A stretch of 64,000 bases of DNA. It comes from Alphaproteobacteria bacterium (lineage in GTDB: Bacteria > Pseudomonadota > Alphaproteobacteria > UBA828). Below are positions 1-64,000 of this stretch, one piece after another (the first letter of the stretch is position 1; every line of letters begins with the position of its first letter). The stretch covers positions 1 through 64,000 of the forward strand of contig CBDCQT010000013.1 of NCBI GenBank assembly GCA_965220745.1. The letters run 5' to 3'. Both the position numbers and the translations under genes were made by a program. The notes under the pieces were generated by a model. That model saw only the letters and a list, made by a program, of their open reading frames with translations. It was not told the origin of the DNA and made no database searches.

Positions 1-75
1 GGCTTCGACCCGCTGCTCGGCCGCGCCGCCGTGGTTATGCGCCACGATCCGCAGACCTCGCCGGGGTTGTTTTGA
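1..75 (+). CDS. C-terminal end of phage tail protein, DUF1833-like (partial)
   Basis: Frame 1 reads GFDPLLGRAAVVMRHDPQTSPGLF*. A terminal PGLF directly before an NlpC/P60 tail gene is typical of DUF1833 proteins. Confidence 0.6.
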   Translation, partial: GFDPLLGRAAVVMRHDPQTSPGLF

Positions 76-164
76 GCACGGCCGCCGCACGTCTTTGGAT
101 CACCGGCGCCGGGCCGCAGGCGCGGAGCCAAGCGAGCGGAGCGAGCGCCCGGCGATTGAGGGAA

Positions 165-623
165 ATGAATAAACCACACTGGGCCGAGGCCTACATCGGG
201 CGGCCTTGGGTTGCCGGCGAGCACGACTGCGCGGACTTCGTGGTGGCGGTGCTGCGCGAGCAATTCGGCCTGGCCCTCGCGCTCCCGGCGCACGAACCTG
301 ACGACGGCGCGCGTGGCCGCGCGACGAGCGTGCGCGCGTGGGACCGGCAGATCGCCGCGATGCGGGCCGACTATGCCGCGCCGACGGACGCGCCGCAGGA
401 CGGCGACGGCGTGCTCATGATGGCGCGCGGGGCGCGGCGGCTCCGCCGCTATCACCTCGGGCTCTGGGCCGACGTGGGCGGCGAGGCGCACGTGCTGCAT
501 TGCCAGGAGGCGGCCGGCTCGATCCTGCATCCCATCCGCGACCTCGCGCTGCGCGCGCTTGAGTTGGAGGGGATTTATCGGTGGCTTCCGCCCTCAAGTA
601 GCGAAGCGATAGGGCGGACATGA
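165..623 (+). CDS. Phage tail assembly NlpC/P60 (C40 peptidase) protein
   Basis: YIGRPW...HDCADF...HLGL...VLH motifs; lies between DUF1833-like and tail-tip genes; ATG 165 follows GAGGGA. Confidence 0.8.
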   Translation: MNKPHWAEAYIGRPWVAGEHDCADFVVAVLREQFGLALALPAHEPDDGARGRATSVRAWDRQIAAMRADYAAPTDAPQDGDGVLMMARGARRLRRYHLGLWADVGGEAHVLHCQEAAGSILHPIRDLALRALELEGIYRWLPPSSSEAIGRT

Positions 624-3600
624 AGTTCCTTCAGTCGCCGGGCGCGGACTCTTCTAGCGCGCTACCGCTTCGCTGCTTGAGCGCGCCCACGGTCACCGCC
701 GACATATGGCCGCACCCGCTCACGGCGGAAGGCCGCGAGACGCACCCGGCCGTGGTGCCGCCGGGCGCCACCCTCGCCGATCTGATCGCGGATGCGTTTC
801 CCGGCGCACCTATAATCGCCTATATCGACGGCCGGCCGGTGCCGCGCGCGGCGTGGTCCAGCACCCGGCTCGGCGACGGGCAGATCGTGACCCTGCGCGC
901 CACCGCCGGCGATGGCGGCGACAAGAACCCACTGCGCATCCTGCTCCAGCTCGCCGTGATCGTCGCCTCCGTCTTCGTGCCGCCGCTGATTACCTCAAGC
1001 CTGCTCGGCCAGGCCGCGATCGGCGCCGCCATCTCGATCGTCGGCGGCCTCATCGTCAACGCCCTCGCGCCGCTGCCCACGCCCGACCAGGCGCAGGCCG
1101 CGCGCGCCGAGCCGATCTACAGCCTCACCGGCGGCGCCAACCGCGCGCGCCCCTACGAGCCCCTGCTCCTGGTGCTCGGCGAGCACCGCGTCTTTCCCGA
1201 TCTCGGCGCGGCCGAATACACCGAGATCGTCGGCGACGATCAGTTCCTGCACCAGATATTCAACTTCGGCCTCGGCGCGCTCGACGTGGACGAGCTCGAG
1301 ATCGGCGACACGCCGCTCGACGCCTTCGAGGAGGTGCAAACCGAGTTCGGCGACGCGCAAGGCCGCATCGCCCTGGTCGCCGGCAACGTGGACACCGAGG
1401 CCGGCGCCGCCCTCGACGACACCGCCTTCGTCGAGCGCGCCACCGCCCCCGGCACGCACCGCATCGGAATCGACCTTGGCGGGCGCCTCTTTCGCGTGAA
1501 CGAGCGCGACGGCGCGATTCAGGGCCATAGCGTCGATATCGTGATCGAGTGGGAAGCGCCGGGCCTGGCGGTCGAGCGGCGCACGCTCACGCTCACGCAC
1601 GATCGCCAGACCCTGCTCAGGCGCACCCTCGCCTATGACCTGGGCAGCGCCCGCGACTGGACCGTGCGCGTGCGCCGCACGAGCGACCCCAGCACCGACG
1701 AGCGCACCTTCGACGATCTCGCCTGGACGGCGTTGCGCTCCTACCAGCCGGACGCGGCCGACTATGAGGGGCAGACCCGGCTCGGCGTGCGCATCCGCGC
1801 CTCCGGGCAGCTCACCGGCCGCCTCGATCGCCTTTCCGCCATCGTGCGCCAAAGGGTGCCGACGTGGGATGGTGTGCGCTGGACCGCGCCGCTGCCCTCG
1901 TCCAATCCGGCTTACCTGTTCCGCTGGTATGCGCGGGGCGTGCGCATCGCCGGCCGCCTGGCCGCCGGCCTCGGCCTCGCGCCCGGCCGGATCGACGACG
2001 AGGCCCTGATCGAATGGGGCGCCTGGTGCCAGGCGCAAGGGCTGCGCTGCGACTTCGTGCTCGACCGCGCGCTTTCCCACGCCGAGGTGCTGACCCTGAT
2101 CGCCCGCTGCGGGCGCGCTGCCGTGACCTGGCAGACCGGCAGGCTCGGCGTGATCTGGGATCAGGCCGGGCGGCCTGCGACGGCGCTGGTGACGCCGGGC
2201 AACATCGTCGCCGGCTCGTTCCGCGTGGAGTACGCCACCGGCCAGGCGGCCGAGGAGGTCGCGGTGCGCTATATCGAGCCCGATCTCGACTGGCAGTACA
2301 ACACGCTCAGGCGCACCGTACCGAACGTGGGCGCGCATCCCGCGTCCACGGCGACGATCACGCTCTTGGGCGTCACCGATCGCGCGCAGGCGGCGATGGC
2401 CTGCAACCTCCAGGCCGCCCGCCAGGTCTACCACCGCCGCCGGCTCACATGGGAGATGGCGGCCGAGGGGCTTTCGCTCGCGCGCGGCGACGTGGTGACG
2501 ATCACGCATTCGCTGATCGACGGCGGCGCCGCCGGCCGCCTCACCGGGGGCAGCGCCGATCGCGTCCGCCTCGACCGCGCGGTCGATCTCGGCACCGGCA
2601 CGGGCGCGCAATTGCTCCTACGCCTGCTCGACGACGGCACGGTGCATCAATCGGCGGTCTCGCGCCCGCCGGGAGTCGCGCCGGAAGGCGCGCCGGGGTC
2701 AGAAGCCGGCGACATGGCCGAGCTGGTGCTGGCGACGCCCTTGCCGGTCGCGCCCGCCGCCGACGGTGCGAATGCGCGCGATATCCTGTGGCGGCTCTAC
2801 GACGACACGCTGCCGCCGGCGCGCGCGCGCATCATCGCCGTGCGTCCGAGCGGCGACCGGCACGTCCGCTTCGTCGCGATCGACGAGGTGGCGGCCTACT
2901 ACGATGCCGCCACCGCCGATCTCTCGGCGCCCTTCCCGGACCCGACCCCGCGCCCGCCCCGCGTCCTCGATATCGCTCTCGCCGAGACCCTGGTGCGCGT
3001 CGGCGCGGGCTTCGCGGTCGAGATCGAGGCGGCGCTCACGGTCGCCGGCGACTGGCGCGGCGGCGTGGTGCGCGCTTCCGTGAACGGCGAGCCGCCGCGC
3101 ACCGTGGCCCGCCTGGTCGACGGCGCGACGGCGGCCTATTGGCTGGCGCCGCCCACCGGCTCGCTCACCGTCACCGTCACGCCCGGCACCGAGGCCGCGC
3201 CGTCCGGCCCGCCCTACAGCGTCACCCATGAGATCGTGGGCTCCCTCGCACCGCCCGGCACGCCCACCAACTTCCTGATCGACGTGCTCGGCGACGGCAC
3301 CCGGCGCCTGCGCTGGACCCCGCCGGACGATATCGACCTCGCCGGCGTGCTGATCCGCTTCGCCCCGGCCAGCGCCGGCGCTCGGGTCGCGTCGGGCGGA
3401 ACGCCCGCGGTACCGACTTGGCAGGCCATGATGCCCTTGCACCGGGGCCACCTCACCGCATCTCCGCTTGAGACCGTCGAGCCGCCGCCGGGCGAGTGGA
3501 TATTCTCGGCCCGCGCGATCGACGCGGGCGGGCGGCTTTCCGACGAGGTGCGCATCCTGGCCGAGCTCGGCCCGCAGCGGCTCGGCGACGCCCTGCTCTG

Positions 3601-4273
3601 GCGCTGCCCCGCCGCCACCGGCTGGCCTGGCACCATCGCCGGCGCCGGCCGCTCGCAAGACGGCGCCGACGCGCTTGAGGGCATCGGCGACTACACCTGG
3701 GCCGATCTCACCACCTGGGCCGACTGGCAGTCGTGGGGCGCCGGCAATGGCGCGGACGCGGGAACGGAGTTGATCTACACCGAAGACCCGATCGACCTCG
3801 GCGGCCCCTTCGACGTGGCGCTGCGCTGGTCCGGCGAGACCGTGGGCGATCGCGTCTTCGAGGTCCGCACCGGCGCGACGGAGGCCGCGCTCCGGGCTGC
3901 CGCGTGGGCGGCTTATCCCGCCGGCACCACCGTCGCCGCGCGCTGGTTGCAGGTGCGCTGGCGGATCACCGGCGACGGCTCGATCGTGCTCAGCCTCGAT
4001 CACGTGTGCTGGTCGGTGCACGCGCCGGCGGCCGAGCGCAAGCTGCTCGACCGCGACACGGCAGACTGGCAGGGCACGGCGGCGGACGGGCGCATCGTGC
4101 CGCACGATCTCGGCCTCGTGACCGACCTCGACATCACCCTGCAATCGGTGGGCGCCGGCTGGACCTGGACCCTCGTCTCGAAGAACAACCCGACGCGCAT
4201 CCGCATCTATGACGGCGCCGGCAACCCGGCCGACGCCGTGGTCGATGTCGTCGTGCGCGGCGTCGAAGCATAG
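620..4273 (+). CDS. Phage tail tip / host-specificity protein (lambda gpI/gpJ, TipJ-like)
   Basis: 1217 aa; N-terminal hydrophobic gpI-like segment, GGANRARPYEP, SNPAY, C-terminal fibronectin-III-like stretches. Confidence 0.85.
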   Translation: MKFLQSPGADSSSALPLRCLSAPTVTADIWPHPLTAEGRETHPAVVPPGATLADLIADAFPGAPIIAYIDGRPVPRAAWSSTRLGDGQIVTLRATAGDGGDKNPLRILLQLAVIVASVFVPPLITSSLLGQAAIGAAISIVGGLIVNALAPLPTPDQAQAARAEPIYSLTGGANRARPYEPLLLVLGEHRVFPDLGAAEYTEIVGDDQFLHQIFNFGLGALDVDELEIGDTPLDAFEEVQTEFGDAQGRIALVAGNVDTEAGAALDDTAFVERATAPGTHRIGIDLGGRLFRVNERDGAIQGHSVDIVIEWEAPGLAVERRTLTLTHDRQTLLRRTLAYDLGSARDWTVRVRRTSDPSTDERTFDDLAWTALRSYQPDAADYEGQTRLGVRIRASGQLTGRLDRLSAIVRQRVPTWDGVRWTAPLPSSNPAYLFRWYARGVRIAGRLAAGLGLAPGRIDDEALIEWGAWCQAQGLRCDFVLDRALSHAEVLTLIARCGRAAVTWQTGRLGVIWDQAGRPATALVTPGNIVAGSFRVEYATGQAAEEVAVRYIEPDLDWQYNTLRRTVPNVGAHPASTATITLLGVTDRAQAAMACNLQAARQVYHRRRLTWEMAAEGLSLARGDVVTITHSLIDGGAAGRLTGGSADRVRLDRAVDLGTGTGAQLLLRLLDDGTVHQSAVSRPPGVAPEGAPGSEAGDMAELVLATPLPVAPAADGANARDILWRLYDDTLPPARARIIAVRPSGDRHVRFVAIDEVAAYYDAATADLSAPFPDPTPRPPRVLDIALAETLVRVGAGFAVEIEAALTVAGDWRGGVVRASVNGEPPRTVARLVDGATAAYWLAPPTGSLTVTVTPGTEAAPSGPPYSVTHEIVGSLAPPGTPTNFLIDVLGDGTRRLRWTPPDDIDLAGVLIRFAPASAGARVASGGTPAVPTWQAMMPLHRGHLTASPLETVEPPPGEWIFSARAIDAGGRLSDEVRILAELGPQRLGDALLWRCPAATGWPGTIAGAGRSQDGADALEGIGDYTWADLTTWADWQSWGAGNGADAGTELIYTEDPIDLGGPFDVALRWSGETVGDRVFEVRTGATEAALRAAAWAAYPAGTTVAARWLQVRWRITGDGSIVLSLDHVCWSVHAPAAERKLLDRDTADWQGTAADGRIVPHDLGLVTDLDITLQSVGAGWTWTLVSKNNPTRIRIYDGAGNPADAVVDVVVRGVEA

Positions 4274-4284
4274 GAGCGGAAGCC

Positions 4285-5046
4285 ATGCCCTGGCCCCCGG
4301 ACGATATCTCGACCGCCGGCGTCAACTCGGATCAGGACCGCCCGCCGCGCGCCGAATTCTTCAAGGTGTTCCAGCACATCAGGACCATCATTCAGGCGCG
4401 CGGCAACGTCGATGGCGTGGCCGCGCTCGATTCCCGCCGCCGCGTGCCGGATTCCGAGCTCGGCCGGGGCGTCGCGGGCGGCGTCGCCTCGCTCGACGGC
4501 TCCGGCCGCGTGCCGAGCGCGCAGCTTCCGCCGCAACCGGCGCCGGTGGCCGGCGTGCCGCCCGGCACGATCATGTTGAACGCCGGCGCGAGCTCGCCCA
4601 GCGGCTGGTTCCGGTGCACCGGCAGCGCCATCAGCCGCACCACCTTCGCCAATCTGTTCGCCGCCATCGGCACCCGCTACGGTACCGGCGACGGCGTGAC
4701 CACGTTCAACATTCCCGACCTGCGCGACCGCTTCGTGCTTTCGTCCGGCAATGTCTATGCCTTTGGCGATACCGGCGGCGCGGCCGAGCACACGCTCACG
4801 GTCGACGAGCTGCCCGAGCACTTCCACCACCTCGCGGCCGACGAGAATGTCGACATTGGCCCCCTGGTGACGGCAACCGAGCAGGTTGCCGCCGACTACT
4901 CGCCGCAAACCGCCTTCGATGAGAAATACAGCCTCCAGGGCAGCGCCATGGACGCCACCCTCGGCCGCAGCGCCGCCGTGGGCGGCGGGCAGGCCCACGA
5001 CAACATGCCACCCTATATCGTGCTCCACTACATCATCAGGACGTGA
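4285..5046 (+). CDS. Phage tail fibre protein with tail-collar domain
   Basis: PPGTIM..GWFRCTGSAISRTTFANLFAAIGTRYGTGDGVTTFNIPDLRDRF collar motif; ends HDNMPPYIVLHYII. Confidence 0.9.
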   Translation: MPWPPDDISTAGVNSDQDRPPRAEFFKVFQHIRTIIQARGNVDGVAALDSRRRVPDSELGRGVAGGVASLDGSGRVPSAQLPPQPAPVAGVPPGTIMLNAGASSPSGWFRCTGSAISRTTFANLFAAIGTRYGTGDGVTTFNIPDLRDRFVLSSGNVYAFGDTGGAAEHTLTVDELPEHFHHLAADENVDIGPLVTATEQVAADYSPQTAFDEKYSLQGSAMDATLGRSAAVGGGQAHDNMPPYIVLHYIIRT

Positions 5047-5067
5047 GCGGCGCAGGCGGGCTAGCGT

Positions 5068-5454
5068 TCAGGCCACGGCGACGGCGTCGATCTCCACCTT
5101 CCATTCGGGCCGCACCAGGCCGGCCACGACGATGGTGCTCGATGCGGCCTTATGGTCGGCGCCCAGGTGCTGCTTTCTCGCGGCAGCGAGCAGCGGCACG
5201 TAGTCGGCGTCGAGCATGTAGGTGATGGTGCGCACGATGTTGCCGGTGGTCATGCCCGCGTCGGCGAGCACGGCCTCGATGTTGCGCCAGACGCACTCGA
5301 TCTGCGCCGCCACGTCGTCGGGCACGGTGCCGTCCGGCTCGACACCGATCTGACCCGAGACGTGCAGCAGGCGCGATACGTTGACGGCCTCGACGCCGTG
5401 GTCGTAGTGGCCGAAGGGCGGCGCGATATCGGACGGGTTGTACGTCTTCAACAC
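5068..5454 (-). CDS. RidA/YjgF family protein
   Basis: APPFGHY, SGQIG, VEIDAVA motifs; GTG start after GGAGG. Confidence 0.85.
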   Translation of the reverse strand: MLKTYNPSDIAPPFGHYDHGVEAVNVSRLLHVSGQIGVEPDGTVPDDVAAQIECVWRNIEAVLADAGMTTGNIVRTITYMLDADYVPLLAAARKQHLGADHKAASSTIVVAGLVRPEWKVEIDAVAVA

Positions 5455-5479
5455 GGTGACCTCCTGTTGCAAGTCGGGG

Positions 5480-6130
5480 CTACTTGTCCGCTTCCTTCAA
5501 GGCCGCGATGACCTCGTCCGGCTCGGCCCGCCTGGTGTAGTCCGCATCGACGAAGGCCTTGAGCACCTTGCCGCCCTTGCCGATGACGAAAGTCGCGGGC
5601 ACCGGCAGGGTCTGGCTCGCCTCGCCGTTGGAAGTCTCCAGGTCGATGCCGAACCCCTTGTAGAGGTCGTTGACCTGATCCGGCAGGCGGAAGGTGAGGC
5701 CGAAGGCGCTCGCCACCTTGTTGCCATCGTCGCTCAGCACCTCGAAGCCGATCTCGTTCTTTTCTTGGGTGGTGAGTGCATTGTCCGGCGTCTCCGGAGA
5801 GATGGCGACCAGGCGCGCGCCGAGCGCCTCGATCTCCGGCAGCCGATCCTGCAGCGCCTTCAGCTCGATGTTGCAATAGGGGCACCAGCCGCCGCGATAG
5901 AAGGAGACCACGACGGGCCCGTCCCCCCACAGCGCCTCGGAGGCCACCGGCTCACCCTGGGCGTTGGGCAGCGCGAAATCCGGGGCGGCGCTGCCCTCTT
6001 TGGCGCTCTGCTCGGCAATGCCGGAGGCGATGAGGTCTTTCGTGGCCCCCTGCATGGTGGCGAGGGTCTCAGGTGGAAACCTCTCCACGGAAGCAGCCCG
6101 CAGCTTGTCCAACTCGTCCTTCAGTGACAT
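5480..6130 (-). CDS. AhpC/TSA peroxiredoxin-like protein
   Basis: APDFALP, FYRGGWCPYC, LPVPATFVI motifs. Confidence 0.9.
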   Translation of the reverse strand: MSLKDELDKLRAASVERFPPETLATMQGATKDLIASGIAEQSAKEGSAAPDFALPNAQGEPVASEALWGDGPVVVSFYRGGWCPYCNIELKALQDRLPEIEALGARLVAISPETPDNALTTQEKNEIGFEVLSDDGNKVASAFGLTFRLPDQVNDLYKGFGIDLETSNGEASQTLPVPATFVIGKGGKVLKAFVDADYTRRAEPDEVIAALKEADK

Positions 6131-6391
6131 GTGCTCGATCTCCCTCGAATTCCCTTTCGATGCATGGCTTTGTCAGGGCCCCTTCAAGCAGCAATTCGGC
6201 GCAGGAGTCCAGAGTCCGATGGAGCAGGCGGCACCCTGCCGCCGGCGCCGCGCGCGGTTGCACGGGTCGGGTGAGTGTGATACCACTCCCCGGCCTTGTC
6301 CGGGACGGGCGCCCGCGAGGCTTTTTTTGCGGCCGCGCCGCAGGCGGTAACGCGCGCCGCGGCGTATCCGAAGCGAACCTAGGGAGTAGCG

Positions 6392-6949
6392 GTGGCTGGT
6401 CAATCGGTCGGCGGAGCCGGTCTCGCGGATCGTTACGCGACCGCGTTGTTCGAGCTTGCCCTGGAGCGCAACGCGATCGAGGAGATCGAGCGCGACCTCG
6501 ACGCCATCCGCGAGCTGGTGGACGGCAGCGACGACTTGAAGCGCGTCGTCCGCAGCCTGACGCTCTCCCGCGCCGAGCAGGCCAAGGCGCTGGATGCGGT
6601 GCTGGAGCGGCTCGGAACCAGTCAGTACGTCCGGAACTTCGTCGCGCTGCTCGCGCGCAACCGGCGGGTTTTCCTGCTGACCGACATGATCGCGGCGTTT
6701 CAGGCGAAGCTCTCCGACCACCGCGGCGAGGTGTCGGCGGAAGTGACTTCCGCCGTGCCGCTCAAGCCCAATCATCTGGATGCGGTCAGGGACGCTCTCC
6801 GCACCATCGTCGGCCGCGACGTGGCGCTCGAGACCCGCGTCGATCCTTCGCTGATCGGCGGGCTCACGGTGCGCGTCGGCTCGCGCATGCTCGACAACTC
6901 GCTCAGGACAAAGTTGCAGAATCTCGAATTGGCGATGAAGGGAATCTGA
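6392..6949 (+). CDS. atpH: ATP synthase F1 delta subunit
   Basis: [23 protein letters not shown]; first gene of the F1 operon. Confidence 0.95.
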
Positions 6950-6950
6950 G

Positions 6951-10871
<3,921 letters not shown>

Positions 10872-10898
10872 GCAAGCCCGAGAGCCCGAGGAACGGCC

Positions 10899-11300
10899 AT
10901 GGCCGACACCCTGCAGTTCGAGCTCGTCGCTCCGGAGCGGCTGATCTTCTCCGGCGACGTCGAGATGGTGGTGGTGCCGGGCGCCGAAGGCGACTTCGGC
11001 GTGCTGCCGGGCCACTCGCTGCTGCTCTCCACGCTCCGGCCCGGCGTGATCGAGATCTACGAGAACGAGAAGCCCAAGGACCGCTACGTGGTCGCCGAGG
11101 GCTTCGCCGAGGTGACGGGCGAGCGCTGCACGGTGCTTTCCACCGAGGCCTTCGAGGCCGGCGCCATCGACCGCGCCCAGGCCGACGCGCGGCTGGAGCA
11201 GGCGCAACTGCGTCTGCGCGATGCCGAGGGCGACGAGGAACGCGAGAAGTTCGAGCGCGAGGTCGAGCTCGCGGAGCTTCTGGCCGCCAACGCCGGCTGA
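10899..11300 (+). CDS. atpC: ATP synthase F1 epsilon subunit
   Basis: LVAPE, GDFGVLPGH; last gene of the operon. Confidence 0.97.
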   Translation: MADTLQFELVAPERLIFSGDVEMVVVPGAEGDFGVLPGHSLLLSTLRPGVIEIYENEKPKDRYVVAEGFAEVTGERCTVLSTEAFEAGAIDRAQADARLEQAQLRLRDAEGDEEREKFEREVELAELLAANAG

Positions 11301-11445
11301 GCCGCCCGAGGCGTAGTATCCGGCACGCGCGAGGCGCGATTTTGCAAAACGAAGCCAATTTCGCGTAACGTATTGTTTTACAACACATAACTGCGAGTTT
11401 ACCGATTCTGGTGCGCGGGCCGTCGGGTCCCGAGGAGATTGGGCC

Positions 11446-12375
11446 ATGCCCAGGACCGTCTCAATCGCGGCGTGCCAGTTCGTTGTCAGGCCGGTCGGCA
11501 GCTTCGACGAATTCGCCGCTCACGCACGGGGGCTGCTGGACCAGGCAGACGGTGCCGACCTCGTCCTGTTCCCGGAGCTCTTCACTATCGAGCTGTTCAC
11601 GACCTTTCCGGACTGGATGGATCTGCCGGTCTCCGAACTCACCCGCATTCATGAGTACGGGAACACGAATTACACCGAGGACTATCGCCGGCTCTTCGAA
11701 AGCGAGGCCAGGGAGCGGGGGCAGCACATCGTCGCCGGCTCTCACCTGGAAAGGAAGGACGGCAGATATCTCAACGTCGCCTATCTCTACGGCCCCGACG
11801 GACTCGTTCACGTCCACGACAAGACGCATATCTTTCCGGCCGAAGCGCAGTGGTCGACCGAGGAGGGGGACACGATCGAGATGGTCGAACTCCCCTTCGC
11901 CAAGGTGGGTTTCAACGTGTGTTACGAAGCCGAGATTCCGGAATGCGCTGCGAGCCTCGCCGAGCAGGGCGCCGAGATCATCCTGTGCCCGTCGCTCACC
12001 TTCACGGAGCACGGCTTCTGGCGTGTCCGCCACTCAGCCCAGGCGCGCGCGATCGAGAACCAGGTGTACGTCGTCCATTGTGGCGGCAGTGCCGTGCTCC
12101 CGCCGGGTGGGCCGCTGCCGTCCCCTTGGGGGCGTAGCTCGATCCTGAGCCCCTGCGATACGCCGTGGGAGGCCCCGAACGGCGTCGTCGCGGAATCACC
12201 GGAGCCCAACGTCGAGACCGTGGTGCGCGGCGTGGTCGACCTCGACAGGATCCACGCAAATCGCGAGAACGGCGCCGCACCGACCTTCCGGGACCGCCGC
12301 CGGCGCTCGGACCTCTACCGGGAGTGGCCCAGCCACACCAAGCACGCGGCGGACAAAGCGCGGCTCAACGGCTAG
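11446..12375 (+). CDS. Carbon-nitrogen hydrolase (nitrilase superfamily)
   Basis: Glu-Lys-Cys triad contexts FPELF, HDKTH, VCYE; ARAIENQ. Confidence 0.9.
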   Translation: MPRTVSIAACQFVVRPVGSFDEFAAHARGLLDQADGADLVLFPELFTIELFTTFPDWMDLPVSELTRIHEYGNTNYTEDYRRLFESEARERGQHIVAGSHLERKDGRYLNVAYLYGPDGLVHVHDKTHIFPAEAQWSTEEGDTIEMVELPFAKVGFNVCYEAEIPECAASLAEQGAEIILCPSLTFTEHGFWRVRHSAQARAIENQVYVVHCGGSAVLPPGGPLPSPWGRSSILSPCDTPWEAPNGVVAESPEPNVETVVRGVVDLDRIHANRENGAAPTFRDRRRRSDLYREWPSHTKHAADKARLNG

Positions 12376-12383
12376 CCCACATC

Positions 12384-12397
12384 TCTCACCAGGGTCA
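12384..12397 (+). repeat. Left copy of 14-bp direct repeat TCTCACCAGGGTCA (candidate att core)
   Basis: Identical to 28415-28428; begins 9 bp after the nitrilase stop. Confidence 0.6.
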
Positions 12398-12573
12398 TGG
12401 TCTGCGCGGCGCTGTCCGGCCCACAGAGCAGGAAAGCCGCGAAGCGCGATGTGGTGCATCGGGCGAGACCGTATGTCCTTCTGGTCCGGCTGGTGCGGGG
12501 CGGTTCGCCCTACACTGGCTGATCTCAACGAGGGTTGCTCAGTGAGCAGGGCCTCAAGCCAGGAGGGCGAACC

Positions 12574-13686
12574 ATGGTCGACTATAGCGAGGTTTTCATC
12601 GGATTGGACGTGTCGAAGGACAGCCACGCCGTCGCGGTGGCGGAAGGCGGACGCGATGGTGAGGTCAGGTATTTCGGCGAGATCGCCTCGGATGCGGCTG
12701 CCGTCCGTCGTTTCGTGCGCAAGCTCGAGCGGCCAGGCGCACGGCTGCACTTCTGCTACGAGGCCGGCCCGACGGGCTACGGGCTGAAGCGTCTGATCGA
12801 GGGGCTCGGACACGACTGCGCCGTCATCGCACCGTCCCTGATCCCGCGCCGGCCCGGTGAGCGGGTGAAGACGAACCGCCGCGACGCCGTGAAGCTGGTA
12901 CGCCTGTTCCGGGCCGGCGAGCTGACCGAGATCTGGACACCGGACGAGGCCCATGAAGCGATGCGCGATCTCGTGCGCGCCCGCGAGGCGGCGGTGAGAG
13001 ACCGCACCCGCAAGCGCCAGGAGATCCGCTCCTTCCTGCTGCGTCATGGCAGGGTCTACGCTGGCAAGAAGGCGTGGGGCCCCAGGCACATGGCCTGGCT
13101 CCACGAGCTCAGCTTCGACTGGCCCGCCCAGAAAGTCGTGCTGCACGAGATGATCGCGGCCGAGAGACAGGAGCGCGAGCGCGTCGCGCGGCTGGAAGGA
13201 GCGATCGAAGACGCCCTGCTCGACTGGCCGCTGGCTCAAGCGGTGGACCGCCTTCAGGCGCTGCGCGGGGTCGGCCTGATTACGGCGGTCACTTTCATGG
13301 TGGAGGTCGGCGACATCCGTCGCTTCGAGCATCCTCGGCGGCTGATGGCTTATCTCGGCCTCGTGCCCTGTGAGCGCTCGACGGGCGAGAGCGTTCGGCG
13401 CGGCGGCATCACCAGGGCCGGCAACGCACGGGTGCGCCACGTGTTGGCGGAGAGCGCCTGGGCCTACCGCCATCCTGCGGCGGTGGGAAGGAAGAAATAC
13501 TTCGCGACGAGACATCTGCCGCAGGACGTCCAGGAGGTGGCATGGAAAGCACAGGCGCGCCTGACCAGGCGCTACCGCGCGCTGTGCGCACGAGGAAAGC
13601 GCAGCACGGTCGCGGTCACCGCCGTGGCCCGTGAGCTGGTCGGCTTCATGTGGGCGATCGCGCGCATGGAGCCTGCGGCGAACTGA
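12574..13686 (+). CDS. IS110 family transposase (DEDD recombinase)
   Basis: IGLDVSK, CYEAGPTG, KTNRRDA, AYLGLVP..STG, GITRAGN, AVARELV. Confidence 0.95.
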   Translation: MVDYSEVFIGLDVSKDSHAVAVAEGGRDGEVRYFGEIASDAAAVRRFVRKLERPGARLHFCYEAGPTGYGLKRLIEGLGHDCAVIAPSLIPRRPGERVKTNRRDAVKLVRLFRAGELTEIWTPDEAHEAMRDLVRAREAAVRDRTRKRQEIRSFLLRHGRVYAGKKAWGPRHMAWLHELSFDWPAQKVVLHEMIAAERQERERVARLEGAIEDALLDWPLAQAVDRLQALRGVGLITAVTFMVEVGDIRRFEHPRRLMAYLGLVPCERSTGESVRRGGITRAGNARVRHVLAESAWAYRHPAAVGRKKYFATRHLPQDVQEVAWKAQARLTRRYRALCARGKRSTVAVTAVARELVGFMWAIARMEPAAN

Positions 13687-13699
13687 TCCGAGGGAGAGC

Positions 13700-13900
13700 G
13701 ATCGCCCATAGCGCGCATAGCGGCGGGGACGCGGCAACGACGGGGGAACTCCCGACGACGCTTTGTGGCCGGCATCGCCGACGCCCGATGCGAGACAGGA
13801 CCAGCCCCGGACGCAGACACGGACATGCGGTCTCGACCCGCGCATCAGAGCTTGTTCACCAACGTCCTGGGCCGCGTTCCCACCGCTATGCGCGCGACTT
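13700..13900 (+). ncRNA. Putative IS110/IS1111 guide RNA (seek/bridge RNA) region
   Basis: GCGCGCATAGCGGCGGGGACGCGGC (~13710) can pair with GCCGCGTTCCCACCGCTATGCGCGC (~13871-13895); lies downstream of the transposase. Confidence 0.55.
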
Positions 13901-14687
13901 GCGAAACTCAGGCGCCGCTTGGCGCCTGATAGGTCCGTTCGAACTCTTGCTTGACGAAGGACATCAGAGCGGTTTGACGTACTCCGTGGGCCGGAGAGCG
14001 TCGCCCTTCGGGTCGCGCCCAGGCGCCCGCCCGCGGCGTCGCGGGCCTCAACCGTATTCCCCGATACGCTGTCCTCAGGAAGTGCCATGCGGACGCCTGA
14101 GCCCGCGTGCAGTATCCACATCAGCCTGGTGTGGGAGCACTCGAACATTCAGCAGGGCTCTGAGGGGCTGACCCTCGGCTTCAGTTGCGAACTCGCAGAC
14201 CCATTCCATGTCTTCGGCGGTTTGCAGGGAACTGACATTGATCTTGGCCAGACCGCCGAAGGAGACCGCAAAGGCAATCTCATCGGCGGAGGGTTTCGGT
14301 ATATCCAACAGACCTTGCCAAGGGGTCTGGACGAGTATGGACGAGTATGGAGATCATCAGCACGCAGAAGAACGACGCGGCAGTGCGATACATTGGCATA
14401 ACTTATGAGCGCTATGAGTGTATTTTCTTGGACGCTATATGACTAAATCGCATAGATTTTTTCTCTGTCTGGATTCGTACCGGTTGGTCGGTACCGCGGC
14501 TTGCCGAACATGGAGGGACAGACATGGAGAATTCGCGGTATGTGGGAGCGCGAACGGGCGCGGACTCCTTCGCCGCAGGGGCCATTTTGACGCCGGCCGG
14601 CGGGCGCGCGACGGTGTCTGTAAGACCTTGCGAACATCCCGCGGAATGGGATCGGCCCCGCGTTCCGCTTGACGGAATCCGGCATCC

Positions 14688-15848
14688 ATGACTTCGGAAT
14701 CGAGCATGCCGGCGGGCTCTTCGATGCCACCCGTTTTTGTTACCGGTTCGGCCGGGCATGTCGGCGCCAACCTCGTGCGCCGGCTGCTCGACGAGAGCGT
14801 GCGGGTCCGAGTGTTGTTGAGACACGAGGACAACAACGAGGGCCTGGAAGGTCTCGAGGTCGAACGCGCGTTCGGCGACATTCGGGATCTGGATGACATC
14901 AGGCGGGCGATCACGGGATGTCAGGGCGTCTATCACTGCGCGGCCTACGTCTCGACCATCGAAGGCAACCGCGCCCATCGCCGCGACGTGTTCGAGTGCA
15001 ACGTTCTCGGTACCCGCAACGTGCTGCAGGCGGCGCGGGAGGCGGAGGCCGGCCGGGTGGTGGTGACGGGCTCTTTCAGCGCGGTCGGATACGACCTGGA
15101 CGATCCCTCCGCTCCCAGCAACGAGACCATGCAGTTCTACCCCATGGAGCGCACGATGCCCTACGAGCGCAGCAAGTCGCTCGTCGAGCAGGAGTGCTGG
15201 CGCGCGGCGGCATCAGGGCAGGACGTGGTGGTCGCGACGTGCTGTGCGGTGGTGGGGGGCGCCGACTTCTTCCCCTCGCGACTGGGAAGAACCTTATGCG
15301 ACTACACCAACGGCAAGCTCCGTGCCTACGTCGATGGCGGTTTCGAGTTCGTCGCGGCGCGCGACATCGTCGAAGGGCACTTGTTGTGCATGCACCACGG
15401 TCGCTCGGGCGAAAAGTACATCTTCAGCACCGAGTACAAGACCATCTCGGATATCCTGGATCTCTACGAGGAGGTCTCCGGCGTCCCGCGGCCGCGCCGG
15501 CGAATTCCGACCCGCCTCATGCTCGTCTTTGCCGAAATCGCGAGCTTCTATCTGAGCCGGGTTCACCCGGGCTTTCCCCAGCGCTTCACCCCCGGCGCCA
15601 TACGCCTGTTGCGAAAGTGCCGCCACGCCGACATCTCCAAGGCGAAACGGGAGCTCGGCTATCGGCCGACCGGCCTCCGTGCCGCGGTTCATGAGGCCTA
15701 TGCGTTCCACTACGGCCGCAACAAGATCGCGAACCCGCACGCGAAGCGCCCGTGCGAGGACGCCGCGAGTCGGCATGTTGCGCGTGAGGAGGGCGATCCC
15801 GCGCCGGGCCAGGGCATGCGGATGATGGCAGGCGGGAGCTCGACGTGA
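14688..15848 (+). CDS. Extended SDR / 3-beta-HSD-like NAD(P)-dependent enzyme, putative SdmB-type sterol C-4 decarboxylase/reductase
   Basis: TGSAGHVG, YERSK; overlaps the Rieske gene in the sterol operon. Specific function inferred from context. Confidence 0.75.
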   Translation: MTSESSMPAGSSMPPVFVTGSAGHVGANLVRRLLDESVRVRVLLRHEDNNEGLEGLEVERAFGDIRDLDDIRRAITGCQGVYHCAAYVSTIEGNRAHRRDVFECNVLGTRNVLQAAREAEAGRVVVTGSFSAVGYDLDDPSAPSNETMQFYPMERTMPYERSKSLVEQECWRAAASGQDVVVATCCAVVGGADFFPSRLGRTLCDYTNGKLRAYVDGGFEFVAARDIVEGHLLCMHHGRSGEKYIFSTEYKTISDILDLYEEVSGVPRPRRRIPTRLMLVFAEIASFYLSRVHPGFPQRFTPGAIRLLRKCRHADISKAKRELGYRPTGLRAAVHEAYAFHYGRNKIANPHAKRPCEDAASRHVAREEGDPAPGQGMRMMAGGSST

Positions 15849-16942
15849 GGGCGGCGCCCGACGCACCGCCCGGCTTCGAGGACGCCGGCAACCTGCGCCA
15901 GCAGGCGCGTGCTGCGGGCATGGACCCGAATTACTGGTATCCAGTCGAGGAAGTGCACCGGATGAAGCCGGAGACGGTGGTCGAGGTCGTCTTCTGGAAG
16001 CGTTCCATCGCGCTCTTCCGGGGAAAGGATGGCACCTTCCAGGCGGTCGAGGATCGCTGCGCGCATCGCCAGCTCAAGCTCTCCCTGGGCGACGTGCAGG
16101 GATGCCGGCTCGTCTGCGCCTACCATGGCTGGGAGTATGGCGGGAAGGGGCGTCCCGCCGGAGTGCCCCATGACCGCGAGGGGCGAAGCTTTCCGAATCT
16201 TGCGCTCAAGACCTATCCGGTGAAGGTCCGCTACGGTCTGATCTGGCTCTTCCCGGGAGATCCGGCGCTGGCGGAGGAGCGCCGGATTCCGGACATTCCT
16301 GAGCTCGAGGGTTCCGGCCGCTGGGCCTGCGTGCCGCTCTGTTTCACCTGGTCGGCACACCACTCGATGGTGATCGACAATGTGAGCGACTTTACCCACG
16401 CACACCTGCACCGCCGCTACCGGCCCTTCGACGGGGCTACCCTGACCCGCTGCGAGACTCTCGGCGACAACGTGCATCTCGCCTACGACACGCACGTCGG
16501 GCGCGGGCGCATCTCGGGCCTTTTCGTCGATCATCGGCGGCTCAACACCAACCGCATGGAGCTTTGCTACGAGTACCCCTACCAGTGGTCGAACACCGAC
16601 GACGCGATCAAGCACTGGCTCTTCGTGCTGCCGGTCGACGAGCGCACCAGCCGGGTGTTCTTTCTGTTCTATTTCAAGTCGCTGAAAGTACCGCTGCTGC
16701 CGGTGCGCATTCCCCGTTTCGCCATGACCGCGGTCATGAAGGTCTCCAATCGCCTGCTCATCGCTCCCCTGCTCGCCCAGGACCGGTTCGCGCTGGAGGC
16801 GGAGCAGGAGGGTTACGAAAGACACTGGGACGCCCGTCCCGTCGAGTTCAATCCGGTGGTCAGGGCCTTTCAGAAGGTGACCGTTCGCAAGTGGCAGGAG
16901 CATCTGGCGCGCGGGTCGGAGAGCGACGATGCCGCCGCCTGA
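15845..16942 (+). CDS. Rieske non-heme iron oxygenase, putative SdmA-type sterol C-4 methyl oxidase
   Basis: CAHR...CAYHGW Rieske motif; DNVSDFTHAHLH iron site; sterol operon context. Confidence 0.75.
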   Translation: MRAAPDAPPGFEDAGNLRQQARAAGMDPNYWYPVEEVHRMKPETVVEVVFWKRSIALFRGKDGTFQAVEDRCAHRQLKLSLGDVQGCRLVCAYHGWEYGGKGRPAGVPHDREGRSFPNLALKTYPVKVRYGLIWLFPGDPALAEERRIPDIPELEGSGRWACVPLCFTWSAHHSMVIDNVSDFTHAHLHRRYRPFDGATLTRCETLGDNVHLAYDTHVGRGRISGLFVDHRRLNTNRMELCYEYPYQWSNTDDAIKHWLFVLPVDERTSRVFFLFYFKSLKVPLLPVRIPRFAMTAVMKVSNRLLIAPLLAQDRFALEAEQEGYERHWDARPVEFNPVVRAFQKVTVRKWQEHLARGSESDDAAA

Positions 16943-18029
16943 AGCGCTCAACCTCTCATCGGCGCTGTCGGGCAAGACCCTGCTCGAGGCGGCGGCGATG
17001 GTGCTGGGGTTCATCGCCGTCCTTTTCCTGGCTTCGCTGCTGCTGCCGGGTCGCCGGATCACGGGCCCGGATGCCGACGGAAACGAGCGCGTCTACAAGC
17101 TCAACGGCCTCTCTCTGTATCTGATCGTCATGATTGCGGCGTGTGGCGCGCAAGCCTCCGGCGTGCTCTCCCTCTCGGTGCTGCATACCCACCTTCTCGC
17201 CCTCTTCGTCGTGGCGAACGGATTCGCGTTCGCCCTCTCCGGCTGGCTCTACCTGCGCGGGGTACGGAAGCCTCATGCATCGCCCGGATCATGGCGGGGT
17301 TTCTTCTTCGGTGTGGACGCCGCTCCGGCCTGGTTCGGGCTTGATCTGAAGCTCTTCAGCTACTGCCCCTCCCTCATCGGCCTGGCCCTCTTCAACGCAT
17401 CGTTTGCCGCCGTGCAGTATGAGACTTACGGCGAGTTGACCCTGGCAATGATGCTCTATCAGACCTTCACCTTCCTCTACGTGCTCAACTACTTCCAGTT
17501 CGAACAGGGGATGATCCATACCTGGGACATCGTCCGCGAGCGCTTCGGATGGATGCTGGTCTGGGGCGATTACGTGCTGGTGCCCTTCTTCTACTGTCTT
17601 CCCGGCTGGTGGCTGGTTCACGCACCGGAGCCCTTGTCTCCGGCCGCCGCCGCCGGGATCGTCGTGCTCTTCGTTTTCGGCTTCTGGCTCTTCCGCGGGT
17701 CCAACCAGCAGAAGCACCGCTTCAAGCGCGATTCCAACGTCAGGATCTGGGGCAAGCCCGCCCGGACCCTGGAAGGCCGCCTCCTGGTCTCCGGGTTCTG
17801 GGGCATCGGCCGGCACCTCAACTACACCGGCGAGATCTGCGTCTACCTCGCCTTCGCCCTGACCACCGGGCTTACGTCCTGGGCTCCCTTCCTGTTGCCG
17901 GCGTGGCTCGCGGGCTTGCTGTGGCACCGTTCGAGACGCGACGAGCGTCGCTGTCGCGCCAAGTACGGCGAGCTGTGGGAGCGCTACACGCAGCGGGCGC
18001 GCTTCGCGATGCTGCCCTTCATCCATTGA
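16929..18029 (+). CDS. ERG4/ERG24 family sterol reductase, probably delta-14 reductase
   Basis: TWDIVRERFGWMLVWGD, FRGSNQQKHRF, LLVSGFWGIGRHLNYTGE, DERRCRAKYG; multiple hydrophobic segments. Confidence 0.88.
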   Translation: MPPPEALNLSSALSGKTLLEAAAMVLGFIAVLFLASLLLPGRRITGPDADGNERVYKLNGLSLYLIVMIAACGAQASGVLSLSVLHTHLLALFVVANGFAFALSGWLYLRGVRKPHASPGSWRGFFFGVDAAPAWFGLDLKLFSYCPSLIGLALFNASFAAVQYETYGELTLAMMLYQTFTFLYVLNYFQFEQGMIHTWDIVRERFGWMLVWGDYVLVPFFYCLPGWWLVHAPEPLSPAAAAGIVVLFVFGFWLFRGSNQQKHRFKRDSNVRIWGKPARTLEGRLLVSGFWGIGRHLNYTGEICVYLAFALTTGLTSWAPFLLPAWLAGLLWHRSRRDERRCRAKYGELWERYTQRARFAMLPFIH

Positions 18030-18037
18030 GAGCGGAG

Positions 18038-19447
18038 ATGGCCAACCGAACCGACAGCATGGCGACCCTGCCTACGGCGAATCTGCCGCCGCGGGCGGAC
18101 GAGCCCCTTCCCGAGCTTGCGGGCAGCTGGCCGCTGCTCGGCCACTTGCCGGAGTTCCAGAGAGATCCGGTCGCCATGTTGAGCCGCGGCTGGCGCGAGC
18201 ACGGCGAGCTCTTCCGCTTCCGGCTCGGGACCCGCGCTTTCGTTCTCTTCACCGGGCCCCAGGCCCACGACTTCTATTTCAGGACGCCCGAGGAGCAGCT
18301 GAACGCGAAGGCCGTCTACCGCTTCACCGTGCCCATCTTCGGACGCGGCGTGGCCTACGACACCTCCCCGGACATCATGGCGGAGCAGCTGGGCTTTCTC
18401 TTTCCAGCGCTCCGCGAGGCGGCAATGCGCAGGTTCGCCCTCATCATGTTCGAGGAAGCGCGGCGGTTCGCCGACGCCCTCGGGAAGGATGGGGAAATCG
18501 ATCTGCCGCACGCGATGAACGAGCTCACGGTCAAGATCGCCAGCCGCTGCCTGATTGGACAGGAGGTCCGCGATCGGGTGGACACCGGATTCGCCGAGAC
18601 CTACCACGACCTGCAGAAGGGCATTAACACCCTGGGTTTCTTTCTTCCCAGGCTTCCCGTTGCGTCGCATCGAAAGCGCGACAGGGCCCGGCGACGGGTG
18701 GCGGAGCTCTTCGGCGGGATCATGGCGGCGCGCCGGGATGCCGGGGCCAGCCCCGACGACTTCATGCAGACGCTCATGAACGCCCGGTACAAGAACGGCC
18801 GCGCCCTGAGCGACGACGAGATCACGGGGATCCTGCTGACGGTGCTGTTCGCGGGCCAGCACACCAGCGCGGTGCTCGCGACCTGGACCGGCCTGGAGCT
18901 GCTCCGGGCGCCGGCGTACCTGGCGCGGGTGAGAGATGAGGTGCAGGACGTCTACCGCGAAGCGGGGAGCATGAGCATCGACAGTCTCCAGCACCAGCCG
19001 GCTCTGGAGAATGCCGTCCGCGAGTGCGAGCGGCTGCACCCGCCGCTGATACTGCTGATCCGAAAGGTGCTCGAACCCCTGCGCTACGGAGGCCGTGTCG
19101 TGCCCGCCGGCACCATGGCCATGGTGTCGCCGGCGGTCTCTCACCGCCTGCCCCACATCTTCGCCGACCCGGAGCGCTTCTTCCCCGACCGATTCGCGCC
19201 TCCCGCCAGCGAGGACAGGCAACACCGCTACGCCCTGATCGGCTTCGGCGGCGGCAAGCACGCGTGCATGGGTAAGAACTTCGCCTACATGCAGCTCAAG
19301 GCGATCTGGACCGTTCTGCTCGATCGTTTCGACTTCACTCCCAGCGGCGCGTTTCCGCGTCCGAACTACGGCAGCTGGGTGACGGGACCCGAGAGACCGT
19401 GCCGGGTCCGCTACCGTCGCCGCGCGCAGCCGAGCGTCTTCCGATGA
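18038..19447 (+). CDS. cyp51: Sterol 14-alpha demethylase, cytochrome P450 CYP51
   Basis: YRFTVPIFGRGVAYD and AGQHTS CYP51 signatures, ExxR, FGGGKHACMG heme motif; ATG 18038 after GGAG. Confidence 0.92.
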   Translation: MANRTDSMATLPTANLPPRADEPLPELAGSWPLLGHLPEFQRDPVAMLSRGWREHGELFRFRLGTRAFVLFTGPQAHDFYFRTPEEQLNAKAVYRFTVPIFGRGVAYDTSPDIMAEQLGFLFPALREAAMRRFALIMFEEARRFADALGKDGEIDLPHAMNELTVKIASRCLIGQEVRDRVDTGFAETYHDLQKGINTLGFFLPRLPVASHRKRDRARRRVAELFGGIMAARRDAGASPDDFMQTLMNARYKNGRALSDDEITGILLTVLFAGQHTSAVLATWTGLELLRAPAYLARVRDEVQDVYREAGSMSIDSLQHQPALENAVRECERLHPPLILLIRKVLEPLRYGGRVVPAGTMAMVSPAVSHRLPHIFADPERFFPDRFAPPASEDRQHRYALIGFGGGKHACMGKNFAYMQLKAIWTVLLDRFDFTPSGAFPRPNYGSWVTGPERPCRVRYRRRAQPSVFR

Positions 19448-22400
19448 GCGGCGCCGCGTCGCGGCGTTACGACGTGGCCATTGTCGGCGCGGGGCCGGTC
19501 GGGAGCCTGTGCGCGCTCGCTCACGCGCGGAAGGGCGCCCGGGTGGTTCTGCTGGAAGCGAATCCCAAGGGGTCAGAGCGCCTGGCGGGCGAATGGCTGC
19601 ATCCACCTGGGGTACAGATACTGCAGGACTTCGGGATCGGGCTCGACACCCTGCCCCGCAGCGCTACGGGCAGGGGTTTCGTGGTGTTCCCGGAAGACGG
19701 CTCGGAGCCGATCGTCCTTCCCTACACGAATGGCTCGCAGGGTCTGGCTTGCGAACACGCCTTGCTCGTCTCGACACTGCGGGAAGCCGTCGAGAAGGAG
19801 GCGGATGTGGATTTCTTCACCCATGCGCGGGTGAATGCGGTCGAAGACGAGCGGCTGTCCTACAGCAACAACGGCACGGTTCACACCCTCGACGCCGCGC
19901 GGATTGTCGGCGCCGACGGCCGGGCGTCGATCGTGCGCCAATCCCTGGGCCTGTCGACAGACCCGATGCTCTGCTCGCGGATGCTGGGGATCACGGTGAG
20001 CGACGTGAGCCTGCCCTTCGAGGGTCACGGGCATGTGCTGCTCGGCGGGCCGGGGCCGATTCTCGCATACGGTTTGGCAAAGGGTTGCGTCCGGATCATC
20101 GTCGACGTTCCGCTGGACCGCTGGACACGCCAGGACCGGATCGGCTTCCTGACCGAATCCTATGCCGTTCTGCTGCCGGAAGCTCTCAGGCCGGGGTTCG
20201 TCGAAGCGGTGCGGGCGGGGCAATTCCACGTTGCGGCCAATCAGCTGCGGCCGCGAGTCACATACGGTACCCCGCGTCGTGTGCTGATCGGCGACGCGGC
20301 CGGGCACTACCATCCCATGACGGCGGTCGGCATGACCCTCGGTTTCGGTGACGCGCTTGCCCTCGCCGAGAGCGGCAGCTTTCGCGAGTTCGCCGCCGGG
20401 CGTTTCCGGGCCACCCAAGTGCCGGAGCTGCTCGCCATGGGGCTCTACGAGGTCTTTGCCGATCATCGGGCCGAGGCGGTGGCGATGAGACACGCGGTCT
20501 ACCGAGGATTGCGGACAAACTCCTATTACCGGGACCGGACCACGCGGATACTCGCCTGCGAAGACCGATCCGCGCTCGAGATGGGTCTCGCGTTTTTCGC
20601 AACGGCGGCCCGTGCGGCGGCCGTGGAGATTCCGCTCTCCTTGCGCCGGTTCGCTCCGCGTCGGGGCCTGAAGATCTTCGGGGCGCTCACTGTTCGTCTC
20701 TTGTGGCTCCTGCGCTGGGCTCTGCAGTTGCGCCAGTCGAGACGCCAGGGCGGGCGGAATGACGAGCGAGCCCTGGACAGCCTGGCCCGCGCACTTTTGC
20801 ACTCCATGCCGCCGCGGCCCCACGCTTCCGGGTCCGGCCGGCCGAAGGACTCCGAGGCGCCCGATGCCGGTCCGGCTCTGGGGAGCGCGACCGCGCACCT
20901 CCTGAGCCTCCAGGGCGAGGATGGCGGCTGGGAGGGCGAGATGGTCTGGTGCCCCATGCTCACCGCGCAATATGTGCTGCTGCACCACATCATCGGGCGG
21001 CCGCTCGAGTCCGGCCGGCGCCGGCGCGTGTTGCGCTCGTTCGAACGGACCCGTCTCGACGGGGGCGCATGGGGCCTGCACGAGCACTCTTCGCCCCACC
21101 TCTTCGTCACCGCCCTGGTCTACGTCGCGGCCAGGCTGCTCGGGGTCGAGCGCGACGATCCGCTGGTCGAGCCGGCCCGGCGCTTCATCCAGGCTGAGGG
21201 GATTCTCGGTATTCCGAGCTGGGGAAAGTTCTGGCTGGCGCTGCTGAACCTCTACGACTGGCGTGGAGTCAACGCCGTTCTGCCGGAACTGTGGAGCCTG
21301 CCGCGCCGCTTACCCCTGCACCCCTCGAATTGGTACTGCCATACCCGGCTCATCTACATGGCGATGGCGGCGATCTACCCGCATCGCTTCCAGGCGCCCG
21401 TCACGCCCGCGATCGCGTCGCTGCGGGAGGAGCTGTACCCCCATGGCTTTGCCGAGGTCGATTTCTCCGCCGCCCGCAATTCCCTGCGGGAGGCCGACCT
21501 CTACGCGCGGCCGAGCGTGTGGCTCAAGGTTGGATACAAGATTGCGCGCGTGTTCAATCGGCTCCACGGCAAACGCCTGCGCGCCCGATGCACGGAGGCG
21601 ATCGTCCGACAGATCAGATGGGAGCTGCAGACCACCAGCCATACGAGCATCTCTCCGGTGAGCGGCCTTCTCAACATGCTTGCCCTGTGGCTGCGCGATC
21701 CGGACGACGCCGATCTGCGCCAGGCGCTTGCGAAGCTGGACGACTGGATCTGGGAAGACGAGGAAGAGGGTGCGCGTGTCGTCGGCGCGAGAAGCGCCTC
21801 GTGGGACAGCGGCTTCGCGTTGCAGGCGCTGGCGGCGGTGCCCGCGTTCGACGGGGCAGGGGACGCGCTGCAGCGCGGCGCCGACTTCCTGCTCGGAGAA
21901 CAGATTGCCGCCAGCTTCGAAGGGTTTCGCGAGGCCTATCGAACCGACCCCAGGGGCGGCTGGTGCTTTGCCGGAGGATGGCACGGCTGGCCGGTGAGCG
22001 ACTGCACTGCGGAAGCGGTGCTCGGACTTCACGCTGCCGGTCGCGGTGCTGCGCACGCAAGCGCGTTGCGCGATGCTGTCGGGTTCATGCTGCGCTGCCA
22101 GAACCGCGATGGCGGCTTCGGCAGCTACGAGGCGCGACGCTCGGCTTTCGGTCTGGAGTGGATGAATCCGGCCGAGATGTTCGGCGATTCGATGACCGAG
22201 CAATCCTATGTCGAGTGCACCGCGTCCTGCCTCGCGGCGCTCGCCGCCTGCATGGAGGACGTTCCGCAAATCGCGAACGGAGCGGTGACGGGCGCCATGT
22301 CCAGGGCCGGTGCCTGGCTTCGCCGGACCCAGGCAAGCGACGGGTCGTGGCGCGGCGTATGGGGAGTTCAATTCATTTACGGCACCCTCTTCGGGGTCAG

Positions 22401-22851
22401 GGGTCTTCTTGCCGCCGGGGCCGGCCCCGGCGATCCGGCGCTTCGCTCGGCCTGCCGCTGGCTGCTGGAGCGCCAGCGAGAAGACGGCGGATGGGGCGAG
22501 CACCACAGCGGATGCCTGACCGGCCAGTATGTCCCGCACGACGAAAGCCAGGTCATCCAGACGGCGTGGGCGTTGATCGCGCTCCTCGAGGCGGCCGAAT
22601 CGAACTGGACCGCGATTTCGCGCGGCGCCCGCTACCTGCTCGACACGCAGGACGCGGACGGGACATGGCCCAAGCAGGACATGGCGGGCGTCTTCTTCCG
22701 CACGGCGCTCCTGGATTACGTGCTGTATCGACAGTATTTCCCGCTGCACGCGCTCGCCCTCTACGAGCAACGCCGCCGCCAGCGGCTGGGTCTCGCCGCC
22801 CACGCTCCGTGTGCCGCCGACACGTCGCCGCCCGAAGCGGCTGCCGCCTGA
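19444..22851 (+). CDS. Squalene epoxidase-oxidosqualene cyclase fusion protein (1135 aa)
   Basis: N-half: GAGPVG, RLAGEWLHPPG, ADG, GDAAGHYHPMTAVGMT. C-half: QW repeats, PSWGKFWL, WYCHTR, GWPVSDCTAE, YVECT, WGVQFIYG. One uninterrupted ORF. Confidence 0.92.
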   Translation: MSGAASRRYDVAIVGAGPVGSLCALAHARKGARVVLLEANPKGSERLAGEWLHPPGVQILQDFGIGLDTLPRSATGRGFVVFPEDGSEPIVLPYTNGSQGLACEHALLVSTLREAVEKEADVDFFTHARVNAVEDERLSYSNNGTVHTLDAARIVGADGRASIVRQSLGLSTDPMLCSRMLGITVSDVSLPFEGHGHVLLGGPGPILAYGLAKGCVRIIVDVPLDRWTRQDRIGFLTESYAVLLPEALRPGFVEAVRAGQFHVAANQLRPRVTYGTPRRVLIGDAAGHYHPMTAVGMTLGFGDALALAESGSFREFAAGRFRATQVPELLAMGLYEVFADHRAEAVAMRHAVYRGLRTNSYYRDRTTRILACEDRSALEMGLAFFATAARAAAVEIPLSLRRFAPRRGLKIFGALTVRLLWLLRWALQLRQSRRQGGRNDERALDSLARALLHSMPPRPHASGSGRPKDSEAPDAGPALGSATAHLLSLQGEDGGWEGEMVWCPMLTAQYVLLHHIIGRPLESGRRRRVLRSFERTRLDGGAWGLHEHSSPHLFVTALVYVAARLLGVERDDPLVEPARRFIQAEGILGIPSWGKFWLALLNLYDWRGVNAVLPELWSLPRRLPLHPSNWYCHTRLIYMAMAAIYPHRFQAPVTPAIASLREELYPHGFAEVDFSAARNSLREADLYARPSVWLKVGYKIARVFNRLHGKRLRARCTEAIVRQIRWELQTTSHTSISPVSGLLNMLALWLRDPDDADLRQALAKLDDWIWEDEEEGARVVGARSASWDSGFALQALAAVPAFDGAGDALQRGADFLLGEQIAASFEGFREAYRTDPRGGWCFAGGWHGWPVSDCTAEAVLGLHAAGRGAAHASALRDAVGFMLRCQNRDGGFGSYEARRSAFGLEWMNPAEMFGDSMTEQSYVECTASCLAALAACMEDVPQIANGAVTGAMSRAGAWLRRTQASDGSWRGVWGVQFIYGTLFGVRGLLAAGAGPGDPALRSACRWLLERQREDGGWGEHHSGCLTGQYVPHDESQVIQTAWALIALLEAAESNWTAISRGARYLLDTQDADGTWPKQDMAGVFFRTALLDYVLYRQYFPLHALALYEQRRRQRLGLAAHAPCAADTSPPEAAAA

Positions 22852-22910
22852 TCCCCGCCCTGAGTATGGGTGGCCTCGCGCAGTGCCGCGCGGACGAAGG
22901 CCCGCTTCGT

Positions 22911-23948
22911 TCAGTCGCGCGGGCGCCCGGGTTTGCGGGCCAGGAAAAAGAACATCGGCGTGAAGACGCCGGACTTGCCGCCGTCCACCAGCGCGTCCGC
23001 TCCCGCATTCAGGAGCGTGCTGACTGCGCGGGCGCCCTCGGGAAAGAGCCGCAGCCGTTCCCCCACCCGCAAAGTGAAATTAGTCAGAACGCGGCCGACC
23101 GGCGTGCGCGGAATACTCGAAAGACTGAGGTCGCGGCCTTGCAAGGAACGGTACCACGGCATCTCCGGGTCCGCTTCGGGTGCGCGGTCGCGCGCTTCCA
23201 GGAGCTCGAACCCGGCCGTCTGCAATGCGGCGGAAACTTCCGACGTGGTCGCGATATCCGGCAGCCCATTCCCGGCCATGATATCGTTTTTTATTCGCCG
23301 GTGCTCCGTCTTGCCGGTATCAAATATGTCGGTAACGCACCACTCGTAGCCCGCGAAACAGGCCCCCGGACGCAGCACGCGCAAGACCTCGCGGAACGCC
23401 GCTGTCTTGTCGGGTGCGTGGGGCATGGACTCGATCGCCATGGCGGCATCGTAGCGGTCGTCGTCGTCGGGAATCTCCATGTAGTCACTGTGAATAAAGC
23501 GACATAACGACTGGACATCCCGAGTGTGCAGTCTTGCGCGCTCGATCTGGTAGGCGTTGTTGTTGACGCCGACAAAGCTCGCCCCGAAATGACGGGCCAG
23601 ATTGCCCATCGGTCCGCCGACCCCGCATCCCAGATCGATTACTTGCATACCCGGCTTCAGGGACAGCTTTTCAGCGAGGAAATGCTGGTGTCTGAGCAGC
23701 GATGCCTTGAAGCTCTCGCCCCGGCTGCGGGGTGCGAAGTGAAAGGATTGGCCCCAACCGAACTCGTAGAAGTCGGTCGCCAGGTCGTAGTAGCGACTCA
23801 CGAACGAGCGATAATGCTCTTTCCTGTGTTCCAGGCCGGCGTCAAAGATTTCGGTGTATCCATCGACCGTGGACTTTACTTCGTCCGGAGCGAGGCCCGC
23901 GAGGAAGCGCGCTTTCGATCGGGTGGCGGAGGTGCGATTCATGGGCAC
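22911..23948 (-). CDS. smt: Sterol C-24 methyltransferase (ERG6/SMT family)
   Basis: YYDLATDFYEFGWGQSFHFA, DLGCGVGGP, IESMPHAP, YEW, GNGLP. Start may be ATG 23942. Confidence 0.92.
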   Translation of the reverse strand: MPMNRTSATRSKARFLAGLAPDEVKSTVDGYTEIFDAGLEHRKEHYRSFVSRYYDLATDFYEFGWGQSFHFAPRSRGESFKASLLRHQHFLAEKLSLKPGMQVIDLGCGVGGPMGNLARHFGASFVGVNNNAYQIERARLHTRDVQSLCRFIHSDYMEIPDDDDRYDAAMAIESMPHAPDKTAAFREVLRVLRPGACFAGYEWCVTDIFDTGKTEHRRIKNDIMAGNGLPDIATTSEVSAALQTAGFELLEARDRAPEADPEMPWYRSLQGRDLSLSSIPRTPVGRVLTNFTLRVGERLRLFPEGARAVSTLLNAGADALVDGGKSGVFTPMFFFLARKPGRPRD

Positions 23949-24130
23949 ATTCTGCCAGAGTCATACGCCGTCCCCAAGACCGGAAAGTCATGGGAAACTC
24001 CGATGCCTCGCTTCATGACGCCGATATCCACGGAGTCCCAGGCGCAGCGCCCTTGTTCGGGGCGCCGGACTTTCCACAGGGTACAATGGGGCGAGAGGCA
24101 ACGCCGCAGCGCCAGAGAGGATGGGACCAC

Positions 24131-24865
24131 ATGGCTGAAAAGCAAGCCGCGCAAACCCGTTCGGATCGCGACACCCACCGGACTCGGTTGGCGATTGCGC
24201 CGGTCGTATTCACGGGGCTGGTCATCGCAATTCTGACAGCGTCCGGCATCGGTGCGCGCTACGGCGTCCGCGGGGATTTCGACGTTATCCATGGGCTTCT
24301 GATCCTCTTCTTTTCCGTAAATCTGGTGATCTGTCATTGGGAGATATGCCTGTTCTTCAAACGCGACTACATCGAGAAACGCGCTCAATACTGGCGCGAA
24401 CGCTCGCGAGAGACGGGCCGGACGTCGGCGGTCGAATTCCTCACCGGAAGGGTTCCCTTGACGCGAATATTGTCGTCGATGGTGTGGGCGGACGTCTGGG
24501 CCACGTATTCCCAGTTCGACAGTTCCTACGCGGACCGGCGCACATACGGTTACAACGTAGATATCGCCAACGGCTTCGTAACGCCGGTACCGACGCTGAT
24601 CCTCTTTGCCGCCTTCACCGTCGATTTCTTGCCCGCCCTCGTCGCCGGCATTATGGGAGCGATGATATTCTGGCAGTTGACCTACGCGACGTCGGTCTAC
24701 TGGGTCAGCTTCTTCGTGGCCAATCGACAAAGCCGCCTCGGCCGAAAGGATATGTACATCTATATCTGGGCGCTGAATTGCCCGTGGGTGCTGTTCGCCC
24801 TGCTGGGACTCTACGTCTCGATTCGCCTGATCGTGAACGGCGACTACAGCGTTCTCGGCTATTGA
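24131..24865 (+). CDS. Membrane protein, putative EBP/EXPERA-type sterol delta8-delta7 isomerase
   Basis: About five TM segments; CHWEI, VWATYSQFDSSY (WxxYxxxDxxY) and WALNCPW resemble EBP motifs; adjacent to sterol genes. Confidence 0.6.
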   Translation: MAEKQAAQTRSDRDTHRTRLAIAPVVFTGLVIAILTASGIGARYGVRGDFDVIHGLLILFFSVNLVICHWEICLFFKRDYIEKRAQYWRERSRETGRTSAVEFLTGRVPLTRILSSMVWADVWATYSQFDSSYADRRTYGYNVDIANGFVTPVPTLILFAAFTVDFLPALVAGIMGAMIFWQLTYATSVYWVSFFVANRQSRLGRKDMYIYIWALNCPWVLFALLGLYVSIRLIVNGDYSVLGY

Positions 24866-25007
24866 TCAGGGGTTCGCCCGCGAAGACACCGATCAAGGCG
24901 ACTGATCTCGCCATGACTCCAAGTGTTGTCTCACAGCGAATGTCCCAGCAGACGACGACCGTGAAGAGTATAGTCTAAGAGTCTGGCCTATAATAAGGTG
25001 TTGATTT

Positions 25008-25420
25008 TCAGTATCTTACTAGTCTTCTGGTGAGGAGTTGAACGCTGGCGATGAAGAGCCACGCTTGGGCGGTGGCGACGGTGGCCTCGAAGTCCTTGGC
25101 GAGCCGTCGATTGCGCTTCAACCAAGACAGTGTGCGCTCGACCACCCAGCGGCGCGCCAGGATATCGAACCCTCGCGTATCGGCCGGGCGTTGGACAATC
25201 TCCAGGGTCCACCGACCGATCCGCTCCAGAGCCGCCGCGAGCTTGGGGCCGGCATAGGCACCATCGGCGAAGACGTGACGCAGCCAGGGGAAGGCGTGGC
25301 GGATGGACGCGAGCACCGAGGGGGCGCCGTCGCGATCCTGGATGTTGGCAGCGTGGACCTGAGCGGCAACCAACAGGCCGCCGGTGTCGGTGAGGATGTG
25401 GCGTTTGCGCCCCTTGATTG
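25008..25420 (-). pseudogene. IS5 family transposase, C-terminal fragment
   Basis: IKGRKRHILTDTGG, DGAYAG, RRWVVERTLSWL..RRLAKDFE; N-terminal part absent. Confidence 0.85.
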
Positions 25421-26175
25421 TCGGACGGCGGGGCGGACGGCATCGCCATCCCGCGCTCGGCGCTATGCGCCGTTGCGCCATGCGCCAGCATCATCCTTCC
25501 CGTATCGTGTCGCGATACGTCAAGCGTTGCTGCGCTCCGCCATGGCCCGCGCCCAACTCCGTCCCATGGTGGATGCTTTCCCCTGCCATCCAGCCCGTAC
25601 CCCGTCGCACGCCCATTGTTCGCGCCACGCCCCCGGACCGTTGCTTGAGCCGGCGCTCTCTCCCCCGGTCTGCACATCGATGGCGCTCATGGTGGTTCGC
25701 ACCGGATTCGCCAAGGCGGCCGCCATCGCCTTGTCGCTCATCCCTGCTGAATCGGAGCGCTTCGCCACTCTCTCCCCGCGCCCCGATTATCTCGACACTC
25801 TCAATCAGCTACGAATAAGCGCCATGCCGCCCCACCTTGCCAACCAGGAAGGTGCACCGCTCAGGTGAAGCGCCCGGACCGATACTATCTGTTGTTGTTC
25901 CCGCCGAGCAACTCACTACATGATGTGTCTCGTGGTGAGTGAAGCACGCGAGAGAGAAGGTAACCCATCACACCTGTGCAAGCTGACGCTTGCGGGAGCG
26001 AACCGGAGCCGCCTGACTGGCCATGGAGGCCGAACGATATAACGCCTGTACAAGGACTTGGCGTGCCCCTTCACGCAGTCGCAGCTGGCCATGAAAGGCT
26101 GCCGGCGTCGGGTACTGCTAGTCAGGCCCCGGCGGTCATGAACGCGTTCGCCCAACGGTTCGGGAACCTGCCGCC

Positions 26176-26315
26176 ATGGTAGCGACCATCGGTCAGATGG
26201 CGTCTGCCGAATACTACCTGGAGAGCCAACGCTCGTTCCGGCACCCCAACGAGTATTACACGGCCGGAGAGGAGCCGGACGGCACCAGGTTCAACACCAA
26301 GAGTCTGCTCGGCCT
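26176..26315 (+). pseudogene. MobF (TrwC-type) relaxase N-terminal stub
   Basis: MVATIGQMASAEYYLESQRSFRHPNEYYTAGEEPDG carries the double-YY pattern; similarity ends before the HUH motif, next to an IS1380 remnant. Confidence 0.7.
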
Positions 26316-26429
26316 GAATGCGAGCGCACAAGGGCTCCCGTTCGGCGCCTTTGTGGTGCCGATGTCTGAGGTTTTCCGTGTCGGGGTTAGGGGTTGAAGG
26401 GTCTCGGGTTGGCGGAGCACGTCGCCCCG

Positions 26430-27585
26430 GCGGTCGCGGTCCAGTGGTGGCGAGGCGGCCGGCGAGCACGCGGAACAGGGCAGCGTCGGGACAGGCCGAG
26501 GCGAAGTGGATGCGGATGCGCGCGGCTCGCTCGATCACCTGGGCGCCAATCTTGAGCAGGCTCCGACGGATGGTGGCGAACTCGGACCAGGCGAGTGGCA
26601 CCGCGTCGCGGAGCGCGAGCATCAGCCAGTAGGCGGCGGTGTGGATGATCAGCCGGAACTGGTTGGCGAGAGGGCTCTGGCGGGAGGTCCGGTCGGAGGC
26701 GAGCTGGGCCTTGTGCTGCTTGATCAGGTTTTCCGCCTGTCCGCGCGCGCAGTAGGTCCCTTCCTAGAGGCGGCAGGGCTCGCCCTCGAGCGAGGCGACG
26801 ATGTAGCGCGCGGCGTCGCCTCCAGTCGGGCGACGATCTTGCGCTCGCGGCGCCATGAGCCGGCGGCGTAATCGAAGCTGGCAAAGCCGCGCATCCTCTC
26901 CGGCCCGGCCTCGGCGCGGCGCACCTTGAGATCGTCGCCGACCTCGTAGGCCAGCGCGTGCAACGCGGCGTTGCCGGCCAGGCCGAAGATGTAGTCGACG
27001 CCGTTCGCCTTGCACCACGCCATCGCCTCGGTCCGGCCGTAGTGGCTGTCTCCCCGGAAGACGATCCGGGTGTGCGGCCAGTGGCGGCGGATGCGGCGGA
27101 CCAAATGCTTCAGCAGGGTGCGGACCTCGGGCCCCGACGGCGCCTTGCCCGGACGCAGGAGAACCGCCACCGGCTTGCCGCTCTCCACATGATAGACGTG
27201 GACGGGAAGGAAGCAGCGCGTGTCGTAGTAGGCGTGGAAGAGCGAGAGCTGCTGGTGCCCGTGCACGGCATCGCAGGTGTCGTCGATGTCGAGCGTGATC
27301 GCCGCCGGCGGGGAAGCGAAGGAACGGCAGAAGATGTCGACCAGCGCGGCCGCCAGACGCCCTACCTCGATGCGCGACGGCGCGTTCTCCAGCCGGCACA
27401 TGGTCGGCTGCGAGCACAGATCGCGCCCGCTCTCCGGCGCCCGGCCCACCGCCAGCTTGAACAGCGGATCGCCGCGCAGCGCGTCGCAGTCGTCGGCGTC
27501 CTCGTATCCGCAGGCGATCGCGAACATGCGGAAGCGCAGCATCGCCGGCAGCGTGTGGACCACCCGGTCGGGGTCGCGCCACCCC
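26430..27585 (-). pseudogene. IS1380 family transposase, truncated and frameshifted
   Basis: AIACGYEDADD, SQPTMCRLEN, LDIDDT, RGDSHY, RGQAENLIK; frameshift near 26815, stop near 26764, 5' end missing. Confidence 0.9.
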
Positions 27586-28224
27586 CGGATGGAACCGGCC
27601 GCCGCCCGCCAGCCAGAGATCGACGGGATTGACCAGCCCTTCGTAGTCAACGCAGGGCCGGCGATAGACCGAGCGCAGCAGGGAGATGCACTGATTCGCG
27701 GTCGCCCAGCCGTGTTTCTCGGTGATGCGGTTGAAACGGTCCTCCACGTCTCTGCGCGTGATGCTGTCGAGGGAACGGCCGAGCCAATCCGCGAGAGGCC
27801 GCTCGAACCGATCGCGATAGTTCTCGTTGGTGCTCGCGTTCCGCTTGGGATTGGCCGCCATGTACTGCTCGAAGGCCTGTTTGAGCAGCGGCATGCGCCG
27901 GCTCCTGGCACGGGTCGCCGCCGGGTCTTCGCCCACGGCGACCATGCCCAGCAGCCTGTGGGCCTCGCGCCGTGCGTGCTCGGCCGCCATCCTGTCGCAG
28001 CGTCCGATGACGAGGCGCTTGTTGGGCGCCGCCCTGCCGCCCGCGCCGGGGCGGTAGTTGACGATGTAGGACTTGACGCCCGAGGGATGGACCTGGACGC
28101 CGAAGCCTGTGAGCTTGTCGTCCCATGCGATCCATGGCTTGTGGGCGGGCTTGAGGCTGTCGATGGCGCGCTTTGCGATTGTGAGCTTGACGCGCGCGAC
28201 GCGCTTTCCGGGTGTGACTGGCAT
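27586..28224 (-). pseudogene. Tyrosine integrase, N-terminal arm-binding and core-binding part only
   Basis: KLT..AIDSL, WDDKLTGFGVQVHPSGVKSY, IGR (DUF4102-like); runs directly into IS1380 sequence, so the catalytic domain is lost. Confidence 0.85.
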
Positions 28225-28412
28225 GAGGGAATGATGGCATGGCGAAACATACAAATCAACACTACCCACAACACATGAAAGTAACTTCAGGACCGCTCGG
28301 GGGCCTCCAGGCCGCTTGAGGCCGGATAGATCATTTCAACACCACAACAAAATCAACCTCCAGGGCTCTCCAGGCATCTCAGGATACCAGGAGGAACAAC
28401 AGATCACTATGG

Positions 28413-28444
28413 TTTCTCACCAGGGTCACGACCATGGTGAGAAA
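28413..28444. repeat. Right att candidate: 14-bp direct repeat inside a 32-bp imperfect palindrome
   Basis: TTTCTCACCA-G-GGTC-AC-GACC-A-TGGTGAGAAA; 28415-28428 matches 12384-12397; ~190 bp upstream of the integrase. Confidence 0.6.
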
Positions 28445-28511
28445 TGCGGGCTGGCATTGACGGGAGTACAGTGATCGGTTGTGGGATCGGGGGATCGGGG
28501 CGGGGGATGTT

Positions 28512-29723
28512 ATGCGTGGCAGCACCGGCAAGCCGCTGTTGTGCCTCTCCAACCGGGCCGCCAGGAAGCTGTTCCTGGACCGGCACGGCCTTGGGCGCCC
28601 GCCGGAAGGAGAAGATCTCACGGGGCTGATCGCGCGGCTGGGATTCGTCCAGATCGACAGCATCGCGACGGTCGAACGCGCCCACCACATGATCCTGGCC
28701 TCCCGGCGCAGAAGCTATCGGCCGCAACAACTCGACGACCTGCTGGAACGGCGGCGCGCGCTGTTCGAGCACTGGACCCACGATGCGTCGGTGATCCCCA
28801 TCTCGTTCTATCCCTACTGGCGGCTGCGCTTTCGCCGCGACGCCGAAATGCTGCGCGCGCGCTGGCAAAAGTGGCGCGGGGCGGAATTCGAGGAGCGGTT
28901 CGACGAGGTGCTGGAGCGCATCCGCGAGGGTGGGCCCGTCATGGCGCGCGAGCTCGGCGGCAGCCGACGGCGTGACGCATCTGCCTGGTGGGACTGGCAT
29001 CCGTCGAAGACGGCGCTGGAATTCCTCTGGCGCACCGGCGCGCTCGCCATCGACCGGCGCGAGGGCTTCCAGAAGGTCTTCGATCTGGCCGACTGCGTGA
29101 TCCCGGCCCCCGTCCGCGCTGCCGTACCAGACGACCGAGAAACGCTGGACTGGGCATGCGCGAGTGCTCTCGACCGGCTCGGCTTCGCATCCGCCCGAGA
29201 GATCGCGGCCTTCTGGGACACGGCCTCTCTCGACGAGGCGCGGTCCTGGTGCGCCGCCCACGACACCGGCGAACTGGTCGAGGTGGTGGTGGAAGGCGCG
29301 CGCCCCGGTGAGGTTCGCCGCGTGTTCGCGCGGCCCGACTCATGCGAGCAGGCCGAGCGGGCGCCGGAGCCGCCCGGCGGGGTGCGTGTGCTCAGCCCCT
29401 TCGACCCGCTGCTGCGCGACCGCAAGCGTGCTGAATGGCTGTTCGGCTTCCGCTACCGCATCGAGATCTACGTGCCGGAGAAGAAGCGCGAATACGGCTA
29501 CTACGTCTTCCCGCTGCTGGAAGGCGACCGGCTTGTCGGGCGTATCGACATGCGCCGCCGGGAGGGCCGGCTCTGCGTGCGGGCGCTCTGGCCCGAGCGC
29601 GGCGTGCGCCTCGGCAAGGGGCGGCTGGAGCGCATCGGGCGCGAACTCGCCCGCATCGCCCGCTTCTGCGGCTGCGACGGCCCGGTGTTCGAGAACGGAT
29701 GGATCAGGGAGAGCCGGGAGTAG
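28512..29723 (+). CDS. YcaQ/AlkZ (HTH_42) family crosslink-repair DNA glycosylase
   Basis: VQIDS (QxD), FEHWTHDAS, LSPFDPLL, YGYYVFPLL. Confidence 0.85.
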   Translation: MRGSTGKPLLCLSNRAARKLFLDRHGLGRPPEGEDLTGLIARLGFVQIDSIATVERAHHMILASRRRSYRPQQLDDLLERRRALFEHWTHDASVIPISFYPYWRLRFRRDAEMLRARWQKWRGAEFEERFDEVLERIREGGPVMARELGGSRRRDASAWWDWHPSKTALEFLWRTGALAIDRREGFQKVFDLADCVIPAPVRAAVPDDRETLDWACASALDRLGFASAREIAAFWDTASLDEARSWCAAHDTGELVEVVVEGARPGEVRRVFARPDSCEQAERAPEPPGGVRVLSPFDPLLRDRKRAEWLFGFRYRIEIYVPEKKREYGYYVFPLLEGDRLVGRIDMRRREGRLCVRALWPERGVRLGKGRLERIGRELARIARFCGCDGPVFENGWIRESRE

Positions 29724-29780
29724 GGGGAGCCGATCCGGGCGGCTTCACCGCAATACAACTCACGCCGCGTCTTTTCTCTC

Positions 29781-30173
29781 CTACACCGCCGCCTCCGGCT
29801 CCACCAGCGCCTCCGCCTTGGCGCGATCGTCGGCGGATATGGCGACCGTGGCGTAGCCATTACGGCGGTCCAGTATGTGCAGGCTCTGGATACTTACGCC
29901 GGCCTGCTTGAACTTCTCCGCCAGCCTGGCCAGCGCGCCCGGCTCGTCGCGCAGTCTCAGGACCAGCGACTCGTCGGATACGGTCTTGAAGCCCGCGTCC
30001 GTCAGCGCGCGCAGGGCGCCGTCGTGGTCGTCGGCGGTGAGCGTAATCGCGCCCTTCTCCCCCAGCGCCTCCGCGCTGATGGTTTCGATATTGATGTTGC
30101 GCTCGGCCAATGCTCCGGCGATGTCGGCGATGACGCCCGCCTCGTTGTTGGCAATGACGACGATCCTGGTCAT
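29781..30173 (-). CDS. Tandem ACT domain protein
   Basis: NEAGVIADIA..NINI and DEPGALARLA..GVSI; start overlaps the decarboxylase stop (ATGA). Confidence 0.8.
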   Translation of the reverse strand: MTRIVVIANNEAGVIADIAGALAERNINIETISAEALGEKGAITLTADDHDGALRALTDAGFKTVSDESLVLRLRDEPGALARLAEKFKQAGVSIQSLHILDRRNGYATVAISADDRAKAEALVEPEAAV

Positions 30174-31303
30174 GCGGTTGTCCCCGTTTCGTCTCTTGGT
30201 GCCGTTGCTCCACGCATGCAGTCGTCCACCACGGCGTCGATTGTCTCGCGCGTTACGTGCGGCATCGCGATGAGGTGCGCGATGTCCTCGTAGGGCGCGA
30301 GCTGCCACTTGCGTACGACATCCGCTGGCGGCCTGGGAAACACGACGGTGACAGAGTTCCTGTTGCGCCACGCGGGGATGCCGCCGTCGTTGAAGCGCGT
30401 GACCGCGTATTCCGCCGCTTCGAGGCATCCATTCACGATGCGCCTGAAGCCGTCCAGCCCCTTCTGCTCGAACGCGTACCACAGCATCAGCGGCGTCAGC
30501 GCATTGCGTGAGCCCGTGAGCGTGGTGTCCAGCACGCCCACGTACTCGACGGCACGCGCGATGCGCGACACGTACTCGCGCCGGGTCAGCGCGACGCCGC
30601 AGGGCAGCGGCGAGCCGACCATCTTGTGCCCGCTGATCGCAACGCTGTCGAACCCGGCATCGAACCCGTAGGGCTGCGGGTCGTCCACGAACGGCAGTAT
30701 CATGCCGCTCAAGGCGGCGTCCGCGTGCAGGTAGGATCGGGTCACCGCGAGGTCGCTCAGGATGTCGCGGATCTTGCCCACGTCATCGATCGCGCCCTTC
30801 ATCGTCGTGCCGATGTTTGCCATCACGATTGCGGGCACGTCCCGGTTGATGCGGATCGTCTCGCGGAGGTCGTCGTAATCGATCTCCCCGTTGTCCTGGC
30901 TCCTGATCATGATGTTGCGCACCTTCAGCACGCTCATGATCTTGACCACGCTGTAGTGGGTATCCTGCGAGAAATAGACTACGCCGTCCGGATAGAGTTC
31001 CCGCCCCAGGTAGAGGCCGTACATGTTGCCCTCGGTGCCGCCCGACGTGACGTAACCCCACACCTGTTCGCGCGAAATGTGCATCAAGTCGGCGAAGATG
31101 CCGATGACCTCGCGCTCGATCTCGTGTGTGTTGCTCTGGAAGTTGCTGTCGTGGAAGGGATCGCCCACGTTGTTGAGAGCGTACTGCATAAAGGGCAGAA
31201 GTGCTGCGTAGTCGAAATCCAGATTGCAGGGATAGCCAACAGAATGCCGACTCAACTCATCGAATTCTCGAAGGAGAGAATCGAGTCTTTCCAGGTTATC
31301 CAC
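30170..31303 (-). CDS. PLP-dependent group II decarboxylase (histidine/serine decarboxylase type)
   Basis: GYPCN, NNVGDPF, SGGTEGN, HYSV, HADAALSG, SGHK (PLP lysine). Confidence 0.88.
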   Translation of the reverse strand: MDNLERLDSLLREFDELSRHSVGYPCNLDFDYAALLPFMQYALNNVGDPFHDSNFQSNTHEIEREVIGIFADLMHISREQVWGYVTSGGTEGNMYGLYLGRELYPDGVVYFSQDTHYSVVKIMSVLKVRNIMIRSQDNGEIDYDDLRETIRINRDVPAIVMANIGTTMKGAIDDVGKIRDILSDLAVTRSYLHADAALSGMILPFVDDPQPYGFDAGFDSVAISGHKMVGSPLPCGVALTRREYVSRIARAVEYVGVLDTTLTGSRNALTPLMLWYAFEQKGLDGFRRIVNGCLEAAEYAVTRFNDGGIPAWRNRNSVTVVFPRPPADVVRKWQLAPYEDIAHLIAMPHVTRETIDAVVDDCMRGATAPRDETGTTA

Positions 31304-31488
31304 AGTCGCCCCCTTTACCGACGTGTTGCAAGAAGATCAGCTACGCAGAAACGGTCTTCGCCTTACGGTCACCTCCAGACCACGTTTTCTCGATTGTTAT
31401 TCGGCGCATGGGTTGCGCGCCGATCGGCGCGATAACCTATTGAAGCGGCTTGATACTGCGGGGTCAAAAACGCACGCCGAACAAACAC

Positions 31489-33876
31489 TCAAATCTTGCC
31501 GAGCGCGCGCAGCACCTTCTGGGGCGTGAACGGCATGTCGGTGAGCCGCGCGGCGAAGGGCGCGAGCGCGTCGTTGAGCGCATTCATCACCGCGGCCGGC
31601 GCGCCGCAGGTGCCGGCCTCACCCACCCCCTTGGCGCCGAGATCGGATTCGAACGTGGGCGAGACCACATGGCCGCAACGCATGTCGGGCAGTTCCGCCG
31701 CCATGGGCACGAGATAGTCCGCCATGGTGGCGTTCAGCAACTGCCCGTCGCTGTCGTACACGCACTGCTCCCAGAGCGCGCCGCCCAGCCCCTGTACGAT
31801 ACCGCCCCGGATCTGCTCGTCCACGAGCTGCGGGTTGATGACGGTGCCGCAGTCCTCGATGCACCAGTGATCCAGGAGCGAGATGAAGCCGGTCTCGACA
31901 TCGACCTCCAGATATGAAGCCTGCGCGCCGTTGGTGAAGGCGAAGGGGTATTGGCGCGGGACATAGTGCCGGGTCGCGACCAGCTCGGACTGGAAGCCGT
32001 CCGGCAGGGTATCGGGCCGGTAGTAGCAGACGCGCCCGACCTCATCGAGGCCGATACGCTCCGCTCCGCTCGCCCTGTCCACCACGACCCCGCCCTGGAT
32101 GTCCAGGTTCTCCGCCTCCTCCTGGAGCATGACCGCCGCCGCGCGCAGGATCTGCTGCCTGAGCGCGCGGCCCGCCTGGGCCACCGCCTCGCCGCCGATG
32201 CCGGCCGCGCGCGAGGCCCATGTGCCGCCGCCATAGGGCGTGTGCTCCGTGTCGCCGGTGACGATCTTGAGCCGTTCCGGAGGTACGCCGACGGCCGTCG
32301 CCGCGACCTGCGAGATCACCGCCTCCATGCCCTGGCCCTGCTCGGTCGCGCCGGTCGCGACGAACACGTTGCCCTTGGCGTCGAGGCGCATCGTCGCCCC
32401 GTCCTGGGCGGATATGCGCGCGCCGCCCACGCCGTAGAACATCGCCGACGGGTTGGTGACCTCGATGAAGCTGGCGAGGCCGATGCCGCGATAGACCCTC
32501 TCGGCGCGGAGCGCGTCGCGCTCCGCCTTCAGGGCGTCATAGTCCATGGCGTCCAGGAGCTTCGCGAGGCTCTCCTGGTGCGAGAGGTTCTCGAACGGGA
32601 GCCCCTGCGCCGACCGGCAGGGGTAGGAATCGTCCGCGCGCAGGTTCCTGCGGCGAATCTCGGCCGGATCCAGGCCGGTGGCACGCGCCGCCGCATCCAC
32701 CAGCCCCTCGGTCACCGCGCATTTGACCGGATGGCCGACCGCGCGGTACTGGCACATCATGTTCTTGTTCTGGAAGACGACGGTCGCCTGCGCCCGGTAG
32801 TGGTCGAAGGCATAGGGGCCGCCCGTCAGGTTCACGATCTGGTTCGACTCGATGCCGCTCGTGCGCGGATACATGGAATAGGGGCCGATCCCGCTGAGCG
32901 CGTCGATCTCGAACGCGAGAATGGTGCCGTCGTCCTTGACGGCGACCTTGCCCAGGACCCGCTGGTCGCGCGCATGGATGTCGGACAGGAAGCTCTCCAG
33001 CCTGTCCGCCACGAACTTGACCGGCCGCTTGAGCAGGAGCGAGAGCCCCACGGTCGCGAGCTCGTCCGCATAGGTGTGGACCTTGATCCCGAACGAGCCG
33101 CCGACATCGCGCGCGATCACGCGGACCCGGTGTTCGTCCAGGCGGAAATGGGTCGCGAGGATGTTCTGGACCATGTGCGGGCACTGGTTGTTGTGCCACA
33201 CGGTGAGCTGACCTTCTCCCGGATTCCAGTCCGCGAGGATGGCGCGCGGCTCGACGCACACCCCTGTGTGCCGGGCAAAGACATAGGTTTCCTCGACGAT
33301 GTGGTCGGCCTCCGCATAGGCGGCCTCGATATCGCCGAAATCCGCATTGCGCCGCCAGGCGAGGTTGTCGCCGAGGCTCCCGTGGATGACGGTCGTGGCG
33401 GGGTCGAGCGCGGTCTCGGCGTCGGTGACGGCCGGCAGCACCTCCCAGTCGATCTTCACGAGCCCCGCCGCATCCTCGGCCCTGGCGCGACTCTTGGCGA
33501 CCACTGCAACCACCGCCTCGCCCTGCCAGGTCGCCGTCTCCAGCGGCAGCGCATATTGCGGCGCGGACTTGAGGCCCTGGAGATGCGACAGCACGCCGAC
33601 CCAGGGGTCGTGGATCTCCGCGAGCTCGCGTCCGGTCACCACCGCGATTACCCCAGGCGCCGCCCTGGCCGCCTCCGCGTCGATGGATCCGATCCGGGCA
33701 TGGGCGTGGGGCGAGCGCACGAAGGCCGCGTGCCCCGTCCGCCCGCCGGTTTCGATATCGTCGACGAAGGCGCCGCGCCCTTCCGCGAGGCGGGGCGCAT
33801 TGGGGCGCGGAACGGACCGGCCGATATAGGAGTTCGGGCGGTCGAGCAGCCAGCGGTCCGCGATGAGATCGGTCAT
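31489..33876 (-). CDS. Xanthine dehydrogenase family molybdopterin-binding subunit (CoxL-like)
   Basis: VGGSFGIK, QYRAVG, GGGTWASR, GAKGVGE. Confidence 0.9.
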   Translation of the reverse strand: MTDLIADRWLLDRPNSYIGRSVPRPNAPRLAEGRGAFVDDIETGGRTGHAAFVRSPHAHARIGSIDAEAARAAPGVIAVVTGRELAEIHDPWVGVLSHLQGLKSAPQYALPLETATWQGEAVVAVVAKSRARAEDAAGLVKIDWEVLPAVTDAETALDPATTVIHGSLGDNLAWRRNADFGDIEAAYAEADHIVEETYVFARHTGVCVEPRAILADWNPGEGQLTVWHNNQCPHMVQNILATHFRLDEHRVRVIARDVGGSFGIKVHTYADELATVGLSLLLKRPVKFVADRLESFLSDIHARDQRVLGKVAVKDDGTILAFEIDALSGIGPYSMYPRTSGIESNQIVNLTGGPYAFDHYRAQATVVFQNKNMMCQYRAVGHPVKCAVTEGLVDAAARATGLDPAEIRRRNLRADDSYPCRSAQGLPFENLSHQESLAKLLDAMDYDALKAERDALRAERVYRGIGLASFIEVTNPSAMFYGVGGARISAQDGATMRLDAKGNVFVATGATEQGQGMEAVISQVAATAVGVPPERLKIVTGDTEHTPYGGGTWASRAAGIGGEAVAQAGRALRQQILRAAAVMLQEEAENLDIQGGVVVDRASGAERIGLDEVGRVCYYRPDTLPDGFQSELVATRHYVPRQYPFAFTNGAQASYLEVDVETGFISLLDHWCIEDCGTVINPQLVDEQIRGGIVQGLGGALWEQCVYDSDGQLLNATMADYLVPMAAELPDMRCGHVVSPTFESDLGAKGVGEAGTCGAPAAVMNALNDALAPFAARLTDMPFTPQKVLRALGKI

Positions 33877-34355
33877 GACGGGCCTCCCTCGCGCTGGCGC
33901 GCCATCTCGAACGCATCCACGATCGCCTCATAGCCCGTGCACCGGCAATAATTGCCGGAGATGAATTCGCGAATCTCCTGCCGGCTCGCGCCCGGATTGC
34001 GCTCCCTTAGCTCGGCGCAGGTCAGCAGCATGCCGGGGGTGCAGTAGCCGCACTGGAGCGCGTTGCGCTCGACGAATGCCTCCTGGAGGTCGCGGATCTC
34101 GCCGGTGTCGCTCAACCCCTCGATGGTCCAGACATCGGCGCCGTCCGCCTGCGCGGCCAGCATGAGGCAGCCGCGCACGATGCGCCCGTCCACCCGCACG
34201 GTGCAGGCGCCGCACACGCCGTGCTCGCAGCCGACATGGCTGCCGGTGAGGCCGAGCTCCTCGCGCAGGAAGTCCACCAGGTTCATCCGCGCCTCGATCC
34301 GGCGGCTCGCCCGCTCGCCGTTGACCCGCAGGCCGATTTCGACAGTGCTGTCCAT
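33873..34355 (-). CDS. 2Fe-2S subunit (CoxS-like)
   Basis: GCEHGVCGACTV, QCGYCTPG, CRCTGY. Confidence 0.93.
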   Translation of the reverse strand: MDSTVEIGLRVNGERASRRIEARMNLVDFLREELGLTGSHVGCEHGVCGACTVRVDGRIVRGCLMLAAQADGADVWTIEGLSDTGEIRDLQEAFVERNALQCGYCTPGMLLTCAELRERNPGASRQEIREFISGNYCRCTGYEAIVDAFEMARQREGGPS

Positions 34356-34367
34356 CGTTCCCCTCCC

Positions 34368-35222
34368 TCAGGCCGCCAGCGGGGCTAGAACCCGCCGGGC
34401 GAGGACCCCGGCGAGGTGCCGGCGCATCGCCGCATCCGCATTCAGGTCCTCCAACGGGTCGAGCTCCTCCTTGAGCGCATCGGCGAGCCGGTCGCCGAGG
34501 GCGTCCGACCAGCTCTCGCCTTCGAGCAGGGCCGCGCTCCGCACGGCGGAGACGGACCGCTCGCCCACCCCGAAGAAGACGAGGCTGCCCTGGCCGAACC
34601 TGCCGTCCTGCACCTCGACATGGGCGGCGAGTCCGATCATCGCGTAGTCGCCGTGCCGCCGCGCCAGCTCCATGAAGCCCGACCTCCAGCCCGCTCCGAT
34701 GCCCGGCACGTCGATTGCGGTCAGCACCTCGCCCGGCTCGAGGGCAGTCTCGTAGAGGCCCCGGAAGAACGCGTCCGCAGCCACGGTTCGGGTGCCGCCC
34801 TTGCCCGCAATCGTCATGCGTGCGCCGAGGGCAACCGCGCAGGCCGGGAGCTCGGCCGCCGGGTCGGCCAACGCGATGGAGCCGCCGAACGTGCCGCAAT
34901 TGCGCACCGCCGGATGGGCGATGTGCGGCATGGCGCTGGCGATGAGCGGCGCCTGGGAGGCGACGAGGTCCGAGGCTTCCACCTCCGCATGGCGGGTCAT
35001 GGCTCCGATCCGAAGCCCATCGTCGGTTTCCTCGATGCCCGCAAGGCCCGGCACGCGGCCGATATCGACCAGCACCTCCGGCGCGGAGAGCCGCATGTTG
35101 AGGGTGGCCATCAGGCTCTGGCCGCCTGCGAGAACTCTCGCGTCCTCCCCGTGCTCGTCCAGCAAGGCGATGGCATCTTCGAGTTTTTCCGGCCTGACAT
35201 AGGCGAATGGGGCAGGTTTCAT
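34368..35222 (-). CDS. FAD-binding subunit (CoxM-like)
   Basis: MKPAPFAY, AGGQSL, ADPAAELP. Confidence 0.93.
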   Translation of the reverse strand: MKPAPFAYVRPEKLEDAIALLDEHGEDARVLAGGQSLMATLNMRLSAPEVLVDIGRVPGLAGIEETDDGLRIGAMTRHAEVEASDLVASQAPLIASAMPHIAHPAVRNCGTFGGSIALADPAAELPACAVALGARMTIAGKGGTRTVAADAFFRGLYETALEPGEVLTAIDVPGIGAGWRSGFMELARRHGDYAMIGLAAHVEVQDGRFGQGSLVFFGVGERSVSAVRSAALLEGESWSDALGDRLADALKEELDPLEDLNADAAMRRHLAGVLARRVLAPLAA

Positions 35223-35414
35223 GAGCGCGTTCCCCCGCTATTGCGCCGGATGAGCATCATCGGGATGTCGTTCGGCTCCACCGTATAGGGGATGGATGCG
35301 AGCGTACCGTGTTTGGTCCGGATGTCGAAGGGCCGGTCCCCCGTCGGGCAGTCGGCGGCATATTCGATGCCCGCCTCGGCAGTCATTACGACCTGATATT
35401 CGGGTGTGTGCGCT

Positions 35415-36344
35415 CTACGCGCCCCTGAGCCGCGGATCGAGCGCGTCGCGCAGGCCGTCGCCGATGTAGTTGACGCTCAGCACCGTGAGCGAGATCGCCA
35501 GTCCGGGCCAGAGTACACGCTCCGGCGTGACGGAAATGAAGTTGGCGCCGTCGAAGAGTAGCCGGCCCCAAGTCGGGAAGTCCGGCGGAAAGCCGAGTCC
35601 TAAGAACGAGAGCGCCGATTCCGTGATGATCGCGTTGGCGATGCCCAATGTCGCCGAGACCATGATCGGGCTCAGCACGTTGGGCAGGATGTGGCGGGTG
35701 ATGATGCGCCGCCGGCGCGTCCCGATGCTGCGCGCCGCGGTCACGAACTCGCGCTCCCGGAGCGCCAGCACGTCGCCCCGGACGATGCGCGCGGTCTGCA
35801 TCCAGCTCGTGATGCCGATGATGAACACCACCAGCAGGAAGATCCCGGTCTCCGGGCCGAAGGCGGCGCGCAGGCTGTCGCGGAACAGCATGATCACCAC
35901 CAGCAGCAGCGGCAGAAGCGGCAGCGCCAGGAACATGTCGGTGAGCCGCATCAGGAGGCCGTCGATCTGCCTGAAGTAGCCCGCGAGCACGCCCACCAGG
36001 GTGCCGAGCACCAGCGCGATCATCATGGCGGTGAAGCCGACGGCCAGCGAGATGCGCCCGCCCGCCAGCACCTGGGCCAGCGTGTCGCGGCCGAGGTTGT
36101 CGGTCCCCATCGGGTGCTTGAGGGAGGGGCCCTCGTTCTTTGCCAGGATGTCGAGATAGTGCGGGTCCACGGTGTGGATCAGCGGGCCGAGGGCGACCGC
36201 GAGCGCGATGGCGAGAAAGACTCCCGCGCCCACCAGCGCGCCCGTGTGGTTGCGGAAGGCGAGCCACACGTCCATCCAGAGCGACCGGTGTCGTTGCAAC
36301 CCGCGTGGGGGGGCGGTGAGGTCGGAAGATTGCGCAGCCGGCAT
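35415..36344 (-). CDS. Peptide ABC transporter permease (OppC/DppC type)
   Basis: HPMGTDNLGRD, ESALSFLGLG. Confidence 0.93.
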   Translation of the reverse strand: MPAAQSSDLTAPPRGLQRHRSLWMDVWLAFRNHTGALVGAGVFLAIALAVALGPLIHTVDPHYLDILAKNEGPSLKHPMGTDNLGRDTLAQVLAGGRISLAVGFTAMMIALVLGTLVGVLAGYFRQIDGLLMRLTDMFLALPLLPLLLVVIMLFRDSLRAAFGPETGIFLLVVFIIGITSWMQTARIVRGDVLALREREFVTAARSIGTRRRRIITRHILPNVLSPIMVSATLGIANAIITESALSFLGLGFPPDFPTWGRLLFDGANFISVTPERVLWPGLAISLTVLSVNYIGDGLRDALDPRLRGA

Positions 36345-36347
36345 CGT

Positions 36348-37361
36348 TCAGCCGTAGCGGATGCGCGGATCGAGGATGCCGTAGAGCACATCCGCGATCA
36401 GGTTGAAGATCACGATCAGCACCGCGAACAGGAAGGAGAGCGTCTGCACCAGGGGAATGTCAGCGCCCTGGATCGCGGTGATCAGCAGCTCGCCGATGCC
36501 GTTCACTCGAAAGATCTTCTCCGTGATGATGGCGCCGCCGAAGACGGTGGGGATGCCGAGCGCGATCAGCGTCACCACCGGGATCAGGCTGTTGCGCAGC
36601 ACGTGGATGAACAGAACGATCCGCTCGCGCAGGCCCTTGGCGCGGGCCGTGCGCACGTAGTCCTGCGTCAGGTTGTCCAGCACGGCGGCGCGCATGAAGC
36701 GGCTGATCTGGGCTGCGTTGAAGAGCGCGAGCACCATCACCGGCATTGCCATCTGCTTGATCTGCACCCAGAAGCTCGAGAGATCGGTCACCCGGTGCGT
36801 GGTGTCGTAGATCGACGGCAGCCATTGCAGGCTGACGCTGAATACGATGATCGCGAGCAGCCCGGTGAAGAACGTCGGCACCGAGAAGCCGATCATGGAG
36901 ACGAAGGTGCCCAGCTGGTCGAACCACGAATACTGCCGGTAGGCCGAGACGATGCCGATCGGGATCGCGATCAGGATGCCGATCAGGTAGGAGAGCCCGA
37001 CCACCCAGAGCGTCTGCGGCAGGCGCTCGATGATGAGGTCCACGACCGGGCTGCGTGTCGCCCACGAGCGCACCCGCAGGCGCTCCTCGGAAGCGCCGAT
37101 CTCCACGCCGAACGCCCGCTCGATGAGGTTGAGCGGCTCGTTGACGAAGAACTGCTCCATCCACTTGGCGTAGCGGATGTGGAAGGCTTCCCCGAGCCCG
37201 AGCGACTCGCGGATCTGCTCGCGCGCTTCCGCCGGGATGGTGAGCGGGAGCTGGCCGGTGGGGTCATTGGGCGCGAGGTCGAGGAGGGCGAAGAGGATGA
37301 AGCTGATTGCGATCAGCGTCGGCACTGCGAAGAGCAGGCGGCGAATGATGTAGTGGGTCAT
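36348..37361 (-). CDS. Peptide ABC transporter permease (OppB/DppB type)
   Basis: YIIRRLL, DYVRTARAKGL, LDPRI. Confidence 0.93.
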   Translation of the reverse strand: MTHYIIRRLLFAVPTLIAISFILFALLDLAPNDPTGQLPLTIPAEAREQIRESLGLGEAFHIRYAKWMEQFFVNEPLNLIERAFGVEIGASEERLRVRSWATRSPVVDLIIERLPQTLWVVGLSYLIGILIAIPIGIVSAYRQYSWFDQLGTFVSMIGFSVPTFFTGLLAIIVFSVSLQWLPSIYDTTHRVTDLSSFWVQIKQMAMPVMVLALFNAAQISRFMRAAVLDNLTQDYVRTARAKGLRERIVLFIHVLRNSLIPVVTLIALGIPTVFGGAIITEKIFRVNGIGELLITAIQGADIPLVQTLSFLFAVLIVIFNLIADVLYGILDPRIRYG

Positions 37362-37467
37362 TGCCCGCGCCGTTCACCCTGATTCACTGAGGCGGCGCGC
37401 GGTCGATTGCCGCGCACCGCCTACCAACTCGACGGCCTTGGGCCGTTGGATCGGCCGGCTGACCGCG

Positions 37468-39180
37468 TCAGCGATGCCAGTCCGCGATGTTCCACAGCTC
37501 CGAGTCCCAGGGGTTCACGCGTACGCCCTGCAGCGTGTTCGCATGCGCCGAGACCCTCGCCCGCCAGATCAGCGGGATCACGTACTGGTTCTGGACGATG
37601 ATGTCGTTCATCCGCTTGCCGATGGCGGCGCGTTCGTCCAGCGATGCCGTCACGGCCATCTCCGCAGCAAGGGCGTCGTACTCCGCATTGCAGGCGCGCG
37701 CGATGTTGCCGCCGAGCCACTGGTTCTCGGGCCCTGGGATTTCCGAGCATCGCCAGTTGGCCATGTAGGCTTCGGGATCCACGCCGTCGAAGTTGTTCGT
37801 GTACATCTGAATGTCGGCGTAGAACTTCATGTAGGTGTCGGGGCTGGCCGGGTCGCCGCCGAAGAACACCGCCGCATCGATATTGCGCAGCTCCGTCTCG
37901 ACCCCGATCTGCCCCCACATCTGCTTGATCAGCGCCTGCGTGCCCTGGCGCACGGAGTTGGTGGAGGTCTGGTAGAGGATTGAAAGGCGCACGCCGTCCC
38001 TCTCCCTCACGCCGTCATCGCCCGGCAGCCAGCCGGCCTCATCGAGGATGCGGTTGGCCTCCTCGATATTCTGGGTCATGCAGGCATCGTTGGCGTCCGA
38101 CGCGTAGACCGGCGGCGCGGGCAGGACGTTGCAGGTGACTTGACCGGCTGCGCCGTAGCCGAAATCGACCAGGATCTGGCGGTCGATGGCCAGCGAGAGC
38201 GCGCGCCGCACCGCCGGGTCCGAGAGGAAGGGGTGCGGGTTGGTCCCGTCGAGGTGGAGCGACCGCGTGTCCTTGTCGAGGTCGGGGGAATTGTTGGTCT
38301 GATTGACCACCAGACGCTCCACCATCGTGCCGAAGCCGGCGATCACCTGGCCCTTGCCGTTCGCCACCATCTGCTCCAGCACTTCGGGCTCGATCTGCAG
38401 GTTCCAGGCGTAATCGAACTCGCCGGTGGAGAGCACGGCGCGCGCGGCCGAGGTGGCGTCACCGCCGCCCTTGAAGGTGACGGTGGCGAAGGCGGGCTTG
38501 TCGGGCTCGCGATAGTTCTCGTTGGCCGAGAGGACGATAACGTCGTTGGCGCGGAACTCGTCCACCTTGAAGGGGCCGGTGCCGATGGGTCCGAAATTCT
38601 GCTCCGTGCAGGTCTGCGCCTTGGCGCCGGTGCAGTTCTCGAACTGCGCCTTCTGCAGAATGGGCGAGGTGGAGCCGACGAACGGCCCGTAGGGGAAGGG
38701 CTTCGCCACGCCGAAGTTGATGCGCACGGTGAGGTCGTCCAGCGCCTCCACCTTGGTGACATCGGTGAAGCTGGAGAGTGGGTTGCAGCCCATCTCCTCG
38801 TTCAGGCAGTACGCGGCGGAGAACACCACGTCGGCGGCGGTGAACGGCGTGCCGTCGGACCACACGATATCCTGCCTGAGCGGCCAGGTGATGGACATCA
38901 GGTCGGCCGCCACGCCGCCGTTCTCCACGGTCGGAATGTCGGCGGCAAGCGCCGGGATCATGGTTCCCGTCTCGTCGTAGCGGGCCAGCGGCTCCAGCAC
39001 CAGCGATGCCGCCTCGATGTCCTTGGTGCCGCCGGAGAGGTACGGATTGACGGTCGAGACCGCCTGCCAATAGAGGATTTTCAGTTGGCCGTCGCGTCCG
39101 CGCTCGGCAAGGGCCGAGGTGGAGAGCATCGCTACCGCGAGCGCCGCGATCGTCAAGCTGAACAGGGGTTTTTTGAGCAT
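37468..39180 (-). CDS. Peptide ABC transporter substrate-binding protein (family 5)
   Basis: Signal peptide, WSDGTPFTAADV, PIGTGPF. Confidence 0.92.
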   Translation of the reverse strand: MLKKPLFSLTIAALAVAMLSTSALAERGRDGQLKILYWQAVSTVNPYLSGGTKDIEAASLVLEPLARYDETGTMIPALAADIPTVENGGVAADLMSITWPLRQDIVWSDGTPFTAADVVFSAAYCLNEEMGCNPLSSFTDVTKVEALDDLTVRINFGVAKPFPYGPFVGSTSPILQKAQFENCTGAKAQTCTEQNFGPIGTGPFKVDEFRANDVIVLSANENYREPDKPAFATVTFKGGGDATSAARAVLSTGEFDYAWNLQIEPEVLEQMVANGKGQVIAGFGTMVERLVVNQTNNSPDLDKDTRSLHLDGTNPHPFLSDPAVRRALSLAIDRQILVDFGYGAAGQVTCNVLPAPPVYASDANDACMTQNIEEANRILDEAGWLPGDDGVRERDGVRLSILYQTSTNSVRQGTQALIKQMWGQIGVETELRNIDAAVFFGGDPASPDTYMKFYADIQMYTNNFDGVDPEAYMANWRCSEIPGPENQWLGGNIARACNAEYDALAAEMAVTASLDERAAIGKRMNDIIVQNQYVIPLIWRARVSAHANTLQGVRVNPWDSELWNIADWHR

Positions 39181-40216
39181 GTCGCGGGCCTCCAGTTGGG
39201 AGGGGTGGGGCGCGCCTGAGCGCATACCCCGCATCATCTGCCATCATTCCGCCAGGTGACAAGCAACCTGGTGGCCGGGGCGGAGGGTGCGCCACTCCGG
39301 CGCTCTCTCGGAGCATTCCGCCACCGCCACCGGGCAGCGGGTGCTGAAGCGGCAGCCCGGCGGCGGCGCGGCCGGGCTCGGCACGTCGCCCTCCAGGATG
39401 ATGCGCTTCCGCGTGGCCTCGCGCTCGGGATCGTGCGTCGGCACCGCCGAGAGCAACGCACGCGTGTAGGGGTGCAGCGGCTCCTCGTAGAGCGCATCGC
39501 TGGTTGCCAGCTCGACGATCTTGCCGAGGTACATCACCGCCACCCGGTCGGCGACGTGGCGCACCATGCGCAGGTCGTGGGAAATGAAGAGGTAGGTAAG
39601 GCCGAGGCGCTCCTGAAGCTCCTTCAAGAGGTTCACCACCTGCGCCTGGATCGAGACGTCGAGCGCCGCGATCGGCTCGTCGCAGACGACGAACTCGGGG
39701 TTGAGCGCGAGCGCTCTTGCCACGCCGATGCGCTGGCGCTGTCCGCCGGAGAACTCGTGCGGGTAGCGGTTGGCAAACGCCGGGTCGAGGCCCACCGCGT
39801 CCAGTAACGCCTCCACGCGCTCCCTCAGCGCCGCGCCCGCCGCCACCCCGTGCTCGCGCAGCGGCTCGCCGACGATGCTGCCCACGGTCATGCGCGGGTT
39901 CAGGCTGTCCTGCGGGTCCTGGAAGATCATCTGCATGTGCGGGCGGAGCTGCCGCAGCGCCTCGCCCTGGAGCGCCGTGATGTCCTCGCCGCGAAACCTC
40001 ACCCGCCCGGCCGTCGGCGCGTAGAGGCGCAGGATCACCCGGCCGACGGTCGACTTGCCGCAGCCGCTCTCGCCCACCAGGCCCAGCGTCTCGCGCGGAT
40101 GGATCGCGAAGTCGAGACCGTCTACCGCCCGCACGCTGCCCACCTCGCGGCGCAGGACCCCGCGCAGGATCGGGAAGTGCTTGGTCAGGTTCTCGACCGC
40201 GACGAGGGGGCCAGGC

Positions 40217-41233
<1,017 letters not shown>

Positions 41234-41410
41234 CAGCAGGCCCTAAGCTGCGTCCTGGGCGGCGCTCGTCGATGGTCGGTTATCGATCAACCGTCGCGGC
41301 TCCTCGAACCTGCCCTGTCCCGGTGGCTGCGATCCTAACCGCCGCCCGATAGCCCGTGCTAGTCTCCCGCGCCGGATTCGGGCGCGGCGAGGACGGACGG
41401 CGGGGCGGAG

Positions 41411-42610
41411 ATGACGGGGCAGGGCAGGGAGCGGCTGGGCAGGGCCGACATCGTGGTGGTCGGCGCGGGAATCATGGGGGCGAGTATCGCCTTCCAGCTG
41501 ACGCGGCAATCCGGCCGTAAGGTCGTGGTGGTGGACGAGCGGCCACCCGTCGGCGGTATGTCGGGTCGCACCTTCGGGCAGATTCGCCAGCACTACTCCA
41601 ACGCGCTGATGGTCGAGATGGCGATCCGCGGTTTCGACGTGCTGAACAACTGGCAGGCTGAGGTCGGCGTCGGCGACCCCGGCTACGTCAGGCTCGGCTA
41701 CATGCTGCTGGTGGTCGAAGCGCAGGTGGAGGCCTGCCGGCGCAACGTCGAGCTCGGCCGCCAGCTCGGAGTCGATACCCGCTTCGCCAGCCCCGACGAG
41801 ATCAAGGCGCTGGAGCCCGCGCTCGTCACCGACGATCTCGCCGGCGGCGCCTGGGAGCCCAACGGCGGCTACATCGACGTGACCCGCATGGTGCTGAGCT
41901 GGCTCGGCGCAGCCCAGGCGGCGGGCGCGACGCTCCATTCCGGGCTCCGGGTGGAGCGGATCGCCACTGCAGACGGCCGCGTCGTGGGCGTGGACACCGC
42001 CGGGGGCCGCATCGAGGCGCCAACCGTGATCGCCGCGACCGGCGCGTGGATCACCGATCTGCTCGGGCCGCTCGGCATCGACGCGCCCATCGAGCGCCGC
42101 CGCCTCGACATGGCCTATCTGGAACAACCGCCGGGCCGGCCCACCATTCGCACCTGCATCACCGACGGCAACTCCAACGTCGTCATGCGTCCGGACATGG
42201 GGCCCTACCTGCTCGCGGTCGCCTATCCCAACGAGATGCCCGAGGTCGCCGATCCCACCGCGCCTGCGCCGGCGGAAGACGAGGCCCGCCATCGCACGCG
42301 GCTCGACAAGGCGCTCGCCGAGCGGCTGCCGGACTTCGTCGATGCCAGGGTCGTGCGCACGGTCTCCGGCGCCTACGACATCACGCCGGACTTTCATCCG
42401 ATCCTCGGTTGGGTGCCGGGGCTGGAGGGGCTCTATCTCGCCGCCGGCTTCTCGGGCCACGGGCTCAAGCTCTCGCCGGCGGTGGGCGAGTGCGTGGCCG
42501 CCGCCGTGCTGGGCGCGGACTCGCCCCTCGACATCCGCCCGCTGCGGCCCACGCGCTTTGCCGAGGGCGATCCCATGTACCTCGCCTACGGGCCGTCCGC
42601 GCGCGCCTGA
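41411..42610 (+). CDS. FAD-dependent oxidoreductase, DAO/sarcosine oxidase beta family
   Basis: GAGIMG, TPDFHPILG, GFSGHG. Confidence 0.88.
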   Translation: MTGQGRERLGRADIVVVGAGIMGASIAFQLTRQSGRKVVVVDERPPVGGMSGRTFGQIRQHYSNALMVEMAIRGFDVLNNWQAEVGVGDPGYVRLGYMLLVVEAQVEACRRNVELGRQLGVDTRFASPDEIKALEPALVTDDLAGGAWEPNGGYIDVTRMVLSWLGAAQAAGATLHSGLRVERIATADGRVVGVDTAGGRIEAPTVIAATGAWITDLLGPLGIDAPIERRRLDMAYLEQPPGRPTIRTCITDGNSNVVMRPDMGPYLLAVAYPNEMPEVADPTAPAPAEDEARHRTRLDKALAERLPDFVDARVVRTVSGAYDITPDFHPILGWVPGLEGLYLAAGFSGHGLKLSPAVGECVAAAVLGADSPLDIRPLRPTRFAEGDPMYLAYGPSARA

Positions 42611-42686
42611 CGGCGATCTATACCGCCCAACTCAGGAATGGAATAATCCCCCCACGCCGCGCGCCGGACCGGACGAGGATCCCGCC

Positions 42687-43553
42687 ATGCCGACCCTGAC
42701 CGATGAGCAGCACCGCCAGTGGGCGGTCGATGGCTACATCCATCTGGAAGGCGCGTTGGCGCCGCAGGAGGTCTCGCTCTACTGCGGGTTGATCGATTCC
42801 CTGCGTCCGCAGGCGGGATGGGAGCCGCAACCGGGCCTGCCGTTCGGCCATTACGCTTGGGTGGAGCGCAACGCGACGGCGGACGATCTCGACTCCTTCA
42901 TGGACCGCCGGGATATCCTGGGCTACGCCGAGCCGTTCCGGGATCTCATCGACCGGCCCAACGTCTTCGACCCGATCCTCGAACTCATGGGCCCCTACAT
43001 CGTGCTCAGCATGTCGCAGGCCATCGTCCGCGCATCCACGACCGAGTTTCCCGGCTTCATCCACACGGACGGCGGGCAGGCGCTCCGGCAGATTCGCGTG
43101 ACCGAGACCAGCAGGCCGCTGGCGGTGAAGGCCCTCTACCTCCTCACCGATGTCGAGGGGACGGACAACGGCAATTTCACGGTCTTCCCCGGCAGCCATC
43201 TGCAGCAGATCCCGTTCGACAGCGACGCCGCCCCGACCCCCCACTCGCCGGGCGCCGTCCAGCTGGGCGGGAAGGCGGGCGATTGCTATCTGTTCAGCCA
43301 CTCGCTGTGGCATGGGCCCGCGCCGAACCGTTCCGGCAAGGGCCGCAAGACGCTGCTCTACAACTACGCGCAGATGTTCGTGAAGCCCTACGACTTCCCC
43401 ACCATCGCCGGCGCCATGGACAAATGCACGCCGCGTCAGCGCCGGCTCCTGGGCGACCTCGGACACGACCCGAGGCTGGGCGACTACTTCTACGTGCCCG
43501 AGGACCAGGAGGACGTCATGCTCCAGCGATCCGGAGCCCGGCAGGCAGCCTGA
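42687..43553 (+). CDS. Phytanoyl-CoA dioxygenase (PhyH) family Fe/2OG enzyme
   Basis: DGYIHL, HTD, PGSH, AGD..LWH. Confidence 0.88.
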   Translation: MPTLTDEQHRQWAVDGYIHLEGALAPQEVSLYCGLIDSLRPQAGWEPQPGLPFGHYAWVERNATADDLDSFMDRRDILGYAEPFRDLIDRPNVFDPILELMGPYIVLSMSQAIVRASTTEFPGFIHTDGGQALRQIRVTETSRPLAVKALYLLTDVEGTDNGNFTVFPGSHLQQIPFDSDAAPTPHSPGAVQLGGKAGDCYLFSHSLWHGPAPNRSGKGRKTLLYNYAQMFVKPYDFPTIAGAMDKCTPRQRRLLGDLGHDPRLGDYFYVPEDQEDVMLQRSGARQAA

Positions 43554-43571
43554 TCGGACCGGGCTCGCGCC

Positions 43572-43943
43572 TTACGGGTCCCGGCTCAGGCCCCGTTCCT
43601 CCAGCGCATCGAGGTATGTGCGCCAGATCGCATCGCGGTGCTCCGCGAGGTGGCGCAGGTAGGACCACGTGTAGATGCCGGTGGTGTGCAGGTCGTCGAA
43701 GTGGAGGCGCACGGCGTAGTTACCGACCGGCTCGATCAGGGTGATTCCGACGTAGCGGCGGCCCGGAACGATGGTCTTGCCCTCGCCGTGCCCCCTGACC
43801 TCGGCGGACGGGCTCTCCACCCGCAGCAGCTCGGCCGGCAGGCTGCACCTCAGGTCGTCGTCGAAATCGACTTCGAGCGTCTTCTCGGCGCTCCTGTAGC
43901 GAAGCTCGACCGGCCAGGGTTGGTCCTCGAAGGGCGTGCTCAC
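43572..43943 (-). CDS. DUF971 / GBBH-like N-terminal domain protein
   Basis: [30 protein letters not shown]. Confidence 0.9.
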
Positions 43944-44140
43944 CGGGCCTCGCCTTCCTCCAGCGGCCGGGCCTCGTCCGGCAGCATGATCGGAATGCCG
44001 TCCCGGATGGGGAACGCCAGCTTGGCCTTGTCGCTGATCAGCTCCTGCCGCTCGGCGTCGTAGCGCAGCGGCTCCTTGGTCAGCGGGCAGACCAGGATCT
44101 CCAGCAGCTTGGGGTCGACCGTGGCCCGTTCCTCTCCCAT
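43940..44140 (-). CDS. Trm112/YcaR family protein
   Basis: [21 protein letters not shown]. Confidence 0.92.
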
Positions 44141-44154
44141 CCGCGCGGCCTCCT

Positions 44155-44820
44155 TCACTGCATCCGCGACTTTGGTCCAGCTGCGCCGTGGGCCGCCATC
44201 TCGAACAGCGCCTGCATCATGGCCACCCGCTGGCTCTCGCTCGAGCATTCGAGCAGCGCCTGCTTCTCGCTCGGCTCGAAGGGGCAGGCCATGGCGAGGC
44301 ATGTGACCAGCGCCTCGTCGCTGGCCCGCTCGATCGCGTCCCAGTCGGCAGTGAGCCCGTGGTGATCGAAGTAGGCCCTGAGCGCCGGGAGCAGGCTGCC
44401 GCGGTCGACGGCGAGCGGTGCCGGTTCCGGCAGGTCGCCGGTAAAGCGGCCGTAGTCGGCACGGACTCGCCGATACATCAGGCTGTCCTGCTCCAGCTCG
44501 CGCGCGATGGCGAAGCGGCAGACGCCGGTGAGCGTGATCAGGAAGCGGTTGTCCGGCGTCTCGGAGAACGACGTGATGCGGCCCACGCAGCCCACCGGAT
44601 AGACCTCCGGCGCATCCAGCTTCGCCTGCGGGTCGGCCGGCTGGATCATGCCGATCATCTTGTGCGAGGCCATCGCGTCCTGCGTCATCTCCAGGTAGCG
44701 GGGCTCGAAGATGTTGAGCGGCAGCCGCCCGCGCGGCAGCAGCAGGACCCCCGGCAACGGGAAGATCGGGATGACGCGCGGCAGCTCGTCGAGGCCGCCC
44801 GGTTCGGGGCCGGCGGTCAC
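44155..44820 (-). CDS. LON peptidase substrate-binding domain protein
   Basis: [23 protein letters not shown]. Confidence 0.9.
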
Positions 44821-44828
44821 GGCATGCC

Positions 44829-45734
44829 TCAGGAGAACAGGATCGACGAGAGCTTGCGCCGGCCCGCGACCGTGAGCGGGTCGGTATGGCCCAAGGCCTC
44901 GAACAGCTTGAGCAGCTGCTGCCGCGCGGCCTCCTCGTTCCACTCCCGATCCTGCCGGATGATCTCGATCAGCTCGTCGATGGCCTGCTCGTTGCGCCCC
45001 GCGCCGTGATAGGCCATGGCGAGGTCGAAGCGCGCCTGATGGTTGCCGGGATCCTGGGCGAGCCGCGCCTGAAGCTCGGCGGTGTCGCCATCGGCCTCGC
45101 CGGCCTGCTCCGCAAGCGCGAGGGCCGATACCGCGCTCTCCACGTCGGCATCCTTGAGCGCGTCGTCGTCGAGCCCGTCCACCAGCTCACGGGCTTCCTG
45201 GAGGTCGCCGGCACCGACGAGGCAGCGCACCAGCCCCGCGATTGCCGCCGCCTCGCCCGGCACCTGGCGCAGAATCTGGCCGTAGATGTTCGACGCACTG
45301 GCGAAATCGCCAGCATCCAGCGCGTCCTTGGCCTGCTCCAGCGCCTGCTCCAGCGGCGAGGGGCCCATCGGCCCCACCAGCCGCTCCACGAAGCGCTTGA
45401 TCTGGCTTTCCGGCTGGGCGCCCATGAAGCCGTCGACCGGCTGCCCCTTGTCGAAGGCGAACACGGCCGGAATCGACTGGATGCGGAGCTGCTGCGCGAT
45501 CTCCGGATTCTCGTCGATGTTGATCTTGACCAGCGCCACCTTGCCGCCGGCGTCTCTGACCGTCTTCTCCAGAATCGGCGCGAGCTGCTTGCAGGGACCG
45601 CACCAGGGCGCCCAGAAGTCGACGATCACCGGCGTCTGTTGCGACGCCTCGATCACGTCGGCGGCAAAGCTCTGGGTCGTCGCGTCCTTCGGCTGCGCGG
45701 CGCCGCCGGCCGACTGGCCAATGAGGGTATCCAT
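44829..45734 (-). CDS. cnoX: Thioredoxin-TPR chaperedoxin (YbbN/CnoX)
   Basis: WCGPC plus helical TPR region ending [10 protein letters not shown]. Confidence 0.9.
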
Positions 45735-45955
45735 ACCCGCATGCTCCCGGCTGGAGAGATTCGGTTGGGCAAGAGCTACATGGCAGCTTGCACCGGGCCT
45801 TGCAAGCCTGCCCCGGTCTTGATTGCGCGCGCGTGAGCACCGGACGGGATGGTCCCGTCCGGTCGCCGCGCCGTCGTCTCGCGGCACCGCCGCGAGCGGG
45901 AGAGGGGAGGAGCGCGCCGCCGCCCGGTGAGGCGCTCAGCACGCCCCTCGGCTGC

Positions 45956-46456
45956 TTACTTGATCATGGAAAAGATAATCGCCGGCACCAGCGGCTCCCC
46001 GGCGGGCTGAATCGCCTCGATGCAGATGTTCGCCTCGGGATTGCTGGCCGACATCATGACTTCCAGCATGTCGCCCGCCTCCATGGGAACGATGCCCTGC
46101 GAGATGATGACGTCCTTGGCCATGCTCCCTTCGTCCTGACAGAGCTGGACATTGGAGTTGGCGACGTCTGCACCGTTGATGCGCAGCCACAGGTCGAAGC
46201 ACCCGTAAGGCCCGCCGCCTTCGCGGCCGACCTGGGGTGCGGCGACGATCAGATAAGGCCCGGCTTCGCCGACGGTGATCTGGTTGTTGGCGAGCGTGAC
46301 GCCCTCCGCCGCGTCGATGATATCCATTTCGACCAGCGTTGGTGCCGTGCCCGGGCACTGGGTCACCGATGACGATGCCTGAAGATACTGGGCGGCATTG
46401 GCCACACTGGCCGACGCGACAAGTACCGCCATTGTCAAGACGAGCTTCTTCATCAT
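45956..46456 (-). CDS. Secreted beta-sandwich protein, C1q/TNF-like fold suspected
   Basis: Signal peptide; ITVGEAGPYLI, LWLRINGADV, AGDMLEV pattern. Confidence 0.55.
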   Translation of the reverse strand: MMKKLVLTMAVLVASASVANAAQYLQASSSVTQCPGTAPTLVEMDIIDAAEGVTLANNQITVGEAGPYLIVAAPQVGREGGGPYGCFDLWLRINGADVANSNVQLCQDEGSMAKDVIISQGIVPMEAGDMLEVMMSASNPEANICIEAIQPAGEPLVPAIIFSMIK

Positions 46457-46601
46457 GGTCTTATCCTCCCTGTTGGATTTGACCGCTGACCAGAGTAGGG
46501 GGCCCGTCAAGGCTTGACAATTAAACTCATCGGCTCGTCACGTAGCCATTAGCCCCGATCATGCATCTCGATCGCGGCTCGCGGCACTCAATTTGGACGG
46601 G

Positions 46602-46955
46602 CTAGTGCGTCGTCGACGCCGTCTCTTTCGGCGCTGTGCTGCGTAGCGTGTCGAGCAGGGCAGGGTCCAGGGGGTCGAGGGGCCGCCCGGCGATCTCCTC
46701 GGCCGCGACCCAAATCTGGGGCAAGTGCGCCACCATGGCCGAGCGGCCCGCGTGGCTCTTGACGACATACTGGTTGCTGGCCCAGTCGGACGCGGCGCAG
46801 CCGTAGTGGTTCAGGATTCGATTGATCAGGGCGACGCGATTCAGGCGACCGAGATAGCGCGCCCGGCCGGTCTCGGGCTCGGCCGCGCGGCCCGCGTCCG
46901 TGCCGGCCTCGGTCCAGTGCGTGCCGCCGGCCATCATCGTACAGAACGCACACAC
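46602..46955 (-). CDS. Hypothetical protein with N-terminal CxxC
   Basis: GTG start after GGAGG; MCAFC..HW..DW..DPLD. Confidence 0.6.
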   Translation of the reverse strand: MCAFCTMMAGGTHWTEAGTDAGRAAEPETGRARYLGRLNRVALINRILNHYGCAASDWASNQYVVKSHAGRSAMVAHLPQIWVAAEEIAGRPLDPLDPALLDTLRSTAPKETASTTH

Positions 46956-47027
46956 GGCTAATCCTCCCCGGCGCGCGCAGCTCCGCGCCACCCTTGCGCT
47001 CGCGCCAGCGTAGCGCGGCGTTCCGCT

Positions 47028-47141
47028 CTGGAGAAGGTCGAAAGGATGGACTCGTCCAAAACCGTCGATTAGCAATGTCGGTCGCTGTCCGGATGGGATG
47101 AAAGCCCCGTAAACGTAGAGATAACGGACTATCACCGATGA
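47028..47141 (+). pseudogene. Degenerate HigB toxin remnant
   Basis: Reads LEK...D*QCR...W...NVEITDYHR*, like the HigB C-terminus; stop overlaps the higA start. Confidence 0.65.
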
Positions 47142-47431
47142 TCGGACCGATACACCCTGGCATCACCCTGCGCGAAGACTTCATGGAGCCGCTCAACTTG
47201 AGCGCGAACGGCCTCGCGGAGGCGCTCGGCATCCCCCAGAATCGGATCAGCGATATCGTGCGCGGCCGGCGCGGCGTCACGGCCGACACCGCACTCAGGC
47301 TCGAGCGCGCCTTCGGTGTCTCCGCCGGCTTCTGGCTCAACCTGCAGTCGCATTACGAGCTCGAGGTCGCCAGGCGGGACGCGGGGAAGGCGATCGAGAA
47401 GTCGGTCAGGCGGCTTTCAAGTGCCGCCTGA
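47138..47431 (+). CDS. higA: HigA family antitoxin
   Basis: PIHPG..L.EDF, TADTALRL, FWLNLQ..Y. Confidence 0.92.
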   Translation: MIGPIHPGITLREDFMEPLNLSANGLAEALGIPQNRISDIVRGRRGVTADTALRLERAFGVSAGFWLNLQSHYELEVARRDAGKAIEKSVRRLSSAA

Positions 47432-47442
47432 AACGCATGCCG

Positions 47443-48294
47443 TCACGACGTTCCGAGTTCGGCGAGTAGACCGTAGTGATCCGAAACCGGTAACGGCTTT
47501 CCGTCGGGGAGCGGCACAACCGGCTCGTCGAGGACGGTGCGCACAGCGGACACAGCGAAGTTGCGACGGCCCGGCCGCACGAAGATGTGGTCCACCCGGC
47601 GGGCGGGGCCGGCGGCCCGGCCTCGGTTGAGCGGATTGGCCGGGTCCCAGGTGCCCTGAGGCCGGGCGTCGTCCGGTAGTCCGGCGGCAACGTCCGCAAA
47701 GCCAGCGTCGCCCAAGAGCCGAGCGGTCACGGGGTCCGCGGCCGGGTCGCAGTTGAAGTCGCCGGCGAGCACGACCGTGCCGTCGAAGGGCGTAGCGGCG
47801 GTCTCGATGGCCTGGGCGACCTGCGCGCTCCGCCGGTCGGCCGCGCCCAGGCGTCGCTTCCGCCGGTAGGCGCCGCCGGCGGTGGCGTGAAGATTGATGA
47901 CGCGGATGGGGCCGAGGCCGGGCGTATCCACCGTGCAGGCCAGCATCCCGCGCGGGCCGAAAAGACCCTCCTCCAGCGTCTGCTGCGCGAAGGACGTGCA
48001 TGAAGCGTCCGTCATTGCGTCGCGGGAGAGCGTGAGCAGCCCGGTGCCGTAGAAGCGGCTGGCCTCGGCGATGCCGACGCCGTGGGGGTAGAGATCGCGA
48101 AGCTCCGCCGCCAGCCTCACCTTGACGCGTTGCGGTACCAGCTCCTGCAGCAGCACGATATCGGCGTCCACGCCGCGCAACGCGGGCGCGAGATGCGCGG
48201 CACGGGCCACCACGTGGGGCACGTCCTCGTAGAGCGGGGCACCGAACAAGCGAATTTCGGTGAGGCCGGTATTGAAGGTCAGGACGCGCAGCAT
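47443..48294 (-). CDS. Endonuclease/exonuclease/phosphatase (EEP) family protein
   Basis: LTFN, LQE, AGDFN, DHIF, SDHYG. Confidence 0.88.
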   Translation of the reverse strand: MLRVLTFNTGLTEIRLFGAPLYEDVPHVVARAAHLAPALRGVDADIVLLQELVPQRVKVRLAAELRDLYPHGVGIAEASRFYGTGLLTLSRDAMTDASCTSFAQQTLEEGLFGPRGMLACTVDTPGLGPIRVINLHATAGGAYRRKRRLGAADRRSAQVAQAIETAATPFDGTVVLAGDFNCDPAADPVTARLLGDAGFADVAAGLPDDARPQGTWDPANPLNRGRAAGPARRVDHIFVRPGRRNFAVSAVRTVLDEPVVPLPDGKPLPVSDHYGLLAELGTS

Positions 48295-48301
48295 CGGTGC
48301 A

Positions 48302-49228
48302 CTACGGCCCTGGCCCTGCCCGGATCATGGGCCGAGAACTGCGGTTGACCAGGAAGAGGCCGGCAAAGAGCAGCGCGACCGCGAGGCCGATCCAGGGGCT
48401 CGGCACCTCGCCGAAATAAAGCGCGGCCCAGCCCATCCCGCACAGCGGGCCGATGTAGCCGTTGGTCGAGAAGAAGACCGGCCCCACCATGCGAATGATT
48501 TCCAGCCCGAGCACGAAGAAGCACGCGGTGAGCGCGCCGCCGCCGATCAGCGACCAGTCGCCGTCGGTCATGGTGCCGTCGAACAGCCACCAGCTGTCGG
48601 CGGCAGCCATCACCGGCAGCATCAGAATCGCGCTCGCGAAGGCGATGCCGCAGGTCAGCGGGATCGGCTGGCTGCCGGCCGGGCGAAGGAACACCACCGT
48701 GACGCTGCCGAAGGCGTAGCAAACCGGCGAGCCGAAGGCCAACAGCAGCCACGGTGCCATGCCGGGCTCCGGCAGGCTGGCCCCCGGCGCCAGCACCACC
48801 AGGATTCCCGCGAGACCGAGCATGATGCCCGCGACCCGCAGCAGCCGCACGGTGTCGATCTTGAACAGGATCGAGAAGGCGTAGGTCAAGATCGGCGAGA
48901 GCGTCAGCGTCAGTGCCACCGCGCCGGCCGGTACTCTGGGCGCGGCCAGCGCAAGCAGGGTGTAGGGGAGCGCGATGCCGATGAAGCCGAAGATGAAATA
49001 GAAACGAAGGTAGACGCCGCTGAGCTTCGGGCGCTGCCCCACCGCGAGGCCCGCGATCAGGGCGACCGCCCCTGCCGTCACGCCCTGCCAGAAAACGAAG
49101 GGAAAGGTCGGAACGCCTTCGGTAATGGCGATCCGGTTGAGCGAGAAGGTCATGGCGTAGCTGGAGGCGCCGAAGAGCAGCATGGCGAGGGGCACCAGGT
49201 GCCCGCTGCTCTGTACGGTGCGGCTCAC
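48302..49228 (-). CDS. DMT/EamA family transporter
   Basis: About ten TM segments in two repeats. Confidence 0.85.
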   Translation of the reverse strand: MSRTVQSSGHLVPLAMLLFGASSYAMTFSLNRIAITEGVPTFPFVFWQGVTAGAVALIAGLAVGQRPKLSGVYLRFYFIFGFIGIALPYTLLALAAPRVPAGAVALTLTLSPILTYAFSILFKIDTVRLLRVAGIMLGLAGILVVLAPGASLPEPGMAPWLLLAFGSPVCYAFGSVTVVFLRPAGSQPIPLTCGIAFASAILMLPVMAAADSWWLFDGTMTDGDWSLIGGGALTACFFVLGLEIIRMVGPVFFSTNGYIGPLCGMGWAALYFGEVPSPWIGLAVALLFAGLFLVNRSSRPMIRAGPGP

Positions 49229-49240
49229 GAAGGCCGCCCG

Positions 49241-50011
49241 TCACTCCGGGAGGCCGATGGTGAGGCCGCCGTCGATGACGAGCGATGTCCCGGTAATCCA
49301 GCGGGCGTCGTCGGAAGCGAGGTAAACAAAGCCGTCGGCGATGTCGCGCGGCGTGCCAATGCGGCCCAACGGCGTGCGACCCGCTGCGCGGGCGAGGGAG
49401 GCGTCCGGATCCGGCTGCTCCGCGATGAAGCCCTCGAACATCGGCGTGTCCACGAAGCCGGGGCAGACGCAGTTGGCGCGGATGCCGTGCGGCGCTCCGT
49501 CGAGCGCCATGCAGCGCGTGAGCATGATGAGCCCGGCCTTGGAGGCGACGTAAGCGGCATCCTGGCGCGCCGCGACGACGCCAGCGATCGAGGCCGTGCT
49601 CAGGATCGCGCCGCCGCCGGCATCGGCGAAGTGCGGCCAGAACGCCTTGGAGACCCGATAGGCGCCGCTCAGGTTGATGTCGATCTCCCGCTGCCAGTCG
49701 GCCTCCGTAAGCTCCGCCACGCCGCCCAGGATGGTGACTCCGGCGTTGTTCACCAGCACGTCGATCCGGCCCAGCGCCGCCAGCGCCTCCTCGGCGAGCC
49801 GCGCCGCGTCGGCCTCGCTGGTGATGTCGGCGCGGACGGAATGTGCAGCGCCCCCGTTCGCGACGATCGACGCAGCGACGGCGGCGGCGCCCTCAGCGTC
49901 CAGGTCTGCGCAGACCACCGCCGCGCCCTCCTCGGCGAAGCGGAGCGCCGTCTCGCGGCCGATGCCCGACGCGGCGCCGGTGACGACGGTGTTCTTTCCG
50001 GCGAGTCTCAC
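49241..50011 (-). CDS. Classical SDR oxidoreductase
   Basis: TGAASGIG, NNAG, YVASK. Confidence 0.92.
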   Translation of the reverse strand: MRLAGKNTVVTGAASGIGRETALRFAEEGAAVVCADLDAEGAAAVAASIVANGGAAHSVRADITSEADAARLAEEALAALGRIDVLVNNAGVTILGGVAELTEADWQREIDINLSGAYRVSKAFWPHFADAGGGAILSTASIAGVVAARQDAAYVASKAGLIMLTRCMALDGAPHGIRANCVCPGFVDTPMFEGFIAEQPDPDASLARAAGRTPLGRIGTPRDIADGFVYLASDDARWITGTSLVIDGGLTIGLPE

Positions 50012-50061
50012 GGAGGTTGGGGGTCAGGCCCGCTTACGCGGGCATACTCTCGTGCCAACGC

Positions 50062-51027
50062 TCAGCCCGGGTTGGCCAAGCGTTTGCGCTTGGCTCTACC
50101 CATGGCGATCAAGCCGACGACCGCGAACAGGCTGAGGAAGATCATGATGACCAGGCCGGCCGTCGACACATAGGCCCATTCGAGATCGAAAAACGTTAAC
50201 TTGTATATGTAGACCGATATGGTCTCGGTCGAGAATCCGGGTCCACCCTTGGTCATGATCCACATGATGTCGAACAGCTTGAACGCCTCGACCGAGCGGA
50301 TAACCAAGGCGATGACCATGACAATCTTCATTCTGGGCAGGACGATGCGCCAGAACTTGTGGAACCAGTTTGCGCCCAGCAGGGTCGCCGCCTTCAACTG
50401 ATCCTCCGGCACCGAGATGATGCCGGCGAGCAGGATCAGGAACATGAGCGGCGTCCATTGCCAGATGTCGGCAACCATGATCGCGATCATCGATCGGATC
50501 GGGTGTCCCAGCCAGACGACATCGAAATCGAGGCCGGTCATCCCGCTGATGATCTGGTTAATCGGGCCGTTGCTCTGGAAAAGCATGAAGAACATGTAAC
50601 CGGCCACGGAGGGCACGATCATCATCGGCATCAACAGGATGACGTAGAAAATGCGTTTGCCGTGGAACCGATCGACGAAGAGAGTTGCGAGACCGAGGCC
50701 GAGAAGGAACTCGATCGGGACCACGACGGCCATGATCAGGAAGGTTCGCCCGACCGATCCCCAGAGGCGGCCATCCTGGAAAATCTCAACGTAATTGTCG
50801 AACCAGTTGAGCGATTCGAAGGCATAAATCCACGTTGTTCCGTCGAGCGGACCCCACCAGGTCAGGCTCAAGTAAATCAGCATGAGCGCGGGGAAGGTGA
50901 CGATGAAGACCAGCAGAAGCTGTGCCGGGATCGTCATCCTGATACCGAGCCTCTTGCCCAGCCGCTCGATCGAGAGCGAACCGGCGCGACGCACCGGCGG
51001 GCCGGAGTCTGCCGTTACTTCCGTCAT
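50062..51027 (-). CDS. Carbohydrate ABC transporter permease
   Basis: DIWQWTP, EAA-like loop, TKGGPG. Confidence 0.9.
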   Translation of the reverse strand: MTEVTADSGPPVRRAGSLSIERLGKRLGIRMTIPAQLLLVFIVTFPALMLIYLSLTWWGPLDGTTWIYAFESLNWFDNYVEIFQDGRLWGSVGRTFLIMAVVVPIEFLLGLGLATLFVDRFHGKRIFYVILLMPMMIVPSVAGYMFFMLFQSNGPINQIISGMTGLDFDVVWLGHPIRSMIAIMVADIWQWTPLMFLILLAGIISVPEDQLKAATLLGANWFHKFWRIVLPRMKIVMVIALVIRSVEAFKLFDIMWIMTKGGPGFSTETISVYIYKLTFFDLEWAYVSTAGLVIMIFLSLFAVVGLIAMGRAKRKRLANPG

Positions 51028-51890
51028 TGCTTCAGCGCCCCGAAGGTAAGCCCGCGCACCAGGTGCTTCTGGATGATGATGCCGAGAACGACCGGCGGGA
51101 TCGCAGCCACCAAGCCTAACGCCGCCTTGGCACCGTACATCGGACCGGTCATCGCGACGCTGAGCTCGCTCATGTAGACGGGGATGGTCACCCAATCCTT
51201 CCGGGTCAGCAGCAGGGCGATGAGGTAATCGCTCCAATTGAGGATGAAGACGAACAGGCACGTCGTCGCCAACGGCGCCTTCACCATGGGCAGAGTCACC
51301 CTGTAGAACACGCGCCAGTGGCTGCAGCCTTCGACCAGCGCGGCCTCCTCGATTTCAAGCGGCACTTCATCGAAGAACGTCATCATCAGCCAGAAGGCGA
51401 AGGGCAGGGTGACGATGCCGTAGATCAGCGCCAGTCCCCACCAGGTATCGACCATGCCGAGGAACGTCCACATGACCATCACCGGAATGACCACGGCGAT
51501 GGGCGGGAACAGGCGGAGCTGAAGGACGCCGAGGGGCAGGTTGCGGCCGACCGCAAAGCGCGACACCCCGTAGGCGCCGAGCGTGCCGGCGAAGACCGCG
51601 ATCAAAGTTCCGAACGACGCGATCAGCAGGCTCGACAGAATCGGGCGGATCGCGATGCGGTCCAGCGTGACGATGACCTCTTCCGTCTCGCCGGTGAAGA
51701 TGTACTCGAAGTTGCCGAGCGTGGGATTCTTGGGCAGCCACGTGACGTCGGCGATGGCGGTCGTCCACTCCGCCACCGGCTTGAACGCCATCGTTGCCAT
51801 CCAGGCGATCGGTATCAGCGCGATAACGATCGCGAAGAGTATGGCAAGATAACGCAGCCCTTCGTACACGAAGCGATTCGACAAGGGCAT
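51024..51890 (-). CDS. Carbohydrate ABC transporter permease
   Basis: EIEEAALVEG, QKHLVRGLTFGALK. Confidence 0.9.
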   Translation of the reverse strand: MPLSNRFVYEGLRYLAILFAIVIALIPIAWMATMAFKPVAEWTTAIADVTWLPKNPTLGNFEYIFTGETEEVIVTLDRIAIRPILSSLLIASFGTLIAVFAGTLGAYGVSRFAVGRNLPLGVLQLRLFPPIAVVIPVMVMWTFLGMVDTWWGLALIYGIVTLPFAFWLMMTFFDEVPLEIEEAALVEGCSHWRVFYRVTLPMVKAPLATTCLFVFILNWSDYLIALLLTRKDWVTIPVYMSELSVAMTGPMYGAKAALGLVAAIPPVVLGIIIQKHLVRGLTFGALKQ

Positions 51891-51945
51891 CCAAACGCTC
51901 ACCGTGGTGTCGCGTGCATTATCGCAAATCCAGAGGAGGGGCGCC

Positions 51946-54354
51946 ATGTCCGAGAGCCGGACCGAGTCTCCCTGGCTGGGTTACCCCCTGGAGCGCAAGG
52001 AAGATTTTCGTCTGACCACCGGCGGCGGCCGCTACATCGCCGATCTGAAAGTGCCGGGCACGCTCCACCTTGCCTTCGTGCGCAGTGCGCACGCCCACGC
52101 CCGGCTCCTGTCGATCGACGTCAGCAAGGCCCGCGCCGTGCCCGATGTGGTGGCGGTGGTCACCGGCGAGGACATCAAGGACGAAATCCGTCCGTTGCCG
52201 CTGCCGGTCGTCCTGCCGGCGTTCCCGGCCCGCTATCCGACCTTCTGGCCGCTTGCCATCGACAAGGTCAAGTTCCACGGCGAGCCGGTCGCGGCCATCG
52301 TCGCGAGGGACGCTTACGTTGCGGAGGACGCCGCCGAGCTGGTCGAGATCGAGTACGAGCCGCTTCCGGCTGTCGTCGACGCCGAGGCCGCGCTCGGGCC
52401 CGACACGCCTCTCGTCCACGAGGACTGGGACGATAACGTCATGTTCGCCGGTACGCTGACGGGCGGCGACGACCCCGAGGACCAGGCGCGGAACGCTGCG
52501 GAGGTCCAAAAGTTGATCGACGAGGCTGACGTCGTGGTGAGGCGTCGCTTTCGTGTCCACCGCACCGGCGTGACACCGCTCGAGACCCGCGGCGCGCTCG
52601 CGGTCTGGAGCCCCGACGGCGATCTCACGGCGTGGATCACGACCCAGCGTCCGCACATCGACCGCCTGGCGCTGGCGGATCAGCTCCGCATCCCCTCCCA
52701 CCGCATCCGCGTCATCGCGCCGCGCGATCAAGGCGGCGCGTTCGGCGTCAAGGCGCCCTTCTATCGGGAGCCGACGCTGGTCTGTCACATGGCGCGGATG
52801 CTGGCCCGTCCGGTGCGCTGGATCGAATCGCGCGAGGAACACCTCATGGCCGTGAGCCAGGAGCGCGACCAGACCCACGACATCGAGGTCGCGGCCACCG
52901 CCGACGGGCGGATCACGGCGGTGCGCGATCGCGCGCTCGGGGACGCCGGCGACGGGTGCTCCGGCGTCTACTGGGGCTACGTCATGCCGCTTACCGGCGC
53001 CGCCTATCTCCCGAACGCGTATGACTTGCCGACCTGCGACATCAGCATCCGGGTGGCCGTGACCAACAAGTCCTCGCTCTCTCCGGCACGCGCCTTCGGC
53101 CGTTTCCCGACCCGCTTCGTCATGGAACGGTGCATCGACCTGGTTGCGCGGGCGCTCGGGATGGAGCCGGCGGAGGTGCGGCGCCGCAACTTCGTGCGCA
53201 GCTTCCCCCACGTCATTTGCACCGGTGTGCATTACGACAGCGGCGATTTCGCCAAGACCTTCGAGAACCTCGTGGAGCAGATCGATCTGGAAGGCTTTCG
53301 AAAGGAGCAGGCCGCGGCCCGCGCACGCGTCCGATACCTGGGAATCGGTTTCGGCGTCGGCGTCGAATCCTCGGGCGTCGCCTCCGAGGTGCTCGTCCCC
53401 ATGGAGAACCAGCCTGGCTATGGCGCGGCGACTGTGCGGCTCGACCCGCACGGCAAGGCATTCGTGTTCGAAGGCGACGCGCCCGGCGGTCAGGGCCACG
53501 AGACGATGCTGGCGCAGGTCGCCGCCAACGAGTTCGGCATCCACCCCGACGATATCGTCGTCACCGTCGGCGACACCGGAAAAACCCCGTTCGGCTCGGG
53601 CACGATCGGCGCCCGCGCCGGCTCCTACACCGCGAGCGCCGTCGCCGTGGCTTGCCGAGTCCTCAAGGAGAAGATCGGCCGCTTCATGATTCACGATCTC
53701 GGCCTCGCCGGCGCAGAGCCAGCAGATTTCACCTTCGCGAACGGGCAGGTGGTCTACGCCAGGGACGACAACATTCGGCGCTCATTCGTGGAGATGACGC
53801 AGCGGATCATCATGCGGCCCATAGACCTGCCTCCGGATGAGAGCGGAGGCCTCGAGCACACCGCGTTCTTCGAGGCGGAAAAGCCGCTCATCTGCTTCTC
53901 CTGCCACGGCGCCATCGTCGAGGTCGAGCCGGAGACCGGCCAGTTCACCATCGAGCGCTACGTGACGTCGGAGGATTTCGGCGTCGTGATCAATCCCAAG
54001 ATCATCGAGGGCCAGGTGCAGGGCGCCGTCGTGCAGGGGCTCTCGAACACGATGTTCGAGCAGTTCGTCTACGACGAGAACGGGCAGCAGCTCAGCACGA
54101 GCCTGGAGACCTACCAGATCGCACGCGCGCCCGACGTGCCGCCCATCACCGTGACCCACGCGGGCGTTCCCTGCCCCTATACCCCGTTCGGCGCACGCGG
54201 TGCGGGCGAGGGGCTGCCGGGGCCGGTGCCCGCGGCGCTCGCCAACGCTGTCTCGGACGCGCTTCAGCCCTTCGGTGTGGAGATCGACGAACTACCGCTC
54301 CGCCCGGATCGGATTTGGGCCGCGATCCGGCGGAGCGGAAGAGCCGCGCGCTGA
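51946..54354 (+). CDS. Stand-alone xanthine dehydrogenase family molybdopterin-binding subunit
   Basis: RKEDFRL, GGAFGVK, GQGHET, GARGAGE. Confidence 0.9.
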   Translation: MSESRTESPWLGYPLERKEDFRLTTGGGRYIADLKVPGTLHLAFVRSAHAHARLLSIDVSKARAVPDVVAVVTGEDIKDEIRPLPLPVVLPAFPARYPTFWPLAIDKVKFHGEPVAAIVARDAYVAEDAAELVEIEYEPLPAVVDAEAALGPDTPLVHEDWDDNVMFAGTLTGGDDPEDQARNAAEVQKLIDEADVVVRRRFRVHRTGVTPLETRGALAVWSPDGDLTAWITTQRPHIDRLALADQLRIPSHRIRVIAPRDQGGAFGVKAPFYREPTLVCHMARMLARPVRWIESREEHLMAVSQERDQTHDIEVAATADGRITAVRDRALGDAGDGCSGVYWGYVMPLTGAAYLPNAYDLPTCDISIRVAVTNKSSLSPARAFGRFPTRFVMERCIDLVARALGMEPAEVRRRNFVRSFPHVICTGVHYDSGDFAKTFENLVEQIDLEGFRKEQAAARARVRYLGIGFGVGVESSGVASEVLVPMENQPGYGAATVRLDPHGKAFVFEGDAPGGQGHETMLAQVAANEFGIHPDDIVVTVGDTGKTPFGSGTIGARAGSYTASAVAVACRVLKEKIGRFMIHDLGLAGAEPADFTFANGQVVYARDDNIRRSFVEMTQRIIMRPIDLPPDESGGLEHTAFFEAEKPLICFSCHGAIVEVEPETGQFTIERYVTSEDFGVVINPKIIEGQVQGAVVQGLSNTMFEQFVYDENGQQLSTSLETYQIARAPDVPPITVTHAGVPCPYTPFGARGAGEGLPGPVPAALANAVSDALQPFGVEIDELPLRPDRIWAAIRRSGRAAR

Positions 54355-54405
54355 TTCGGAGAAAGGGGCGACGGGCGGCGCGCGCCTGCCCGTCGCCCGT
54401 CTGCC

Positions 54406-56004
54406 CTAAGCCTTGTCGACGATGGTCGGCCAGGCTGCCTTGTTGCTCGCGCGGATGGCCTCGATCATCTTGTCCTCGCCCTTCTTCTTGATGATCTTCC
54501 GCCATTTCTTGGAGGCGTTCTTCATGGCCTCTTCGGGCGTGATGTCGCCGATCAGCGCACGCTGCAACTCCTCGTCCAGGCCGTTGTCGAATGCGGACTG
54601 GCCGGCGAAGTTGATCGTCGGTGCGGAGCGCTTGATGGTCTCCTGAATCACTTCCACGTGATCCTTGTGGTAGGTCTGCTGCACCAACGGATCGTCGAAG
54701 TTGGCCTTCTGGAACGGATCGAAGTAGCCGGCCGGATTGCCCGACATCCAGCTGAAGATGCGCGAGCAGCTTGCCCACTGGAGGAAGAGGTAGGCGGCCT
54801 CCGGATACTCGCTCTGCGCCGAGACCTCGGCATTAATGTTGAGGTAGAGCACGCTGCGGCGGATCAGGTCGTCTCCGAACCAGTTGCCCACCGGGAGGAA
54901 CGAGCCGAGCTTGCCCGACGCTGGCGTGGCGGGCGTTCCGTCGGCGTTCATCCGGTCGTTGAACTTCCGCAGGTTGGTATACGTGCTCATCATCACGCCG
55001 GTGCCTTGGGCCATGCTCCCGTAAGCCTCGGACCAAGTCCAGCTGAGCGCATCCTTGTTGGCCCACTGCCGGCTTCTCACGTGCTCCTCGGCGGTCTTGA
55101 TGCCGAGCTCCGTCTCGAGCAGCGGGTTTCCGTCGTCGTCGAAGTACTGGAAGTTGGGATTGTCCTGCCCCACGTAGCGCATGAAGTAGGTGCCCAGACC
55201 CCAGAACGGGCTGAACAGATTGACGGTCCCGTTCATGCCCTTCTCGAAGAAAAACTCGGCGATATTGTCAGCGTGCGCCCACGTCTGCGGCTTGCCCAGC
55301 TCCCAGCCGTAGCGGTCGCTGAACTCCTTCACGTTCTCGGGATCCTCGAACAGGTCCTTGCGGTAGACCCAAGTCTGGAAGTCCCCGTCGAAGGAAATCG
55401 TGTAATAGGAACCCGCATACTTGTAGAGAAGATCGGCGATCTCCGCAGTCGGCGCCCCGCGCTCGGGGTCGTTCCAGTCGGGCTTATACTGCTCGACGTA
55501 CGGGTCCAGATTGACGATGCCGCCGGTGGCGACGAGGTCGCCGACATTGCTCCAAAGCGCGGAGTAGATGTCGTAGACGCCGGCCTGGGTGGTGATGTCC
55601 TGGAGAACCTTGGTCACCATCTCCACTTCGCCAGAGCCGCTGAACTCGACCTCGATCCCGGTCTCTTCCTTCCAGACATCGTGGACAGTCGGCGCTCCCT
55701 CCGGGAAGGGCTTGGTGAACTGGCCGATCGCTCCCGAGAAGAGCAGGAAGCTCAACTTCTCAGGCGCCTTGCCCTCTGCCTTGAGCTTCTTGATGCCTTC
55801 GATGGCCCGCCCTTCGGGCATGTCCTCGTTGTACTGATAGCGCTCGGCCCCCGGGAAGCCCGTGGGGCCGCCGGTCATCCCAGGCGCCAAGCCCGCCGCC
55901 CGCGCGGGACGGATGTACTTGGGTGCGATGCCGATCGGCGAGGTGAGCACTAGGCCTGCGGCGCCGGTCTTCAGCGCCTGCCGTCGCGTGATCCTGATCC
56001 CCAT
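54406..56004 (-). CDS. Carbohydrate ABC substrate-binding protein with Tat signal
   Basis: TRRQALK twin-arginine motif; YRKDLF, PQTW. Confidence 0.85.
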   Translation of the reverse strand: MGIRITRRQALKTGAAGLVLTSPIGIAPKYIRPARAAGLAPGMTGGPTGFPGAERYQYNEDMPEGRAIEGIKKLKAEGKAPEKLSFLLFSGAIGQFTKPFPEGAPTVHDVWKEETGIEVEFSGSGEVEMVTKVLQDITTQAGVYDIYSALWSNVGDLVATGGIVNLDPYVEQYKPDWNDPERGAPTAEIADLLYKYAGSYYTISFDGDFQTWVYRKDLFEDPENVKEFSDRYGWELGKPQTWAHADNIAEFFFEKGMNGTVNLFSPFWGLGTYFMRYVGQDNPNFQYFDDDGNPLLETELGIKTAEEHVRSRQWANKDALSWTWSEAYGSMAQGTGVMMSTYTNLRKFNDRMNADGTPATPASGKLGSFLPVGNWFGDDLIRRSVLYLNINAEVSAQSEYPEAAYLFLQWASCSRIFSWMSGNPAGYFDPFQKANFDDPLVQQTYHKDHVEVIQETIKRSAPTINFAGQSAFDNGLDEELQRALIGDITPEEAMKNASKKWRKIIKKKGEDKMIEAIRASNKAAWPTIVDKA

Positions 56005-56289
56005 TGAAGCCTCCCTTGCTCCTTCCGATTGAGCGGTCCGTGCCATCGAACCTGTTTGTCGCCGTGCCCTACTATATACCACGTGCGCGCGACGCCGTGC
56101 ATCCTCCAAGCGGCGCCGATATCGCCGCCTGTCGTCGTGCCAGCGGCCGCTGGGGCGCGACCGATGCTGGTAGCTCATGCCTGCCGATGGCGGTCTTCGA
56201 GCCAGATCGTTGGGCCTGTCGGACAGGCGATGCCGGAGGCATGATGGCGCTGAACAGCGACAATTGCCCCGAATCAACAACGCCCTGCG

Positions 56290-56988
56290 ATGAGCATTCG
56301 AGAGTCTGTCATTGCCGCCTTGCGCGCCGCCGCCGACCCGGCGAGAGCGCCGCAGCAACGGGCATACATGAAGTCCGACATGCCCTATTTCGGCTTGGGC
56401 GTGCCGCAATGCCGACGCATTGCCAGTGCCGTTTTCAGAGCGCACCCGCTACCCGACGCCCGCGCCTGGGAAGCGGCGATTCTCGAGCTCTGGCGCAACG
56501 CCGCCCACCGCGAGGAGCGCTACGCGGCGGTCGAGCTGCTGCTCTTCGGGCGCTATTCGCGCTGGCTGGAGCCGGTGAGAGTTCCGTTGATCGAGGAGTT
56601 GGTGGTCACCGGCGCCTGGTGGGACTACGTGGACGCGATTGCCGGCCGTGGCGTCGGGACCATGCTCGCCGCCCATCCCCGCCCGATGAAGGCCGTGCTG
56701 CGCGAATGGGCGAAGGACGACAACATCTGGAAGCGGCGGACCGCGATACTCGCCCAGCTCCGGGCCAAGCGGGCAACGGACACGAAGCTGCTGGCCGACG
56801 CGATTCGGCCGTCCATCGGCGCCTCGGAGTTCTTCCTGCGCAAGGGCATCGGCTGGGCGTTGCGCGAGTACTCCAAAACCGATCCGGCCTGGGTGCGCGC
56901 CTTCGTCAAAGCTCATCCCGAACTTTCGGACCTGAGCCGGCGCGAGGCGCTCAAGCACCTGGAGCGCACGAAAGCGGCCAATCGTTAG
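56290..56988 (+). CDS. AlkD-like DNA alkylation repair protein
   Basis: AYMK, WWDYVD, FFLRKGIGWALREY. Confidence 0.9.
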   Translation: MSIRESVIAALRAAADPARAPQQRAYMKSDMPYFGLGVPQCRRIASAVFRAHPLPDARAWEAAILELWRNAAHREERYAAVELLLFGRYSRWLEPVRVPLIEELVVTGAWWDYVDAIAGRGVGTMLAAHPRPMKAVLREWAKDDNIWKRRTAILAQLRAKRATDTKLLADAIRPSIGASEFFLRKGIGWALREYSKTDPAWVRAFVKAHPELSDLSRREALKHLERTKAANR

Positions 56989-57056
56989 ATCAAGCAAGCC
57001 CCGGCGTGACGGAGTCAGTGGCCCCAGATTGACGATTTGAGTCCCGAAGAGTAGAG

Positions 57057-57087
57057 TAAGCGCATAGATGCTTATGCGTTTATGCGC
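57057..57087. promoter_or_regulatory. Putative RHH antitoxin operator
   Basis: CGCATA followed by two TATGCG half-sites just upstream of the TA operon. Confidence 0.4.
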
Positions 57088-57099
57088 GGGAGCGTGACC

Positions 57100-57336
57100 A
57101 TGACCCGATGGAATCTCTCCATCTCGGAGGAGACAGACCGGACGGTTCGCATGTTTCTTGCCCGCAACGGCGGCAAGAAGGGCGATCTATCCCGATTCGT
57201 CGACGACGCTGTGCGCCGCCGCGTTTTCGATCTCACCGTCAGTCAGGTCAAGGAGCGTAATGCCGGATTGGACCAACGGGAGATTCTCAGCGTGATCGAC
57301 GATGAGGTAAGCGCGGCGCGTGCGGGTCGTTCTTGA
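57100..57336 (+). CDS. Ribbon-helix-helix antitoxin
   Basis: RWNLSIS..D..VR.FL...KGDLSRFV; overlaps the PIN gene. Confidence 0.8.
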   Translation: MTRWNLSISEETDRTVRMFLARNGGKKGDLSRFVDDAVRRRVFDLTVSQVKERNAGLDQREILSVIDDEVSAARAGRS

Positions 57337-57748
57337 CACCAACATCTTGATCGGCGCCCTGATCACCAAGGGCACGCCACCGGACAGCTTGTATCAGGCA
57401 TGGCTTCGCGGGGAGATCGAACTTGTGACATCCGCCGCGCAGATCCGCGAGCTGGCCGATGTCCTCGCCAGAGAGCGTCTCCAAAAGTTTCTCGACGCCG
57501 ATGAGGCTGCGGCCATAGTCGAGAACATCGGTACCCGCGCTGTCATCCTCGATGAGCTCCCAAGCGTGTCTCACTCTCCCGATCCCATGGATAACCAGAT
57601 CATGGCGACCGCTATCGCTGGAGGCGTCGACCTGATCGTCTCCGGAGACAAGAAGCACATGCTCGCGCTCCGGGAGGTCGATGGCATTCCCATTGTGACC
57701 GCTCGCAAAGCTCTGGAGCTGCTGCGTCAAGGCCAGGGCAGCACGTGA
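57320..57748 (+). CDS. PIN-domain toxin
   Basis: VVLDTNIL, DPMDN, IVSGDKKH. Confidence 0.9.
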   Translation: MRVVLDTNILIGALITKGTPPDSLYQAWLRGEIELVTSAAQIRELADVLARERLQKFLDADEAAAIVENIGTRAVILDELPSVSHSPDPMDNQIMATAIAGGVDLIVSGDKKHMLALREVDGIPIVTARKALELLRQGQGST

Positions 57749-57769
57749 TCGCCACACTTCGCGATCAGA

Positions 57770-59017
57770 TCACGAGCGGGCCGAGTCCGCGCCGATGTGA
57801 GTGGCCAAATGGTCGGTGAGATCGCGGGCATCGTCGGCGGTGCCGTGAATGAAGCTCGACTTGCGGCGGCGCAGGAAGTTGAGGCCGATGCGGTAGACGC
57901 CCGGCGCCTCCGTCACCACGCCGCCGTCATGGCGCAGCCGGCCCTTGCGGTCGAAGACCGGAAGATCGACCCAGGAGTGATCGGGCTCGTATCCGGTCGC
58001 CCAGATCACCGTCCGTATCCCTTCGCGGGCGAGATCGAGGGTGAGCGGCGGCGAGTCCTCCACCCGCGTCGGCTCGAAGCGATGCGGCGGCTCGAATTCC
58101 TCGTCGAGCCCGTTCTCGTCGACCCACTCGTCGATGGTGTCGAGCAGCCGGCCCTGCTTCAGGTCTGCCAGGTTGCACTTGTTGGGGAGCGAGCCCGAGA
58201 ACTGCGCCTTGCCGTCCGAGAACCCGGCCAGCAGGCCCACCAGGCGCACCCCCTGATCGGTGAGGTCGTTGAGATTGAGCGTGGAGCGCTCCGGCGTGCC
58301 CACGAGCTGCGGTGAGGGCACCCGGCGCGCGCGCACGATGTCGTCCACCTCGTCGTAGCGCTCGTCGTGCAGCCCGGTGCGATCCATCCACCACAGGATG
58401 TCCTTGCCGCGATAGGTGCGCGGCATGCGCACGTGCTCGCCCACCGCGATCGTCACGGGGCGGCCCGAGCGGTGCACCTCGTCCGCAATCTGGACACCGG
58501 TGGCGGACGCGCCGACCACCAGCACGCCGCCCTCCGGCAAGTCCGAGGGCCGCGTGTAGTCCATCGGCGTCACGGACTCGATGGTGCTGGGGAGCGCCGC
58601 CCCGACGGCCGGAATCTTCGGCACGTTGAAGCCGCCGGAGGCGAGCACCGCGCATGCGCAGCGCCAGACGCCCCGGTCGGTCGCTACCTCGTAGCCGTCG
58701 CCGTTCTTGGTCAGGGATTCGACGGTGGTGCCGGTCTCGAGCGGCGGGTCCACGAGCCGGGCGTAGCGTTCGATGAACGCCACCACCTCGGCCATGGTCA
58801 TGAAGCCGTCGGGATCGTCGCCGTCGTAGGCGAGGCCGGGCACGTGCGTCTGCCAGTTGGGCGTCAGCAGGCGGAGAGACTCCCAGCGCTCCGTCCGCCA
58901 CGTGTGAGCCACCTCGCCGCGCTCGATCACCACGTGATCGATGCCGCGCGCGGCGAGGCAATGGCTCACGGCGAGGCCGGCATGACCGGCCCCTACCACG
59001 ACGGTCGTCGTGTACAC
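57770..59017 (-). CDS. Flavin-containing monooxygenase-like NAD(P)/FAD oxidoreductase
   Basis: GAGHAG, RWESLRLLTPNW, GASATG, IWATGY; start uncertain. Confidence 0.85.
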   Translation of the reverse strand: MYTTTVVVGAGHAGLAVSHCLAARGIDHVVIERGEVAHTWRTERWESLRLLTPNWQTHVPGLAYDGDDPDGFMTMAEVVAFIERYARLVDPPLETGTTVESLTKNGDGYEVATDRGVWRCACAVLASGGFNVPKIPAVGAALPSTIESVTPMDYTRPSDLPEGGVLVVGASATGVQIADEVHRSGRPVTIAVGEHVRMPRTYRGKDILWWMDRTGLHDERYDEVDDIVRARRVPSPQLVGTPERSTLNLNDLTDQGVRLVGLLAGFSDGKAQFSGSLPNKCNLADLKQGRLLDTIDEWVDENGLDEEFEPPHRFEPTRVEDSPPLTLDLAREGIRTVIWATGYEPDHSWVDLPVFDRKGRLRHDGGVVTEAPGVYRIGLNFLRRRKSSFIHGTADDARDLTDHLATHIGADSARS

Positions 59018-59102
59018 GGCGTCGCTAGAGCACGTTCCGAGCGTGCGGGATCGGCCCTGGTTGCCGAGCGGCGCCTGTCGCACATGCATTGCCGCTCGAA
59101 AA

Positions 59103-59213
59103 CCCCCACCTCACCCCGGCCCTCTCCGCCCCCAGGGGCGGAGAGGGAGAAGAGGCGGCGCCGCTTGCGTCCCCCCTCCGCCCTTTGGGGGGAGGGGGAC
59201 AGGGGGAGGTGGG
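59103..59213. repeat. REP-like double-hairpin repeat
   Basis: CCCTCTCCGCCCCCAGGGGCGGAGAGGG and CCCCCTCCGCCCTTTGGGGGGAGGGGG hairpins with complementary outer arms. Confidence 0.7.
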
Positions 59214-59255
59214 AGCCGTTCGGGCCGCGGTAATCCGGTACGGTCGCATCATGCT

Positions 59256-59819
59256 CTAGTTCACCTCGACGGTGACGTTGGTCGGGTTGGTCAGGATATC
59301 GTAGACCGCCGAGCGCTTCTGAGACTGGGCGACCAGCGCCGCGATCTCGTCGGGTGTGGCGTCGGCGTCGATATCGTAGGTGACCTTGACATTGTTGAAC
59401 CCGTTCCGGATTTCGGGATCGGCGCCCAGGATTCCCGCGATGTCCATGTCGCCTTCGACCGTGGCCTTGACCGAGCGAAGCTGGATCTCCCGCACCTGTG
59501 CCACCGCGGCGACGCCGGCGGTCAGGCAGCTCGCCAGACCCGTGAGCACGATCTCCACCGGCGTGGCCGCGTTGTCCTCCGCCGCGAACACCAGGGGATG
59601 ATCGGACTCGAACGAGTAGCTCGCCTTGTGGTCGTTCTCCTGGCCGAGGCCGAAATAGCCCTCCACCCGTGTCTTGCTGTGCGTGCCGTGGAGCCACTCG
59701 TTGGTGACGCGCCACGTGAACTGGCCGGCTTCGGGCTGGTCGCCCAGGATATTGCGGGCACCGAGCAGGTGCTCGACGTTGACGCCGTTAAGGCCGGGAG
59801 TTTCGCTGCTGTCGGACAT
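59256..59819 (-). CDS. OsmC/Ohr family protein
   Basis: NGVNV, TPVE..LASCL, GDMD..GILG. Confidence 0.88.
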   Translation of the reverse strand: MSDSSETPGLNGVNVEHLLGARNILGDQPEAGQFTWRVTNEWLHGTHSKTRVEGYFGLGQENDHKASYSFESDHPLVFAAEDNAATPVEIVLTGLASCLTAGVAAVAQVREIQLRSVKATVEGDMDIAGILGADPEIRNGFNNVKVTYDIDADATPDEIAALVAQSQKRSAVYDILTNPTNVTVEVN

Positions 59820-60244
59820 GGATCTTCTCCTTGTGGGCATGGTTGTCGGGCTGTGACTCCGCCCCGGTCGGTGGCGATGCCAGAGGCCTGGAGGACCGCG
59901 CGGTCTCCATCGCTCTCACCCGGTGGGATCGGCTACGAGCGGTAGCCTAGGTACAGACGCGGCAGGACGCGGCCCCCGGAGGGGCGAATGGCTGGGCGCA
60001 CAGAGTCATCATCTGGCGGTACTCCTCTCGTCTCCTACGCGCTCTACGAGCGCCGAGAGCGGAGCTCCGCCTCCGGCTAACTCATCGATCAGGCATTGGC
60101 ACCGCTCTTGGCGGTTGCCGCGGCTTCGAAGGGCCTGTCCCTCCACCGCTCTGGATGAGCGCGTCCTGTGCGCGCATGAAACACAAACCGGTGGGCGTGG
60201 TCAACAAAATGTCGCGGCCTCGACGAGCCGACGCGCAGGCCGTC

Positions 60245-61450
60245 TCAGGCCCCGGCCTTGGCCACCGCGTGTTGTGGCGCGCCGCCACTGCTCGGCAGCC
60301 AGAAGGCGATGATGGCGACCAGCGCCGCCGAGCCGCCGAGTCCGACGAAGAGCCAGAGGAAGCCGCCGGAAACACCGTGGAGGCCCGCGACCAGCGGCGC
60401 CGCCACCGCGCTCGCGCCGAGGCCGAGCAAGAACTTCACGCCGAAGATCCGCGCCCGCCAGCTCTCCTTCGTGTAACGCGTGACCAGCGCGTCCTGGATC
60501 GGAATCTCGCCCACCACCACCATCATCATCGCGAGCGCCACGATGATCAGGCCGTGGCCAGCGAGCACACCGGCAGCGGCGATCAGCGGCGCCTGGGCGA
60601 ACAGCACCGCGATCCAGACTGGCTTCGCCGGGTAGCGGTCGATCAGCCAGCCGACCCCGATCTGGGCGAAGGCGGCGATGGCGATGACGACCGAGACCAG
60701 CCCGCCGACTCCGAGGGCACTGTCGGTGATCCCGGTGAGCCCTTCGTCGAACAGCTTGGGGAGCGCGATGGTCGTGGTCTGGAACGTGAGTCCCGTGAGC
60801 GTCGTCGCGATGCCGATCACCAGCACCAGCCGCAGCAGCGTGCCCGAGGGCTGGCCGCCCCACCCCCGGCCCAGGGAGGGTCGGGAGGAGGTCTCCTCGC
60901 TGTTGCGCCACTGGCGGCAGACCGCGATGAACCAGAGCCCGATGACCAGCGAGACCGCGCCCGGCACGATGAATGCCGCACGCCAACTGATCGCATCGCT
61001 CAGCGACGCGGCCACGATCGCCGCCGCCGCGAGCCCGAAGTTCCCGGCGACTCCGTTGATCCCGAGCAGCTTGCCGACCTTCTCCCGCCCCTCCACCAGC
61101 ATGGCGATGCCGACCGGGTGATAGATCGAGGCGAAGAGGCCGATCAGCGTGAGCCCGACCGCAAGCTCGAACGGCGTGCGCGCGAAGCCGGTGAGGATGG
61201 ACGCGGCCCCGATGCCGACGAAGAAGATCGCGAGCATCGCGGGCCTGCTCCACCGGTCCCCCAACCAGCCGGCCGGCAGCGTGCCCGCGGCGAAGGCGAT
61301 GAAGCCGGGCACGGCGAGCGAGAGCAGCTCGCCGTAGGAGCGGTCGAACACCCCTTCGAGGGTGAGCACCACCGTCGGGTAGAGCAGCAGGAACAGGTGG
61401 TCGAGCCCGTGCCCGACGTTGATGAAGAGTATGCGGGAGCGGTCCGACAT
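60245..61450 (-). CDS. MFS transporter
   Basis: GWLGDRWSR motif A, YHPVG, about 12 TM segments. Confidence 0.9.
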   Translation of the reverse strand: MSDRSRILFINVGHGLDHLFLLLYPTVVLTLEGVFDRSYGELLSLAVPGFIAFAAGTLPAGWLGDRWSRPAMLAIFFVGIGAASILTGFARTPFELAVGLTLIGLFASIYHPVGIAMLVEGREKVGKLLGINGVAGNFGLAAAAIVAASLSDAISWRAAFIVPGAVSLVIGLWFIAVCRQWRNSEETSSRPSLGRGWGGQPSGTLLRLVLVIGIATTLTGLTFQTTTIALPKLFDEGLTGITDSALGVGGLVSVVIAIAAFAQIGVGWLIDRYPAKPVWIAVLFAQAPLIAAAGVLAGHGLIIVALAMMMVVVGEIPIQDALVTRYTKESWRARIFGVKFLLGLGASAVAAPLVAGLHGVSGGFLWLFVGLGGSAALVAIIAFWLPSSGGAPQHAVAKAGA

Positions 61451-61561
61451 CGCGTCCTCAGCCGCAGGGCACCGGCGAGACTGTCCCGGCGGGTCTCACC
61501 CTTGGCCGGTCTTCCGGTGCCGGGGGCCGGGCCGCATCGCGGGCGCGCGGCTGGCGCGGAA

Positions 61562-61635
61562 TGGAGCGGGTGAAGGGAATCGAACCCTCGTCGTAAGCTT
61601 GGGAAGCTTCTGCTCTACCATTGAGCTACACCCGC
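61562..61635 (-). tRNA. tRNA-Gly(CCC)
   Basis: Reverse complement GCGGGTGTAGCTCAATGGTAGAGCAGAAGCTTCCCAAGCTTACGACGAGGGTTCGATTCCCTTCACCCGCTCCA; cloverleaf with encoded CCA. Confidence 0.97.
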
Positions 61636-61709
61636 CCGGCCGGGAAGGATAGGGGCCCGCCGCGGCCCCCGCAAGCGGATCGGCGGCCGCACCATGATCG
61701 CCCAGTCCG

Positions 61710-62318
61710 TCATCGGCGGCTGCGCGATGTCTTGCCCTTGTCGACGATGCGTCCCTCCTTCAGGGCGAGAGCCTGCTCGATCAACTCCTCCTTCGAGTGC
61801 AGGAGGTCGCCCCTGGGCAGCTTCACGGAGTCCAGCAGCCGGTCCATCGCGTCGTCGTGGGGCTCGAGCGCGCCGTCGGCGAGAATGTGGGCGACGGCGA
61901 CGCCGCGCCCGGCGAGGCTGCGGCCGACCAGCAGCGTCCGGTGGCAGTCGAGAGGCTCCTTCTCCGCGCACATCAGCGCGATGCGCTCGTGCCCCGCTGC
62001 CTCCACCACCCGATCGATCCCCTCGCGATAGAGAGACGTCCGCGCCAGGCGATCGTAGCGCACGCGCCCGTCCTCGTAGCACGAGGGGTCTTCGGGGCGC
62101 CCGCCGAGCGCGTGCCCCATGAAGCGGTACGCGATGCCGTGCGTCTGCAGCGCGGCGTCGAGGGACTTGCGGTTGAACTGCGGGTTGAAGCGGCTGTAGG
62201 GCGTCGATCGAACGTCGGCGAGTGTCGTGACGTCGTGCTGCTGCAGGAGCGAGACGAAAGTCTCCAGCGGGTGGTTGGAATGCCCGACGGTCAGCACCAA
62301 TGCTTCCGCCTCCGTCAT
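61710..62318 (-). CDS. DUF488 family protein
   Basis: TVGHSNH, DVRSTPYSR, LGGRP, MCAEKEPLDCHR. Confidence 0.9.
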   Translation of the reverse strand: MTEAEALVLTVGHSNHPLETFVSLLQQHDVTTLADVRSTPYSRFNPQFNRKSLDAALQTHGIAYRFMGHALGGRPEDPSCYEDGRVRYDRLARTSLYREGIDRVVEAAGHERIALMCAEKEPLDCHRTLLVGRSLAGRGVAVAHILADGALEPHDDAMDRLLDSVKLPRGDLLHSKEELIEQALALKEGRIVDKGKTSRSRR

Positions 62319-62431
62319 GGGGGCGCTCCACTGTCGGCCCGAGCGCCGTCCAGCTCCGGGCGATGGCGTTTCGCGTGTGCATGTGGTGAGGTGCGCCCAG
62401 CAACGCAACGCACGGCTGGAGGAGGGGAACG

Positions 62432-62857
62432 ATGACACAGGACGCCACGGCGGAAGGCTTGGAAGCCGCCTTCCACGCATGGGCGCGCGGGCTCAACGAG
62501 GGCGACCTCGACGCCTTCTGGAGCGCCTTCGACGACGGCGCCGAGATTCTCGACGAGGATTACCCTTGGCGGATGACGCTGGAGGAGTTCAAGGACCATA
62601 TCGACTTTCACGCCGGCGGCACCGGGCTGTGGGAGCACTTCAAGTGGATCCCGCGGGAGCTGAACGTCAGGGTCTGGGGCACCACGGGACATGTCAGCGG
62701 CTTCTCGACCTTTCGCGGCAAGCCGCGCGACGCGGGCTTCCGGCAGCGCTTCATGGGCTTCACCCAGACCTGGTACCACATGAACGGCAAGTGGCTTCAG
62801 GTCTGCTGGCATCAGAGCCCGCTGCTCGGTCGCATCCACGGCGCCTCGCCAAGTTAA
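62432..62857 (+). CDS. NTF2/SnoaL-like (DUF4440) protein
   Basis: GDLDAF, T..W...NGKW....HQS pattern. Confidence 0.7.
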   Translation: MTQDATAEGLEAAFHAWARGLNEGDLDAFWSAFDDGAEILDEDYPWRMTLEEFKDHIDFHAGGTGLWEHFKWIPRELNVRVWGTTGHVSGFSTFRGKPRDAGFRQRFMGFTQTWYHMNGKWLQVCWHQSPLLGRIHGASPS

Positions 62858-63498
62858 CCAAAGCACCGCGTCGGGTCACGTCAACCGGCGCGATTCGAAC
62901 TGTAAGGTTTGCGTTGCCGATGCGGGCGCTATCGTCGGCCGCTCACGGGTAAACGCTTTGGCGCGTGCGAATTAGCGTGCATCGGCTTGGCACCTTGACG
63001 GTGCGCGAGCGAGCTCCTGCTCAAGAATTAACGTGTGTTATCCCCAGATAGAGTAAACTTGATCCTCCTTCTCGTCGTCGATCGCCTCTCCGGGCAGTCC
63101 CTCCCAAACGCGGTGGGCAACCGAATGCGGGCGCACCTGCCTGCGTGGCGAACGCGTTCATTCAACGGTCCTGCATGCTCTCAGCGGGCCCAATTCGGAT
63201 TAACGAGCCGCAGAAGGGCATTGGGCGATATTCCTAAACCGTCCCTGGGATTTATTCGTGCTCTTTACAACCCTACGGGTTCGTCATGCCTCGGAGTCTC
63301 CGATGCTTTCGACCCCGCCTAAAGCGCTATCGTGGGGTCAACATTTGCAACTACCGATTCGGACCTGTCCGGAATGAAGCGTTCTCCTGAATCAGCCCCA
63401 TGCGGGCATGAATCTGGCAAAACGATGACGAAGTCTGTAACGTTTTCTCTCGGACACGAGTTAACTGATCGGGTCGATTTGAAACCTCAACATTAGCG

Positions 63499-64000
63499 CT
63501 AGATGCATTTTTCAAAAAAGTTCAAGCATTTGCGAGCGAGGGGCCGCTGTCGCCCCTTCTTTGTAACCACGGCGCAAAATCGATTGTCGGTCTCCAGAAA
63601 TTTGTCATTGAGAGTGATCAGCGCACCCGACTCAAGATAACGCTCGATGAAATGACGCCAGCCCAGTGCAATGCCCTGCCCCGCGGCGGCGGCCTCCAGC
63701 ACGTATGTGTAGTTGTCATAATTCGCGTACCTGGGTTCGGAGCCGGGGCGCCCGACGACGTCGAACCAATCGTCCCACGACGCCCACCCCTCATTGGGCC
63801 GCGCAATATCGAGAAACGTCAACTTGCTCCAATCGGTTACGGGCTGCCTGAGTGTTTCGGCATGAAGCGCGGCGTAGCCCGGCGAGCAAAGGGGGCTGAC
63901 CTTTTCCTGAAGTATGACCGCACAGTCCTCGGGGGTGTTGGTTGCCGGATCCCACGACAACAGGACATCCGCGACCGGCGTTGGTGGCAAGTATCGAATG
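63499..64000 (-). CDS. LysR family regulator substrate-binding domain (partial, GcvA-like)
   Basis: PLCSPGY, WDDWF, AAAAGQGIALGW; runs off the window edge. Confidence 0.85.
   Translation of the reverse strand, partial: IRYLPPTPVADVLLSWDPATNTPEDCAVILQEKVSPLCSPGYAALHAETLRQPVTDWSKLTFLDIARPNEGWASWDDWFDVVGRPGSEPRYANYDNYTYVLEAAAAGQGIALGWRHFIERYLESGALITLNDKFLETDNRFCAVVTKKGRQRPLARKCLNFFEKCI

Follow-up and report, generated by a model that had tools for sequence, protein, structure and literature searches.

The locus at 14688-24865 raises the question of whether an alphaproteobacterium carries its own genes for side-chain-methylated sterols and, if so, what the last of these genes encodes. It lies in the window, i.e., the whole stretch of 64,000 nucleotides analysed, which is the start of a 1.08-Mb contig of uniform G+C content. 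Bacterial genes for such sterols do form a genuine, intact island here. Islands of this type have already been described in sponge symbionts, and the sole apparently undescribed part of the present one is the seventh protein, called G7 here.

Structure of the island

The island comprises seven open genes, all with intact frames. The gene of an SdmB-like SDR (14688-15848, forward strand, equivalent of msbA) overlaps by 4 nt that of an SdmA-like Rieske oxygenase (15845-16942, forward, msbB), which in turn overlaps by 14 nt the gene of an ERG4/ERG24-family reductase (16929-18029, forward, msbC). An 8-nt gap separates the latter from the CYP51 gene (18038-19447, forward, msbD), which starts with the ATG at 18038, preceded by GAGAGCGGAG, and shares 4 nt (ATGA) with the gene of a squalene epoxidase/oxidosqualene cyclase fusion (19444-22851, forward, msbE), starting with the ATG at 19444. 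The fusion gene and that of a sterol methyltransferase, SMT (22911-23942, reverse, msbF), are convergent, with 59 nt between them. SMT and G7 are divergent, and direct reading of the sequence places 188 nt (23943-24130) between them. G7 (24131-24865, forward), a membrane protein of 244 aa with an EXPERA/EBP-like fold, starts with the ATG at 24131, preceded by GAGAGGA. The gene number and junctions given in the first-pass annotation are thus borne out by the sequence. Public gene calls have identical boundaries for six of the seven proteins; the start of the SDR is uncertain, with the true one possibly as many as 12 codons downstream. The cluster itself yielded no redox partner for either CYP51 or the Rieske protein.

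Genomic setting and distribution

Upstream of the island lie atpD and atpC, coding for the F1 beta and epsilon subunits (9444-11300, forward; Pfam ATP-synt_ab and ATP-synt_DE_N), followed by an IS110-family transposase gene (12535-13686, forward; Pfam DEDD_Tnp_IS110 and Transposase_20). Directly downstream of G7 there is a fragment of a DDE transposase (25008-25481, reverse, 157 aa; PF01609, E 4.5e-26), and further on a DDE_Tnp_1_4 transposase gene (26724-28274, reverse; PF13701, E 7.7e-91). The island genes have GC3 values of 0.76-0.87; the median for the window is 0.90. Among 19 genomes of the window's genus (the window's own and 18 others) the island is present in seven; G7 was found in six of the 18 others and the cyclase in the same six. 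The 12 genomes searched outside the genus gave neither of the two, and a sample of 400 other genomes of the phylum gave no G7. Owing to its flanking transposases, GC3 offset, and patchy distribution in the genus, the island looks like an accessory, horizontally mobile element.

Of 80 loci fetched through G7, 20 contain the cyclase and 13 all eight query parts. The 13 full loci belong to Alpha- and Gammaproteobacteria, Nitrospirota, and Binatota, with amino-acid identities of 59-99%, and bacterial genomes of 2-5 Mb that consist of a single contig carry the same cluster. In runs labelled "sponge metagenome" from three studies, 40-51% of the sampled words were present, and in one sponge metagenome run contigs of ca. 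98% identity span the cluster, G7 included. The host is an uncultured alphaproteobacterium living in sponges, and the island is chromosomal.

Enzymes encoded by the island

Families were assigned with Pfam and NCBIfam and cross-checked against PDB sequences, and for six of the genes the families named by the first-pass annotation stood. The top NCBIfam match of the SDR is NF052578, SdmB (302 bits, short of the equivalog cut-off of 600), and Pfam Epimerase and 3Beta_HSD also match, which suggests an NAD(P)-dependent, SdmB-like partner in C-4 demethylation. The Rieske protein (365 aa, exact public call) matches Pfam Rieske and VanA_C as well as NF052579 (402 bits, likewise short of its equivalog cut-off of 600), and is probably an SdmA-like 4-methylsterol monooxygenase. 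The fusion polypeptide comprises a squalene epoxidase at about residues 9-406 and an oxidosqualene cyclase at about residues 480-1124; Pfam SE, FAD_binding_3, SQHop_cyclase_N, and SQHop_cyclase_C all match, as do the PDB sequences of human lanosterol synthase (1w6k, E 1.2e-128) and human squalene monooxygenase (6c6n, E 1.9e-26). The fusion passes TIGR01787 (505 bits, cut-off 322.7) and misses TIGR03463 (750 bits, cut-off 851). Since three family cut-offs were missed, SdmA, SdmB, and the cyclase are best matches rather than curated memberships.

In the cyclase motif GWHGWPVSDCTAE a Val lies two residues ahead of the catalytic Asp, which makes lanosterol the probable product. A His, the cycloartenol-type residue at this position, lies six residues ahead of the same Asp and weakens the assignment to lanosterol. 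The reductase (PF01222, 224.8 bits) appears to be a Δ14-reductase-like member of the ERG4/ERG24 family, its closest PDB sequence being 4quv, "Delta(14)-sterol reductase" (E 1.4e-64). The best 56 PDB sequence matches of the CYP51 protein (469 aa, exact public call, without a fused ferredoxin) are all named CYP51, sterol, lanosterol, or obtusifoliol 14α-demethylase, or cytochrome P450, with the Methylococcus enzyme 6mcw at the top (E 1.5e-104). SMT (343 aa, exact public call) matches Pfam Sterol_MT_C with 73.6 bits (cut-off 21.7) and class-I methyltransferase domains.

Neither a second ERG4/ERG24 gene nor any FA_hydroxylase gene is present in the window, in accordance with the earlier statement that a C-5 desaturase and a delta-7 or delta-24 reductase are missing from it; both families are present elsewhere in the genome. 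The suggestion that the cluster alone could make the sterol understates the toolkit, as the same genome carries, outside the island, a second SMT adjoining a GPP34-P450 fusion, another ERG4/ERG24 paralogue, and also a conserved FAD oxidoreductase. For squalene supply there are two adjacent SQS_PSY genes on C13, and C12 carries a squalene-hopene cyclase.

The seventh protein

Calling the seventh protein EXPERA-like was not upheld by Pfam, where G7 has no match of its own at E<=10, the EBP family included, but it gains support from fold and profile comparison. No match was found among PDB sequences, a profile search included. The AlphaFold2 model of G7 (pLDDT 92.9) has human EBP as its top two Foldseek matches, with weak E-values of 0.019 and 0.15; the two structures (6oht, 8w0r) align over 217-220 columns with TM scores of 0.54-0.58 (TMq) and 0.63-0.66 (TMt), and the rest of the matches listed do not exceed a TM of 0.35. 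Human EBP is described as a Δ8-Δ7 sterol isomerase by Long et al. 2019 (PMC6549186). Comparison of G7 by hhalign with a Pfam-positive bacterial EBP family gave an E-value of 3.9e-5 (probability 70.6%, residues 109-236 only), and weak PF05241 matches were found in 5 of 60 G7 relatives. When residues are paired by spacing and by hhalign to the bacterial EBP-family proteins, E80 of EBP corresponds to E71 of G7, W101, Y104, and Y111 to W123, Y126, and Y133, E122 to D144, and N193 and W196 to N216 and W219. G7 differs from human EBP in its sequence (about 10-12% identity, without a Pfam match), in an extra helix (residues 78-95) after the second transmembrane helix, and in the additional invariant Asp130 and Asn147. 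Its EXPERA/EBP-like fold would make G7 a candidate sterol isomerase or sterol binder.

Proposed pathway and alternative explanations

The island is very probably a mobile one of the msbA-F/CSG type in a sponge-dwelling alphaproteobacterium, and the following pathway is proposed for it. HpnC/D-like genes outside the island would supply squalene, which the fused enzyme would epoxidise and cyclise, probably to lanosterol. CYP51 would remove the 14α-methyl group, the ERG24-like reductase saturate the Δ14 bond, SdmA/SdmB take at least one methyl group off C-4, and SMT methylate C-24. G7 would most likely catalyse a proton-driven double-bond shift via a carbocation, the first candidate being Δ8→Δ7 in the nucleus; the alkylated side chain is a less likely site. 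24-Methylenelophenol is a plausible predicted product. The direct results concern the structure of the genes, the assignment of families and folds, their distribution, and the sponge habitat, while the enzymatic steps, their order, and the product are what we infer.

It is conceivable, if somewhat doubtful, that G7 stands outside the nucleus pathway, as a sterol-binding or sterol-handling membrane protein, paralleling the non-catalytic EXPERA members, or as a side-chain isomerase partnering SMT; the island would then make Δ8 sterols. The gene most often adjoining G7 is that of SMT, within 10 kb in 26 of the 80 loci and usually divergent and adjacent, and in 40 of the 80 none of the five sterol-linked families tested occurs within 10 kb. 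As none of five tested genomes from such loci has a cyclase-level match, the Δ8 substrate may be absent there; three of the five carry SMTs together with G7, one of them a genome of 1.9 Mb with three SMT matches. In Acidobacteriota, G7 adjoins an ERG4/ERG24 paralogue and a DUF1295 protein and not a synthesis cluster, and the position of the EBP proton donor His76, four residues before the Glu, is occupied by Ile67. Against this, the buried polar residues used by EBP for catalysis and carbocation stabilisation are conserved (E71, D144, N216, W219, W123, Y126, and Y133 at 90-100% in 60 diverse G7 relatives), a pattern more in keeping with an enzyme than with a carrier, and in the genus survey G7 and the cyclase co-occur perfectly, both in seven genomes and neither in 24. 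Since G7 also occurs in symbiont genomes that have SMTs but lack a cyclase, it may be a Δ8→Δ7 isomerase, a side-chain isomerase, or a sterol binder.

Two other explanations concern the island as a whole. That it serves no de novo synthesis in vivo, and either tailors sterols or triterpenoids of the sponge host or is silent cargo, is improbable: although RNA-library contigs for the cluster come from relatives of only 90-95% identity and may derive from DNA, the island is accessory inside the genus, and hopanoid-type cyclase products are made by the genome as well, every frame is intact, with translational coupling, a fused epoxidase and cyclase are encoded, and there are genes for squalene synthesis. 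The core genes of such clusters are, moreover, under purifying selection (omega 0.13-0.26) according to Kelly et al. 2022 (PMC9531527). That eukaryotic DNA, from a sponge or an alga, was wrongly assembled or binned with a bacterial genome has next to no likelihood; the enzyme families are eukaryote-typical and the estimated contamination of the genome is 5.18%, but the genes run uninterrupted and overlap operon-fashion beside atpD/atpC on a long contig of even G+C content, the C-4 demethylation system is the bacterial one, SdmAB, and the single-contig relatives are bacterial. The cluster is therefore alphaproteobacterial, as first proposed, and neither eukaryotic nor chimeric.

Comparison with known systems

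The novelty considered for the island does not extend to its six-gene architecture, fused epoxidase-cyclase, and opposite-strand SMT, described already in PMC7074536 and PMC9531527. The msb locus, presented by Mohanty et al. 2020 (PMC7074536) from a gammaproteobacterial symbiont living in the sponge Melophlus sarasinorum, agrees in msbA-F with the first six island genes and with their order, including the overlap of the NAD(P) oxidoreductase and Rieske oxygenase genes, a membrane sterol reductase, a 14α-demethylase, a bifunctional squalene epoxidase/cyclase with the lanosterol-type "key valine", and a SAM sterol methyltransferase. In both genomes squalene synthase is encoded away from the cluster; the hosts differ, that of msb being a gammaproteobacterium. 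The authors link msb to sarasinoside saponins, and in their description its end genes resemble no sterol genes and no G7-like gene is recognised.

The steroid gene clusters (CSGs) of Ircinia sponge microbiomes described by Kelly et al. 2022 (PMC9531527) share with the island the ERG24-CYP51-LSS core, a 5' SDR ("DFR") and hypothetical protein, and a 3' SMT on the opposite strand. They were reported from 10 phyla of sponge symbionts, with horizontal transfer and purifying selection inferred, and were absent from the open-ocean MAGs checked in that study. Unlike in the island here, SdmA/SdmB are unannotated in the CSGs as described there, and "ERG2" is named once, for "several" of them. C-24 alkylation, which according to the first-pass annotation is widely treated as a eukaryotic trait, is no longer one, since bacterial SMTs produce 24-methyl, 24-ethyl, and 24-isopropyl side chains in vitro, as reported by Brown et al. 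2023 (PMC10070321). Clusters of SMT with sdmAB and erg homologues from sponge-symbiont and environmental MAGs are described there, and fused SMO/OSC homologues are noted, as in the island; its main text uses neither "isomerase" nor "erg2".

The pathway of Methylococcus capsulatus, in the account of Lee et al. 2026 (PMC13277303), includes SdmAB, a CYP51-ferredoxin fusion, and 8,14-Bsr. The two systems are alike in their bacterial SdmAB-type C-4 demethylation, and the island CYP51 is closest to the Methylococcus 6mcw, though without the ferredoxin fusion. Unlike M. capsulatus, the island has a canonical ERG24-type reductase in the cluster, together with an SMT and an EBP-fold protein.

Gene structure and enzyme assignments

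The seven open frames that the first-pass annotation had placed at 14688–24865 are borne out exactly, with coordinates read from the sequence. Five of the genes lie on the plus strand and are translationally coupled, from the gene of an SdmB-like SDR (14688–15848, its start uncertain by up to 12 codons) through those of an SdmA-like Rieske protein (15845–16942, overlapping the SDR gene by 4 nt), an ERG4/ERG24 reductase (16929–18029, with a 14-nt overlap with the Rieske gene) and a CYP51-type P450 (from an ATG at 18038 to 19447, after an 8-nt gap, the start being preceded by GAGAGCGGAG) to that of a 1135-aa epoxidase–cyclase fusion (from an ATG at 19444 to 22851, joined to the P450 gene by an ATGA overlap). 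The SMT (methyltransferase) gene (22911–23942, minus strand) is convergent with the fusion gene, and the seventh gene, G7, coding for a 244-aa membrane protein (from an ATG, 24131–24865, plus strand), is divergent from the SMT gene. Six of the seven proteins match public gene calls of exactly these lengths, the SDR start alone being unsettled. The 1 kb between the IS110 transposase gene and the SDR gene (13687–14687) comprises three ORFs, none with a Pfam family, and may contain the promoter or regulatory region of the operon. The long antisense ORF at 12196–14148 likewise has no Pfam family, and a ferredoxin or reductase partner was found neither in it nor in the three ORFs of the gap.

The biochemistry proposed in the first-pass annotation is largely right: the family assignments hold for six genes, but the cut-offs for SdmA, SdmB and TIGR03463 are missed. 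Among the NCBIfam models, SdmB (NF052578, 302 bits) is by far the best match of the SDR and SdmA (NF052579, 402 bits) by far the best match of the Rieske protein, both in full-length alignments, and both scores are below the equivalog cut-off of 600 bits set for either family. The two genes are adjacent with a 4-nt overlap, and msbA and msbB overlap likewise; the extent of C-4 demethylation differs among SdmAB homologues (Lee 2023). The reductase matches PF01222 with 224.8 bits (cut-off 27), and its closest relative of solved structure is a Δ14-sterol reductase (PDB 4quv, E 1.4e-64), so that by domain score and nearest structure it is assigned as a putative ERG24/TM7SF2 enzyme. For the P450, the best 56 PDB sequences are all CYP51, aligned at full length with E from 1.5e-104 (6mcw) to 1.7e-58, while unrelated P450s start only at E 1.9e-40 or weaker in the same search.

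Residues 9–304 of the fusion align with human squalene monooxygenase (E 1.9e-26) and residues 480–1120 with human lanosterol synthase (E 1.2e-128); the cyclase part scores 505 bits against TIGR01787, above the cut-off of 322.7, and 750 bits against TIGR03463, below the cut-off of 851. Its catalytic motif, GWHGWPVSDCTAE, contains DCTAE with Val at −2 and His at −6 from the Asp. A Val at −2 was the ground on which Mohanty et al. called MsbE a lanosterol cyclase (PMC7074536). A His at −6, in contrast, is a cycloartenol-type residue, and the product is therefore put at probably lanosterol. The methyltransferase matches Sterol_MT_C (PF08498) with 73.6 bits (cut-off 21.7), besides Methyltransf_11 and Methyltransf_25, and is by its domains a predicted sterol C-24 methyltransferase.

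Genomic setting and habitat

The window opens a 1.08-Mb contig of a 4.82-Mb genome in 13 contigs, even in G+C content. Upstream of the cluster lie atpD and atpC, followed by an IS110-family transposase gene (12535–13686), and after G7 there are a DDE_Tnp_1 transposase gene (25008–25481; 157 aa, possibly a fragment) and a DDE_Tnp_1_4 transposase gene (26724–28274). The island is thus bracketed by three transposases of different families. The GC3 of its seven genes is 0.76–0.87 compared with a median of 0.90 for the 23 other genes of the window, the lowest values being those of the SMT gene and G7 (0.76 each). Of the 18 further genomes searched in the genus, six have G7, and the same six have the cyclase, ca. 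1.4–2 kb from G7 and on the same strand; both are absent from the remaining 12, including single-contig genomes that are 99–100% complete. Twelve genomes from outside the genus yielded neither gene, and a sample of 400 others from the phylum yielded no G7.

In runs from three studies labelled as sponge metagenomes, 40–51% of the sampled words of the stretch are present, and contigs of one such run (X10) span the cluster, G7 included, with ca. 98% identity. The patchy distribution in the genus, the setting of even G+C content and the matches in sponge metagenomes identify the island as non-eukaryotic and as accessory in an alphaproteobacterial lineage that is associated with sponges. The first-pass annotation had raised the possibility of a chimeric assembly with eukaryotic DNA; contamination is excluded by the even G+C content of the 1.08-Mb contig, by the neighbouring atpD and atpC and by the presence of the same cluster in single-contig bacterial genomes. 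In three RNA libraries from two studies, contigs match relatives of the SDR-to-cyclase genes at 90–95% identity, one of them spanning 14729–17406; all derive from other strains, not from the organism of the window, and may be DNA carry-over. Over G7 (stretch 23925–24758) the RNA-library contigs of three runs gave no cover, which, as they come from relatives, has no bearing on the expression of the genes of this organism. As evidence of expression this cover is weak, a hint only.

Other sterol-related genes in the genome

Further genes of possible relevance are scattered over the other contigs. A second SMT of 343 aa, 45% identical to that of the island, is encoded on contig C12 (9858–10889 of locus L003, minus strand), and divergently beside it lies the plus-strand gene of a 679-aa fusion of GPP34 (Golgi phosphoprotein 3) with a cytochrome P450 (L003 11309–13348), the two together at ca. 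133.8–137.3 kb of the contig; a LolA-like gene follows. A second ERG4/ERG24 reductase (120 bits) is encoded on contig C10 (677047–678144; 9042–10187 of locus L092, minus strand); it is 32% identical to that of the cluster and 46% identical to a paralogue neighbouring G7 in Bryobacterales MAGs, and may be a Δ7 or Δ24(28) reductase. Its gene adjoins those of a class-I methyltransferase and a short-chain dehydrogenase. Also encoded on C10 is an FAD oxidoreductase of the amine-oxidase type with 452 aa (600914–602272; 6918–8276 of locus L094), 83% identical to the product of a gene neighbouring G7 in other phyla. This family, with proteins of about 451 aa, is not known to have a sterol role; it shows 70–83% identity across phyla, and its gene is often the immediate neighbour of G7 or of the sterol cluster (e.g., L013 5430–7013). 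Squalene would be supplied through two adjacent SQS_PSY genes and is also a substrate of a squalene–hopene cyclase encoded in the genome. Three FA_hydroxylase-family genes are present, all outside the window.

Predicted fold and conserved residues of G7

G7 apparently has not been described in print. According to the account of the msbA–F locus by Mohanty et al., the genes at its ends resemble no sterol genes (PMC7074536); neither “isomerase” nor “erg2” occurs in the main text of Brown et al. (PMC10070321); Kelly et al. have one mention of ERG2, for “several” clusters (PMC9531527); three uncharacterised genes are reported to go with SMT (PMC8237579), and G7 may be one of these or of the ERG2 calls; and a full-text literature search for bacterial sterol-related EXPERA proteins returned only an unrelated cancer paper. 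The protein has no match to PF05241 or any other Pfam family at E≤10, PF05241 is not matched anywhere in its own genome, and the PDB gave no sequence match with either the single sequence or a profile. The family is well conserved: one database gives 506 matches, a second one 256 clusters at 50% identity.

The AlphaFold2 model of G7, a confident one with 60 diverse relatives as input (pLDDT 92.9, pTM 0.88), has two structures of human EBP, 8w0r_A and 6oht_A, as the first and second Foldseek matches in the PDB, with probability 1.00 over 217–220 columns, TM scores of 0.58 and 0.54 normalised to the query and 0.66 and 0.63 to the target, and weak E values of 0.019 and 0.15; among the matches listed, all others have TM ≤0.35. 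Weak matches to PF05241 occur in 5 of the 60 relatives (best E 0.0029), and 22 of 30 language-model neighbours of G7 fall within a set carrying PF05241. When hhalign was used to compare the G7 profile with 23 bacterial proteins, a set of relatives of a Zavarzinia “emopamil-binding family protein” in which many are Pfam-positive, it gave E 3.9e-5 and a probability of 70.6% over G7 residues 109–236; against just one protein of the EBP family the match was weak, with a probability of 14.7%. In 400 sampled genomes from the phylum there was one canonical EXPERA gene.

The catalytic or ligand-binding residues of EBP are His76, Glu80, Glu122, Asn193, and Trp196, and its essential cavity residues Trp101, Tyr104, and Tyr111, as reported in the structural account of Long et al. 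(2019, PMC6549186). In G7, W123, Y126, Y133, and D144 are found with the EBP spacing at an offset of +22, and N216 and W219 are shifted by +23, all conserved in 90–100% of 60 sequences, as is E71, a Glu of the second transmembrane helix; in the hhalign register the same G7 positions stand opposite residues that are invariant in the bacterial EBP family. The proton-donor His76 of human EBP lies four residues before Glu80, whereas in G7 the residue four before E71 is Ile67, so that the His has no counterpart; the invariant Asp130 and Asn147 are G7's own. The protein had earlier been termed EXPERA-like, which the top Foldseek matches and hhalign support as to fold, but not as to Pfam membership. 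Because fold, profile and most of the residues agree while the Pfam match and the His are lacking, G7 is filed as a predicted EXPERA-fold relative outside the Pfam EBP family. It would likely be a sterol isomerase of the carbocation type whose proton relay is altered.

Distribution and neighbourhood of G7

With an 11-row alignment as query, 247 stretches encoding relatives of G7 were found in a set holding a single genome for each prokaryotic species, and the best 80 of them were analysed. These 80 loci, all from MAGs, code for proteins 57–98% identical to that of the window and belong to Pseudomonadota, Thermodesulfobacteriota/Dadabacteria, Acidobacteriota, Gemmatimonadota, Nitrospirota, Rhodothermota, Latescibacterota, Binatota, Spirochaetota, and Nitrospinota. 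Spurious frames, which overlap one another in high-G+C DNA, obscured an all-against-all clustering of the neighbouring ORFs, and targeted tblastn was used in its place; the neighbourhood counts refer to the 10 kb around G7, some loci being cut by contig ends. The search for the same synteny in MAGs, suggested in the first-pass annotation, was successful: the cyclase is found in 20 of these best 80 loci and all eight query parts in 13, with full colinearity with the window in eight and two more cut at the locus edge. The nearest named record, a MAG labelled Alphaproteobacteria bacterium, shows 97–99% amino-acid identity. In another MAG with this label (locus L005, proteins 84–93% identical), CYP51, the fusion, SMT and G7 are present and SdmB, SdmA and ERG24 are not matched in the 4 kb upstream; a protein of 445 aa in the protein cluster of the fusion stems from a contig equal in length to that of L005. 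The gene cluster of L005 may be rearranged or truncated.

An SMT lies within 10 kb of G7 in 26 of the 80 loci, the conserved FAD oxidoreductase in 16 and a second-type ERG4/ERG24 reductase in nine, in four of them with a DUF1295 protein; 40 have none of the tested sterol-linked genes at that distance. In four Acidobacteriota MAGs (loci L043, L044, L053, and L056) the ERG4/ERG24 paralogue and the steroid-reductase-like DUF1295 protein are encoded ca. 1.5–3.6 kb upstream of G7 and no cyclase is found in the locus, which looks like a sterol-tailoring module without synthesis. Among five genomes from loci with no cluster nearby, none has a cyclase-level match and three have SMT matches, one of them, of 1.9 Mb, having three. 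This small symbiont genome, the MAG G401 labelled Thermodesulfobacteriota/Dadabacteria (locus L006), carries G7 and three Sterol_MT_C matches with no match at the level of an oxidosqualene cyclase; its G7 has a GC3 of 0.67, compared with 0.37–0.61 for the neighbouring genes, those of an AAA ATPase and an HTH-SocA antitoxin.

On the G7 tree there are 13 changes of phylum label, against a minimum of nine and an average of 43.6 for shuffled labels; the labels mostly cluster, and transfers between phyla have therefore been few. The tree alone is modest evidence of transfer, and the cross-phylum identities of 57–76% weigh more. These identities, together with the locally deviant GC3, fit the horizontal transfer inferred by Kelly et al. 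for the core genes.

G7 is tied to sterol-modifying genes in several contexts and not strictly to de novo synthesis, which keeps alive two alternatives to an EBP-like isomerase, namely that the protein is a side-chain isomerase working with SMT or that it is a sterol-binding protein. Both draw on its presence beside SMTs and reductases and in genomes with SMTs and no cyclase-level match; the conserved cavity residues suit an enzyme better than a carrier. A broader reading of G7 is possible, if on the whole somewhat doubtful: G7 may be the founder of an unannotated bacterial branch of EXPERA/EBP proteins and a true sterol double-bond isomerase lacking the catalytic His of EBP, travelling with the island and alone in sponge symbionts from ten or more phyla, small SMT-bearing genomes without a cyclase included. 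If so, symbionts would remodel the sterols of their hosts, and the inference that EBP-type isomerisation arose in eukaryotes alone (PMC8237579) would be weakened.

Significance and relation to known sterol islands

Side-chain-alkylated steranes are taken as fossil evidence of early eukaryotes and sponges. This use is complicated by islands in bacteria that could yield such sterols, a point already published in 2020–2023. The window adds an example that is intact and contiguous, from an alphaproteobacterial genome close to completeness, as well as evidence for the accessory status of the island within one genus and, in G7, a testable candidate for a step or function left unnamed in the published descriptions consulted. 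The part worth follow-up is the EBP-fold protein G7 alone.

The premise of the first-pass annotation that C-24 alkylation is widely treated as a eukaryotic trait is out of date, since bacterial SMTs, as reported in the in vitro work of Brown et al. (2023, PMC10070321), make 24-methyl, 24-ethyl and 24-isopropyl side chains. Nor is the arrangement, whose novelty had been left in doubt, a new one, being in print as msbA–F, as clusters of steroid genes (CSGs) and as SMT clusters. The msbA–F locus of a gammaproteobacterial sponge symbiont comprises, as described by Mohanty et al. (2020, PMC7074536), overlapping genes of an oxidoreductase and a Rieske oxygenase, and those of a sterol reductase, a 14α-demethylase, a bifunctional epoxidase/cyclase and a sterol methyltransferase. 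CSGs were reported from 115 of 537 Ircinia MAGs of 10 phyla by Kelly et al. (2022, PMC9531527), whose account infers their horizontal transfer and purifying selection. Clusters of SMT, sdmAB and erg genes, with mention of fused SMO/OSC homologues, appear in the account of Brown et al. (PMC10070321). The arrangement that marks msbA–F and the CSGs, with SDR, Rieske, ERG24, CYP51 and fused SE–OSC genes on the same strand and a 3′ SMT gene on the opposite one, is found in the window. The island is a further instance of this known kind: as far as the published descriptions go, the gene order of msbA–F is identical to that of the first six genes of the window, and the flanks of the CSGs (PMC9531527) are the same as those of its cluster.

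Follow-up and report, generated by a model that had tools for sequence, protein, structure and literature searches.

How do bacteria that make sterols organize the step from squalene to the first cyclic product? In Methylococcus, Gemmata and the myxobacteria, squalene epoxidase (SE) and oxidosqualene cyclase (OSC) are encoded by separate adjacent genes. Here we focus on a locus in a 64,000-nucleotide stretch of alphaproteobacterial DNA (the window) where one open frame carries both. This raises the questions of whether the frame is real, whether both halves are competent, and whether the joining does anything beyond keeping two enzymes together. A first-pass annotation had described the product as a bifunctional squalene-to-sterol enzyme. 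Since a single polypeptide holds an SE that is complete and apparently active together with a full OSC, both with their motifs kept, the predicted protein is best read as a bifunctional squalene-to-protosterol enzyme. More specifically, we put at about 0.85 the probability that positions 19444-22851 encode a bifunctional enzyme of the MsbE type, within a bacterial sterol cluster of the kind found in sponge symbionts. The SE-OSC fusion itself is genuine, but it is already known and is common in sponge symbionts.

One open frame with two domain sets

The frame opens either at a GTG at 19399 (1150 residues) or at an ATG at 19444 (1135 residues) and runs to a stop at 22851 with no internal stop. 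The ATG at 19444 is the likely start, because it overlaps the stop of the preceding CYP51 gene (ATGA) and because query residue 16 is where homologues P0010, P0132 and P0135 start. The parts of the gene are as follows.

19444-22851, + strand: fused squalene epoxidase/oxidosqualene cyclase gene, MsbE-type (1135 codons plus stop; open frame, Pfam SE and SQHop_cyclase_N/C)
19465-20799, + strand: squalene epoxidase half, residues 8-452 (Pfam, human SQLE alignment, Foldseek, modelled secondary structure, motifs)
20809-20862, + strand: 18-residue Pro/Ser/Ala/Arg-rich linker PPRPHASGSGRPKDSEAP, residues 456-473 (54 nt)
20863-22785, + strand: oxidosqualene cyclase half, residues 474-1114 (Pfam, NCBIfam, 1w6k alignment, Foldseek)
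21994-22014, + strand: VSDCTAE, residues 851-857, with catalytic Asp853 (human D455) and Val851 (human V453) (1w6k alignment)

From the Pfam matches, it is evident that PF01494 and PF08491 are followed by PF13249 and PF13243 in one polypeptide. Numbered on the 1150-residue form P0001, from which 15 is subtracted to reach the 1135-residue protein, these are FAD_binding_3 at 24-323 (86.4 bits), SE at 170-406 (85.3 bits; cut-off 20.1), SQHop_cyclase_N at 496-788 (174.9) and SQHop_cyclase_C at 799-1123 (180). The single fused frame of 1135 residues proposed in the first-pass annotation is thus borne out, with both domain sets complete. The linker, which it had put at about 20800-20870, lies at 20809-20862, and the linker has no in-frame Met or Val codon, in agreement with its remark that no obvious start codon comes just before the cyclase domain. 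Many homologues have Ile or Leu in place of the Met just before the linker (M455 of 'HSM'), which is therefore not a conserved internal start. Within the genome, the fusion is the sole strong SE match and the sole sterol-type (OSC-like) cyclase match, and three SQS_PSY genes could supply squalene.

A long frame of this kind could also be an artefact in which assembly, or a sequencing frameshift, merged two neighbouring genes. As the junctions of some split relatives (described below) differ by 1-2 nt, one indel error could mimic a fusion. We nevertheless find this explanation hardly credible, given that 98 of 104 loci, drawn from many assemblies and technologies, share the same in-frame junction and that seven other genomes of the same genus carry the fused gene. 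Moreover, contigs from three DNA runs of three studies contain no linker indel, and a 669-nt metagenome contig from an independent study spans 20296-20964, across the linker, with zero gaps. A stop or frameshift hidden in the linker, which had been named as a point to check, is absent from these independent contigs. In related loci of other species, a frame of at least 1100 residues is open in 79 of 80. One locus (L017/G015) was considered as a natural split and rejected; it has a single TAG, which replaces the Gln of HRFQAPV within the cyclase N-domain, away from the linker, and is taken for a nonsense change or an error. The RNA data consist of one 154-nt contig over the SE half from one metatranscriptome, which does not show transcription, and three further RNA runs that contained 0.04-0.08 of the sampled words.

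The epoxidase half

The SE half aligns over its full length with human SQLE (6c6n, E 5e-27). In the AlphaFold2 model described below, it is predicted to form an FAD-binding Rossmann fold, a substrate domain and, towards its C-terminal end, three long helices (377-400, 405-434 and 440-450), and Foldseek matches it to human SQLE with a target-normalised TM of 0.82-0.83 (0.83 for 6c6r). The flavin motifs GxGxxG, E38, RxxGExLxP, DG and GD are all present in the alignment to the human enzyme and are conserved across the family, where GxGxxG is found in 82/82 sequences and the Asp of the GD motif in 85/85.

Is this half still an enzyme? It could instead be a degenerate epoxidase that serves the cyclase as a membrane anchor or substrate-binding module, or, more generally, one half of the protein could be catalytically dead. 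Such a reading might draw on the replacement of human SQLE Y195 and Q168 by F79 and H53, and on the cluster genes scanned, among which neither a reductase nor a ferredoxin partner for the epoxidase was seen. However, the same Phe and His occur in 84/85 and 84/84 bacterial relatives, respectively, stand-alone SEs included, and are therefore a family trait. Every FAD-binding motif is intact, and dN/dS over the SE half is 0.225. A dead epoxidase would also leave the cyclase without a clear substrate source, because the only other SE-family match in the genome is weak (25 bits). Both halves are under purifying selection, the OSC half with a dN/dS of 0.151 (both values over 29 disjoint pairs). The possibility that one half is inactive, raised in the first-pass annotation as a way for its proposal to fail, therefore looks improbable; neither half shows signs of decay and the catalytic motifs of both are kept.

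The cyclase half and its predicted product

Hopene cyclases have a motif other than DCTAE, and the sequence WPVSDCTAE is found in the cyclase half. The alignment with human lanosterol synthase (1w6k, E 5e-129) covers the whole of this half. It scores 505.2 bits against TIGR01787 (squalene/oxidosqualene cyclases), above the cut-off of 322.7, and 750.1 bits against TIGR03463 (osq_cycl, 2,3-oxidosqualene cyclase), below the cut-off of 851 although the match runs end to end (2-634 of 634). The predicted model of this half matches 1w6k in Foldseek with a target-normalised TM of 0.85-0.86 and an rmsd of 3.0 over 670 columns, consistent with the double alpha-alpha barrel fold of OSCs. D853, C854 and C925 are conserved and correspond to D455, C456 and C533 of the human enzyme. 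Among the filled rows of the family alignment (A2), conservation is 74/78 for D853, 71/77 for C854, 64/73 for H633 and 63/75 for Y895.

Lanosterol is the predicted product because of Val851, which is Val in 65/77 filled rows of the same alignment. The V/I rule, by which Val marks a lanosterol-type cyclase, is given in the relevant passages of PMC10152446. Taken together, the product-determining positions are mixed: V851 is of the lanosterol type, and H847 (human C449) and A782 (human T381) are unlike the human residues.

The surrounding sterol cluster

The fused gene lies at the end of an operon-like run of genes in the order SdmB, SdmA, ERG24, CYP51 and fusion, with a sterol methyltransferase gene on the opposite strand.

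14688-15848, + strand: SdmB-like NAD(P)-dependent sterol C-4 demethylation protein, msbA counterpart (Pfam Epimerase, 3Beta_HSD; NF052578 302 bits, below the cut-off of 600)
15845-16942, + strand: SdmA-like Rieske oxygenase, msbB counterpart (Pfam Rieske and VanA_C; NF052579 402 bits, below the cut-off of 600)
16929-18029, + strand: ERG4/ERG24-family sterol reductase, msbC counterpart (Pfam PF01222, 224.8 bits)
18038-19447, + strand: CYP51 sterol 14-alpha-demethylase, msbD counterpart (Pfam p450; best PDB match 6mcw, 'Cytochrome P450 51', E 6e-104)
22911-23948, - strand: sterol C-24 methyltransferase, msbF counterpart, convergent with the fusion (Pfam Sterol_MT_C, 73.6 bits, and methyltransferase domains)

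The genes are tightly spaced: the SdmA-like gene overlaps the SdmB-like gene by 4 nt, the CYP51 ATG at 18038 comes 8 nt after the ERG24 stop, and the CYP51 stop overlaps the ATG of the fusion. Beyond the methyltransferase, two unannotated frames on the minus strand (23939-24730 and 24988-25677) give no Pfam match even at an E of 1. No tRNA was found in 11000-31000.

The cluster is patchy, being present in 8 of 21 genomes of the same genus. A comparison with possible empty sites, as for a genomic island, gave no boundary: the upstream CN-hydrolase gene and the downstream AlkZ-like gene each occur in one of five cluster-lacking genomes of the genus and never together. The suggestion that fusion makes the committed steps transferable as one gene is half right, because the whole six-gene cluster appears to move (passages in Kelly et al., 2022; 8/21 same-genus genomes).

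Distribution and split relatives

How widespread is the fused form? The search returned 370 related sequences, and the fusion is present in hundreds of genomes. The best 120 database matches are all 996-1168 residues long with both domain sets, and in 98 of the 104 loci examined a single open frame spans both halves, the reverse of what would be seen if close homologues were always split. The nearest relatives come from metagenome-assembled genomes (MAGs) labelled Alphaproteobacteria or Rhodospirillales, and similarity to many homologues from gammaproteobacterial sponge symbionts is 67-73%. The same fused architecture is found in eight more 50%-identity representative clusters, at 38-51% identity to the protein studied here. 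One of the divergent fused representatives (P0246) is from a MAG labelled Spirochaetaceae.

A few relatives are nonetheless split. In L095-L097 (Acidobacteriota MAGs), L111 and L113, the gene order is alike and the cyclases and SEs are 66-77% and 52-61% identical, respectively, to the corresponding halves of the fusion, and they are encoded by two genes that break exactly at the position of the linker. The junctions have the form of translational coupling: a TAG followed after 5 nt by GTG, an ATG overlapping the SE end, a GTGA overlap, and a GGAGG placed 5 nt before an ATG. Junction lengths are 107, 52 and 55 nt, and two of them thus come within 1-2 nt of the 54-nt linker. The fusion may well have originated at such a junction of two translationally coupled genes.

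The coupled pairs fall within the same well-supported clade as the fusions (99-100 support), and the trees require at least 2-3 changes between the fused and split states on well-supported branches. These trees were built with FastTree (132 rows) and with IQ-TREE in quick mode (61 rows, LG+G4, no mixture model). Four rows were classed as stand-alone by length alone. Neither tree resolves the base of the clade, and with the long branches of the divergent representatives only this minimum number of changes between fusion and fission is safe to read from them.

Linker, structure model and the relation between the halves

Linker length is nearly constant: of 91 distinct fused proteins, 80 have a linker of 18 residues, within a range of 14-20, and 78 of the 89 scored have one of 54 nt. 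Its sequence is not, with a dN/dS of 0.56 that is the most relaxed among 61 18-codon windows of the gene. The structure prediction that the first-pass annotation had proposed gave a compact result. AlphaFold2, run without templates on a diverse 117-row alignment, placed the full chain in one compact body with a pLDDT of 93.6 and a pTM of 0.92 (92.2-93.6 pLDDT over five models), and pLDDT fell below 50 only at linker residues 461-464. An earlier model was set aside; it came from an alignment (A1) that was shallow, with 60 rows and none below 70% identity, and had a pLDDT of 64.5 and a pTM of 0.41. Foldseek found no PDB entry covering both halves, the best query-normalised TM being 0.55.

As we found no enzymatic assay of any fused SE-OSC in the published literature, we infer the activity. 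An FAD-dependent squalene monooxygenase (residues 8-452) would convert squalene to 2,3-oxidosqualene with O2 and with electrons from a partner. Beyond the 18-residue tether, the chain would continue as a class-II triterpene cyclase (residues 474-1114), in which Asp853 of VSDCTAE would protonate the epoxide and start cyclisation to a protosterol, predicted to be lanosterol. The protosterol would then be processed by the adjoining CYP51, ERG24-type reductase, SdmA/SdmB and sterol methyltransferase. Fusion would ensure a 1:1 stoichiometry and keep two membrane-surface enzymes side by side.

Two readings can be set side by side on whether the tether does more than this. The linker may be a loose tether without direct hand-over, the benefit being confined to co-expression, 1:1 stoichiometry and membrane co-localisation, with fused and split forms about equivalent. 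The existence of split, coupled pairs inside the fused clade, with cyclases so similar to that of the fusion, agrees with this, as do the two split junctions within 1-2 nt of the linker length, the repeated changes of state on the trees and the relaxed linker sequence. A free tether would not be expected to keep so strict a length or to yield so compact a high-pTM model, and the fused state is retained in nearly all loci; we judge the chances of this reading to be even. Alternatively, the two domains could form one fixed machine in which 2,3-oxidosqualene passes straight from the epoxidase to the cyclase (substrate channelling), with its geometry setting the 18-residue linker length. The constancy of that length in the fastest-evolving 18-codon window points in this direction, as do the pLDDT and whole-chain pTM of a model made without templates for a pair of halves that no PDB entry covers together. 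Against it, the shallow-alignment model reached a pTM of only 0.41, the split relatives evidently function as separate proteins, deeply divergent fusions carry linkers of other lengths, and a high model score is not by itself evidence of binding. Channelling is thus a tentative idea, and it is doubtful, if conceivable, that the product exit of the epoxidase faces the cyclase channel on one membrane-binding face, that the geometry holds the linker length, and that 2,3-oxidosqualene never equilibrates with the membrane.

Significance

Bacterial sterol synthesis touches two debates, namely the use of steranes as biomarkers for eukaryotes or sponges and the origin of the eukaryotic pathway. According to passages in Kelly et al. 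(2022) and Brown et al. (2023), sterol clusters of the kind entered through the fused gene are enriched in sponge symbionts. As the fusion was already published in 2020, the remaining value is experimental. If the bifunctional reading is right, the protein would be a compact, naturally optimised squalene-to-lanosterol enzyme and a convenient part for triterpenoid engineering. If the halves do form a fixed machine, it would be a natural substrate-channelling module, and a channelling advantage could explain the dominance of the fused form in clusters that spread horizontally among sponge symbionts, whose labels cover at least eight phyla. For an experiment on bifunctionality or channelling, ready controls are at hand in the constant linker length, the relatives that are split in nature and the compact structure prediction.

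Comparison with known systems

The closest precedent is MsbE of the msbA-F locus, from a gammaproteobacterium that lives in symbiosis with the sponge Melophlus sarasinorum (Mohanty et al., 2020, Mar Drugs 18:124, PMC7074536). As described in the passages on the locus, MsbE, like the product of the gene studied here, begins with a squalene epoxidase domain in which flavin-binding residues are present and ends with a cyclase domain that has the key valine; its function was assigned by annotation, with use of the V/I rule. The order of msbA-F is also that of the window: NAD(P) oxidoreductase, Rieske oxygenase, sterol reductase, C30/C14-demethylase, fusion and SAM sterol methyltransferase. Compared with MsbE (MT026193) by description, our gene shares the fused domains, flavin residues, key valine and msbA-F-like cluster. 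The host of MsbE is gammaproteobacterial, whereas the nearest relatives of our gene are from Alphaproteobacteria or Rhodospirillales MAGs.

'Fused SMO/OSC homologs' of the same architecture are named by Brown, Olagunju, Giner and Welander (2023, Nat Commun 14:1859, PMC10070321) in sponge and environmental metagenome sterol clusters with SdmA/B and SMT genes. In the passages concerned, the fusions appear only as sequences trimmed before tree building, and the SMTs are what was characterised. With MsbE in 2020, this mention in 2023 and hundreds of genomes, the rarity and novelty that the first-pass annotation had implied are not supported.

In Ircinia sponges, 115 of 537 MAGs from 11 classes carry ERG24-CYP51-'LSS/ERG7' clusters, described as under purifying selection and horizontally transferred, with SMT or FDFT1 encoded in the reverse direction on the other strand (Kelly et al., 2022, Microbiome 10:164, PMC9531527). 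The core operon is the same as that of the window, and omega for 'LSS/ERG7' is 0.17. The passages on these clusters call the gene LSS/ERG7, without 'fused', 'fusion', 'SQLE' or 'ERG1', and leave an epoxidase half unremarked, although the LSS alignment of 3765 positions fits the fused length. Several of the related loci in our set have isolate names styled like those MAGs. What is added here to the published record is the constancy of linker length, the split coupled relatives, two of whose junctions come within 1-2 nt of the 54-nt linker, and the compact AlphaFold2 model.

Human SQLE (6c6n) and LSS (1w6k) have the same two folds and catalytic motifs but are two polypeptides. Another natural gene fusion in a bacterial sterol pathway is the CYP51-ferredoxin protein of Methylococcus capsulatus (passages in PMC7947880 and PMC13277303). 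That fusion joins an enzyme to its redox partner and not to the next enzyme of the pathway, whereas the CYP51 of the window is unfused (469 residues) and it is two consecutive enzymes that share a chain.

The fusion gene and its reading frame

The open frame in the window ends with the stop at 22851 and begins at either GTG 19399 (1150 aa) or ATG 19444 (1135 aa). ATG 19444 shares bases with the stop of the P450 gene upstream (ATGA), and the Met that it encodes is where homologues in the databases start; the 1135-residue numbering is therefore used here. Pfam recognizes FAD_binding_3 and SE (PF08491, 85.3 bits; cut-off 20.1) of the squalene epoxidase (SE) half within the first ~390 residues, and SQHop_cyclase_N (174.9 bits) and SQHop_cyclase_C (180 bits) of the oxidosqualene cyclase (OSC) half across residues 481-1108. 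Of the NCBIfam models, TIGR01787 scores 505 bits, above its cut-off of 322.7, and TIGR03463 (2,3-oxidosqualene cyclase) matches end to end at 750 bits, below its cut-off of 851. Between the halves lies the linker PPRPHASGSGRPKDSEAP (residues 456-473; window 20809-20862). The open frame, the domains and the position of this linker bear out the first-pass annotation, which had described both enzymes as one polypeptide.

This architecture is shared by all of the 120 best matches in a whole-length search (996-1168 aa, 70-98% identity), each with both domain sets. When one genome per prokaryote species was scanned, relatives were found encoded in 370 stretches; the best 80 all span approximately residues 1-1130 at 64-98% identity, and 79 of them stay open over 1100 aa or more. 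The exception, L017 (on contig C71 of the same-genus genome G015), has one TAG in frame within the cyclase N-domain, away from the linker, which makes it a pseudogene unless the TAG is a sequencing error. This locus is 90% identical to the window gene, which has Gln (HRFQAPV) at the site of the TAG, around codon 650. Counted by architecture across 104 loci (the window plus L015-L117, including some duplicates), 98 carry the fusion as a single open frame, one carries it with the TAG and five are split.

The frame was also followed in independent contigs, where neither a stop nor a frameshift was found in the linker. Logan contigs from three DNA runs of three studies contain no linker indel, and the metagenome contig X2 (669 nt) spans 20296-20964 across the linker with 0 gaps. 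The Logan contigs show just one indel in the fusion gene: in contigs of two other studies, 6 nt (CCGCCC) are inserted in frame at window 22827, in the C-terminal tail, where the protein is poorly conserved and of low pLDDT. RNA data yielded one 154-nt contig over the SE half, too little to show transcription. The fusion gene is genuine and conserved.

The linker and the split relatives

Measured between the conserved 'SM' and 'DAG', the linker has 18 residues in 80 of 91 distinct fused proteins (range 14-20); of the 89 with a scorable DNA sequence, 78 have a linker of 54 nt. It is composed mainly of P (20%), S (16%), A (10%), R (9.5%) and E (8%). No other of the 61 18-codon windows reaches its dN/dS of 0.56. 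Constancy of length together with this value indicates, at the level of sequence comparison, that linker length is constrained and its sequence far less so.

Five relatives are broken exactly at the linker point, with coupled junctions of the classic kind:

L095/L096: TAG, 5 nt, GTG
L097: ATG overlapping the end of SE; 52 nt
L111: GTGA overlap
L113: GGAGG, 5 nt, ATG; 55 nt

The cyclases of these split relatives are 66-77% identical to that of the window, and stand-alone SEs (460-480 aa, at most 68% identical) terminate where the linker starts. As the L113 and L097 junctions are only 1 or 2 bases from the 54-nt linker, the data fit an interconversion of fused and split forms through a small frameshifting indel. 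The cyclase trees place both forms in one clade (support 99-100) with the split forms scattered, and need at least 2-3 changes of state, in either direction, on well-supported branches. In L111 (7150-7680), from a gammaproteobacterial sponge MAG, the end of the SE gene has tandem peptide repeats inserted immediately ahead of the junction, in which a 15-residue unit with many E, G, K, P, L and S residues recurs ~3 times.

Fusions outside the clade

Eight 50%-identity representatives outside this clade, 38-51% identical, are also SE and cyclase fusions, with linkers of other lengths and other sequences; one of the eight lies in a MAG labelled Spirochaetaceae. L175, from a MAG with this label, encodes a fused SE-OSC at 5001-8447 that is 45% identical to the window protein and has a shorter, unrelated linker. 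Since it falls outside the sponge-symbiont clade, the fused architecture is either older than that clade or of independent origin.

A distinct fusion of 1082-1200 aa was seen in the database proteins P0308, P0310, P0312, P0325, P0340, P0354, P0368 and P0370. Here an N-terminal SE (39-45% identical to the window SE half) is joined to a C-terminal squalene/phytoene synthase (PF00494), an arrangement present in 8/8 scanned. The ~400-residue middle has no domain assignment apart from a weak 75-residue SQHop_cyclase_C piece in two.

State of the two halves

Aligned to human lanosterol synthase (1w6k, E 5e-129), the OSC half retains D455/C456 (VSDCTAE), C533, H232, Y503, W387, F444, W581, Y587, F696 and Y704 (human numbering). 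In its alignment to human SQLE (6c6n, E 5e-27), the SE half retains GxGxxG, RxxGExLxP, DG and GD. Human SQLE Y195 and Q168 are replaced by F79 and H53. Across the family (117 aligned rows, some of them stand-alone bacterial SEs), F79 occurs in 84/85 and H53 in 84/84 filled rows, which marks these residues, on sequence grounds, as a family trait rather than decay. Summed over 29 disjoint sister pairs (Nei-Gojobori), dN/dS is 0.225 for SE and 0.151 for OSC. The fused protein is very probably bifunctional. By the published V/I rule, Val851 (human V453) predicts lanosterol, a product made less certain by H847 and A782, which depart from the human enzyme.

With a shallow alignment, AlphaFold2 gave a pLDDT of 64.5 and a pTM of 0.41. 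With the 117-row alignment, widened by divergent fusions and by SEs and OSCs that stand alone, these values were 93.6 and 0.92; all five models had a pLDDT of 92.2-93.6, which fell below 50 only at 1-5, 461-464 and 1120-1135. In Foldseek, the OSC half matched human OSC with a target-normalised TM of 0.85-0.86 and the SE half matched human SQLE with 0.82-0.83; no PDB entry covered both halves (best query-normalised TM 0.55). The whole-chain pTM of 0.92 implies that the inter-domain arrangement is confidently placed in the model, which is a lead to, and not proof of, a fixed SE-OSC interface. The first-pass annotation had raised possible channelling of 2,3-oxidosqualene; linker, selection, split relatives, deeper fusions and model together make that prediction cleanly testable.

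Genomic setting

The fusion gene (19444-22851, +) belongs to a sterol cluster, whose four genes 5' of it lie on the same strand, overlapping or closely packed:

12535-13686, +, IS110-family transposase (one flank)
14688-15848, +, SdmB-like oxidoreductase
15845-16942, +, SdmA-like Rieske oxygenase
16929-18029, +, ERG4/24-family sterol reductase
18038-19447, +, CYP51 (best PDB match 6mcw, E 6e-104)
22911-23948, convergent with the fusion gene, sterol methyltransferase (Pfam)
26122-26622, -, DDE-transposase remnant (other flank)
26764-28269, -, integrase-like ORF with Arm DNA-binding domain (flank)

The fused gene occurs in 8/21 genomes of the genus, this one included, and in 0/20 genomes sampled outside the genus but within its family, order and class. 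Its presence in only 8/21 same-genus genomes and the flanking transposase and integrase genes suggest that the cluster may be a mobile island. In five same-genus genomes that lack the cluster, the CN-hydrolase gene upstream of it and the AlkZ-like gene downstream each turned up in only one, never together, which gave no boundary for such an island. No tRNA was found nearby (11000-31000). Two putative ORFs (23939-24730 and 24988-25677, both -), which lie after the methyltransferase and before the transposase remnant, gave no Pfam hit even with the cut-off relaxed to E 1, and G+C falls to 0.615 at 24001-26000, the lowest in that part of the window.

The 4.82 Mb genome has three SQS/PSY-family genes and only one other SE-family match, a weak one (25 bits). 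It also encodes a separate SHC-like cyclase (L001; contig C12, 725597-726550; PF13243, 444 bits; 786-aa open frame), and a hopanoid-type cyclase would therefore compete with the sterol-type one for a single pool of squalene.

Comparison with known systems

The available text of Kelly et al. 2022 (PMC9531527) describes ERG24-CYP51-'LSS/ERG7' clusters in 115/537 Ircinia MAGs of 11 classes, their horizontal transfer and an omega of 0.17 for LSS, and never mentions an epoxidase half or fusion. The fusion is likewise absent from the accessible portions of Santana-Molina 2020, Hoshino & Gaucher 2021 and the 2025 cyclase-diversity preprint; those of Brown et al. 2023 (PMC10070321) mention fused SMO/OSC homologs. 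An enzymatic assay of any fused SE-OSC was not found in the literature searched. What this analysis adds is a constrained linker length with relaxed sequence, selection estimates for each half, naturally split relatives whose junctions nearly match in length, fused lineages at greater depth, and a compact model predicted with high confidence. The finding itself is already known: the family is in print, and the window gene is one of its ordinary members. For MsbE, the fused SE-cyclase of a sponge-symbiont bacterium, the key valine and flavin residues were noted as annotation only in the text available from Mohanty et al. 2020 (PMC7074536), and the msbA-F locus described there has the same six functions as the window cluster, in identical order.
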